Origin: Candidatus Auribacterota bacterium
Lineage (GTDB): Bacteria; Auribacterota; UBA6266
Assembly: GCA_023136205.1 (NCBI GenBank)
Contig: JAGLRQ010000079.1
Location: 1-32,000 of the forward strand
Length of the DNA stretch: 32,000 nucleotides
Direction: 5' to 3'
Shown here: positions 1-32,000 of the stretch, piece after piece
Layout: each line of letters starts with the position of its first letter
How positions within the stretch are numbered: the first letter of the stretch is position 1
The notes under the pieces: generated by a model
Databases searched by the model: none
What the model saw: only the letters and a program-made list of their open reading frames with translations
What the model was told of the DNA's origin: nothing
Made by a program: the position numbers and the translations under genes

Positions 1-187
1 AAATTATTTATTCAGCACTGTTAGCTTTAAGAAAATCTCAAATCGGGTGCTGACCCCGATATAGATAGATATTATCATTATCATTTTACAAAAACAACTA
101 AATATAAAGGGAAACTTGCTGGAGTTTTGCAACCTGTGTTAATTAAATATTACAGCCATGTAACAGAAGAAGGCCAGGCAAAAGTAC

Positions 188-811
188 TTGAAGAGCGCAG
201 CGTTTGGTAATATGATGACGAAAAGTGAATTTATGTGGTGGAAAATGTCACAAAACTTTTTACACTTTAAAATTTCCAAAACAACGGCTTTTATCAGTTT
301 ATTCATAATTATTTCTGCCTCTTTTATGAGACAAGTACTGGAATTTATCCAGGCTTCCATCGGCAAAAGCGGCGTAACAATCTTGTTATGGTTACTGATA
401 ACAGCTGGGTGTATAACCGTTCTCGCATCCTATATAATAAAAAAACGCGTTTCTGTGATAAAGATTTCGGCGCTTGCTTTACTTCTCATAACGGGCCTGG
501 TTTTATCCTGGCAGATGAACGGGCCTATAGAAGAAAAGGTTCACATTTTAGAATATGCGGCTTTGGGCTGGTTAGCGACTAAAGACCTGATTAAGGTAAA
601 TAAAAAAATTACCGGCATTGTTTTAGCTTGTCTTTTTTGCGTTACGGTAGGTATTTCTGATGAGGCGTTTCAGGCCATTTTACCTTACCGTGTCTTCGAC
701 ATCCGGGATATTGTGTTAAATAGCCTGGCAACGCTTTGGGGCATACTCATATATCTGCTAAGCTACCTTTTACCCCCTCTTACAAAGAAAAACACTAATG
801 CCATAATGTAA
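188..811 (+). CDS. VanZ-like integral membrane protein
   Basis: Several hydrophobic helices. C-terminal signature ISDEAFQAILPYRVFDIRDIVLNSLATLWG matches the VanZ-family D-E-x-x-Q...P-x-R...D...N..G pattern. The start is uncertain: TTG at 188, or ATGs at about 212. Confidence 0.6.
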   Translation: MKSAAFGNMMTKSEFMWWKMSQNFLHFKISKTTAFISLFIIISASFMRQVLEFIQASIGKSGVTILLWLLITAGCITVLASYIIKKRVSVIKISALALLLITGLVLSWQMNGPIEEKVHILEYAALGWLATKDLIKVNKKITGIVLACLFCVTVGISDEAFQAILPYRVFDIRDIVLNSLATLWGILIYLLSYLLPPLTKKNTNAIM

Positions 812-950
812 TCGATCACAAAACTACAAAAGCATTCTTTTAATACGATTTTATCTTAGTTGAAATTTTATAACATTTTTATTGTAAGCCGTCCAAAGAC
901 GGCATATAATTGTGTGCATATTCATTAGGTAAGTTGGGGGAAATGCCAAA

Positions 951-1328
951 ATGAAACCGGAAAAACAACCTAAACTAGTTGTTAAGGGAAAACGGAAAAT
1001 TAGCCGCTTGAAAGTAAAGAGCACAATCAAGCTCCATGAGGAAACAGCATTTGCAAGTCAAAATCCGCTAAATGTTAAAATATTCGACATTTCAGAGTTG
1101 GGCGCCAAAATAGTATCCTACAGAGAAATTAAAAAGAACAAAAACGTTACTCTTCATTTTCAATCAAAAGATATGCTTAAGTCCATTGAAATAAAAGGTG
1201 CCATATGCTGGACAAGATCTATAAAAACAAAGGACCAATCTTTCGCTCTTGCCGGAATAAAATTTAAAAAAGTCAACCCTAAGATTTTCGAAAGAGTAGC
1301 AACAATATTAATTACACGCACGATATAA
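951..1328 (+). CDS. PilZ-domain protein (c-di-GMP binding type)
   Basis: RKISR (RxxxR) followed by DISELGAKI (DxSxxG), in a protein of the right size (125 aa). GGGGGA lies upstream of the ATG. Confidence 0.65.
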   Translation: MKPEKQPKLVVKGKRKISRLKVKSTIKLHEETAFASQNPLNVKIFDISELGAKIVSYREIKKNKNVTLHFQSKDMLKSIEIKGAICWTRSIKTKDQSFALAGIKFKKVNPKIFERVATILITRTI

Positions 1329-1419
1329 TTTAACCGGAAAAATTATCTTTTTCCAATTTAATCCCCTTGAAATTATTTTAATATCGTGGTAGTTTATTGC
1401 GCTTGAAAAAGTCATTCGC

Positions 1420-1507
1420 GGAGGAGTGGCAGAGTGGTCGATCGCGGCGGTCTTGAAAACCGTTGTCCTTAACAGGACCGTGGGTTCAAATCCTACCTCC
1501 TCCGCCA
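1420..1507 (+). tRNA. tRNA-Ser (anticodon UGA), type II with long variable arm, CCA encoded
   Basis: Acceptor GGAGGAG/CTCCTCC. Anticodon loop CTTGAAA (TGA). Variable-arm hairpin GTCC-TTAACA-GGAC. T arm GTGGG-TTCAAAT-CCTAC. Discriminator G followed by CCA at 1505-1507. Confidence 0.9.
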
Positions 1508-3169
1508 TTGCAACCAATTCGAACCTTTGTGTTTCTCATCCAGGAGCGCAAGGGTTTGAATTTTTGTATGTGCCACATAGGAAGGTTTAAACTTCTTCTC
1601 TCCATTGCTTACAATATAATAAAAATCAGAATTCTTATCTGTTACAGGCTCAAGCTTGATAGTACCAAGGATTTCTTTCAACGCCAATGCGGAGGAAGTG
1701 GTGTTCTTGCTCAAAGTCTCATGCAACCTGTCAAGCCGGTGATTTATCCATTCCTTCGGCGGGGATTTAAAGGTATTATCTTTTTGATATTCCAGAGATT
1801 TTAATTCATCCTTTAAAGTTTTACTTTTTGATTCAGCTTCCTTCAACGCCTCTGAAACAGCACTTGAGAAATTGCCCACTTTAATGTAATTAAGGTAATT
1901 TTGTATTTCCAAAAACACTTTATCATGTTGAGATTTCTTTTTCTTAATAAGTTCAGGTGTTTTATTAAGCCCTTTTGATACAAGCTTCTCCAACTTCTTA
2001 TAAACACATTCCAGATTCTGATGCGTTAATATCTTTCCTTTTAATTCTGATATTATGGTTTGTTCTACACGATTCCGGGGAACTAAGAGCGTGTTATCAC
2101 AGGTTTTTCTCTTTGCATTATAGCAGCCATAGTAACCACTTCCCTTCCCTCCTACAAGAACAACAGCCCCACCACAGGAATTGCACTTCAAAAGCCCCGC
2201 AAGCAGGTGCGTGGGACTGGCTTTAACATAGCTTTTTTGTTTTATATTACTTTTTTTCCTAACTGGCCAGGCGCCCTCAAGCTCTTGCCATCTTTTCTGA
2301 GCCTTTTCCCAAGTTTCCTTATCAATAATTACCAAATCTTCTTTGAAAACAGGCATTTGCTCTTTTTCTGCGCGGGGAACTTTCTTTACTTTCCCTGTCA
2401 TAGGGTCTCTGACATTTTTCCATTTTCTCCATACCCAGAGTCCCATATATTTCTCATTTTTTAAGATTCTGCTCACGGTTGAAATATTCCACCCTCCGAT
2501 ATATCCTTTCTTAGTTGGTGTCTTATCACTGTTAAGATCCCTTACAATCCTGTTTATGCTTTTACCCTCTATAAACTCCTTAAATATCCTCTTAACAATA
2601 TCCGCTTCATCGGGATTTATTTTATGAACCATCCCCTCGTATTTGGGGTTACCTTTTTTATTTAACTTGAGCTCTCCGAAAGGATGACTGCTATATCCAT
2701 AAACATTTTCTCCCGTGCTAAAACCCCTTAGTTTCTGCCCTTCCAGGCCTCTCATGGTCTTTTTCTTAAGGTCATCAAGGTATAACTCATTTATAAATCC
2801 CCGAATATGAATCCCCAGCTTTGAGTTCTCATCATCAGTAATAATCCCGTCTGACACAGATATAAGTTTAATCTGGAGATAGTTAAACTTCATAACCAGT
2901 GTAAGCATCTGGTGATTGCTTCTTGACAGCCTCGATAAATCATCAACAGCCACCGCATCAAATTCCTTATTCTCAGCAGCCTTTTCCAGTGCCTGAAGAG
3001 CAGGCCGATTGACAATAGACCCGGAAATAGCCTCATCAATGTAAATATGCCTCTCTTCTACGGTCATCTTATTTTCTTTGATATACTTCTTACAGACCCT
3101 AATCTGATCATCAATGCTTTTCTCGCTTTGATTCTCAGAAGAATACCGCGCGTAAATTGCAACTTTCAT
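1493..3169 (-). CDS. Large serine recombinase (resolvase catalytic domain + recombinase domain + zinc ribbon/coiled coil)
   Basis: MKVAIYARYSSENQ...SIDDQ catalytic-Ser motif. Recombinase-domain block GWNISTVSRILKNEKYMG. Zn ribbon CNSCGG...GCYNAKRKTC. GAGGA lies upstream of the ATG at 3169 (the track ORF extends to 3196). The stop codon lies inside the tRNA gene. Confidence 0.9.
   Translation of the reverse strand: MKVAIYARYSSENQSEKSIDDQIRVCKKYIKENKMTVEERHIYIDEAISGSIVNRPALQALEKAAENKEFDAVAVDDLSRLSRSNHQMLTLVMKFNYLQIKLISVSDGIITDDENSKLGIHIRGFINELYLDDLKKKTMRGLEGQKLRGFSTGENVYGYSSHPFGELKLNKKGNPKYEGMVHKINPDEADIVKRIFKEFIEGKSINRIVRDLNSDKTPTKKGYIGGWNISTVSRILKNEKYMGLWVWRKWKNVRDPMTGKVKKVPRAEKEQMPVFKEDLVIIDKETWEKAQKRWQELEGAWPVRKKSNIKQKSYVKASPTHLLAGLLKCNSCGGAVVLVGGKGSGYYGCYNAKRKTCDNTLLVPRNRVEQTIISELKGKILTHQNLECVYKKLEKLVSKGLNKTPELIKKKKSQHDKVFLEIQNYLNYIKVGNFSSAVSEALKEAESKSKTLKDELKSLEYQKDNTFKSPPKEWINHRLDRLHETLSKNTTSSALALKEILGTIKLEPVTDKNSDFYYIVSNGEKKFKPSYVAHTKIQTLALLDEKHKGSNWLQWRRR
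1501..1528. repeat. attL: left copy of island direct repeat (TCCGCCATTGCAACCAATTCGAACCTTT)
   Basis: 25/28 identical to 18685-18712. The first 7 nt are the tRNA 3' end. Similarity stops abruptly to the left of T1501. Confidence 0.7.
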
Positions 3170-3301
3170 TTTTTGTTGTCCTCTAAATAAGACCATACCT
3201 TACGGAACAATAGTGACGTAAGTTATCTGGTCGAATTTATCCCGAAGCTTAAGTTAAAATTATCGCAAGAAAATTTTAGCTTGTTTAAGCAAGGGGCATT
3301 T

Positions 3302-3502
3302 CTAGTTTTCATCAATTCCTTTGACCGTAAAAACATCAGGATTTTTCATAACTGTTTCAATATATTCATCCGCCAGAATAGAAGAAATGACATCCAGAAG
3401 ATTTTGAATGCCGGGATTGTCTTCCCAGGAAAAATTTTCCTTCGGAATTTCTTTCAGGCAATCTTTCTTTTTCTCTTGCGCCAGTATGCTCTCGCTACTC
3501 AT
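3302..3502 (-). CDS. Small acidic hypothetical protein upstream of the recombinase
   Basis: 66-aa ORF co-oriented with the LSR and divergent from the XRE gene. No recognisable motif. Confidence 0.35.
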   Translation of the reverse strand: MSSESILAQEKKKDCLKEIPKENFSWEDNPGIQNLLDVISSILADEYIETVMKNPDVFTVKGIDEN

Positions 3503-3645
3503 TAGAAAACCTTGCTTTTATGACTGTTTAGGTATATATTACCAATTTAAGGCACTACTCAATGAACCGCAATACGACTATAATATACCTAATATGGCAG
3601 GTTGTGTCAAGAACTTTTTTATATTTTTAAAAGAGGCAGATTATT

Positions 3646-3849
3646 ATGGATACCAAAAAGTTTGGCAAAAAAATCAAACTGGCCCGGGTAGAACAAGACC
3701 TGAACCAAACCCAGCTTGCCCGGAAAATTGGTGTCAAACAAAAAAGTATTTCCCGTTACGAAACCGGGGCGTCTATGCCATCAATTGAAACCCTGGTTAA
3801 AATTGCTAAGGTATTGAAAAAGTCGGCAGGGTATTTTCTGGATGGATAA
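3646..3849 (+). CDS. XRE-family (HTH_3) transcriptional regulator
   Basis: LNQTQLARKIGVKQKSISRYETGASMPSIETLVKIAKVL is a classic Cro/C1 HTH. AGAGG-type RBS region upstream. Confidence 0.85.
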   Translation: MDTKKFGKKIKLARVEQDLNQTQLARKIGVKQKSISRYETGASMPSIETLVKIAKVLKKSAGYFLDG

Positions 3850-3886
3850 AAAAATATCGTTTATATTTCCGAAAAAGAGGTTCTGA

Positions 3887-5477
3887 ATGAAAAAGATATC
3901 TGAACTTAATCTAGGATTCAACGATGCAGAGAATTATCACAGGAGAGAAAACAAAGACTTATTTAATACAATTTTTATCAAGAACATTTTTTTTGATAAA
4001 ATATTACAACCAAGCACCTTTTTTCTTATCGGCGAGAAAGGCACAGGAAAAACAGCATACGCTGTTTACCTAAACAACAATGTACATTTTGATACACTAT
4101 CTGAACTTAAATACATTAGAGAAACAGATTACCAAAAATTTGTAACATTAAAAAAAAAATAAACATCTTCAGTTATCTGATTATTCTAGTATTTGGAAAG
4201 TTATTATATTGCTTCTATTGGCCAAAAGCGTTGAAAGCGATGAGTTAGATCATGGCCCCTTTGCCAAGAATAAAAGAATTAACGCATTAATGAAAGCAAT
4301 AGATGAATATTATGCAAACGCATTTGCTCCAGAAATCATCTATGCGCTAGATTTAGTAGAAAATTCAAAAACAGCTGCAGAATTAATAACCAAATACCTA
4401 AAACTAATAGGGGAGAAAACAGTTAGTACCAGTTTTCACGAATCTAAATTCCAAGTAAACCTTTTATATATCCAAAATCAATTTGAAAAGGCATTATATG
4501 ATATAAAGATTAAGAAAAATCATGTTTTATTTATAGATGGAATAGATATACGACCTGGAGTTATACCATATAAAGATTATCTAGAATGTGTGAAGGGACT
4601 AGCTAATGCGGTGTGGAGTTTAAATAATGACTTTTTCCCGAAAATCAGAGATTCAAAAGGTAGATTCCGAACAGTTTTATTGTTGCGACCTGATATTTTT
4701 AATACACTTGGTCTACAAAATCAAACTAATAAAGTGAGGGATAACTCTGTTTTTCTTGATTGGCGTACAACTTACCCTGAGTATAGCAATTCTAGCATTT
4801 TTGAATTATCAGATAAACTGTTAGCAGCACAACAAAATACGGAATTAAAATTGGGTGAAGCATGGAATTATTATTTTCCTTGGCAATCAAGACCAACTAG
4901 CCCTGAAAGATTCTTCGACCCATCATTTTTTAAATTTCTTAGACTTTCTTATTCAAGGCCCAGAGATATAGTTACAATGATCCAAATATTGCAAGAAACA
5001 ACTATCGAAAATCACAAAAAATCACAAAAAACTTTTGATGAAAAAGCCCTCGATAGCAACGATTTTCGCAATAAATATTCTGAATATTTAATGGGTGGCA
5101 TTAAGGATCAATTATCCTTTTATTACTCATCTAAAGATTATGAAATGTTTCTTAAATTCTTTAATTATTTAAACGGGAAAGGTGCATTTGATTATAAGGA
5201 ATATATCTCAGCATATAACTTATTTACTGATTATATATTACATAATCACACCGATATTCCTGAATTTGTTGAAACACCAGATACTTTTTTGCAATTTTTA
5301 TACGACACAAATATTATATGTTATATTGAAATTTTAGAAGGGAAAACCTTATTTAGATGGTGTTATAGAGAAAGGAGTCCCTCCAACATATCTCCTAAAG
5401 TAAAGCTTAATGTCCATTATAATGTCCATTATGGCCTGATGAAAGCCTTGAATCTCGGATTCAAGAAAACAGAATAA
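3887..5477 (+). pseudogene. P-loop NTPase (about 529 aa if restored), interrupted by a +1 frameshift in an A10 run
   Basis: Walker A GEKGTGKT; Walker-B-like HVLFIDGID. ORF 3887-4162 stops at TAA just after A10 (4150-4159). The frame of ORF 4209-5477 is open back to 4152. Removing one A joins them as ...FVTLKKNKHLQLSDYSSIWKVIILLLLAK... Confidence 0.65.
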
Positions 5478-5572
5478 GCAAAATTTTTCTATCAAACTAT
5501 TTTAAAAAGCTACAAATTCTTTTTAAAATACAAGGATTTTTTCACTCAATAAATTTCTGCTACAATAACCAC

Positions 5573-5773
5573 ATGAAAAAGCGAACCCTCTTAATAATCA
5601 CTTTAGTATGCTGCCTCTTAACCGGATATGCTTTTTCTTCAGATGTAACTGACCTTTCCGGGAAGAAATATTTCCCAGCAGTAAAGGAAGCCATAGATAA
5701 TTCAGAGAAATCTATATTTATGGTTGTGTATATTGTGGACTTTGATGAAAGGGTGATGAGCGACAATTATAAT
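5573..5773 (+). pseudogene. 5' fragment of a secreted PLD/Nuc-like gene, truncated by the IS
   Basis: Signal-peptide-like N-terminus followed by YFPAVKEAIDNSEKSIFMVVYIV, which resembles the first conserved block of Nuc-type PLD proteins. The reading frame runs into the IS end. Confidence 0.4.
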
Positions 5774-7398
5774 TACCAGTCTCATTGCCTCAAGAAGAAA
5801 TGTTACCATTAGTTACAACCTGCGTCTACACCAATTGGGGCAACTACTGCCTGTCCAATATTTTTATCTAAACATGAATACACTAACTGCTTTGCCATAA
5901 TCTGCCTCCACTCCTGAACTCGCCGTTGCAGAGTTCTCAATTGACCATCTGTGAATTTTCCAGGATGATCTTTCTGAAGCCGTTCAAATAACAATTTAGC
6001 AGTAGTATCAGGTTCACTTTGTAGCCATTGGAGTACATCGGGCCAAACTTTTTCGAATGGATTTTTCCGCGTTCTCCAATAATGAGGTTTTGTTATAGTT
6101 TTTTGATGTGTTGGACGCACCTCGCCAGAATGCCAGAGTTGTGGTAGTTGTGCAAGAAATTGCTCTAAGCTATTTCGACCCGGGCCAGTGGATTCATTCG
6201 GAGAAACCAAAGCAGCTAATGCGGCTTGGTCGTCTCGTATACGATGTAGTAAATACACGGGGTCAAGTTCTTTGCGCTGCAATTGGAGTTTTTCCTTTGT
6301 TGATTGCATGACAGTAGGGTTGTTACACAAACGCTCACAAGGTGTCATCGGTTTGTCATACAATCGCTTGACCTTGGATCCTTCTCGCTTCTTTTCTCGC
6401 AATTTGAAGGAAGGCTGGTAATAATTTACATAAAACCTAACCGCTCGGTATAGATGAGCAAGTGCTTGACCGGCTACGACTCCTGAAAAACGCTCATATC
6501 CAACAAACCGCCGTATCACCGCCCCATTCTTTTGTTCGATCCAAGCTTGGTCATTTGGGCAAGACGGTCGTGATCGAGTAAAGTCAATGCTATGATTTTT
6601 GCAATATGAAAGTAGCGTATCGTTGATAAAAGCACTATCGTTATCAGAGTCGATTCTTAGAATGGGAAATGGTAGTTGCTGTCGCAGTACCTCAAGTCCC
6701 TCCACCACAAGGGATTGTTCTCTCGCCAGAAGCGGAATACACTCGACCCAACCTGAATATATATCTGTTGCAACAAGGCTGTGGATAAAAGAACCGGCCA
6801 TGGATCCGCCACCGTGCACCACAAAATCGATTTCTAAATATCCTGGAGATGGTTCATTCCAATCTGCAAATGTATGGACAGGCACTTGCGCACTGACTTT
6901 ATTTGGCTTTCGGCGACGTTTTCTACGTGAACATCCCTGTTTCCGAACATCCGAAAGCAACCGGTCGAGAGTTGCTGCGCTGGCTAAAAGTAGTCGTCGC
7001 CTCACCTCTGGGTCGAGTTCTATATGACCGTGACGTTCCATCGCATCCACTAAATTAGGCAATATAGCCTTTAGTCTCTTACCGCAAATTCGATCTGCGA
7101 CTTCCCAAGTAACAATTAATGCTTCTCTCACAGCTTCGTTGTAAATGCGTCTGCTTTTGGTAGGTTTATTATCAAAGCCTGCCAGATTTCTGTTTCCAAG
7201 CAGGCGAGTAGCGTGTTTTCGGTGATATCCGGCAACCGCAACAAACTCGTCCAATATCCTCGCCTTTTCATTTTTTGGAGCCTTTATATAACGATTTCTC
7301 AGGACTTCCAAGAGTTCATTTCTTGTATGCTTACTAATTTTTTTCCCCATTTTTTGCCTCCTGATTTTGGTAACATTATCATGAGGCAACGACTGGCA
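5774..7398 (-). mobile_element. IS element (about 1.6 kb) with imperfect terminal inverted repeats
   Basis: Left end TACCAGTC..TTGCCTCA..AATGTTACCA versus the reverse complement of the right end TGCCAGTC..TTGCCTCA..AATGTTACCA. A single rve-type transposase fills the element. Its GC content is clearly higher than the surrounding island. Confidence 0.7.
5809..7350 (-). CDS. DDE (rve/integrase-core) transposase; IS family not resolved by eye (ISNCY/IS481-like)
   Basis: N-terminal HTH region (ILDEFVAVAGYHRKHATRLL). Catalytic core LEIDFV...IDSDNDSAF...NDQAWIEQKNG. A strong AGGAGG lies 6 nt upstream of the ATG at 7350; the track ORF starts at 7389. Confidence 0.85.
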   Translation of the reverse strand: MGKKISKHTRNELLEVLRNRYIKAPKNEKARILDEFVAVAGYHRKHATRLLGNRNLAGFDNKPTKSRRIYNEAVREALIVTWEVADRICGKRLKAILPNLVDAMERHGHIELDPEVRRRLLLASAATLDRLLSDVRKQGCSRRKRRRKPNKVSAQVPVHTFADWNEPSPGYLEIDFVVHGGGSMAGSFIHSLVATDIYSGWVECIPLLAREQSLVVEGLEVLRQQLPFPILRIDSDNDSAFINDTLLSYCKNHSIDFTRSRPSCPNDQAWIEQKNGAVIRRFVGYERFSGVVAGQALAHLYRAVRFYVNYYQPSFKLREKKREGSKVKRLYDKPMTPCERLCNNPTVMQSTKEKLQLQRKELDPVYLLHRIRDDQAALAALVSPNESTGPGRNSLEQFLAQLPQLWHSGEVRPTHQKTITKPHYWRTRKNPFEKVWPDVLQWLQSEPDTTAKLLFERLQKDHPGKFTDGQLRTLQRRVQEWRQIMAKQLVYSCLDKNIGQAVVAPIGVDAGCN

Positions 7399-7399
7399 C

Positions 7400-7966
7400 T
7401 TGGCAACAAAAGTTATGAGTCAAGGCGATGATGAGATTGTTATCATAGGAAGCACAAACTGGTCTAATTCAGCCTTAAGAAGAAACAACGAAACCTCTGC
7501 CCTTATAAAATCCAAGGAGCTGGCAAAATCTCTTCTTACAAACTTCTTCCATATCGCCATTGATTATGAGGCAAGTAAATCAATTCATCAAAAAGCTTCT
7601 CCCCTTGCAATATGCAGATATTTTTTGGAAGACTCCGATCTGGCAGGTAGAATGATGACTTCCCGCGATGAAAGAGCCTTTGATGTATATCTCTTGCTCC
7701 TGAAAGATAACCTTGCAGAGTCAGGGTTTAACTATAACAAGATAGCCTTGCAATTGGGTTTAGACAAGAAAATGGCTGTGAATGACTATAGAAGACAGAT
7801 CAACAAGACCTTAAGAAAGCTTGAGAGCCAATACAACTTAACGGACGAGTACGGAAAAGAGCAAGTCCCAGAGGCATTTGATATAGTTTCCCAAAAGGCG
7901 ATAGACAATCCCAGAAAAACTTATAAATATGTCGTGGGGATTTTGAGAAATGCTGCAGTCCCCTGA
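7400..7966 (+). pseudogene. 3' fragment of PLD-like gene (HKD-motif tail) with a C-terminal helical/wHTH-like extension
   Basis: DDEIVIIGSTNWSNSALRRNNETSALI matches the D(x)6GSxN...N.E half of the PLD HKD motif. No canonical HxK remains, and there is no proper start. Confidence 0.55.
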
Positions 7967-8055
7967 AATAAGTATTGTGTTTCCGAAATTCCTTTTAGAA
8001 GGCGGAGAAATGCTTGATCTATGTTAAGATGTTTCTATAAAATGAATTATGTATT

Positions 8056-8217
8056 ATGAATAACAAAAAACCCGGACTCATAGAACGATTCTTTGCCTGG
8101 TTGTTTGAGCTAGTGAATGATATTGTTGAAGATGCAACCGACTCAATAGCTGAGAAAGTAGTGGGAAAAATGAAAGAAGAGCAGTTTTTGGAAGGAAAAG
8201 ATAAGGAAAACGAATAG
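8056..8217 (+). CDS. Possible small ORF (53 aa, acidic), absent from the supplied track
   Basis: ATG 8056 to TAG 8215-8217 (MNNKKPGLIERFFAWLFELVNDIVEDATDS...), just upstream of the sce7726-like gene. No clear RBS. Confidence 0.2.
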   Translation: MNNKKPGLIERFFAWLFELVNDIVEDATDSIAEKVVGKMKEEQFLEGKDKENE

Positions 8218-8263
8218 AAAATAGGTGTCCGTCTATCATTTCACTCATTTTGTCAAAAATATC

Positions 8264-8896
8264 ATGGATAAAGCAGAGCAAATTAAAACTGAAGCTATCA
8301 AATGGTTACTTAAAGGAAATTTATCCTTTAAATCCAACAGGGATGCGATTGGGACAGAAGTCCTTTTTTCTGTAAAGAGGAGAAAGGCTGATTTACTAAT
8401 TCTTTCTACCAATACCCATGCAATTGAAATAAAGAGCGATTTCGACAAGCTTGACAAATTAAAAACGCAATTACAAGATTACTACAATTCATTTGATAAA
8501 GTATCGGTCATAACTACCCTGAGACATGTTTGCAATATTAAAAAAGTTTTATCCCCAAAGGCTGGCTTAATTATTTTTGATAATGCATCTTTCAAAGTTT
8601 TAAGAAAAGCAAAGCGACAAAAACGATTAAACAAAAGCTCATTATTAATGTTCCTGCCAAAAGATGAATTAACCAAAATATATAGGGCACCAAGAGGTCA
8701 ACGACTTTCCGTAACAGAAATACGTATGAGGATTAAGAACCAATTAAATGCGGACGAAATCAGGGAAAAAGCTTTCTCGCATTTAAAAAAACGATACAGA
8801 AAGCTTTTTGAATTATTCCTACATGATACCGCTGGCATTATAATCTGGGATGAGCTTCGGGGGTTATCTGGTAAGATCAATAAGTTGCATGGTTAA
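8264..8896 (+). CDS. sce7726/MmcB-like protein (PD-(D/E)xK nuclease fold)
   Basis: GTEVLFSVKRRKADLLILSTNTHAIEIKSDFDKLDKLKTQLQDYYNSFDKVSVITT fits the E...(R/K)ADL...EIKS.D....L..Q...Y...FD pattern of that family. Start taken at the ATG at 8264; the track starts at 8225. Confidence 0.55.
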   Translation: MDKAEQIKTEAIKWLLKGNLSFKSNRDAIGTEVLFSVKRRKADLLILSTNTHAIEIKSDFDKLDKLKTQLQDYYNSFDKVSVITTLRHVCNIKKVLSPKAGLIIFDNASFKVLRKAKRQKRLNKSSLLMFLPKDELTKIYRAPRGQRLSVTEIRMRIKNQLNADEIREKAFSHLKKRYRKLFELFLHDTAGIIIWDELRGLSGKINKLHG

Positions 8897-9975
8897 AAGA
8901 GATTATTCCTGAGAGTGATGTAAATATTCATTCTGATTGAAATCCAAAAGGAAGGTGAAAGCCCTTGCGGATATCCTTCTGATGCTGATTCAATCTGTTT
9001 AATGCCCCAACAATTTCTTACATTATTTTTTGTTCTTCTATATGCCTTTTTACCAACAATCATTTGAGCAACTCTTTTGTAAGCATCAGCGTAAGTTCTT
9101 TCTATATTACTTCTTCTTGAACGATGATAAAATATCTGGTTTTCCGTCGGAACGTCAATTCTTGGTATCCACCCATTCCCGCCGGCCTGATCACTCCTAA
9201 CTGGATGAATGGAAGCATAATCACTATAAACAATTTCCTTGTCGATGTTATCATTTACCCGAGTATAAAATTCTACTTCCTCAAGATTAAAAGTCCCATC
9301 ATCTTCGCCCCCAAATTCCGTTGGATTTTTAGGGTATGAGGTTGCAGATAAAACAAGCTTTTCAATGGAATAGTTTTCCAATTCTTTAATTAAACTTTTT
9401 GCCTTCGTTGCGTTATCTTCGGCTTTACCTTGTGTTATAAACCCGAAGTCCATAAGAACAATCAGCTTACTAATTAAGAGCGCCTCGTTAATAATATCGA
9501 GATCGTGTTTATAGTCTGGGTAATCTGCGGGGAAACGATAAACGAGAGATTCAAACTTCCCATCTAAAGCCTCTACCTGTTCTTTTAATCGTTCATTATA
9601 TTCTTTCTCATTAGAAACATCTTTATCGGATATTTGAATTGTGGGAATTATAGAAGGGAAATCTTCTTGAAGTTCTGTCACCAATGTAACCCATTTCCCA
9701 TAGCCCTTTGTAGTAGTTTGCAACCCTTCAATCTGTTCATTAATTAAATTTGGTTCTGTCGTTAAATCAAGAATAAAGCACCTATCCTCAAAAACTTCTT
9801 CCAATTTTCTCAACCTTCTGTAGATATCACCACCTTCCAAGTATTTCGTCCTTCGAGATTTTGTTAATTCCACTAACGGCGTGATCTTATCTTTCACATC
9901 ACTGGAAAGATTTTTTAAAGCTCTAAGTTCAGCGTCGGTCGTCTTAATTATTGGAATATAAGTAATATCGCTCAT
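8893..9975 (-). CDS. Beta_protein-family (PF14350-like; sce7725-like) protein
   Basis: The N-terminus YIPIIKTTDAELRALKNLSSDVKDKITPLVEL matches the family's Y.P.lK...gE..AL..L.....i.PL.E opening, and the size fits. Overlaps the ImmA gene stop by 4 nt. Confidence 0.55.
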   Translation of the reverse strand: MSDITYIPIIKTTDAELRALKNLSSDVKDKITPLVELTKSRRTKYLEGGDIYRRLRKLEEVFEDRCFILDLTTEPNLINEQIEGLQTTTKGYGKWVTLVTELQEDFPSIIPTIQISDKDVSNEKEYNERLKEQVEALDGKFESLVYRFPADYPDYKHDLDIINEALLISKLIVLMDFGFITQGKAEDNATKAKSLIKELENYSIEKLVLSATSYPKNPTEFGGEDDGTFNLEEVEFYTRVNDNIDKEIVYSDYASIHPVRSDQAGGNGWIPRIDVPTENQIFYHRSRRSNIERTYADAYKRVAQMIVGKKAYRRTKNNVRNCWGIKQIESASEGYPQGLSPSFWISIRMNIYITLRNNLF

Positions 9976-10523
9976 AAACCATGTCCTGACATTCCTAAAC
10001 TTTTTGCTCTTAGTCGCACAGTCAAAGTAGAAACCTTAAAGAATCTTGCCAAATCTTTAATTTCCTTAACCCCAGACCGTACTTGTTTTTTAAATTTATA
10101 TTCAGGCATTAATATTTCACTAGCAAATTCGTTAGCCTGCCATTCTGATCTTTTAGATTCTCCACCTCTAAAAAAAATCTTATCCTCAAAAATATGGCTT
10201 AAATGTTTATGCTTACAAAAATGACCTAATTCATGAGCAATTGTATATCTTTGCCTGTTGGGATGATGATAAGTATTCACTTGTATTCTCCATTGTCCCG
10301 ACTCTTCATCATAAAAAAGCTTGCCAGAAAGATCATCACTTAACTCAACAAACTCCACCCTAATACCAAGTTTTTTAGCTAAGTCTTCCACGTCCAAAGG
10401 GTCGCAATTAACTTCATGGGCCTTCGCGAAGCGTATCAATTTATCTGCAGTATCAATTAAAGCAATATCATTCTTATTGGCTTCTTGTCGGGTTAAAAAT
10501 ATTTTACGTCTTACTATTGCCAT
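9972..10523 (-). CDS. ImmA/IrrE-family (COG2856, peptidase M78) zinc metallopeptidase
   Basis: HEXXH motif in IAHELGHFCKH, followed by EWQANEFASEILMP, the typical ImmA/IrrE downstream block. No fused HTH. Confidence 0.85.
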   Translation of the reverse strand: MAIVRRKIFLTRQEANKNDIALIDTADKLIRFAKAHEVNCDPLDVEDLAKKLGIRVEFVELSDDLSGKLFYDEESGQWRIQVNTYHHPNRQRYTIAHELGHFCKHKHLSHIFEDKIFFRGGESKRSEWQANEFASEILMPEYKFKKQVRSGVKEIKDLARFFKVSTLTVRLRAKSLGMSGHGL

Positions 10524-11162
10524 TTAGCCCTTCCTTTTCTTTGGAAAACTCTGGCCTCTCAGGTGTTTCCTTCCCTGATGCGGCGCATCTGTATCCTTAA
10601 CTTCATCATAACTTCTTGCATTTAATGTTTTTTCGAGAAATTCAATTCTATCTTCTAGGTTAAGCACTTGCATTAATTCATCCGAATTTTTAAATTCTGT
10701 AAATTTCATATCTATAATATTTTTTAAAATAATCTGAAATGATTCACTACACTCCAAAGCCTCATTAGCCAACTCTCGAGCTTGGTGTCTTGATGAAAAA
10801 TACACATACATAAAACTAACAGCCATTAAAACACCAATAACACTTAATAATAATGTTATTATAAGTTCATAAAAATCTGTTATTTCTTGAGTATAAAATT
10901 CCAATGAATGGTTATATTTACTCTCGGTTAAAATTGCTCCTTTTTCTTGTTGCGGGCTCGGAGTTTTTATTTGTAATTCTTTGAGGTCTTTTTCATGGAC
11001 ATTTGTATTAACTGTCTGTTCTTCTTGAGTTTTTAGAGATTCTGAAGCCAAAGAAGGTGTTACATTCAGGAAATATCCCATAAACATAGCATATGTTACG
11101 CTGATCAAAAACAATACAGTGCAAAACAATATTTTCGATGAATATTTCTTTTTCTTATCCAT
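10524..11162 (-). CDS. Two-TM membrane protein, first gene of the ImmA/Beta operon
   Basis: TM segments ILFCTVLFLISVTYAMFMGYFL and LIITLLLSVIGVLMAVSFMYVYF, with a basic C-terminal tail. The stop codon abuts the ImmA start with no gap (10524/10523). Confidence 0.6.
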   Translation of the reverse strand: MDKKKKYSSKILFCTVLFLISVTYAMFMGYFLNVTPSLASESLKTQEEQTVNTNVHEKDLKELQIKTPSPQQEKGAILTESKYNHSLEFYTQEITDFYELIITLLLSVIGVLMAVSFMYVYFSSRHQARELANEALECSESFQIILKNIIDMKFTEFKNSDELMQVLNLEDRIEFLEKTLNARSYDEVKDTDAPHQGRKHLRGQSFPKKRKG

Positions 11163-11470
11163 TAAGAATCCTTAATATATGTGTTTATTGAGATTGTCAA
11201 TTATTTAACTATTATAATCACTAGTGTCTAATTAAGAAATGTTCCATTTACGTAAGGTGTTAATATATTGATAGCAACAACAAAATTTAGATTTTTCGAC
11301 TTGAAACGATTTTTGTTAAACCATTTTTTGTTCCGACGACATAGACGATAACATACACACCCTAACCATCTAATAATATTACACGCGATCTTATTTAGCA
11401 AGAAATCTTAATGGCCCCCCTTTGTTGTAACCACTTTTCTTTCATGCTAAAATATCTAAATGAGGGAATA

Positions 11471-12352
11471 ATGAGTTTTGATTTCAATCCAAATATAAGA
11501 AAGTTTTCATTTAAAAATGCTTTAATACTCGCTGAAGCATCGGAATTAGCCTACAAATCACGAGCGGAATATAAAAAGATTCTTAAAGAAAAGTGGGGAT
11601 TCTCGGATATTTACCCCCTGGATAAAAATGAGACCCAGGGTTTTGTTGCAAAGAAAGAAGATATGATATTAATTGCTTTTCGGGGGACGGAAGAAACAAA
11701 GAATGAAGATATATTTACAGATATACTGGCGTGCCAGACAAAAACAGAACTGGGAAAAGTCCATTATGGGTTTTTACGGGCCCTTAAAGCTGTCTGGAAG
11801 GACGTGCTGACAACAGTTAAGAATTATCAGGACAATAATCAGCCTGTATGGATTACAGGACATAGCCTGGGAGGGGCTTTAGCCGCCCTTGCTTCCGCCA
11901 AGCTCGCATCAATAAATGCATGTCAAAAGATTACCGGGGTATATACATTTGGACAACCAAGAGTAGGAGATAAAAACTTCAAAGAAAATTTTGAAAGGTT
12001 ACTTCCAGGCGGAACCTATAGAGTTGCCAACTTTAAGGATCCGGTTACTCTGGTGCCATTGAATATTAATTTAAAAATATGGGAAAAACGCATAATCTTT
12101 CAATACGATCATGCGGGTAAAATTATATTGTTTAATGAAGCCGGGGAAATAGCTGAATCCGGTGATTTGGTTACGCGATGGGTGTTAATTTGGGTAGCTG
12201 TTTTAGGTTTTGTAGTTGCGTTGATTGTAAAAATGTTGAGAAAAATGAAATTAGCAGAGGGATTGTTAAAATTGTTTAAAAATCCGGCAACCCCGCATGG
12301 GCTAGATCAATATAAAGAAAATATTATTAAAAATTTAGCACACAACAGGTAA
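11471..12352 (+). CDS. Class-3 lipase family alpha/beta hydrolase with C-terminal TM helix
   Basis: Nucleophile elbow GHSLGGALA; AFRGTE and FGQPRVGD blocks typical of Lipase_3. C-terminal WVLIWVAVLGFVVALIV. GAGGGA RBS before the ATG at 11471. Confidence 0.8.
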   Translation: MSFDFNPNIRKFSFKNALILAEASELAYKSRAEYKKILKEKWGFSDIYPLDKNETQGFVAKKEDMILIAFRGTEETKNEDIFTDILACQTKTELGKVHYGFLRALKAVWKDVLTTVKNYQDNNQPVWITGHSLGGALAALASAKLASINACQKITGVYTFGQPRVGDKNFKENFERLLPGGTYRVANFKDPVTLVPLNINLKIWEKRIIFQYDHAGKIILFNEAGEIAESGDLVTRWVLIWVAVLGFVVALIVKMLRKMKLAEGLLKLFKNPATPHGLDQYKENIIKNLAHNR

Positions 12353-12374
12353 AATAAGAAAAATAATACTATTT

Positions 12375-13826
12375 TTATCTTTTTTGAGCTTTCTTTTGAT
12401 ATTCTTTTTGTCTGAGGATTAGCTCATCTGATGAAAAGCATATATCGAGTTCGTCTTCGTGTTCTAATAGCTGCGAAGAAATAAGAAAGTTATACTGTCC
12501 ACCATTGTCAGACTGGTTTGCTCCAACACTGTAGATTTTCCACGAGCCGTTTTCCCCGATATATTTGAAGGGTTCATTACCTTTGCTGAATGGATCTTCA
12601 GGTATTTTATCTATATACTCAGGGGACAGTTCCAATAAAGAAGCAGGCGGGTTTCCGTTGTTTTTATCCTGGTAAAGTCTCACTGCCAGAAATAACGCTG
12701 TTCCTCTCAGGTTAGCTAAATGACGGTTGTAATATGAAAGGGCATTATTAAGTGCCGGAATGTGCAGAGACACAAGCATTCTGCCTACAGGGTCGCCGGA
12801 AAATAACATTAAAAAGGGATGCTTTGCATGCTTTTCAATATATTGCAGAATTTCTGTGTTAAAGCGGTCCGGATCATACGGACCTGATGCTATATCGATT
12901 AAATGGGAATATACTGCATCAAGGGTTTGATTTATTTTTTCAGGCGTGCTCCCAAGAGCATCTGCTACCGCTTTTCGCATAGATATTTTACCGGAATGAT
13001 TGACGTTTTGTTCTTTTAAATCAGCTATCAACAACCATCCTGCCGGGAAGGTTTGATTAACTTTAAAGATTGCGAGCTTTGTTGTATCTGTGATATTTTT
13101 GGCTGCCATACGCTCGTATCGTAATACCTCGGCAAAAGGCTCGTTTTTTTTATCAATCTGTCCAACCATTGATATCATAGAGTTTAAAACGCTTTCAGGT
13201 GCCTTATGTTGGAGAACAACCTTTCTCATGCTCTGGCATGCCACATTAGTGCATACTGTATCAACAAGGTAGTTGATAAGACATCCGCCGCGACTCAAAT
13301 GGTCTCCTACAATAAGCATTGTTTTGTAGCTGTCTAAAACAGATTGCCAGTTCCCTTTTGCAGCATCCCTTTCAGCTATAAAAGATAATACTTTAACCTT
13401 GTCACGGATGGGAGAGAGATAAGGAAGCAGTGTTTCAAAAGATATGGCGGTAGCAACCTGGCATTCCTGTATTTCTGCAGCTTTCCTGCAGAGTGCAACC
13501 TCATCAGCATTATTATCAACCCATTTTTCAAGAAGAGGATACTTTCCTTCTTCCCACTCGTATGCAACAAATCTATCATATTCTTTGCTAGCCTCTCCTA
13601 TTTCATTGTCACTGCTGTTTATTTGCCGGATATAATAAAATGCATTATCTTCCGTGATATCCTCGTCGTAAAGAATGGGGCGTGAAGGCTCAAGCTGGAC
13701 TTCAGCCAGAAGCTTGGGCCAGGGCAGCATGTTTCTGCAAACCACAAACAGAGATATAATAGATATAATTAATATTACGACAATTTTCAGAATTGTTTCT
13801 AAAATTACTTTAAGGACATTTTTCAT
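12375..13826 (-). CDS. N-terminally anchored hypothetical protein (about 480-500 aa)
   Basis: Long ORF with a TM helix (IVVILIISIISLFVV) and no recognised domain. Alternative ATG at 13883. Confidence 0.55.
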   Translation of the reverse strand: MKNVLKVILETILKIVVILIISIISLFVVCRNMLPWPKLLAEVQLEPSRPILYDEDITEDNAFYYIRQINSSDNEIGEASKEYDRFVAYEWEEGKYPLLEKWVDNNADEVALCRKAAEIQECQVATAISFETLLPYLSPIRDKVKVLSFIAERDAAKGNWQSVLDSYKTMLIVGDHLSRGGCLINYLVDTVCTNVACQSMRKVVLQHKAPESVLNSMISMVGQIDKKNEPFAEVLRYERMAAKNITDTTKLAIFKVNQTFPAGWLLIADLKEQNVNHSGKISMRKAVADALGSTPEKINQTLDAVYSHLIDIASGPYDPDRFNTEILQYIEKHAKHPFLMLFSGDPVGRMLVSLHIPALNNALSYYNRHLANLRGTALFLAVRLYQDKNNGNPPASLLELSPEYIDKIPEDPFSKGNEPFKYIGENGSWKIYSVGANQSDNGGQYNFLISSQLLEHEDELDICFSSDELILRQKEYQKKAQKR

Positions 13827-14019
13827 TTTATATAATCTGTTCTTTAAGGTGCTTAAAAAAACGAGTAGGGTAATAAATACCATATATACATGTTCGGGTC
13901 AATATGGATAGGAAGATTTGAAAGGAGATATAAAAAAAGGAAGAAAAAACAGGAGGTTTCTCACATCCCAATTTCTCTCCTAAAAAATTAAATCACTAAC
14001 CCCACCCCCAACATTTCTT

Positions 14020-14049
14020 TTGACCTGAGACATATAATTGTTTCATAAT
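14020..14049 (+). promoter_or_regulatory. Candidate sigma70-type promoter for the repeat-protein gene
   Basis: TTGACC (14020-14025), 18-nt spacer, CATAAT (14044-14049), about 45 nt upstream of the ATG at 14092. Such matches occur often in AT-rich DNA. Confidence 0.3.
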
Positions 14050-14091
14050 ATGCACAGTTGTTATAAATATTCCCGAGGACACAGGAAAAAA

Positions 14092-15093
14092 ATGAAAAAG
14101 ACTGAAAAAATAAAATATGAAATTGACCCGCATAACAGGCTCATCTTCACAAAAACAGGAAGAAAGTCAAAACTCCCCAAGTACAGAGAAGTTATTGACG
14201 GCAGAATCAAAATAGATAAAAACAACTCTTTTATCTACCATGTAAAGCAACCTCAAGATTCTAAACTTCCCCAACAGGTTAAATTTTCGGGGAAATGGTA
14301 CTTAAATAAGAATCATGATCTTGTACTTACCTTAGATAAGAAACATAAGATGTATGCCGGAGATAAGCTCACAATAAAAGGGGAGATAAAAGATGCAAAA
14401 GCAAATAAGCTAGTGTTCTCTGTTGCAGCAAAAGATATTTTGAATCAACCTCGGGAATATATCTTAAACCTTAGCGGCAGTTGGCAAGCTGACAAATATA
14501 ACCGTCTGACATTCAACGTAAAAAGAAATAAAGGCATAACAGACATATTAACTTTTAAAGGTGGCTGGAGCATTAATAAACAGAATCAGATTATATATAC
14601 TTATGAGAAAGCACATTTAAAAACCAAGAAAAGGGTAACTAAGACTATAAACTTTAAAGGGCATTGGAATATAACGGAAAAACACAGAATTTTATACGTT
14701 TTAAATAAAAAAATAGATTCACAATTTGATTTTAAGGTAAGTCTGGGAAAACCGCTTAAAAGAGGGCTTCAATATAAAATAGGGATAGGAAGTGTTCCTT
14801 CTAAGGAAAAGATAACTCTCTTTGGGGAATGGAAGGTAAATAGAAGATTAGGTGTTTTGTTTGAAATGCCGTATGAAAAAGGAATCCTTCAAAGGATTGT
14901 TTTTGGAGCAAGCTGTAAACCGGGTAAAAACAGCACTATTGAGTTTAAACTGAGAAACGAACTAGGAAAAGATCTGGGAATGGATATTAAGCTTTCAAAA
15001 AAAATACTAAAAGATCAGGGTGAGATTTTCCTGCGCGCTATCACATCAAAAAAAGAGAAGCAATTTTTAATCGGCGGTGGGTGGAGATGGTAG
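14092..15093 (+). CDS. Lys-rich protein built from at least 7 degenerate beta-hairpin-like repeats; function unknown
   Basis: Recurrent unit h-x-G-x-W-x(2,3)-[ND]K-x-N-x-L-x-F/Y-x-h: FSGKWYLNKNHDLVLTL, LSGSWQADKYNRLTFNV, FKGGWSINKQNQIIYTY, FKGHWNITEKHRILYVL, LFGEWKVNRRLGVLFEM, plus weaker copies. AGGA lies upstream of the ATG at 14092. Confidence 0.6.
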   Translation: MKKTEKIKYEIDPHNRLIFTKTGRKSKLPKYREVIDGRIKIDKNNSFIYHVKQPQDSKLPQQVKFSGKWYLNKNHDLVLTLDKKHKMYAGDKLTIKGEIKDAKANKLVFSVAAKDILNQPREYILNLSGSWQADKYNRLTFNVKRNKGITDILTFKGGWSINKQNQIIYTYEKAHLKTKKRVTKTINFKGHWNITEKHRILYVLNKKIDSQFDFKVSLGKPLKRGLQYKIGIGSVPSKEKITLFGEWKVNRRLGVLFEMPYEKGILQRIVFGASCKPGKNSTIEFKLRNELGKDLGMDIKLSKKILKDQGEIFLRAITSKKEKQFLIGGGWRW

Positions 15094-15266
15094 CAAACAA
15101 ATTCCGGTGATACAATACCCCATTACCCAAATATCTTCTCCCTCTTATTTTTGCAACAAAAAATCGTTCTACCCCGGGGGTGAAATGGTTCCGTTTATAT
15201 TAATTTTTCCCCTTGATTTCAATTTGGTTTTATTGTAAAGTCGTCCCGCAAAGAAGGAGATATAGC

Positions 15267-15785
15267 GTGGGAAATGCAGAGGCAGAAGAAAAACTAGTAG
15301 AAGCCCCTAAATTATCGGTAAAACCTATAGAGGCTCAAAAAAAAGAGCCAGAAATGGCTATAGAGGGTAAAAAGTTTTTAACACCAGTAACTGGTAAGTA
15401 TACAGATGAAATTATAGAAGAAGTGGCCAAAATATCTATAGATGAGTTAGATCAACCAGGTGGGTGGAAAAAGTTGCTTATTGCAATGTATAAAGAAAAA
15501 GCTTATGAAAACAGAACACTTCAGGACAAGGTTAATGCATTAAATATTACAAATTCTGATTTGGGTAAAAAATTAGGAGTGGCCAAAGAAAGGCTTCGGC
15601 ACACAACTGGTGTAGGAGTCGCGTTTGGGATTTTATATATAATTGCGGGAGCTATGTTAGCATATCTGGCCTCTTTGCCAGATAGTTTAATTAGGACAAT
15701 ATTATTTTGGTTGGCAATAGGAATATTTGTAGTGTGTACTGGTTATCATCTTTGGAATAGCAAAAAGCAAAAGGATGTTGAATAA
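15267..15785 (+). CDS. Hypothetical protein: charged/coiled N-terminal region plus two C-terminal TM helices
   Basis: AAGGAG lies 7 nt upstream of the GTG at 15267. TM segments GVGVAFGILYIIAGAMLAYL and ILFWLAIGIFVVCTGY. Confidence 0.5.
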   Translation: MGNAEAEEKLVEAPKLSVKPIEAQKKEPEMAIEGKKFLTPVTGKYTDEIIEEVAKISIDELDQPGGWKKLLIAMYKEKAYENRTLQDKVNALNITNSDLGKKLGVAKERLRHTTGVGVAFGILYIIAGAMLAYLASLPDSLIRTILFWLAIGIFVVCTGYHLWNSKKQKDVE

Positions 15786-15799
15786 ATGGAAAGCTTAAA

Positions 15800-16189
15800 A
15801 TGAGTGAATCAATAATTGGTGCTTTTGAGATAATTGGGATAAGAGATGCTGGTAATCTGGCAGAGGAAAGAGTATTGTTCCGAGCGATAGAGCCTGTATC
15901 ATTAGAGTATTATGTTGTTGTTAATGTGAAAACGACTAATGGAAATAAATTAATTATTCTTAATGATAAAATATTTTGGTTCCCAATTATGTCTGTTAAT
16001 CCAGGCGAGTTTGTTAGGTTATATACCAAGAGTGGTTCATATGCAAAAACAACATCGACATATGGTCAACTACCCGCCACATATCATAATTATTATTGGG
16101 ACTTAAGTGCTCCTATATGGGATGGTGTGAAGTCTAACGCAGTTACTATCTTTAAGGTGAGCAACTGGAACACCGCATATCAACCTTAG
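15800..16189 (+). CDS. Small soluble beta-rich protein, possibly lamin-tail-domain (LTD)-like
   Basis: Starts 14 nt after the previous gene. The pattern EERVLFRA...YYVVVN...FWFPIMSVNPGEFVRLYTKSG...IWDGVKSNAVTIFKVSNW resembles LTD strand order. Assigned by eye only. Confidence 0.35.
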   Translation: MSESIIGAFEIIGIRDAGNLAEERVLFRAIEPVSLEYYVVVNVKTTNGNKLIILNDKIFWFPIMSVNPGEFVRLYTKSGSYAKTTSTYGQLPATYHNYYWDLSAPIWDGVKSNAVTIFKVSNWNTAYQP

Positions 16190-16247
16190 GAAGAGAAAAA
16201 TAATTACTTCATTACTATAAAGCCAGTTGCGAAACTCGTCTTACAAG

Positions 16248-16480
16248 TTCCAGGAACACAACACCTAATCACCCAAACAACCCCTCCCTCACACAAACCT
16301 CAAAAACATCATTCCTCAACCTAATTTTCTTAATTTGAGATTTTGGTATCCAGATTTTCTCCACATTTTCAACCAAAATTGCCTTTTCAGTTTCGTGGAG
16401 TATTCTACCCTGAACCCAGATATATTTTGGTTTTGGATATAACAGTCTGTAAACATTTAAGGAAAAAGGAGTCAGCACCC
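16248..16480. repeat. Direct repeat copy 1 (about 225 bp, roughly three-quarters identical to 18253-18475)
   Basis: Nucleotide similarity spans the 72-aa gene and continues about 20 nt past its stop (TTCCAGGAACACAACACCTAATCACC versus TTCCAGCGACACAATACCCAATCACC). Confidence 0.7.
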
Positions 16481-16487
16481 TTTTCAA
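16269..16487 (-). CDS. Small conserved hypothetical protein, paralog A
   Basis: About 75% identical by eye to ORF 18274-18477 (YIWVQxRILHETxKAILVENVEKxWIxKSQIxKIRLRNxVFEVxVREG). Confidence 0.6.
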   Translation of the reverse strand: MKRVLTPFSLNVYRLLYPKPKYIWVQGRILHETEKAILVENVEKIWIPKSQIKKIRLRNDVFEVCVREGLFG

Positions 16488-16624
16488 ACTATTAGTAATT
16501 TGCTTACCAATTTTATAAGTTCATGTTTTTCTGCATATTTTGTTCAAATGGGCGAGAATTAAACATAAAAAAAGCGATGATTTATTCTCTTCGCTTTTGT
16601 TAGACAGAAATTAGCCTTGTATAG

Positions 16625-16810
16625 TTATGCCTGTAAGCTCTTTTTTTCTATTGAGTCGCGGAACTTTTGAAAGTTAATTCCATAATCGTAATGTTCTAAA
16701 TCTAGATGATCCCTATTAATCCACAAACAATCTCCCCATACACACCTTTCAACACCAGTGAAGGAATCATACTCTACACCAAATCTTTTACATTTTGGAC
16801 ATCTTTTCAT
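16625..16810 (-). CDS. Small zinc-ribbon protein (CPKC...C..C)
   Basis: MKRCPKCKRFG...ERCVWGDC; 61 aa; lies 54 nt downstream of the deaminase gene on the same strand. Confidence 0.45.
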   Translation of the reverse strand: MKRCPKCKRFGVEYDSFTGVERCVWGDCLWINRDHLDLEHYDYGINFQKFRDSIEKKSLQA

Positions 16811-16864
16811 TCCTTCTCCTATAATTAATTATACGTATACAACTATAATAAGCAAGTTTTTTAA

Positions 16865-18145
16865 CTATAAATTTCTTTTAAAAAACCTATGAAATGATTT
16901 TGTTGTAACCCCTTCATATTTCTTAAGGTCCACATTGTTGGTTTTAAACATATCAATAGCTAGAGATTCTTCCATTGGATATGCTTCTAAATATACGACT
17001 TGAATAATACCCGAAGCGATAATTTTTTTACAGCATAACATACAGGGGAAAGCAGAAGTATATAATTTTGTTCCATGCAATGATGTGCTTCCCAATCTGG
17101 CAGCTTGAATAATTGCTGCTTCTTCAGCATGTACAGCCCTGCAAACACTCAATAATTTCCCAGGAAAAACTTCGTTTTTAAAACCACAATCTACACATAA
17201 CTTGCTATTCTTTTCTAATTTATGCCCACATTTTCTACAATATATATTATTTTCTAAAAACTCTTTCTTTATTTTGGCCCGATAACATTTTTCAGGGTAT
17301 TTTTTCTTACAATCTTCGTCTTCGTAAGGGACATTATTGCAACCGGTGGCAATTACATATCCTATAGCGCCCTTCAATTTTTCTTTATCAAGTTCTTTTT
17401 TAAAAGAGTAAGTATCGCGAACTATAACTGCCCCTACTTGCCTTTTGGAACATCTTGATTGCAAAGCTACACTGCAGGCTTGGTGCATATACGCCTCATT
17501 AGGGTAAGGAGGCCTACTCTCAGAATTTTCTATGAGATCATAAAAATCGGATAATCTCTGTGCATAACTATCAATAATCTTACCATTTTTTGTCCCATCA
17601 CAATCAAAAAAATCTTCTTCTGCATTAACAGAAATATCTGCCATTTCCATGCATTTTTTTACTTGTTGCCCATGTAGATTTTTCGTATCCCCGGCGTCCC
17701 GTTTTTCAATCTCACCAAACTCGTCTTTATGTTTAAACAAATCTTTTAATCTATCCCATCTTTTGTCATGGGATGCATCAATAGATAATAAAACAAAATG
17801 TTTTTTAAATTTTCTTTGAAAAGTTTCAATTTCATGTGGATTTCTGAAACATTCAATTACAGCTTTTTTGGGCTTTCTTTTGCATATTTCTTCAACTATT
17901 GGAGCTACAGTTTCGGGGTTTTCAGGGTTCTTTTTTCTTAATTCATCACCTAAATCTTGTAAAATCATTCTTTTTTTATTGGGTTGTTTCTTATCAAAAT
18001 CTTTGACTTTTTTTTTCGCTTTTTCTTTCAACAATGCTGAAATACTAAAATATTCCATTCCTTTGGTATTATGAAAGAACTTACTGGTTTCAGTGCAACC
18101 AGATCCAAATCTTCCGGTTAATCCAATTATCATTGTATCTTTCAT
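16865..18145 (-). CDS. Nucleotide-kinase-like P-loop domain fused to a CMP/dCMP-type zinc deaminase (architecture of defensive dCTP deaminases)
   Basis: N-terminal GLTGRFGSGCT P-loop. C-terminal SKRQVGAVIV...GCNN...HAEEAAI...PCMLCCKKI deaminase motifs. A CxxC...CxxC insert (CRKCGHKLEKNSKLCVDCG) lies before HAE. Confidence 0.8.
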   Translation of the reverse strand: MKDTMIIGLTGRFGSGCTETSKFFHNTKGMEYFSISALLKEKAKKKVKDFDKKQPNKKRMILQDLGDELRKKNPENPETVAPIVEEICKRKPKKAVIECFRNPHEIETFQRKFKKHFVLLSIDASHDKRWDRLKDLFKHKDEFGEIEKRDAGDTKNLHGQQVKKCMEMADISVNAEEDFFDCDGTKNGKIIDSYAQRLSDFYDLIENSESRPPYPNEAYMHQACSVALQSRCSKRQVGAVIVRDTYSFKKELDKEKLKGAIGYVIATGCNNVPYEDEDCKKKYPEKCYRAKIKKEFLENNIYCRKCGHKLEKNSKLCVDCGFKNEVFPGKLLSVCRAVHAEEAAIIQAARLGSTSLHGTKLYTSAFPCMLCCKKIIASGIIQVVYLEAYPMEESLAIDMFKTNNVDLKKYEGVTTKSFHRFFKRNL

Positions 18146-18252
18146 TTATTTATATTTATTTTCAAAATAGAGATGGAGACTATTCTCCCTTAACATCCAA
18201 ATCAAGGATTACACTATCAAATTAAATGTGGTTTTGCAAGGTGTTGTTGTAA

Positions 18253-18475
18253 TTCCAGCGACACAATACCCAATCACCAAAACTTTCCCTCCCGAACATA
18301 AACCTCAAAAACACCATTCCTCAGCCTAATTTTCCGGATTTGCGATTTCGATATCCAGGTCTTCTCTACATTTTCAACTAAAATAGCTTTATCGGTTTCA
18401 TGCAAGATACGGATTTGAACCCAAATATACCCGGGTTTTGAGTGTAACAGCCTGTAAATACTAAAGGGTCTAAAC
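18253..18475. repeat. Direct repeat copy 2 (partner of 16248-16480)
   Basis: See copy 1. The two copies are offset by about 2005 bp and bracket the deaminase and Zn-ribbon genes. Confidence 0.7.
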
Positions 18476-18477
18476 AT
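18274..18477 (-). CDS. Small conserved hypothetical protein, paralog B
   Basis: Paralog of 16269-16487. Starts 4 nt after the stop of the HTH ORF. Confidence 0.6.
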   Translation of the reverse strand: MFRPFSIYRLLHSKPGYIWVQIRILHETDKAILVENVEKTWISKSQIRKIRLRNGVFEVYVREGKFW

Positions 18478-18481
18478 AAGC

Positions 18482-18679
18482 TTACACCCCCTTCCACTTA
18501 ATAGCGCGTTGGACTGTTTTACTGCTCACTCTCAGGGATTTGGCTATTTGGGTGCAGGTCATGCCCAGAAGATGTAATTCTGTGGCTTTCTGGGCTATTT
18601 TACGGTATAAAGGAAAGGCTTTAACAGGGAGAATTTTAATACAGGCAGAGATTTCGGAAAAAGTTCGAATTGGTTGCAA
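18482..18679 (-). CDS. HTH module (resolvase/invertase-type); probably the detached 3' segment of the recombinase gene
   Basis: LLGMTCTQIAKSLRVSSKTVQRAIKW is HTH_7-like. There is no ATG; the first codon (TTG) sits exactly at the island-end inverted arm. It is in frame with the LSR once the ends are joined. Confidence 0.5.
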   Translation of the reverse strand: MQPIRTFSEISACIKILPVKAFPLYRKIAQKATELHLLGMTCTQIAKSLRVSSKTVQRAIKWKGV

Positions 18680-18712
18680 CCGGGTCCGCCATTTTAACCA
18701 CTTCGAACCTTT
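18663..18712. repeat. attR region: inverted arm GTTCGAATTGGTTGCAA (18663-18679) plus right copy of direct repeat (18685-18712)
   Basis: 18663-18679 is the exact reverse complement of 1508-1524. 18685-18712 (TCCGCCATTTTAACCACTTCGAACCTTT) matches attL at 25 of 28 positions. Confidence 0.7.
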
Positions 18713-18748
18713 ATTTCGGCAGTATTAAAAAAATGGGGACACATTGGG

Positions 18749-20605
18749 CTAGCCTACGGGTACCTGATTATTTGCAATATATTTTCTGATAATTTCTATA
18801 AATTCATCGGCGTAGGATTCTAATTTTTTCTCTCCTACACCAAAGATCTTCGCGAAAGCCTCTTTTGTAACCGGTTTTATTAGAGCCATATCTCTTAGTG
18901 ACTTATCTCCAAAAATGATATATGCGGGGACTCCTTCATCATGAGCCATTTCCGACCTTTTTTCGCGTAATGACCGGAACAATTCTTTATTTACTCCTTC
19001 CCAATCTTTTTCTCTTTTCTGTTTTCGCTTCGCCGCGACTTGTTTTTTCTTCGCGGTTACCAGCGGTTTTGTCAAAACAGGAACTATTTCTCCTTTCAGA
19101 ACCTGTTTTCCCGATAATGTCAGGGATAGTGTTGAAAATTCTTCATCTCTTCGCAAAAAGCCCTGGCCCACCAACTGTTCAACCATATACCTGATAAAAG
19201 TAATTGATGACTCAGCCATTATGCCGAAAGTAGATAAGAGCTGATGATTCATGCGGTTAACCTGATCGGTTGTTTTCCCTTTTAAAACATCGGCTACGCA
19301 GGATGCTCCAAACCCGAAGCTTTTTCCCCGGCTGACTCTTACAACACACGATATAATTTTTTGAGCTGTGACCAATGATTCTTCAACCATTTCAAGCTCA
19401 TTTAAACAGTAGTCACATGCCTGGCAGGAGGGTTTGTCATAATCCTGTCCGAAATAGTTTACAAGAAATCTATGCCTGCAGTGAGGACGGGAGCAGAAAT
19501 TATAGAGGATGTTTAGTTTATCCATCATAACCTTTTCATGAGGTGATGTTTCTATGAAGGACCTCATAACCCGGTAATCCCCGCCTCCGAAAAACATGTA
19601 GCAGTGTGAGTTAAGCCCGTCGCGCCCGGCACGCCCGGTTTCCTGATGATAATGTTCAATACTTTTCGGCATCGCGGCATGGATAATAAACCGGATGTTA
19701 GAGCGGTCAATTCCCATGCCAAAGGCAATGGTGGCAACAATTATATCAACTTCTTCACGGATAAATTTGTCCTGGTTTATATGCCTGGTAGTGTCAGAGA
19801 GCCCGGCATGGTATGGAACATTCTTAAACCCGAGCGTATTCAGTTTCTCTGAAATATTTTCGACGTCTTTCCTCCGCAGACAATAGATAATCCCCGGTTC
19901 ATCCGGGTGTTTTTCTAAAACGTCTGTTATCTGCTTTATTAAATTTGAACGGGGTATCACCCTGTAGGATAAGTTTGGGCGGTCTATCTGCCTGATATGG
20001 ATTTCAGGATTATTAAGCTGCAGCTGTTCCAAAATATCCTGCTGTACCGCTACAGTAGCCGTAGCTGTAAAAGCATGAACACAAGAGGATTTGAATCTTT
20101 CCTTGATAAACTTCAATTTGCGGTAATCTTCTCTGAAATCGTGTCCCCAATGGCTGATACAATGGGCTTCATCAATAACAAAAAACGCGGGGTTAACTGA
20201 TGTTAAGAGGTTGATGGTTGATTTTTGCTGAAGGCGTTCCGGAGAAATATATAAAATTTTCACCTTCCGTTTTCTAATAAGGCTAATTTCTGTCATTTGT
20301 TCTTTTGGTGTCAGGCTGGAATTCAGACAGCTTGCTGTAATCCCCTTTGCTTTAAGGTCATCAACCTGGTCTTTCATTAATGATATCAGCGGTGAAATAA
20401 CTACAGCCATACTTCCTTTTAACAAAGCCGGAAGCTGAAAACACAAAGACTTCCCTCCTCCCGTAGGCATAACCGTCAATGACTCTTTTTCTCTCAGTAT
20501 TGATAAAATTACATCTTCCTGCAAAGCCCGAAATGATGTATAGCCCCAGTATTGTTTTAAAGCTTCATACATGGGTTTCTGAAACCAATCCGTTTTTCCG
20601 CTCAT
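18749..20605 (-). CDS. recQ: ATP-dependent DNA helicase RecQ
   Basis: FRALQEDVI, TGGGKSLCFQLPAL, DEAHCISHWGHDFR, a Zn-binding Cys cluster, and a C-terminal HRDC-like segment (PAYIIFGDKSLRDMA). The ATG at 20605 is preferred over 20647. Confidence 0.9.
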   Translation of the reverse strand: MSGKTDWFQKPMYEALKQYWGYTSFRALQEDVILSILREKESLTVMPTGGGKSLCFQLPALLKGSMAVVISPLISLMKDQVDDLKAKGITASCLNSSLTPKEQMTEISLIRKRKVKILYISPERLQQKSTINLLTSVNPAFFVIDEAHCISHWGHDFREDYRKLKFIKERFKSSCVHAFTATATVAVQQDILEQLQLNNPEIHIRQIDRPNLSYRVIPRSNLIKQITDVLEKHPDEPGIIYCLRRKDVENISEKLNTLGFKNVPYHAGLSDTTRHINQDKFIREEVDIIVATIAFGMGIDRSNIRFIIHAAMPKSIEHYHQETGRAGRDGLNSHCYMFFGGGDYRVMRSFIETSPHEKVMMDKLNILYNFCSRPHCRHRFLVNYFGQDYDKPSCQACDYCLNELEMVEESLVTAQKIISCVVRVSRGKSFGFGASCVADVLKGKTTDQVNRMNHQLLSTFGIMAESSITFIRYMVEQLVGQGFLRRDEEFSTLSLTLSGKQVLKGEIVPVLTKPLVTAKKKQVAAKRKQKREKDWEGVNKELFRSLREKRSEMAHDEGVPAYIIFGDKSLRDMALIKPVTKEAFAKIFGVGEKKLESYADEFIEIIRKYIANNQVPVG

Positions 20606-20836
20606 TTTCGCGCAGACTCCAATAAATTTATCAGCCCGTAAAATCATACAATATCAGATGTAACTTGTACTCTTTCTATCAACTTAAATCAAGCACATTT
20701 GAGATACTATCAACATTTTCAGGGTGGCCTGACCACTTTTAATATGGGGTTAATAAAATAATAAAATGGCTTGACACAATTCAAGGATACGCACAGAATA
20801 ATATTAACCAAAGACAAAGCCCATGGAGGAAGTTTC

Positions 20837-22732
20837 TTGAAAGCGAAAAAATATAGAAGCTTTTCCTTTTTTAAGTTTTTTTTCTTTTCTTTTGTTATCT
20901 TTCTCTTAGTTGTTTTTATCTTAATCATAACAGCGCCGGCACTCATCTCTTCAGCACAGGGAAAAAGCCTTCTGTTAAAGATAATAAACAACAACTTTTC
21001 AGGAAAAATCAGCATTGAATCAATTAATTTAAACTGGCGGGGCGAACAGTCAATAAAAGGCTTTTCATTAACCGATGATAACAATTCCGTTACTTTTAAG
21101 GCTTTCGAAACTCAACTATCTCTCCTGGATATTCTTCTCAAAAAAAGATTAGATTTCGGAACAACCCGGCTGGAAGATTTATATGCCGAAATATCTTTGT
21201 ATGAAACAAAAGACTTAGGCATAAAGGCGCGGGAGGCCGCAAAAAAGGCCCAACCTGAAAAGACCGATCTAATTGCGTGGTTTTTGCCACGGACATTTTC
21301 AGGCAACATGGAAATAATAAACGCGAACCTTGTGATCTTAAAGCCGGGCATTGATCCCGCGGAATTCAACAATGTTGCCAATCTTTCGACGAACCTGCAT
21401 GTTGAGATAACTGAGGACATAATCAAACTGTCAAAGGCCGCAAAAATAAAATGCGGCATATCTCCGGCTCTTTACAAAATAATCATAGAAAACAATAACT
21501 TAAACAACCGGCTGCTGCTGGCGGAACCAGCCAGCCTTGAAACGAACATTGAAACTTTTGAAATACTCGTAAAAAAACCCGTTAAAGATTTTTTATCTCT
21601 GCTAAACAGCGCAAAGTTTGATATCAAAATGCGCACGCAAAAATTCTCTTTAACGGATACCCTTTATAAGCAGGCCATAATTTTAGCCCCTTTAACTATT
21701 TCCGCCTCAAGCAAAAACGCAAGTTTGAAAACAATTCTCAACGCGGACGCGGTTTTCACATGCACAGATCATTCCGGCAATATTTTGGACAAAGGCGATA
21801 TTTCTGTCCAAAGCGAGATCTCCGATATTGTAAAGCCTGACGGTTCTTTTAATAAAAACGGCTTGCTTTTAAAGCTGAATACCAGTTTTAAAGGATTATC
21901 TACGGCCAGGCTGGATAAGCTTTTCAATACGAATAACACCATCACTGCCGTTATGGGAAAAACATTAGATTTAAAAGCCTCAGCAGAACTCAAAGGTCTC
22001 AAAGGGCCTGTTGATATTTATTTCAAAACCAGTAATTCAACCGCGGCCATATCCGCGCTTATCAATAAGGATTCTGTGCTTTTGCGCGATGATGTAAAAG
22101 CTGAATTGACGGTAACCCCTGCTCTCGGGGCATTAGTGTTGAAAAATATCAATCCGATACTGATTACTGCTGTAAGTTCCAGCAGGCCTATTTATATAAC
22201 CATAAATCAGAACGGGTTTTACGTACCCCTGAACAAAGCTTCTTTTTCCGATATTAAAATTGAAGAAGCGGTTATTGATCTCGGAGAACTAACGCTTGAA
22301 AACGGCGGTTTGCTCAATCCGTTGGTGGCATTTTTAAAATCAACATACGGCAGACAGATGACAGCCAGCTTCACACCTCTTAAAGCCAGCCTCGCGGAAG
22401 GGATTGCTCAATATTCCAGAATGGATACCGTTATAGCAAACAGTTTCCATATAGCTACGTGGGGAACAATTGATATAGAAAACGACACTCTTGATGTTAC
22501 ACTGGGCCTAACATCTGATACCTTGGACAAGGCATTTGATATTGAAGGCCTTTCAGAAGATTATATTCTAAAAATCCCGGTTCGCGGTTCAACAGAAAAC
22601 CCAAAAGTAAACTGGGCAGAAGCAGCAAAACAAATCGGGACGCTTGTTTTAAAAAGAAAAATCGATGAAAAGCTCCCCGGGCTGGGCACCGCAATTGAAG
22701 AATTGTTTAACAAGCCGGATGGAAAAGATTAG
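20837..22732 (+). CDS. AsmA/TamB-like N-terminally anchored envelope protein
   Basis: TM helix followed by an APALISSAQGKSLLLKIIN..GKISIESINLNW opening typical of AsmA-like proteins; long beta-rich remainder. GGAGGA lies 6 nt before the TTG at 20837; the track starts at 20771. Confidence 0.45.
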   Translation: MKAKKYRSFSFFKFFFFSFVIFLLVVFILIITAPALISSAQGKSLLLKIINNNFSGKISIESINLNWRGEQSIKGFSLTDDNNSVTFKAFETQLSLLDILLKKRLDFGTTRLEDLYAEISLYETKDLGIKAREAAKKAQPEKTDLIAWFLPRTFSGNMEIINANLVILKPGIDPAEFNNVANLSTNLHVEITEDIIKLSKAAKIKCGISPALYKIIIENNNLNNRLLLAEPASLETNIETFEILVKKPVKDFLSLLNSAKFDIKMRTQKFSLTDTLYKQAIILAPLTISASSKNASLKTILNADAVFTCTDHSGNILDKGDISVQSEISDIVKPDGSFNKNGLLLKLNTSFKGLSTARLDKLFNTNNTITAVMGKTLDLKASAELKGLKGPVDIYFKTSNSTAAISALINKDSVLLRDDVKAELTVTPALGALVLKNINPILITAVSSSRPIYITINQNGFYVPLNKASFSDIKIEEAVIDLGELTLENGGLLNPLVAFLKSTYGRQMTASFTPLKASLAEGIAQYSRMDTVIANSFHIATWGTIDIENDTLDVTLGLTSDTLDKAFDIEGLSEDYILKIPVRGSTENPKVNWAEAAKQIGTLVLKRKIDEKLPGLGTAIEELFNKPDGKD

Positions 22733-23376
22733 ATACTTTTCTTAAATATTACAAGCCCTATTAAACCGGAAAAAAGTAAAAGCAAAGTATTTAATTCGGG
22801 TATTACCTGTGTCCTGAATATTTGAAACTCTCCATAGTTGCTGCCGGACGCAAGTTTACTGCCCCATATCCAACTGGCATTATCGCTAATCCCGTCAATT
22901 TTACCCCACGGAGAACTTCCATGAACTTTGCTGTGTTTAACAGGACTCCATAATGCGACTGCAATTTCCTGGTCCATAACAAATTGTGAAGGAATGCTAT
23001 CGCCATCATCTAAATCCTTCCAAGACAGATAAACCTCCCAGGCGGAAGTATTTGTTAATAACAAACCGGCGTCAGATACAAACTGTCCTAAAAAACCCTG
23101 CGCGACATAATCATCACTCCAGGCCGCTACATATATGTAATCGCACAGATCCACATCAAATGTAAAGGTTTCAGCACAAGACCAGTTGTATTGGCCGGGG
23201 TTACCCCCAGCGCCAATTTCATTTCCTCCAACGAAAGTAACGTTTTCCCCATCACCAAAATATAATCCATAATGATTATCGACTGTAAGGGTCGCAGTGA
23301 AAGATAAATGGGACGCGCGACTCAAAGAAACCGGGATAACAGCAAAAACACAAAAGAAGATAAAAATCCTGTTCAC
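22729..23376 (-). CDS. Secreted protein with PEP-CTERM-type sorting signal
   Basis: Signal peptide IFIFFCVFAVIPVSLSRA. C-terminus VIPELNTLLLLFSGLIGLVIFKK (PEP-like motif, TM helix, basic tail). GGGAG lies before the GTG at 23376. Confidence 0.5.
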   Translation of the reverse strand: MNRIFIFFCVFAVIPVSLSRASHLSFTATLTVDNHYGLYFGDGENVTFVGGNEIGAGGNPGQYNWSCAETFTFDVDLCDYIYVAAWSDDYVAQGFLGQFVSDAGLLLTNTSAWEVYLSWKDLDDGDSIPSQFVMDQEIAVALWSPVKHSKVHGSSPWGKIDGISDNASWIWGSKLASGSNYGEFQIFRTQVIPELNTLLLLFSGLIGLVIFKKSI

Positions 23377-23496
23377 ATATTTTCTCCCTCGTTTCGGGCT
23401 ACAATTAACAGAACACCAATCGGGACAAAACAAACCAACTGTTCATTATAAGCTTTTCCCCAAAAGAAGTCAATCGCGTAACCTTGTGAACGGGAG

Positions 23497-23961
23497 TTAA
23501 TATGTTTTCTTCGCTTCCATTTTCGCGTCGATAAGTTCTCTATGAGATACCTTTAGAAGATTTGCAATTCTGTGGATAAGCTGGTCCTCGTATTTATCAA
23601 GCCGCCCATCGGCAAATATTACTTTCCAAATATTTACAAGCACATTAAGCTTCTCATCATAAGAAAGGTTTTTGTCAACCATTTTCGTAAACCGGTACAG
23701 ATCAACGCTGTTTTGTTTTTCTTCGCCGGAAACATTGATAAGGATTTGCGCGTCTCCTTCAGCAAGGGCGAAATCTTCTTCAAGTATTTTTAGAATCACA
23801 TTTTTTTCCTTATCGTCTATTTTCCCATCTGCCATAGCAGCTTCCAGCAAAAGGGCGCAAGAGGCAATCCTGACCTTTTCTTTTGCGTTTGTCTCTTTGC
23901 TGCTTTCTCCCGCTTTTTGCTCTTCTGAAAAAAACTCTTTTAATTTCTCAAACAAATTCAT
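23497..23961 (-). CDS. TerB-like (tellurite-resistance/DjlA N-terminal type) domain protein
   Basis: CALLLEAAMADGKIDDKEKNVI...IFADGRLDKYEDQLIHRIANLL shows the duplicated ADG..D..E pattern of TerB. Confidence 0.6.
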   Translation of the reverse strand: MNLFEKLKEFFSEEQKAGESSKETNAKEKVRIASCALLLEAAMADGKIDDKEKNVILKILEEDFALAEGDAQILINVSGEEKQNSVDLYRFTKMVDKNLSYDEKLNVLVNIWKVIFADGRLDKYEDQLIHRIANLLKVSHRELIDAKMEAKKTY

Positions 23962-24005
23962 ATTTATCTTTCCCCCTTAAAAACACCCTGCCCGGTTTTA
24001 ACATA

Positions 24006-24722
24006 TTATTCCTTCCACGGCATAAATACCCCTTTCAATGTTCTCGGTTCTTCTATTGAAGCCGGGGAAAAACCATACCTGTAAGAGAGTTCCCTTACCG
24101 CGCGGCTTATTACAGCAGCGCTTAAAGCCGGCGTTACAAGAAGAATTCCCGCGCCGCTAATCACCCCCACAACAAAAAGAACTCCGAGATAAAACAAAAC
24201 ACCAAATGTAAAAAGAGGATGACAGACAGCCAAAGTTATGGCATCCTTCATTACTCTAAAAACACCCTTCACCCTGAAAGAAAGGGGTAATATGTAAACC
24301 ATCCCCATACAATTAACGAACACCATTATGCCCATTGTAACAGCTATCAGCTTTCCCGCGATCCCAAAACGCGAACTGTAAAAAGAAAAACCCGCGAGAG
24401 CCAAGATTATAACAAACCACATAAAAATTGCAACCGCCGTTGATATAAAAAAATAGGTCTTAAATGCTTTGAAAAAATCTTTGATATTAACTTCCCTGTT
24501 AAAGCTAATTTCATCGGCAAGAAATATTATCGCGGCAGTCGCGGCAGGGCAAGTAATAACCGGCAGAGACAGAAAAAACCAGAGGATGCTGGCACCCAGG
24601 AACAGACCCATATTATCGAAAAACAGCCAGAAACTTTTGGATATAATATTCAGATAGTCAAGCTTGCCTGCCGGATAGGCAGGTTTGACAACATCAGGCA
24701 ATTCGTTTTTTTTCGGAGACAT
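24006..24722 (-). CDS. DUF624/YesL-like membrane protein
   Basis: FFDNMGLFLGASILWFFLSLPVITCPAATAAI opening and multi-TM body. Last gene of the sugar-permease operon, which is the usual context. Confidence 0.5.
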   Translation of the reverse strand: MSPKKNELPDVVKPAYPAGKLDYLNIISKSFWLFFDNMGLFLGASILWFFLSLPVITCPAATAAIIFLADEISFNREVNIKDFFKAFKTYFFISTAVAIFMWFVIILALAGFSFYSSRFGIAGKLIAVTMGIMVFVNCMGMVYILPLSFRVKGVFRVMKDAITLAVCHPLFTFGVLFYLGVLFVVGVISGAGILLVTPALSAAVISRAVRELSYRYGFSPASIEEPRTLKGVFMPWKE

Positions 24723-26197
24723 TAGCCTTTAATAGCTCCAAGCTGAATGCCTTCGACAAAAAACCTCTGGTTGAACACAAAAACAATTATGACAGGCGCA
24801 AGAACAATCAAGGAAGCTGCCATAAGAAGTGTCCAATTTGTACTATAAACTCCTTGAAATGAATTAAGCAGGACAGGAAGTGTTTTCATCTGGTCGTTAG
24901 AGGTCACTATAAGAGGCCACATAAAATCTCTCCAGACTCCCATAAAAGTAAATGTAACAAGTGTCGCGAGCGCGGGCTTGGAAAGGGGAAGTATTATTCT
25001 GGTATAGATTCCAAAAAGGCTGCACCCGTCTATCTTTGCGGCATCTTCAAGATCCACGGGGATACTCATGAAAAACTGCCTTAACATAAAGGTCCCATAC
25101 GCGTTAAACATTCCAGGGACAATAAGGGCAAAATATGAATCCAACCCTATGGGGCGGCCGATATAATGCCCGAATACTTCAAATTCGCTTTTCCAGAATT
25201 CTATTGTTACGACTGATTCGGCAGAACCTCCAAAAAGCCGGGAGAACAATGTCGCGGCTACTGAGGTAACATGGTTTAAAATATCGGGAGCCAGCCTCAA
25301 GATGACAAAAACAGGAATCATTAGAACCGCGTACGGTATCATCATTGTTCCCAGGTACATGATAAAAATCTTATCCCTGCCGGGAAAATGTAACCGGGCA
25401 AAAGCATACGCGGCCATCGAGCTTGTAAACGCCTGGCCAAACATAACACAAACCGCGATGATAATGCTGTTCATGTATGCTCTTCCAAAAGGAAAAGCTT
25501 TCCACGCTTTAGAATAATTATCCCAGAGGAAAGCCGGTTTCCATTTCCGGATTATCCCGGAAGCAGCTATCCAACACCTTTCATCCAATAACGGACCTTC
25601 AGCATCTATTATCTTTATGAAAACTTTTTCCTGCATTATTTCACAAGCTATCTTTACATTTAGGTCTTCATCAAGCCTTTCCCCTCTTGCCATAAGCCCC
25701 AGGCCTACGTTTATCTCGGCGAGATAAACACATGGTTTCTTTACCCAGGGAAGGAACCAGCTAGGCACATAACGTGCCAGAAAAGATTTCCCTATCTCTA
25801 TTTCCTTGCCGGCATGTTCCCCTCTAAGTATTTTTATTCTAACTTCTTCTTTTATAATTTTGACTTTTAGTTTCTCGTCACTTTCTTCGCGGGTTCCCGG
25901 AAGAAGGTTTTCAATTCCCTCAATCCCCTCTGAAAACCCTTTAACGGTACGATAACTCAGGATAGATTTTACCAAATCCTTATTAAGGGTAGTGTAGTAT
26001 GTAGTTTCCGATGGGATCCACGTGGGAGGAAAAGCAAAAACCTCTCCTTCACTTTTTAATGATGTGGCAACCATCCAGAGAAAAGGAAGCAACATCGATA
26101 TGCCAATAATAGAAAGCATAATATAGTAAAAAGATTTTTTGAAAAATCCCATTTGGCTAAGCGCTCTTGTCATTTTTGGTTTTTTTCCCCGTGCCAT
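24722..26197 (-). CDS. Carbohydrate ABC transporter permease (MalG-type) with a large insert after TM1
   Basis: EAA loop DAAKIDGCSLFGIYTRIILPLSKPAL. About 200 extra residues lie between the first and second TM helices. Confidence 0.8.
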   Translation of the reverse strand: MARGKKPKMTRALSQMGFFKKSFYYIMLSIIGISMLLPFLWMVATSLKSEGEVFAFPPTWIPSETTYYTTLNKDLVKSILSYRTVKGFSEGIEGIENLLPGTREESDEKLKVKIIKEEVRIKILRGEHAGKEIEIGKSFLARYVPSWFLPWVKKPCVYLAEINVGLGLMARGERLDEDLNVKIACEIMQEKVFIKIIDAEGPLLDERCWIAASGIIRKWKPAFLWDNYSKAWKAFPFGRAYMNSIIIAVCVMFGQAFTSSMAAYAFARLHFPGRDKIFIMYLGTMMIPYAVLMIPVFVILRLAPDILNHVTSVAATLFSRLFGGSAESVVTIEFWKSEFEVFGHYIGRPIGLDSYFALIVPGMFNAYGTFMLRQFFMSIPVDLEDAAKIDGCSLFGIYTRIILPLSKPALATLVTFTFMGVWRDFMWPLIVTSNDQMKTLPVLLNSFQGVYSTNWTLLMAASLIVLAPVIIVFVFNQRFFVEGIQLGAIKG

Positions 26198-27577
26198 TAG
26201 TAATGAACCACCTTCCCGCCAAACTTCCAGTTAAAAAGCGTTACAACAAAAACAAGGGCAAAAAGTACCCATGCGATAGATGCCGCAAAACCCATTTTAG
26301 ACCAGCGATAAGCATTGTTAAATATGTAATAACTTAAGGTTGTTGTCGAACCGGCAGGGCCTCCGCCCGTCATTATATATGCCGCGTCAAAACCACCCTG
26401 GAACCCGCCGATAACACTCATTATAAATATGAAAAATGTAGTGGGAGAAAGCATAGGCCAGGTAACAGCCCAAAATTTCTGCCAGCCGCTCGCCCCGTCT
26501 ATATCTGCCGCTTCATAAATATCAAGGGGAATACCCTGCAGCCCGGCAAGATACAGAATCATGTTATAGCCTCCAACACCTGTCCATATCCCCATCAGCA
26601 TCAGGGAGGGCTTTGCCAAGGCTGTATCAGTAAGCCATTCCACCTGGGGTATCCCAATATAACCAAGCAGTGTATTTAAAAGCCCCAGATCGGTGTTATA
26701 AATCCATCTCCACAATACATAAAGAGCTACTCCCGTACAAATAGACGGCAGAAAATATATTGTTCTGAAGAAAACTATCCCGCGCAGTTTCTTGTTCATT
26801 AAAACGGCAAGCCCGAGAGAAGCAAACATGCTTATGGGAATACCCAGCATTAAAAACAGGGTATTGCCCAGATACTGCCAAAAATAAGCATCGTTAGCCT
26901 GCCATATATCATTGGAAAAACTCCATACGGGCAAAACCGTCACAGCTATAATCAGGGCAGGCAAAAACGAAAGGATAACATTTGATACCTTTTCAAACCT
27001 GAGGTCACGGTCTCTGAAAAAAGCGGCAAGAAGGGAAATAAACATTCCAAAAAACAATAATATTATCGAAAACATTATTAGCATGCCTGCTTCTTTTACG
27101 GCCGCCTGCGGCAGCAGATACAGGTTAGATCCTGCCTGGGAAATAGATTTCATCATCAAACCCCACTCAATAAAAAAATAGGCCGATATAAGAATCACAA
27201 CCAGAGGAACCGCGTTAAAAACCGCCCTAAGAAAATTTTTTTTCTTTTTCGCGCGCGCGAAGAAAATCTGCTGTAAAAAGAATCTAAAAACAAGCGACAA
27301 AGAGACAACAAACATGAGCAGGCAGAAAATATAATTACCTGTAAACGCGTGAGAAAACATTAATCCCGCGCTGCCAATCTCTTTTAAATGACACAGGAGC
27401 AGCTTCCGGAAGTTCTCAAACATCACAAATTTTATCGGGGTAACAAGATCCCATTTAACAAAACCCAGATAGAAGGAAAAGAGAACGGGAAAAAACGTAA
27501 AACAAAAAAACCCCACAAAGTTAGGAAGGATAAACAGGTATCCGGCTATTGCTTCTCTTAACTTGTTCTTTGTTATT

Positions 27578-27585
<8 letters not shown>
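26197..27585 (-). CDS. Carbohydrate ABC transporter permease (MalF-type)
   Basis: EAA loop EAADIDGASGWQKFWAVTWPMLSP; AGYLFILPNFVGFF N-terminus. Confidence 0.8.
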
Positions 27586-29235
<1,650 letters not shown>

Positions 29236-29396
29236 TCAATTTTAACCAGGCAGATTTAGTTCTTTTTTTCGAAACTTCCGGCCTCTGGATTAAAAATACA
29301 GTGTGGTAATTCTATTTTTATCGTCGCAATTTGTCAATACATTTTACCTGTTATGTCAACTACATTTCCCCACAGGGGACAGGGTCCCCAAAAAAA

Positions 29397-30581
29397 CTAA
29401 AGCCAAACTATCAATATCGCGGCCAGAGCGAAAAACAAAATTGCCGTAAAAACTTTTATTGTGCCGGCGTTCTTCTTCATTAGTTGAGCAAATATCTGAG
29501 AAGAGGTTCCTTTAAGAGCAAAAATAAAAACAGCGATAAGGGGAAGAATAAACATAATATTGTAAAGCGCCAGATAAAAAAGAGCGCGCGGCCGAAATTC
29601 TGAGATACGGCGCAACACGAATATAACCGGCAAATAAACCTGGCCTGTACAGGGAAACTCCAAAAGAGCAATTAAAAAACCCAAACATAAAGAACCTAAA
29701 ATGAAATGTTTCGTTTTTGACTCTTTCCTGATTGCCGAATGAATTTTGTTTTTTAAACTTTGAGGCAGTTGAAGCGCGATGGCTTCTATTTTTCCCTCTT
29801 TGATCTTATAATAATCATACAGGCTCAAGATACCGAGAACAACAGCCATACAGGCAATCAACAGGGAAACCACGCGGCCAAGAAGAGGAAAAACAGCCAT
29901 CTTCACTGTAAACTCAAACAACCCCAAACCAATTAAAAAGTAAGTTATAAAAACCGCGCAAGTAAAAGCTCCCCCGATAAAAATTATTTCTCTGCCCTTG
30001 CGGCCGATAAAAACCAAATAGGAAATCAGAAATATTATAGTGGTAAAGGCGCAGGGATTAAGCCCGTCTAACAACCCTCCGCTGATTATAGCGAATACTC
30101 CTAAACTCTTGAACCTTTCCAGTGCCGGGTTATCAACCTGCTTTATCCCGCGTTCCCCCGCGGCGGGCCAATCGCAGCCCCCCTTTGAAACATAATATTT
30201 AATAAGCCGCTCAAGGCCGTCTTTAATCTCCTCATCTCCGTCAAGCACGTGGTTTTCAACAAATAGAGCGGGGAGCGGATTTTTTAAAGGGTGAAAATTT
30301 TTTTCCAATTCAAGCAGGAGTTTGTAATTTTCCGGTTCATTTACCTCAAAGTATTTTACATCCAGGCAAAAACCGTATTTTTTATTCAAATCGGGAATAT
30401 AGCTATTTTTTATCCGCAGACATTCCTCACAACCGCTTGAGTAAAAATAATACATCCGCACGCAAGGCCCTTTAGAGGCATATATTTCATAAGAGAAAAG
30501 AAACGGGCAGAAAACCAATAAAAAAAGGAAGCCATACGCGGTAAACGGGAGAAAAAAAATCGGTTTTTTAGCGCTAATCAT
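29397..30581 (-). CDS. DsbD/CcdA-like thiol-disulfide transporter with N-terminal thioredoxin-like CxxC domain
   Basis: CEEC in the N-terminal domain. LDGLNPCAF and EFPCTGQVY motifs in a multi-TM core. Confidence 0.6.
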   Translation of the reverse strand: MISAKKPIFFLPFTAYGFLFLLVFCPFLFSYEIYASKGPCVRMYYFYSSGCEECLRIKNSYIPDLNKKYGFCLDVKYFEVNEPENYKLLLELEKNFHPLKNPLPALFVENHVLDGDEEIKDGLERLIKYYVSKGGCDWPAAGERGIKQVDNPALERFKSLGVFAIISGGLLDGLNPCAFTTIIFLISYLVFIGRKGREIIFIGGAFTCAVFITYFLIGLGLFEFTVKMAVFPLLGRVVSLLIACMAVVLGILSLYDYYKIKEGKIEAIALQLPQSLKNKIHSAIRKESKTKHFILGSLCLGFLIALLEFPCTGQVYLPVIFVLRRISEFRPRALFYLALYNIMFILPLIAVFIFALKGTSSQIFAQLMKKNAGTIKVFTAILFFALAAILIVWL

Positions 30582-30591
30582 TATTTTTTCC

Positions 30592-31269
30592 CTACCGAAT
30601 AGGAATATCTATTTTAAGAGATATGTATTCTTTCCCTGATTTGGCTTCAGGCTTTAAATTTACGCTAACCGTAGTTATTCCACGGGGCTTGATATCCACC
30701 GAAGTAACCGAAGCTTCCGCGAGCCCGGGTGAAGTATCAATTGAAGGAATTTTCAATATGCCGCCGCCCTTGTTCTCTATGGCGAACTTGAAAGCCTCGG
30801 GTTTCCGCGCTGAAAGCGAAGTCAGATTCCAAACAGCCGGCTCAATGGAAACGATTATCCTGGGCACAGTCACCGCCGTTCCTGTAATGGTAATCTTATG
30901 AGGCGCGTCAGAGTCGTTGGATTCTATATAAATATATTTCTTGAAACTACTTTTGTAGCCTTTGGAATCAAAAGTTATTTTAAGCTCCGTGCTTTTGCCC
31001 GGCAAAACTCTTCTTCCCTTGTTTAATTCAAAAACAGCAATGCAGCCGCAGGAAGGACGCACTTTATTAATGAACAACTCGGCATCTCCCGTGTTGGCAA
31101 GGATAAATGTATGATCCGCCTTTTCACCTCGATCTATCGTTCCAATATCCCACAATTCCTGAGATATGCTAAGACAAGGCAGCCGTCCACCGGAAGATTT
31201 CCGTTCCGCCGCGGCCGCAAAACAAGCACCGAATAAAATAACCGCGCATATTAATATTCGTTTTTTCAT
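30592..31269 (-). CDS. DUF1573-domain secreted protein
   Basis: Signal peptide; FILANTGDAELFINKVRPSCGCIAV matches the DUF1573 N.G...L.I..v..SCGC signature. Confidence 0.6.
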   Translation of the reverse strand: MKKRILICAVILFGACFAAAAERKSSGGRLPCLSISQELWDIGTIDRGEKADHTFILANTGDAELFINKVRPSCGCIAVFELNKGRRVLPGKSTELKITFDSKGYKSSFKKYIYIESNDSDAPHKITITGTAVTVPRIIVSIEPAVWNLTSLSARKPEAFKFAIENKGGGILKIPSIDTSPGLAEASVTSVDIKPRGITTVSVNLKPEAKSGKEYISLKIDIPIR

Positions 31270-31302
31270 TTATCCTTTTTACTCTTTTTTGTCTAATGGA
31301 TT

Positions 31303-31764
31303 TTACGGCTGTACAGCCGTAATCTCAGACATCATCTTGTAAAATTCCGGCATGTGTTCTTGCATACGCTTTGCCGCGATTTCCATAACCTTGGCAGACA
31401 CCTCAGGCATTTTATCAATTAATTTTTGGCCGACCGGAGTCTTGTAAAAGGATATTAATTCCCGTATTTCCTCCTCATTAAAAGTTTTCATGAAAATCTC
31501 AGTCATATCCGGCTTTTGGCTCTCCCAGCCCAGATATTTGAAATAGAACTGCCTTGCGGCGTCCATAGCACCGGGATTCTGGGGATTTGCTTCCACCTGC
31601 GCCTGAAGCATCTGATCAAGAGAATCCGAAATTCCCTCTTCAGTTTTCATAACAACAAATAATTCCTCGACTGCTTTCTTATGGGATTGCTCATCAGCCC
31701 AGCCAGGCTGAAAAAAAGTAACCAAAACCGCGAAACTAACCGCTGCCAACAACTGTTTCCTCAT
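31303..31764 (-). CDS. DUF2059-like periplasmic protein
   Basis: Signal peptide, helical body and FYKTPVGQKLIDKMPEV block. AAGGAG lies 6 nt before the ATG at 31764. Confidence 0.5.
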   Translation of the reverse strand: MRKQLLAAVSFAVLVTFFQPGWADEQSHKKAVEELFVVMKTEEGISDSLDQMLQAQVEANPQNPGAMDAARQFYFKYLGWESQKPDMTEIFMKTFNEEEIRELISFYKTPVGQKLIDKMPEVSAKVMEIAAKRMQEHMPEFYKMMSEITAVQP

Positions 31765-31804
31765 CTGCAACTCCTTTCGTCGCGTTAATTGTGACATTTT
31801 CTAA

Positions 31805-31999
31805 CTAAAACCTGTTTCTTATATATTGAAGCCATTTATCTTCAAGGCCGCCTAAATCTTTAAAATGGTATACGGATTTCAAAGCTTCATCAAGTTTTCT
31901 ACCGTCTCTTAATAATCTGCATAATTTAGTAAATCTGTTTAGGGTATATCTTTTAATCAAAAATTCGACAAGGCTCGTGGCTTCAGAATAGAATAAACC
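31805..31999 (-). CDS. 3' end of a gene truncated by the window edge (unknown product)
   Basis: Open minus-strand frame ...SEATSLVEFLIKRYTLNRFTKLCRLLRDGRKLDEALKSVYHFKDLGGLEDKWLQYIRNRF, ending at TAG (31805-31807). Confidence 0.4.
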   Translation of the reverse strand, partial: GLFYSEATSLVEFLIKRYTLNRFTKLCRLLRDGRKLDEALKSVYHFKDLGGLEDKWLQYIRNRF

Positions 32000-32000
32000 C

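Follow-up and report, generated by a model that had tools for sequence, protein, structure and literature searches.

The question raised by this locus is what a standalone zinc metallopeptidase is doing between a membrane protein gene and a gene for a Beta protein, and to what kind of system the genes around it belong. Within the window, the 32,000 nucleotides of Candidatus Auribacterota DNA that were analysed, three genes lie in succession on the minus strand: a two-TM protein (10524..11162, 212 aa, called from its open reading frame and hydropathy), a standalone M78 zinc metallopeptidase (9972..10523, 183 aa, reading frame and PF06114) and a Beta protein (8893..9975, 360 aa, reading frame and PF14350). 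A cII / sce7726-family gene on the plus strand (8225..8896, 223 aa, reading frame and NF033832) is transcribed antisense into the 3' end of this operon. A preliminary description of the locus had proposed translational coupling of the three minus-strand genes and a 4-nt overlap of the convergent 3' ends, and both were confirmed when the junctions were read from the sequence. The TAA stop of the TM gene (10524-10526) directly abuts the M78 ATG (10521-10523), ATGA at 9972-9975 provides the M78 stop and the Beta start together, and TTAA at 8893-8896 provides both convergent stop codons, those of Beta and cII. A consensus scan detected no terminator between Beta and cII. The two-TM gene has an AAGGA ribosome-binding site 9 nt 5' of its ATG, and the intergenic region upstream of the operon (11163..11410), common to a divergent lipase gene, is from its position presumed to be the promoter region; a promoter consensus scan there gave sites not above those of shuffled sequence. 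The cluster had been taken to start at 8056, a position that instead belongs to a separate 53-aa ORF (8056..8217) in a different frame. This ORF has no family match and has homologs solely on contigs of its own genome, and it was thus rejected as a fifth component. The true start of cII is probably the ATG at 8264, which would give 210 aa, rather than 8225, since homologs begin there, it is the start chosen in other gene calls, and the model is poor over residues 1-15.

Two of the four proteins are homologs of proteins of the gop-beta-cII anti-phage system of phage P4, named gop_beta_cll in PADLOC and DefenseFinder, for which Rousset 2022 (PMC9122126) cites Ghisotti 1990. That system guards against lambda and P1, its P4 locus cloned alone confers phage resistance, and Gop is toxic without Beta (PMC9122126). 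A phage protein triggers the cell-death phenotype; the anti-phage activity and the neutralisation of Gop by Beta are known for the P4 and E. coli versions only. In the window, Beta matched PF14350 (2e-55), PADLOC beta (3.8e-43) and PD-Lambda-2_C (3.4e-21), and aligned with P4 Beta at 25% identity (tblastn, 2e-19). The cII protein matched NF033832 sce7726_fam (4.7e-33, 114.6 bits against a cutoff of 70) and PADLOC cll (4.6e-29), has PF26915 Phage_P4_cII on record, and is 32% identical to P4 cII (2e-21). Of the domain calls originally made, those of Beta, M78 and sce7726 stood up to the HMM check and that of two TM segments to hydropathy, but that of sce7725 was not supported: neither the window Beta nor P4 Beta matched the NCBIfam sce7725 model even at E<=10, and an annotated sce7725 protein from a Moraxella plasmid is not Beta by Pfam and gave a probability of 1.9% in hhalign. 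Beta as sce7725 was accordingly rejected, the sole remaining likeness being an N-terminal YxPI...EL.AL motif that is not significant. Together, these similarities and the gene order indicate, with a probability of about 0.85, that the cluster is a four-gene variant of the gop-beta-cII defence family, so that a locus first called uncharacterised would belong to a family whose anti-phage activity has been shown by experiment (PMC9122126). The earlier link to gop-beta-cII was correct, but the P4 locus is not a combination of Beta, M78 and HTH; that combination, given as its make-up, fits instead PD-lambda-2 (Vassallo 2022, PMC9519451).

The predicted folds of Beta and cII bear on what the shared proteins might do. 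For cII, residues E45, D56, E68, K70, D74 and Q82 were invariant in a 19-sequence alignment, with D56 "nearly invariant" in one of 70 sequences, and there were sub-threshold MmcB-like, HSDR_N_2 and NERD matches. The AF2 model (pLDDT 93.2) found 3DNX as its best PDB match in Foldseek (E 2.9e-5), followed by XisH, YaeQ and NucS. An N-terminal PD-(D/E)xK (restriction-endonuclease-like) domain with a helical C-terminal domain is therefore predicted, a putative nuclease fold, and the PD-(D/E)xK / MmcB-like assignment proposed earlier is upheld by E45, D56 and E68-x-K70 together with these matches. At 50% identity, the cII/sce7726 family comprises about 1,500 clusters. The Beta model (pLDDT 94.4, pTM 0.93) is of a divergent TIM-barrel-like fold, and against the PDB it gave generic TIM-barrel matches only (TM<=0.43), with no characterised structural relative; BFVD held one uncharacterised phage relative, and PDB sequence and profile searches with Beta and cII gave nothing useful. 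Nine Beta residues are invariant (E16, D70, D176, S213, Y250, D252, R272, D274 and R348), and in the model these acidic, polar and basic residues sit on or just past the barrel strands, suggesting a conserved putative ligand or active site. Beta is proposed as a hub, sensor or antitoxin, the role of sensor being a guess, since no structural relative of Beta has been characterised.

The four-gene neighbourhood singled out in the preliminary description proved to be conserved. It was found in 79 dereplicated loci from several bacterial phyla and some viral contigs, with M78 and Beta overlapping in 71 and the 3' ends of Beta and cII in 73; on this basis the block recurs far beyond chance, the four genes being inherited together across phyla. 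Every genome locus that had an M78 protein at least 38% identical, and enough sequence, showed TM-M78-Beta converging on cII, and these span Pirellulales, Thermoguttaceae, Omnitrophota, Elusimicrobia, Melainabacteria and Bacteroidales; gammaproteobacterial loci are arranged likewise. The block was complete in 60 of 80 metagenome loci, most of the others being cut by contig ends. Among 25 viral Beta loci, M78 was present in five and about 18 were canonical, and the presence of M78 follows the Beta tree. When 933 flanking ORFs from the 79 loci were clustered, no conserved HTH substrate and no other fifth gene emerged.

With these comparisons, the novel element of the cluster could be placed. P4 Gop is a two-TM protein of 133 aa with no direct similarity to the M78 peptidase, which led to rejection of the idea that Gop is itself a peptidase, and P4 cII is already a member of the sce7726 family by RefSeq annotation. 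The M78 peptidase is thus the addition, and the membrane and nuclease-fold proteins are canonical parts, which reverses the original description of a membrane-anchored, nuclease-linked variant. The M78-bearing four-gene form was found undescribed in the literature searched. It would have arisen by insertion of a CapP/ImmA-type M78 gene between the Gop-position membrane gene and beta.

The two-TM protein was characterised mainly by its topology. Hydropathy places TM segments at aa 8-34 and aa 94-124, giving in order a short basic N-terminus, TM1, an acidic extracytoplasmic loop of about 60 aa, TM2 and a helical cytoplasmic tail of about 88 aa. Among related loci, 69 unique ones have a two-TM protein in this place, with a median length of 207 aa, a loop of 10-97 aa and a tail of 68-106 aa; a word-index search returned one non-self homolog only. 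Comparison with the Gop family by hhalign gave 75.6% probability (E 2.4e-5; reversed control 1.6%), to be read knowing that TM and coiled-coil segments can match spuriously, and homology to Gop is weak. The PADLOC gop model did not match the protein, and the same model also misses the Gop equivalent of phage Pmp11; HMM searches gave no toxin-family match. A "2TM-beta family protein" of a 2026 preprint was considered and is unrelated to the cluster. The protein had first been seen as standing in the place of an XRE partner, but it reads better as an effector in the Gop position, that is, as a candidate membrane toxin.

The loop, long and variable, is also as expected of a surface-exposed sensing element, and this bears on a different division of labour, close to the sensor-protease-nuclease logic of the preliminary description, in which the peptidase itself is the toxin or the cII nuclease the main effector, and the two-TM protein serves for sensing or anchoring. 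PD-lambda-2B, the XRE-M78 protein of PD-lambda-2, is toxic on its own, and defence by that system needs Beta (PMC9519451); with toxicity there residing in the XRE-M78 protein itself, the M78 peptidase here might act as effector instead of trigger. The conserved PD-(D/E)xK signature and fold of cII likewise would suit a nuclease effector, yet cII lies on the opposite strand under separate control. Moreover, the toxic part in P4 is the membrane protein Gop, neutralised by Beta (PMC9122126), and the canonical systems work without any peptidase, which leaves this arrangement rather unlikely.

The M78 peptidase matched PF06114 (4.6e-24) and PADLOC capP (7.6e-34), and its family profile searched against the PDB matched CapP (7T5T, 8.6e-16) across residues 28-174 of 291. 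Invariant H97, E98, H101 and E127 form an intact HExxH...E zinc site, compared with H97, E98, H101 and E128 in CapP (PMC13228613), and the active site therefore appears competent. More than 250 homologs were found, nearly all of about 183 aa. The 183-aa protein contains PF06114 only, with neither HTH nor GAF domain, and the PD-Lambda-2_B model matches it in the peptidase part only (1.4e-7). One further locus, L041, having an XRE-M78 fusion and a Beta-like ORF 4 kb away, was rejected as a PD-lambda-2 relative because its two genes are not neighbours.

The M78 relatives characterised so far (ImmA, IrrE, CapP) all have an XRE repressor as their substrate, and neither a toxin nor an antitoxin; with CapP as the closest family it might be supposed that the peptidase here does the same, cleaving a repressor encoded elsewhere and derepressing the operon after DNA damage, as a regulator and not a killing switch. 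A candidate substrate is present on the same island, a CapH-like XRE HTH protein of 67 aa at 3646-3849 (capH match 3e-11), and an XRE HTH adjoins cII in about five of the 79 loci. However, none is conserved in the remaining 74 or so, and the HTH gene of the window lies more than 4 kb from the cluster, past an IS element, where it heads its own genes. The ssDNA-sensing groove of CapP lies between the peptidase and GAF domains (PMC13228613), and the M78 protein lacks the GAF domain that forms it; it is moreover embedded in the operon, overlapping Beta, and not part of a separate regulator pair. Control of the CapH/CapP type is for these reasons considered distinctly unlikely.

The mechanism preferred for the four-gene variant is an abortive-infection, toxin-antitoxin-like module. 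In the uninfected cell Beta would restrain the Gop-like membrane toxin, just as Gop is neutralised by Beta in P4. The M78 peptidase, having no sensor domain of its own, would be controlled in trans, most plausibly by Beta. A phage cue would then lead the peptidase to cleave a component of the system, Beta itself or the TM protein in its cytoplasmic tail, and not a transcription factor, freeing the membrane toxin to arrest or kill the cell. The cII protein may act on DNA as a second effector, or may serve in DNA sensing or regulation. The specific protease-trigger mechanism is put forward tentatively, at clearly less than even odds, and a single blended grading of family assignment and mechanism comes out somewhat above even. 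It is a fairly doubtful proposition that a protease of the ImmA/IrrE/CapP family, shorn of its DNA-sensing domain and repressor substrate, has been rewired as a Beta-regulated, post-translational trigger that cleaves a component of the membrane-toxin complex; Beta would there be the subunit that senses a ligand or phage protein, and cleavage would fire abortive infection.

The surroundings of the cluster could also point away from defence, to an addiction or maintenance module, or a lysogeny and induction control module of integrative mobile elements, with the peptidase in an ImmA-like anti-repressor function. A serine recombinase and the IS element lie within the window, the flanks of related loci often carry integrases and recombinases (a descriptive observation), ImmA-type proteases control element induction, and P4 cII is reportedly named after a clear-plaque (lysogeny) phenotype. 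In favour of defence, a dCTP-deaminase defence gene (4.2e-84) lies 6 kb from the cluster, and R-M genes occur in the flanks of related loci, again as a descriptive observation. The mobile-element context does not discriminate, since defence systems ride mobile elements as a rule, and one module could serve both addiction and abortive infection. With no repressor partner present, and with the homologous P4 locus giving phage resistance when cloned alone (PMC9122126), a non-defence role is very unlikely.

As both gop-beta-cII and PD-lambda-2 are validated anti-phage systems that contain Beta (PMC9122126, PMC9519451), the four-gene form represents a third, widespread architecture, taking its two-TM candidate toxin and cII from the former and an M78 peptidase beside Beta from the latter. 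It allows a direct test of what Beta senses, and of whether non-repressor substrates can be cleaved by M78 proteases. Current defence-annotation tools are expected to overlook such loci or to report them as incomplete, because the TM protein has no PADLOC gop match. If the rewired trigger is true, Beta would be a new sensor or enzyme hub common to all three systems, and the obligate overlap between the convergent transcripts of Beta and cII would provide further, antisense control.

In comparison with known systems, the cII protein of the cluster passes sce7726_fam as in the NCBIfam sce7725/sce7726 pair, but its partner is Beta, not sce7725, and in the annotated Moraxella example the two genes point the same way, with a RES-domain gene after them. 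With CapH/CapP, and also ImmR/ImmA and DdrO/IrrE, the cluster has the M78 catalytic core in common, zinc ligands at the same positions, and CapP is the best match in both PADLOC and the PDB. CapP, however, is a protein of 291 aa with C-terminal HTH and GAF domains (the ssDNA-binding groove) and an adjacent XRE substrate gene, whereas the 183-aa M78 protein has neither domain and no adjacent XRE gene and is translationally coupled inside an effector operon. The M78-Beta partnership recurs independently in PD-lambda-2, of toxin-antitoxin-like, abortive character, where an M78 peptidase is likewise immediately upstream of a Beta-family protein. There the peptidase forms a fusion with an XRE HTH (about 400 aa), the first gene encodes a HigB-like partner in place of the two-TM protein, and cII is absent; the cluster proteins also have far better scores with the beta and capP models than with PD-Lambda-2_C and _B. 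The closest plan is that of P4, a small two-TM gop followed by beta and converging on cII, which Pasteurella phage Pmp11 also has. In P4 a 27-nt gap with an annotated terminator separates beta from cII, whereas here the genes overlap with no terminator, and the TM protein is longer (212 versus 133 aa), with its long extracytoplasmic loop. The three genes of gop-beta-cII are here four, the M78 gene lying between those of the TM protein and Beta, and both P4 gop-beta-cII and the cluster family are carried on mobile elements.

The four genes, and the junctions between them as set out in the preliminary description, were confirmed by ORF calling and by direct reading of the sequence. Three minus-strand genes encode a two-TM protein (10524..11162, 212 aa), an M78 peptidase (9972..10523, 183 aa) and Beta (8893..9975, 360 aa, PF14350), and these converge on a plus-strand gene (8225..8896) for a cII, or sce7726-like, protein of 223 aa as called, the start of which is probably the ATG at 8264. 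The stop of the two-TM gene abuts the start of the peptidase gene (TAA followed directly by ATG, 10521-10526), ATGA at 9972-9975 is common to the peptidase stop and the Beta start, and TTAA at 8893-8896 contains the stops of both Beta and cII, which converge. The left boundary of 8056 previously assigned to the system was incorrect, as that position belongs to a separate acidic 53-aa ORF (8056-8217, plus strand) in another frame, which immediately precedes cII. This ORF matched no family and had no homolog beyond the contigs of its own genome, and was therefore dropped as a member of the system; in about 5 of 79 related loci its position holds a small XRE HTH protein.

Profile searches supported the assignments of Beta (Pfam PF14350, 2e-55) and the peptidase (Pfam Peptidase_M78, 4.6e-24). 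For the protein encoded on the plus strand, the NCBIfam model sce7726_fam scored 114.6 bits, where the cutoff is 70, and the record of exactly this protein also lists PF26915 Phage_P4_cII, a more recent Pfam family. Of the PADLOC gop_beta_cll models, "beta" matches Beta at 3.8e-43 and "cll" matches the sce7726-like protein at 4.6e-29, and the best PADLOC match of the peptidase is capP (7.6e-34). The earlier label "Beta/sce7725-like" reduces to "Beta", since the NCBIfam sce7725 models matched neither the window Beta nor P4 Beta even at E<=10, and an annotated sce7725 protein from a Moraxella plasmid is not Beta either by Pfam or in hhalign (probability 1.9%). A co-directional triplet of sce7726, sce7725 and a RES-domain (NAD+ phosphorylase) gene was located on Moraxella osloensis plasmid NZ_CP024177.1 (3237-6075). 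As sce7726 has there a partner other than Beta, along with the known toxin domain RES, this nuclease-fold protein may be a module that several TA or defence architectures have in common.

The window belongs to a MAG contig (GCA_030639325.1) with the NCBI label "Candidatus Aureabacteria bacterium", a name that the taxonomy assigns to the phylum Candidatus Auribacterota within the PVC group. Conservation of the four-gene neighbourhood was found in 79 dereplicated loci from several bacterial lineages and from viral sequence. In an M78-centred genome survey, with loci taken from one-genome-per-species contigs and ORFs searched locally, the two-TM, M78 and Beta genes converge on cII in every locus of sufficient length whose M78 is 38% identical or more; these loci represent Pirellulales, Thermoguttaceae, Omnitrophota, Elusimicrobia/Endomicrobium, Gastranaerophilales/Melainabacteria and Bacteroidales. 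The M78s of Shewanella, Vibrio and Moritella, which are more distant, also lie between a two-TM protein and Beta/cII. Complete blocks were present in 60 of 80 loci of a Beta-centred metagenome survey, biased to Beta proteins sharing 31% identity or more with that of the window; most of the others were cut by contig ends, and in three apparent exceptions the Beta ORF was truncated. A viral survey, likewise centred on Beta, yielded about 18 canonical Gop-Beta-cII loci and 5 M78-bearing loci among 25. In a neighbour-joining tree of Beta, M78 accompanies every Beta of the window clade (about 78 tips). Six further M78-positive tips form a clade that is sister to the canonical P4-type clade, and capP is the best match for the M78s of both M78-positive clades.

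The M78 and Beta genes overlap in 71 of the 79 four-gene loci, mostly by 4 or 8 nt. The 3' ends of Beta and cII overlap in 73 of the 79 and also in 19 of 25 three-gene loci, and the feature is therefore a trait of the Beta-cII core. The overlap of the convergent stops, without an intervening terminator, is a family-wide trait to which P4 is an exception; this arrangement implies an obligatory antisense overlap of the Beta and cII transcripts, in which the cII transcript would necessarily run antisense into beta. A further variant, on P. putida plasmid NZ_CP061724.1 (3429-6344), carries upstream of Beta a 352-aa protein that has no Pfam or PADLOC match. Its Beta, annotated only as hypothetical, matches PF14350 (9e-32) and converges with a 4-nt overlap on a 181-aa sce7726 protein. 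With a different upstream partner in this variant, the invariant core is Beta converging on cII, and the upstream partners are variable.

The M78 family of the window comprises more than 250 proteins, nearly all of about 183 aa and 46-64% identical, in which H97, E98, H101 and E127 are invariant. Its profile matches CapP (7T5T, 8.6e-16) over CapP residues 28-174 of 291 only. The zinc site of CapP is formed by H97/H101/E128, with E98 catalytic (PMC13228613); the window peptidase has the same catalytic residues, but lacks both the GAF and HTH domains. A CapH/CapP-like transcriptional role, with the peptidase acting on an unlinked repressor, is one rival explanation, and is in keeping with the capP match; across the flanks of 79 related loci neither an XRE gene nor any other fifth gene is conserved, and an XRE HTH adjoins the system in only about 5 of the 79. 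The peptidase is thus active-looking, sensor-less, substrate-less and coupled to Beta, within a set of genes that are strictly co-inherited. Its C-terminal tail (LGMSGHGL-stop) is strongly conserved in the window clade and not in the gammaproteobacterial clade; the corresponding DNA (window 9972-9995) is also where the ribosome-binding region and the start of beta lie, and the conservation may act on protein or on RNA.

Structure models were obtained for the two core proteins. Beta was modeled from a 63-sequence alignment as an alternating beta/alpha barrel (pLDDT 94.4). Searches of the PDB with Beta by sequence and profile gave no match; Foldseek with the model gave only generic TIM barrels (TM<=0.43: GH20, dehydroquinase, MTHFR, AP endonuclease IV/UVDE), and a BFVD search gave one uncharacterised Gordonia-phage relative. 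Residues D70, D176, S213, Y250, D252, R272 and D274 are invariant, are common to P4 Beta, and occur within barrel strands or immediately behind them; TIM barrels have their active site at the C-terminal strand ends. For cII, a library-wide search returned 1,487 clusters at E<=1e-3, and 70 representatives were used for a model (pLDDT 93.2) in which an alpha/beta domain at the N-terminus precedes a helical one at the C-terminus. The top PDB match of the model, 3DNX (SPO1766), has an E of 2.9e-5 and a probability of 1.0; XisH, YaeQ, AF2093 and NucS come next. In 19- and 70-sequence alignments E45 and E68-x-K70 are invariant and D56 is invariant or nearly so, and there are weak MmcB-like, HSDR_N_2 and NERD matches. 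Together, the modeled fold, the invariant residues and the family matches support a PD-(D/E)xK fold for cII, consistent with the nuclease-like call made from the sequence alone.

The two-TM protein of the window has predicted TM segments at aa 8-34 and 94-124 (hydropathy). The 69 unique proteins in this position (median length 207 aa) have a short basic N-terminus, an acidic inter-TM loop of 10-97 aa and a tail whose size is constant (68-106 aa). Sequence conservation is low, and a word-index search gave only one non-self homolog. P4 Gop is not a peptidase; its two TM segments form a hairpin, and a helical tail of some 85 aa comes after it. A profile of the two-TM proteins matched 18 Gop-position proteins with 75.6% probability (E 2.4e-5; reversed control 1.6%), a result that is no more than suggestive of a relationship to Gop, as TM and coiled-coil segments can match spuriously. 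The PADLOC gop model, which matches P4 Gop at 4.8e-70, matched neither the Pmp11 equivalent nor any two-TM protein of the four-gene loci.

The block sits in a low-GC stretch of the window. To its left an IS element (5809-7389, minus strand; rve integrase core, IS481/IS21-like, Y4rL_C) abuts a NucT/DrmC-like PLD nuclease fragment (7400-7966, plus strand). Of the PLD domain just the final ~47 residues are left, and the fragment probably stems from a defence nuclease gene that the IS element cut short; a candidate N-terminal remnant (5573-5812) had no Pfam match. A large serine recombinase (1493-3196, minus strand), which may be the integrase of the island, lies beside a plus-strand operon in which a 67-aa CapH-like XRE HTH gene (3646-3849; capH 3e-11) heads two genes of unknown function (91 and 422 aa, 3887-5477), possibly another regulated module. 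On the promoter side the system is flanked by a class-3 lipase gene (11411-12352, plus strand; PF01764, 1e-29), with a C-terminal hydrophobic stretch seen by eye, and by a gene for a 502-aa protein (12375-13883, minus strand) whose N-terminus is hydrophobic and whose C-terminus is weakly GspG-like. A second known defence gene, for a 426-aa dCTP-deaminase (16865-18145, minus strand; PADLOC "dCTPase" 4.2e-84, dCMP_cyt_deam_1 and weak AAA_18), is about 6 kb away. Among 148 flank ORFs of 34 related loci, the top Pfam families were Phage_integrase (10), Resolvase (4) and DNA methylases (4), with Eco57I, ResIII, HEPN and RteC also present; the tally is descriptive, without a control set, and fits a mobile or defence island. 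A pure role in mobile-element maintenance, one of the rival readings of the system, would sit with the integrases and resolvases.

When cloned, the gop-beta-cII system of P4-like satellites protects against lambda and P1, with Gop toxic when Beta is missing (PMC9122126), and its cell-death phenotype is triggered by a phage accessory protein (bioRxiv 10.1101/2023.04.06.535777). By analogy, Beta would restrain a membrane toxin in the window system, and the peptidase, regulated in trans and most simply by Beta, would cleave a system component such that the toxin is released; cII could serve as a further effector, or as an arm for DNA sensing or regulation. Alternatively, the peptidase or cII may be the main toxin: the XRE-M78 protein of PD-lambda-2 is toxic alone, with Beta needed for defence (PMC9519451), whereas in P4 toxicity lies with Gop.

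In the P4 record, gop (133 aa) and then beta (355 aa) converge on cII (264 aa), the last annotated in RefSeq as "sce7726 family protein", and Pasteurella phage Pmp11 has the same three-gene plan. Window cII and Beta are homologous to their P4 counterparts (32% identity, E 2e-21, and 25%, E 2e-19, respectively), and the two-TM protein is equivalent to Gop in position and topology. A 27-nt gap and an annotated terminator separate beta and cII in P4, in contrast to the overlapping, terminator-less stops of the window. As P4 has both a two-TM Gop and a sce7726-family cII, the membrane and nuclease-fold proteins are canonical and the M78 peptidase is the extra part. The preliminary description was thus accurate in what it observed, and less so in its sce7725 label, in its presentation of those two proteins as the novelty, and in its assignment of HTH, M78 and Beta to the P4 locus. 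That composition is instead the one of PD-lambda-2 (PMC9519451), in which a HigB-like protein and a fusion of XRE and peptidase accompany a protein "related to a P4 phage antitoxin". No published account of the four-gene form with M78 was found in the searchable literature, the coverage of which is incomplete, so that absence is not proven. The gop-beta-cII family is validated, but its mechanism is still unsolved; this variant and the structures assigned to Beta and cII give testable handles. The four-gene form shares the Beta-M78 pairing with PD-lambda-2 and is, in this sense, a hybrid between that system and gop-beta-cII.

Follow-up and report, generated by a model that had tools for sequence, protein, structure and literature searches.

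Direct repeats beside a dCTP deaminase gene as probable diverged end-module genes of a serine-recombinase island at tRNA-Ser

Large serine recombinases (LSRs) such as those of phiC31, Bxb1, A118 and SPbeta combine Resolvase, Recombinase and Zn_ribbon_recom domains with a coiled coil. They act on short dyad-symmetric att sites, in which the outer half-site motif is shifted by 5 bp between P-type (attP) and B-type (attB) half-sites (PMC11722253). As of the 2014 database paper, tRNA genes were not a known target of serine recombinases (PMC4383910). In the tRNA island arrays of Islander, several elements or remnants share one tRNA gene and repeated boundary sequences lie between them; there, a tRNA fragment serves as marker and the enzyme is a tyrosine integrase (PMC4383910). 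An att site within the recombinase gene itself has been described for the "suicidal" SSV1-type tyrosine integrases, regarded as exclusive to archaea, where integration splits the gene and leaves its parts at opposite ends of the element (PMC8371274).

The stretch of DNA analyzed here (the window) covers 32,000 nt of contig JAGLRQ010000079.1 of a Candidatus Auribacterota bacterium. A first-pass annotation had described a deaminase gene bracketed by direct repeats, each carrying a small paralogous gene, and this description was borne out. A repeat search of the window recovered one direct-repeat family, 16248-16462 and 18253-18467, with a length of 215 nt, 77% identity and a spacing of 2005 nt. 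Each repeat consists of one small minus-strand ORF and about 23 nt past its stop codon. Copy 1 (16269-16487) encodes 72 aa when read from a TTG codon, with the aligned start being a GTG at 16478, and copy 2 (18274-18477) encodes 67 aa from an ATG and belongs to an uncharacterised small beta-barrel family. The two proteins share 76% identity. The DNA likeness does continue beyond the stop codons, as had been claimed, with 78% identity between 16246-16268 and 18251-18273, and drops to about 48% further out; at the opposite edge it fades over about 16460-16497, and the homology between the copies breaks near 16497. The repeats enclose exactly the two genes named in the annotation, both on the minus strand: a gene for a kinase-like and dCMP-deaminase protein, putatively of the anti-phage dCTP deaminase type (16865-18145) and, downstream of it, a 61-aa Zn-ribbon ORF without a family match (16625-16810).

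An LSR of 567 aa is encoded at 1493-3196 on the minus strand, and its ORF extends into a tRNA-Ser(UGA) gene (1420-1507, plus strand), the predicted integration target. Resolvase (8.7e-29), Recombinase (8.7e-24) and Zn_ribbon_recom (4e-9) domains were identified with Pfam, and a coiled-coil-like match was weak and below threshold (DMPK_coil, E 0.007, residues 431-469). Beside the recombinase lies a conserved module (3302-3849), consisting of two divergent ORFs, one of 66 aa on the minus strand (3302-3502) and one on the plus strand (3646-3849) that encodes a 67-aa HTH_3 protein. A hybrid att-like site was found at 1480-1528 on the minus strand. The recombinase gene contributes its 3' end as the P arm (1508-1528), and the tRNA contributes its 3' end as the centre (1496-1507) and its T-arm as the B' arm (1480-1495). 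A second, palindromic att-like site is located distally (18660-18712, minus strand; centre 18680-18691) and displays P-type spacing on both arms. Next to it, a 65-aa HTH ORF (HTH_23; 18482-18679, minus strand) lies 4 nt upstream of copy 2, and its codons 1-6 constitute the P' arm.

On both P-type arms (P and P'), 16 nt separate the motif GGTTCGAA (GGTTCRAA) from the att centre. On the tRNA (B') arm, GGTTCAAA is found 11 nt from the centre. Both distances recur in the related loci L005 and L042. This half-site geometry fits the 5-bp attP/attB shift of LSRs, the tRNA arm having the putative attB-type spacing. The site on the tRNA side joins P to B' as a clean hybrid, and the distal site, being P-type on both arms, resembles an attP or a tandem junction and not a clean attL. 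We propose ACAAAGGTTCGAATTGGTTGCAATGGCGGACCCGGTTGCAACCAATTCGAACTTT as attP (P + P') and the tRNA-Ser 3' end as attB. In the window, L005 and L042, the LSR gene has the mirror arm AAAGGTTCGAATTGGTTGCAA and the centre as its 3' end, where it abuts tRNA-Ser, and a remnant is present in L037. The centre TGGCGGAC(C/G)CGG with the arm TTGCAACCAATTCGAA was found in 34 occurrences, all on the gene strand and directly at the HTH start.

The attB-type spacing of the tRNA arm and the att site at the tRNA and LSR 3' ends identify 1507-18690 as a predicted tRNA-Ser island of the LSR family, with the LSR at the tRNA end and a putative outer limit. Its far end, beside recQ, is made up of the HTH ORF and copy 2. 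The G+C content of most of the island is about 0.30-0.36, with local exceptions such as an inserted rve element, compared to 0.37-0.44 in the flank past about 18.5 kb. With Rfam at a permissive threshold, the tRNA was the only match in the whole window, and neither the deaminase nor the repeats had an sRNA or riboswitch nearby. A directionality factor was not identified.

In its recombinase domains and its short dyad-symmetric sites with shifted outer motifs, the island agrees with the described LSR elements; it differs from them in the tRNA 3' end as target and in the putative attachment site, which lies inside the LSR reading frame. The latter feature, with a gene partitioned upon integration, is shared with the SSV1-type integrases. 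However, those are tyrosine recombinases whose gene is disrupted, whereas the enzyme here is a serine recombinase from mostly bacterial bins, which would lose only a C-terminal HTH appendage and keep all catalytic and DNA-binding domains intact. For serine integrases with attP in their own gene, a literature search of incomplete coverage yielded only the archaeal tyrosine case. As in the Islander arrays, several elements or remnants appear at one tRNA gene with repeated boundary sequences between them, but the marker here is an attP-like site with the HTH and small-gene module. An integron cassette array was considered separately and rejected on the basis of mixed gene orientations, a non-palindromic repeat past the stop codons (box B, see below) and the lack of a tyrosine recombinase among the 19 larger ORFs of 951-20647, ahead of the core-like genes past about 20.7 kb.

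By tblastn, the HTH ORF precedes the small gene in nearly all of more than 35 related loci, with a gap of 3-4 nt. In 15 of 36 loci there are two to five end-modules, which share one orientation and are spaced by about 1-6.6 kb; many of them are decayed, and decayed or frameshifted copies of the small gene are common. The cargo differs at each locus and includes Fic, PLD nuclease, a C5 methylase with a HATPase protein, an OLD-TOPRIM/UvrD pair, R-M and acetyltransferase genes. Of 120 LSR homologues, about 90 of those with a C-terminus that could be parsed run at their end into the reverse complement of a tRNA (..WRRGRDSNPR..); for about a dozen more the end lies in other sequence, and the remainder could not be classified. 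The loci would represent a large and previously undescribed family of serine-recombinase islands targeting tRNA 3' ends. It is spread over uncultured bacteria that include Auribacterota- and Omnitrophota-type bins; many of the loci carry the taxonomic labels of metagenome bins, which may not be reliable. In these poorly known phyla, the islands act as carriers of fast-changing defence cargo.

Taken with a probability of about 0.65, our main reading is that tRNA-targeting LSR islands have a conserved end-module and that its last gene is present in the two repeats as diverged paralogous copies. The module would run from the att half-site P' through the HTH coding segment and the 67-aa small beta-barrel gene to the 25-nt box B, and the islands would be moved by an LSR targeting tRNA gene 3' ends, here tRNA-Ser(UGA). 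In an excised circle or a tandem junction, the LSR ORF would continue in frame into the HTH, with the small gene following 3-4 nt on, and integration would sever the HTH and disconnect the small gene from the recombinase promoter. Elements may pile up and decay side by side, which would leave several end-modules in the same direction with unrelated cargo between them. Copy 1, which has no upstream HTH ORF and no att site, HTH or recombinase remnant in its flanks, and a 43-nt stub at 15100-15142 would be relics of further end-modules. The dCTP deaminase and Zn-ribbon pair would be cargo between two successive modules, and the repeats would mark element boundaries without driving mobility. The deaminase gene is most likely plain cargo between two end-markers and not a cassette moved by repeats, that is, ordinary defence cargo of an integrative island. 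The idea of a modular deaminase cassette stands as far as its location in modular mobile DNA is concerned, and falls as regards the repeats as its movers.

The att site inside the recombinase gene further implies that the protein made would depend on the integration state, since integration would remove the 65-aa C-terminal HTH domain. In this LSR family with attP in its own frame, only the excised or junction form would encode the C-terminal HTH and the translationally coupled small beta-barrel protein, and integration into the tRNA 3' end would cut off both; we regard this as a tentative reading that may well prove wrong. It would amount to a built-in sensor switch for the recombination state, with the 67-aa protein as a state-specific factor, and such a switch could set directionality or timing, without or beside a classical directionality factor. 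At the junctions of five loci (L010, L025, L027, L040 and L041), the LSR ORF runs on into the HTH without a change of frame. Natural LSR-HTH read-through ORFs across an attP-like site were only two, P0124 (625 aa) and P0181 (671 aa), one of which (L041) lies in a complex junction, and neither an excised circle nor an empty attB was seen. Like the small gene, the HTH ORF is under purifying selection (median dN/dS 0.20), but its codons 1-6 do not vary at any of the three positions, and in this segment about one quarter of the HTH copies have no start codon. If the reading is true, the split archaeal integrases would have in this family a bacterial counterpart built on a serine recombinase. Because serine integrases are tools of genome engineering, a natural state-dependent C-terminal domain with a coupled small factor would be worth testing.

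The tail past the stop codons, box B, is a widespread extragenic repeat flanking IS200-like Y1 transposase genes. It directly follows the stop codon of copy 2 (18251-18273, minus strand; GGTATTGTGTCGCTGGAATT on that strand) and of copy 1 (16246-16268, minus strand). Two further tail copies had not appeared in the first-pass annotation. One, in the same orientation, belongs to the stub at 15100-15142 (minus strand), which comprises the last 6-7 or so codons of the small gene, the stop and box B; the other is inverted (7971-7990, plus strand) and directly follows the stop of a PLD-like gene fragment (7400-7966). These four copies, all within the island, are the only ones in the window, where 0.18 matches were expected by chance. 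The PLD and box B junction is also present in L004, L005 and L018. Elsewhere, the 25-nt box B was detected on more than 120 metagenome contigs as single, tandem and inverted copies, and inverted copies flank complete Y1_Tnp genes (28.2 bits vs a cut-off of 23) on five of them (L064, L086, L147, L153 and L161). The exact motif was absent from IMG/VR and its string had no match in the literature searched. The notion that the repeats could be a generic intergenic repeat family applies to the stretch past the stops, but not to the ORFs themselves.

REPs are usually lineage-specific. Like the REP/REPIN elements associated with RAYT proteins, box B is short, extragenic and inverted around a Y1_Tnp gene, but it differs from them in having no stable hairpin and in that one box B 20-mer spans contigs of very different G+C and labelled phyla. 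The tail is an unusually conserved Y1-transposase-associated repeat across very different metagenomes. Six instances were folded, both alone and together with the upstream box A, and their z-scores relative to shuffled sequences were -0.9 to +1.0; since these folds were no better than the shuffled controls, box B as a terminator or an attC-like hairpin was rejected. Box B as the end of a DDE transposon (TGT...) was also rejected, as its neighbours on 120 metagenome contigs include no DDE transposase and only the Y1 family. Inversion between inverted box B copies cannot account for the opposite orientation of box B beside the 351-aa gene in the window and L004.

Units of small gene, box B and cargo might instead be swapped at box B by a transposase of the Y1 (HUH) family in an integron-like manner. 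This would agree with the position of box B directly past the stops of the small gene, the PLD gene and other genes, with homology between related islands ending at box B, with the inverted copies around complete Y1_Tnp genes on the five metagenome contigs, and with the variable cargo of the window lying between the inverted copies 15100-15125 and 7971-7990. However, neither the window nor the 39 related loci contain a Y1 transposase, box B is present in only about one third of the small-gene tails, and the repeated units elsewhere include the LSR att site. The absence of a stable hairpin and the 351-aa ORF family, which adjoins box B in both relative orientations, are also contrary to such swapping, and we consider it unlikely.

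Phylogenetic analysis grouped copy 1 with the copies of L004 and L005, and copy 2 branched outside that group. Copy 1 is also nearer to copies from other genomes (81%) than to copy 2 (76.5%). From this phylogeny, copy 1 may derive from a separate element, as the end-module reading would have it. An old duplication of the small gene inside one element, kept as useful, for example to give each cargo block its own regulator, would account for the intact frames and purifying selection in both copies and is paralleled by the two L004 copies, which cluster together in the tree. Against it stand the position of copy 2 outside the group of copy 1, L004 and L005, and the non-ATG start of copy 1 and its lack of the usual upstream partner; the decayed and frameshifted copies common elsewhere likewise argue against selection for multiplicity. 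Such a duplication is quite improbable.

Of the codon differences between the copies over 61 aligned codons, 20 are synonymous and 13 non-synonymous; codon positions 1, 2 and 3 account for 13, 7 and 23 differences, and dN/dS is about 0.10 (NG86) to 0.21 (LWL85). Judged by their saturated synonymous sites, by a longest exact match of 14 nt and by the closer relation of copy 1 to copies of other genomes, the repeat copies are old. The first-pass annotation had proposed that the cassette is gained or lost by homologous recombination between the repeats. Direct orientation, the exact bracketing of two genes and 215 nt at 77% identity would suit RecA-type recombination adding or deleting the deaminase genes. 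The 23% divergence, the synonymous saturation and the affinity of copy 1 to other genomes oppose this, and the arrangement recurs at many loci with other cargo and att sites. An identical run of 14 nt is shorter than the length generally held necessary for efficient homologous recombination. No single-copy variant free of the cassette turned up in a search that did not extend to read-level data. Recombination of this kind is therefore a very unlikely explanation.

The small ORFs are real genes, as is indicated by at least 168 homologues, the purifying selection and a predicted structure with a confidently folded beta-barrel core. The copy 2 protein is identical to the homologue P0001 and is matched by phrog_8389 (E 1e-4), and no match to the small protein was found in Pfam, NCBIfam or PADLOC. 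Its structural neighbours were none better than E 0.14, and the fold is that of a generic small beta-barrel. A tblastn search of INPHARED phages and PLSDB plasmids found nothing, and IMG/VR contained only two distant matches, both in high-G+C contigs. Most likely, the small protein serves the recombination module in an accessory or regulatory role, and its expression would be tied to the integrated vs the excised state.

AvcD-type deaminase defence is reportedly restrained by an adjacent antitoxin. The small gene does stand on both sides of the deaminase gene and on the same strand, but a dedicated deaminase partner (antitoxin, inhibitor or regulator) present in two doses, as had been suggested at first, is hardly credible, because no deaminase or Zn-ribbon homologue occurs at any of the 39 other loci with the small gene, the neighbouring cargo is always different, the elements that do accompany the small gene regularly are the HTH ORF and the att site, and copy 2 is separated from the deaminase start by a weak terminator-like hairpin of 5 pairs, of a kind not enriched over shuffled sequences.

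By sequence, the cargo protein itself resembles the anti-phage dCTP deaminases (PADLOC dCTPase, NF041025, AvcD-like). The product of 16865-18145 matches the PADLOC dCTPase model (4.2e-84, residues 3-423) and contains a dCMP_cyt_deam_1 domain with the deaminase zinc-binding region and a weak AAA_18 match. It differs from these deaminases in its NF041025 score, which is below the equivalog cut-off in NCBIfam (247 vs 400 bits), in the separate 61-aa Zn-ribbon neighbour, and in a zinc-ribbon insert at residues 300-323.

A repeat search of the window returned one long pair, 16248-16462 and 18253-18467, with 77% identity over 215 nt and a spacing of 2005 nt, which bears out the direct repeats reported in the first-pass annotation; no other long repeat was detected. 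Either repeat spans most of one small minus-strand ORF. Copy 1 (16269-16487) encodes 72 aa from a TTG codon, the aligned start being the GTG at 16478, and copy 2 (18274-18477) encodes 67 aa from ATG. The two copies enclose a kinase-like/dCMP-deaminase protein and a 61-aa Zn-ribbon ORF. Past the stop codons about 23 nt are still alike (78% identity), and then the similarity ends. Judged from sequence, the structure behind these repeats is a predicted tRNA-targeting serine-recombinase island with the attP inside its own gene, and the earlier idea of modular mobile DNA around the deaminase was right.

In nearly all loci the small gene is preceded by a 65-aa HTH ORF (HTH_23) at a distance of 3-4 nt. 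Upstream of copy 2 this ORF lies at 18482-18679, while copy 1 is without it and its homology ends near 16497. The start of the HTH ORF coincides with a conserved site, consisting of a centre TGGCGGAC(C/G)CGG and then TTGCAACCAATTCGAAC, whose codons read LQPIRT. All 34 such sites were on the gene strand. Before several of them a mirror arm, ACAAAGGTTCGAATTGGTTGCAA, produces a perfect palindrome, and this arm with the centre also occurs at 1496-1528, the 3' end of the recombinase gene. In the window and the related loci L005 and L042, the distance from the centre is 16 nt for GGTTCGAA in both element arms and 11 nt for GGTTCAAA, the tRNA T-arm, in the tRNA arm. This 5-bp shift agrees with the published offset between attP and attB of serine integrases (PMC11722253). 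The HTH segment displayed purifying selection (median dN/dS 0.20, 413 pairs). Its codons 1-6 are conserved at every codon position, which would be expected of a DNA site, and a start codon is absent at its beginning in about a quarter of the copies. The units of L002, L008, L009, L015 and L019 share a different left flank, CGGCTTCGAG(T/C)CCC..GGATA(C/T)(C/T)AAA, which sits 30 nt upstream of the att centre and resembles a forward-oriented tRNA 3' end. A second recombinase subfamily or target may lie behind this flank.

The large serine recombinase is encoded at 1493-3196 (567 aa; Resolvase, Recombinase and Zn_ribbon_recom), and its 3' end abuts that of tRNA-Ser(UGA) (1420-1507). Among its 120 closest homologues (P0121-P0240), about 90 of the parsable ones displayed the C-terminus ..KGSNW(L/Y)(Q/H)WRR(G/R)(D/E)SNPR.., about a dozen had other C-terminal sequence and the rest were unclassifiable. 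An ending of the ..WRRGRDSNPR.. type results when the acceptor stem and T-arm of a tRNA are translated from the reverse complement, which makes tRNA 3' ends the apparent target throughout the recombinase family. A 2014 database paper states that targeting of tRNA genes was not known for serine recombinases (PMC4383910). The G+C of most of 1507-18690 is below that of the flank beyond about 18.5 kb, with exceptions such as an inserted rve element. We concluded that 1507-18690 represents a putative serine-recombinase island at tRNA-Ser, with a distal end apparently formed by a module of att arm, HTH ORF and small gene.

At the junctions of L010, L025 and L027, where both arms are present, a recombinase C-terminal remnant (..KGSNW..WRTR) continues in frame via the centre into LQPIRT and the HTH. 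A virtual recombinase-HTH fusion was used as query for read-through proteins. Most recombinase homologues covered 88% of it, ending at the site, and two natural proteins, P0124 (625 aa, L040) and P0181 (671 aa, L041), covered 98% and read across the site. In L040 the small gene follows next after the read-through ORF and is interrupted by a small inverted-repeat insertion. This insertion of about 390 nt (about 5690-6080), with GGGCATAATACTCAAAAAGTGTTGCT and its complement as terminal inverted repeats, resembles a miniature transposable element. We infer that the HTH would mostly be produced fused to the recombinase C-terminus, from an excised circle or a tandem junction; translation of the small gene just behind would be coupled to that of the fusion, and integration would cut off both. 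Among known systems the closest is the archaeal tyrosine integrase of the split SSV1 type (PMC8371274); no report of a serine recombinase with such an in-gene attP was found in the literature searched, the coverage of which was incomplete.

Islands of this family would stack and decay side by side, each junction leaving an attP-like site, an HTH ORF and a small gene, with parts lost with age. Copy 2 retained the full module, and its site at 18660-18712 looks like a junction minus its upstream neighbour because it has P-type spacing on both arms. Copy 1 retained the small gene and its tail only, and a stub at 15100-15142 only the last small-gene codons and the tail. The deaminase and Zn-ribbon genes would then be plain cargo between the first and second module. 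In L005, a closely related genome with about 90% identity over the tRNA flank and the recombinase, the cargo is entirely different. Two to five small-gene copies or fragments were found in 15 of 36 loci; within a locus they never differ in orientation, their spacing is about 1-6.6 kb, and many are truncated or frameshifted.

An old internal duplication may instead account for the two copies, since neither an att site nor a recombinase remnant was found beside copy 1. The proteins of the two copies are 76% identical, and the 61 aligned codons differ at positions 1, 2 and 3 in 13, 7 and 23 cases (20 synonymous and 13 non-synonymous changes; dN/dS 0.10-0.21), with saturated synonymous divergence (dS 0.7-1.4). 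The longest identical run is 14 nt. Copy 1 shares 81% identity with the copies of L004 and L005 and 76.5% with copy 2, which falls outside the group of these three in a neighbour-joining tree. These results mark the copies as old paralogues that would recombine poorly by homology, and they do not support the proposal that the cassette is gained or lost by recombination between the repeats.

The weakest alternative, the small protein as a dedicated partner of the deaminase, is contradicted by the 39 related loci, in which neither the deaminase nor the Zn-ribbon ORF has a homologue, and nor do the two ORFs that lie downstream of copy 1. Tabulated neighbours of the small gene differ at each of these loci and include an acetyltransferase with a PALP enzyme, ABC-F, R-M systems, Fic, DUF4062, a C5 methylase with a HATPase protein and an OLD-TOPRIM/UvrD pair. 

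The family of the small gene is real, widespread and uncharacterised. A profile built from the two window copies matched 168 proteins, mostly of 64-73 aa, whose sources are metagenomes and bins with labels such as Aureabacteria, Omnitrophota, Ratteibacteria, Aerophobetes, Planctomycetia and Aenigmatarchaeota. No member matched Pfam, 103 of 105 matched phrog_8389 (no function annotated), none was found among cultured phages or plasmids, and IMG/VR contained two distant matches only. AlphaFold2 (105 sequences) predicted a short helix and a five-stranded small beta-barrel (mean pLDDT 77, core 85-89); Foldseek against PDB gave a best E of only 0.14, in a list led by SH3, S1 and Hfq-like barrels. 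Our best guess, at low confidence, is that the 67-aa protein may assist or regulate the recombination module, with expression set by the integration state.

The tail past the stop codons, box B, is a 25-nt motif, AATTAAGTATTGTGTCCCCGGAATT, with the consensus (T/G)AATTA-AGTATTGTGTCCCCGGAATT. It recurs twice beyond copies 1 and 2 (16246-16271 and 18251-18276), giving four matches in the window against 0.18 expected, all inside the island. One of the others (15100-15125, within the stub) has the same orientation and accompanies the last few small-gene codons, and the other (7971-7990) is inverted and directly follows a PLD-like gene fragment. In the related loci 29 hits were obtained versus 5 in shuffles. 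Box B follows the stop of about one third of the small genes there, and also lies 3' of PLD-like genes, a 326/351-aa family and others, on either strand. Box B brackets the variable cargo. The small gene and the PLD gene are each oriented with their stop codon towards box B, in the window as well as in L004, L005 and L018. The motif is near-invariant in at least 120 metagenome contigs (L044-L163) of widely differing G+C, often as tandem or inverted pairs followed by CCCCGGAATT sub-repeats. The sole recurrent neighbour in the contigs listed is an IS200-like Y1 transposase (Y1_Tnp, 28 bits), complete genes of which sit between inverted motifs, their stop codon directly adjoining the motif as that of the small gene does. 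No stable structure was obtained by folding, and Rfam gave no box B match in the window. Because it is widespread in metagenomes and flanks Y1 transposase genes, the tail is classed as a generic extragenic repeat, probably of the REP/RAYT kind and not cassette-specific, although REP-like repeats are not usually so conserved across lineages. The caveat that the repeats might be generic thus applies to the tail and not to the small ORFs with their 168 homologues.

Another short repeat, box A (AAAAAGGGGACGGTTCTATTTT), is found repeatedly behind genes of Omnitrophota-type loci (L014 3010-3023, 7005-7018 and 9127-9140; L018 1386-1399, 3040-3053, 3831-3844 and 5880-5893; L022, L027 and L123). It is at times about 20 nt upstream of box B, and its GGGGAC could pair with GTCCCC. 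A 351-aa ORF at 14038-15093 (weak lipocalin-like match) shares 87% DNA identity with L004 8321-9301, and box B by its stop points one way in the window and the other way in L004. A further 88 nt from the 3' end of this ORF lie separately at L004 2758-2845. In L035 (140-713) a frameshifted small gene and box B adjoin a tmRNA 3' end with no cargo between.

The deaminase protein (16865-18145) matched PADLOC dCTPase at 4e-84 and NCBIfam NF041025 with 247 bits, well under the equivalog cut-off of 400, and may therefore be a divergent anti-phage dCTP deaminase subtype. Its deaminase domain contains a zinc-ribbon insert (residues 300-323), and the separate Zn-ribbon ORF follows downstream of the gene. 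The PLD-like nuclease gene (5554-7966) is apparently split by an inserted element encoding a 526-aa rve (DDE integrase core) protein (5809-7389; G+C 0.44, above its surroundings), leaving an N-terminal (about 5554-5753) and a C-terminal part (7400-7966), as judged against the intact L005 gene. Three minus-strand genes at 8893-11162, encoding Beta_protein (8893-9975), Peptidase_M78 (9972-10523) and a 212-aa ORF, and a class-3 lipase gene (11411-12352) are typical accessory or defence-island content.

Follow-up and report, generated by a model that had tools for sequence, protein, structure and literature searches.

The right boundary of a 17.2-kb defence island is very probably an attachment site of a large serine recombinase whose reading frame crosses its own attP

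Attachment sites inside integrase genes are known from tyrosine recombinases. In Myxococcus phage Mx8 (intP/intX) and Sulfolobus SSV1 (int), attP lies within the integrase gene; integration changes or splits the integrase frame, and the free and integrated forms encode different proteins. At the locus described here, it is the frame of a large serine recombinase (LSR) that crosses its own attP. A limited literature search returned no description of an LSR with this arrangement.

Among LSRs, the integrase of Listeria phage A118 (LI integrase) offers a close comparison. Its zinc-ribbon-domain (ZD) motif occupies positions 16-24 of the attP half-site and 11-19 of the attB half-site, and substitution is tolerated at attP-19/attB-14 (Rutherford et al. 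2013, PMC3783163). Our locus is similar in having a three-domain LSR, a palindromic attP of ~50 bp with a non-palindromic central dinucleotide, and a putative 9-bp ZD motif in the same two registers. It differs in that the target is the 3' end of a tRNA-Ser gene, the ZD motif is T-loop sequence and is found in only one attB half-site, and attP lies inside the integrase frame. SCC and SCCmec, which are inserted by Ccr LSRs (PMC11470126), share with our family LSR insertion at the 3' end of a conserved gene and tandem arrays that include recombinase-less, defence-rich cassettes. Their target is rlmH rather than a tRNA gene, whereas the cassettes here have in common a helix-turn-helix (HTH) tail and a small-protein module overlapping the P half-site, and our locus retains only a ~30-bp relic of a neighbouring unit. 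Tycheposons (bioRxiv 10.1101/2020.12.28.424599) and Islander islands (PMC4383910) also integrate at tRNA 3' ends and restore the gene, with repeated integrations pushing older elements inward and degenerate remnants staying behind. However, these mostly involve tyrosine integrases and longer tRNA duplications, while here the enzyme is an LSR and the duplication is 5-7 bases.

The locus was found in a stretch of 32,000 nucleotides (the window). The interval 18,663-18,708 is very probably the attR of a 17.2-kb defence island that an LSR has integrated at the 3' end of tRNA-Ser(TGA) (Table 1). The LSR has Pfam matches to Resolvase (PF00239, 8.7e-29), Recombinase (PF07508, 8.7e-24), and Zn_ribbon_recom (PF13408, 4e-9). 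Its catalytic domain, to which similarity with solved LSRs is confined, matches that of TP901-1 integrase (4.5e-14), with YARYSS aligned to YTRVST. The zinc ribbon contains four cysteines (CNSC...GC...TC) and is followed by ~180 residues. The protein P0121 is 100% identical to this LSR, and the host is recorded as a Candidatus Aureabacteria MAG. No phage-integrase (tyrosine) domain was found among the open reading frames (ORFs) scanned. ARAGORN and Rfam each call one tRNA in the window and no second tRNA or known RNA in the P arm, and we rejected the idea that the P arm is itself such an RNA.

Table 1. Features of the island and its attachment sites (window coordinates)
Feature	Position	Strand	Remarks
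tRNA-Ser(TGA)	1420..1507	+	ARAGORN; Rfam tRNA 51.8 bits; 3' part is the B half-site of attB/attL
attL	1478..1528	+	B half-site 1478-1500, shared core TCCGCCA 1501-1507, P' arm 1508-1528
ZD-type 9-mer of tRNA half-site (T-stem/loop)	1483-1491		GGTTCAAAT; half-site positions 19-11
LSR gene	1493..3169	-	558 aa from ATG 3169; Pfam domains
Predicted crossover dinucleotide TC	attL 1501..1502, attR 18685..18686	+	arm symmetry centre and position -1 covariation
ZD-type 9-mer of P' half-site			GGTTCGAAT; half-site positions 24-16
Integrated island	1508..18691	.	17,184 bp; bounded by attL and attR; missing from the L211 empty site
67-aa conserved small-protein gene	18274..18477	-	next to the tail in family members, at their P end; follows the tail
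Tail frame	18485..18691	-	69 codons, WRTRLQPIRTF...HTH...KWKGV; starts in core and P arm
attR, element-derived part	18659..18691	+	P arm 18659-18679, inner spacer CCGGG 18680-18684, core TCCGCCA 18685-18691
ZD-type 9-mer of P half-site, in attR P arm	18662-18670		AGTTCGAAT; half-site positions 24-16
Relic of the P' arm and 3'-terminal LSR codons of an older family member	18692..18721	+	14/17 to arm; P-type register 8/9

Using a search for RecQ homologues, we recovered an empty site (L211) in which RecQ (97% identical), 169 bp, tRNA-Ser, PilZ, and VanZ follow one another with no island in between; this sets the island limits at 1508 and 18,691. Thus, as in other tRNA-targeting islands, insertion is at the tRNA 3' end, the element restores the gene, and relatives carry the empty site. 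The same tRNA is occupied by related LSR elements in three further genomes (L013, where the LSR is 94% identical, L034, and L057), and the attL junction recurs identically in L001-L003. The first-pass annotation had proposed a genuine LSR att site, a proposal that is borne out by the LSR adjoining attL, the empty site in a 97%-related strain, and the homologous elements at the same tRNA. Exact-protein look-ups of PilZ and RecQ yielded only occupied or identical sites. Scanning the genome collection with the tRNA 3' 22-mer returned mostly unrelated phyla and flanks, with related elements only in L013, L034, and L057, and patterns for core plus P' and P plus core found no viral or circular copy in IMG/VR.

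The tRNA-Ser site also varies within the community. In contigs of a strain with identical PilZ (L005 1356-1422, L004, and L090; ERZ23498475, SRR13892603), another LSR allele comes after the tRNA (sequence TTTTAACCAATTCAAACC..., C-terminus LAILDESHKGLNWLKWRRR before its stop), and a further contig breaks at the tRNA 3' end. As both a different allele and a contig break occur at this tRNA, the site is polymorphic.

The element is an anti-phage defence island. Its cargo includes an IS (rve), Lipase_3, a defence gene for a dCTP deaminase (PADLOC E = 4e-84), and a PD-Lambda-2-like beta protein paired with an M78 peptidase. The beta protein (Beta_protein, PD-Lambda-2_C-like), the M78/IrrE peptidase (capP/RmrA-like), and a 212-aa ORF without assignment lie together at 8896-11162 and are likely a defence operon. 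The transposase (5809-7389) adjoins an ORF (7400-7966) whose match to a PLD-like domain is confined to the C-terminal portion of that domain; the IS has probably interrupted this gene. Two ORFs, of 91 aa (3887-4162) and 422 aa (4209-5477), match the first and second parts of phrog_13260 (497 positions), with a weak ORC-CDC6-like match. They look like pieces of one split or frameshifted gene, perhaps one with a replication-initiator-like role in the element. A 215-nt direct repeat (16248-16462 and 18253-18467; 77% identity; repeat D1) is a diverged second copy of the conserved small-protein gene without a tail or P site. This repeat suggests a composite island, with a dCTP-deaminase unit (~16.5-18.7 kb) that was formerly a separate cassette. 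The 67-aa small protein itself has 57 tblastn matches in related loci, a homologue in L129, and a match to phrog_8389 (1e-4).

The anatomy of the site can be read directly from the two junctions. The 17-mer GTTCGAATTGGTTGCAA (18663-18679) is the exact reverse complement of TTGCAACCAATTCGAAC (1508-1524), which comes immediately 3' of the tRNA-Ser CCA. When 18663-18691 is joined to 1508-1524, the result is arm, CCGGGTCCGCCA, arm, with a 12-bp spacer and a symmetry centre between T18685 and C18686 (equivalent to 1501/1502). An attP of 46 bp with perfect 17-bp inverted arms around a central TC had been proposed at first pass, and its coordinates and arithmetic hold; T18685 is indeed the first base identical between both junctions. 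The inverted arms in fact reach 21 nt (1508-1528 versus 18659-18679, 20/21 complementary; repeat I12). The reconstructed site thus has what is expected of an attP, inverted half-sites (arms 17/17, or 20/21) over ~50 bp flanking a non-palindromic central dinucleotide. The predicted attP junction is GGTTGCAACCGGGTCCGCCATTGCAACC, and excision would leave the tRNA joined to TTTTAACCACTTCG. Each arm (18662-18680 and 1507-1525) contains two near-copies of one 9-mer at 10-bp spacing, GGTTCGAAT at positions 16-24 and GGTTGCAAT at 6-14 (7/9).

At three or fewer mismatches, the window contains three copies of the arm, compared to 0.15 expected, and none of 100 shuffled sequences gave three. The third copy (18692-18708) is imperfect (14/17) and lies directly right of the core at the right junction, so that attR, at 18663-18708, is an imperfect palindrome already in place. 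The direct repeat between attL and attR is 28 nt at 25/28 (repeat D9) rather than 9 nt. The 17-bp arm was not found as a dispersed repeat within the 32-kb window. In metagenomes, it is kept as the end of related elements in at least 120 contigs, and in fact more, among the matches listed.

The right half of attR does not resemble the empty site. After the tRNA, L211 has TTTTAAAAAACATAGTATTCCTCGTGGATACTATGTTTTTT, a terminator hairpin; at that place the window reads TTTTAACCACTTCGAACCTTTATTTC. Between tRNA and RecQ, the spacer measures 57 bp in the window and 169 bp in L211, and the two are alike only in the TTTTAA after the tRNA and in the last ~35 bp. When read in the LSR frame on the minus strand, the right flank gives RNKGSKWLK, comparable to KGSNWLQ in the present LSR and INKDSNWLH in L114. 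Similar relics are present in L187 and L114. We therefore interpret 18692-18721 as a ~30-bp scar of the LSR 3' end and P' arm of an older family member, which stands in place of the native B' half-site. Since this half is a relic and L211 has a hairpin there, the attB proposed in the first-pass annotation (1480-1507 joined to 18692-18712) is not the natural one. The only sequence common to the reconstructed attP and the native attB of L211 is TCCGCCATT. A P-type right half at attR implies either that the element entered an attL-like target, which is disfavoured by the coiled-coil directionality model, or that an older element was later deleted.

Two other explanations of the arms have to be weighed. 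One is that 18692-18712 (TTTTAACCACTTCGAACC after the tRNA) is the native right half of attB, making attB a hybrid of one B-type and one P-type half. The sequence does lie directly between the core and RecQ and matches the arm at 14/17 in the P register. However, the closest empty site has TTTTAAAAAACATAGTATTCC there, the start of the terminator hairpin; its 169-bp spacer is unrelated apart from the last ~35 bp; the flank in the window runs on into LSR-like codons; and P'-type right flanks occur at only ~25% of 113 distinct family junctions, the others being at chance level. Together these make a native right half very improbable. The other explanation, that the inverted arms are a product of coding or hairpin constraint only and have no role in recombination, is harder still to credit. 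Both arms are indeed coding (KGSNWLQ for P', LQPIRT for P), but they are complementary as DNA while the encoded peptides are unrelated, they coincide exactly with the island boundaries set by the empty site, and the arm persists in relics after gene loss. Moreover, in a mini-element (L106) whose arms match at 17/17, positions +7 and -7 have changed jointly to G/C where the window has A/T.

The 9-mer at the outer end of both element arms is GGTTCGAAT (positions 16-24), and the T-arm of the tRNA carries its counterpart, GGTTCAAAT, at positions 11-19. In an offset scan, the P and P' arms and the relic scored 8-9/9 only at position 16 (8/9 for the relic), and the tRNA half scored 8/9 only at position 11. 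The sole difference between the element arm and the tRNA half falls at attP-19/attB-14, and the host tRNA of L213 carries GGTTCGAAT itself (9/9). The distances reported at first pass were accurate: GTTCGAA is 22 bp from TC in both P (T18685) and P' (C1502), and GTTCAAA (1484-1490) begins 17 bp from T1501. The 5-bp ZD shift that had been proposed alongside them agrees with the published registers (PMC3783163), and the 9-mer fits those positions, with 9/9 in L213 and recurrence in a second flavour of the family. In a MAFFT alignment of that flavour, the tRNA rows take a 5-nt gap to bring ..TTGAAC into line with ..CAGAAC/CCGAAC of the element half-sites, and the 5-bp shift thus recurs independently. 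As GTTCRAA is the universal tRNA T-loop sequence, its presence in the tRNA alone proves nothing; the evidence for a shift is that the 9-mer of the element arms is the same as that of the tRNA at a 5-bp offset. Since rebuilding the tRNA does not require a motif on the P side, recognition by the protein is the best explanation for the motif there, and the ZD would be expected to contact it in these registers. The native right half-site B' of L211 contains no ZD-like motif in either register of the offset scan. Thus, attB would be strongly asymmetric, unlike that of LI integrase.

The centre of the site was compared across the family. Among the metagenome matches listed, the consensus spacer is CCGCG-TC-CGCCA, in which GCG and CGC mirror each other about TC. 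A sister flavour has AC at the centre. The LSRs P0193 and P0181 adjoin tRNA-Ser genes ending ..CCCCC-AC-CGCCA (L218, L220), while P0163 (L219), which is 95% identical, is joined to a P-type half-site ending ..GAAC-AC-CGCCA, as is P0134 (L216; ..AAC-AC-CGCCA). Position -1 therefore changes together in the tRNA and the element half-site, being T/T in the window flavour and A/A in the sister flavour. In 9 of 9 tail-class junctions found by protein similarity alone, T is at position -1; A is present there at the C-termini of all eight class-2 LSRs. We rejected the class-2 A as evidence against TC, because the tRNA partner also has A, and the apparent counter-evidence became support. TC is supported as the crossover dinucleotide, although not proven, with the exact cleavage position deduced from these sequences. 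The first-pass annotation had stated that the motif pattern pins the dinucleotide; symmetry and position -1 covariation uphold the choice of TC, but "pins" is too strong.

In the class-2 contigs, the LSRs read on for only 12-23 residues after WR (..VRTFY..), and no HTH tail accompanies the element-side half-site of L216/L217 and L219 (..GGTTCGGACTTCGTCCGCTAAAC-AC-CGCCA). Just past this half-site, two contigs of different sample origin stop at one and the same base.

Two further readings concern the motif and the crossover. It is conceivable, though we consider it improbable, that the GTTCRAA likeness is historical, with the P half-site derived from a captured tRNA 3' fragment plus 5 bp and the motif not read by the ZD. 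The P arm and core do resemble a tRNA 3' half with five extra bases, and in L215 an LSR element lies beside a fragment that resembles a tRNA 3' end, GGGTTCGAATCCCACCGCGTCCGCCA, and has inner bases identical to the family P consensus. But the motif is on the P side, where restoring the tRNA does not need it, and is mirrored in P'; its positions agree with experimentally defined ZD registers (PMC3783163); and the shift recurs in a flavour with other arm sequences. An origin from a tRNA fragment and recognition by the ZD are not mutually exclusive. Somewhat less probable again is exchange at another dinucleotide of the shared TCCGCCATT block, such as CC or CG, in which case T at position -1 would be shared by chance or through a preference of the recombinase domain. 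Comparing attL, attR, and the empty site limits the crossover only to the 9-bp shared block, and degenerate array junctions (TCCGCTA, TCCGCCC, TCCGATA) narrow it at best to -1 to +3. Moreover, the match at position -1 in two flavours could be chance (about 1/16). Against another dinucleotide are the arm symmetry centre, which falls exactly between T and C, the symmetry of the GCG-TC-CGC family spacer, and the A shared at -1 by tRNA and element half-site in the sister flavour.

The fragment in L215 (2810-2860) adjoins the LSR element at a place where no tRNA gene is called, and its T-loop motif is in the attB-type register.

The gene-site arrangement is unusual, as the site lies inside coding sequence. 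At attL, the P' arm encodes KGSNWLQ, the core WR, and the tRNA acceptor stem RR and a stop (TAG, 1493-1495), so that the integrated LSR ends in NWLQWRRR. The frame of the LSR also runs through attL in more than 100 homologues; in most of the best 120, the C-terminus reads NW(L/Y)(Q/H)WR followed by the reverse complement of a tRNA, as in WRRGRDSNPR. The predicted crossover coincides with the codon boundary after WR. Over the reconstructed attP, the LSR and the tail, which is in frame with it, form an open frame of 632 codons; counted from the core W, the tail has 69 codons, with 66 residues beyond the shared WR. Natural fusions of LSR and tail were found as single ORFs in P0124 (625 aa, L212) and P0180. 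The tail holds a helix-turn-helix (HTH_23, 1.6e-5), is conserved at ~130 sites with 50-69% identity, is exactly 69 codons long in 61 of 119 distinct copies, and has a pN/pS of 0.32 outside the arm. It is a real coding sequence. As our search pattern fixed most bases of the first 10 tail codons, their conservation is unusable as evidence. A start-like codon is present at tail codon 5 in 64% of copies, and 22% have no start in the first 40 codons. We also considered whether in-frame genes precede the tails in arrays and rejected this, as the sequences there are short, low-complexity open frames.

The family was defined by a metagenome scan for the P arm and core, which yielded the contigs with tail and arm mentioned above. 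As the pattern fixed 19 of 29 bases, conservation at those bases is not independent evidence. Among the matches listed, many contigs carry two or three units of tail, P, and core in direct order, and 17 units are complete, measuring 1.2-6.7 kb, all but two of them <4 kb; these two probably also contain chromosomal or IS genes. The cargo of the units includes Gp49/HTH and ParE toxin-antitoxin (TA) genes, GNAT, HNH, Fic, Schlafen-AlbA2, and YhcG. At the level of the family, therefore, successive units share the same att core and many are without a recombinase, as in SCC. Within the window, the traces of an array are limited to the relic arm and the duplicated small gene. Both the arrays in the family and the P-type relic call strict LSR directionality into question. 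No directionality factor (RDF), which would reverse attP x attB recombination, was recognised.

Arrays of LSR-less units of 1.2-2.7 kb are seen in L129 (1873-7638) and also in L124, L207, L209, L166, and L150. Each of these units ends in tail, P arm, and core, and an RT-like ORF is also among their cargo.

An att site inside the recombinase gene might act as a switch, a speculative reading that we regard as doubtful. When the element is free or away from the tRNA, the LSR would carry the 66-residue HTH tail, and when integrated at the tRNA it would lack it; LSR-less cassettes of tail plus P would be captured in trans and stacked at tRNA-Ser. However, the sister AC flavour reads through only briefly and into no HTH, and a possible start codon is present within the tail itself in 64% of copies. 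If the switch did exist, it would provide built-in control of direction or expression. Captured LSR-less TA/defence cassettes would keep only the tail and P end, with a decayed P' arm also kept in a minority of captured units, and the system would in effect be a serine-recombinase counterpart of the integron.

Taken as a whole, the locus fits the following scheme. The attP of the free element would be a palindrome of ~48-54 bp, each arm presenting GGTTCGAAT at positions 16-24 to the ZD and the near-copy GGTTGCAAT at 6-14 to the recombinase domain. In attB, the T-stem/loop of the tRNA would supply GGTTCAAAT, the same 9-mer 5 bp nearer the centre (11-19). Cleavage and strand exchange would take place at TC in the centre. 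The five bases at the tRNA 3' end (CGCCA) would come from the element, which would leave the tRNA intact. At the tRNA, the LSR would terminate shortly after WR, and across attP it would read on into the HTH tail. The mechanism is the known one of serine integrases; the arrangement of gene and site is a new variant of it. Findings beyond the first-pass annotation are that attP lies within the LSR frame, that the tail is conserved, that the family forms arrays, and that the central dinucleotide has two flavours.

For annotation, our results mean that relic half-sites at the right boundary of an island can mimic attP, and attB should therefore be taken from empty sites rather than from reconstruction out of attR. 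The arrays, and an attP that the LSR frame crosses, hint at a logic of regulation and capture that our limited literature search did not find described for serine integrases. The tRNA-Ser-directed integrases could serve as tools. For a single LSR clade with two central-dinucleotide flavours, the family provides natural attP, attB, and hybrid half-sites numbering in the hundreds. With a putative attB ZD motif that is the tRNA T-loop, it is also a natural system in which to test the ZD-shift model of serine-integrase directionality.
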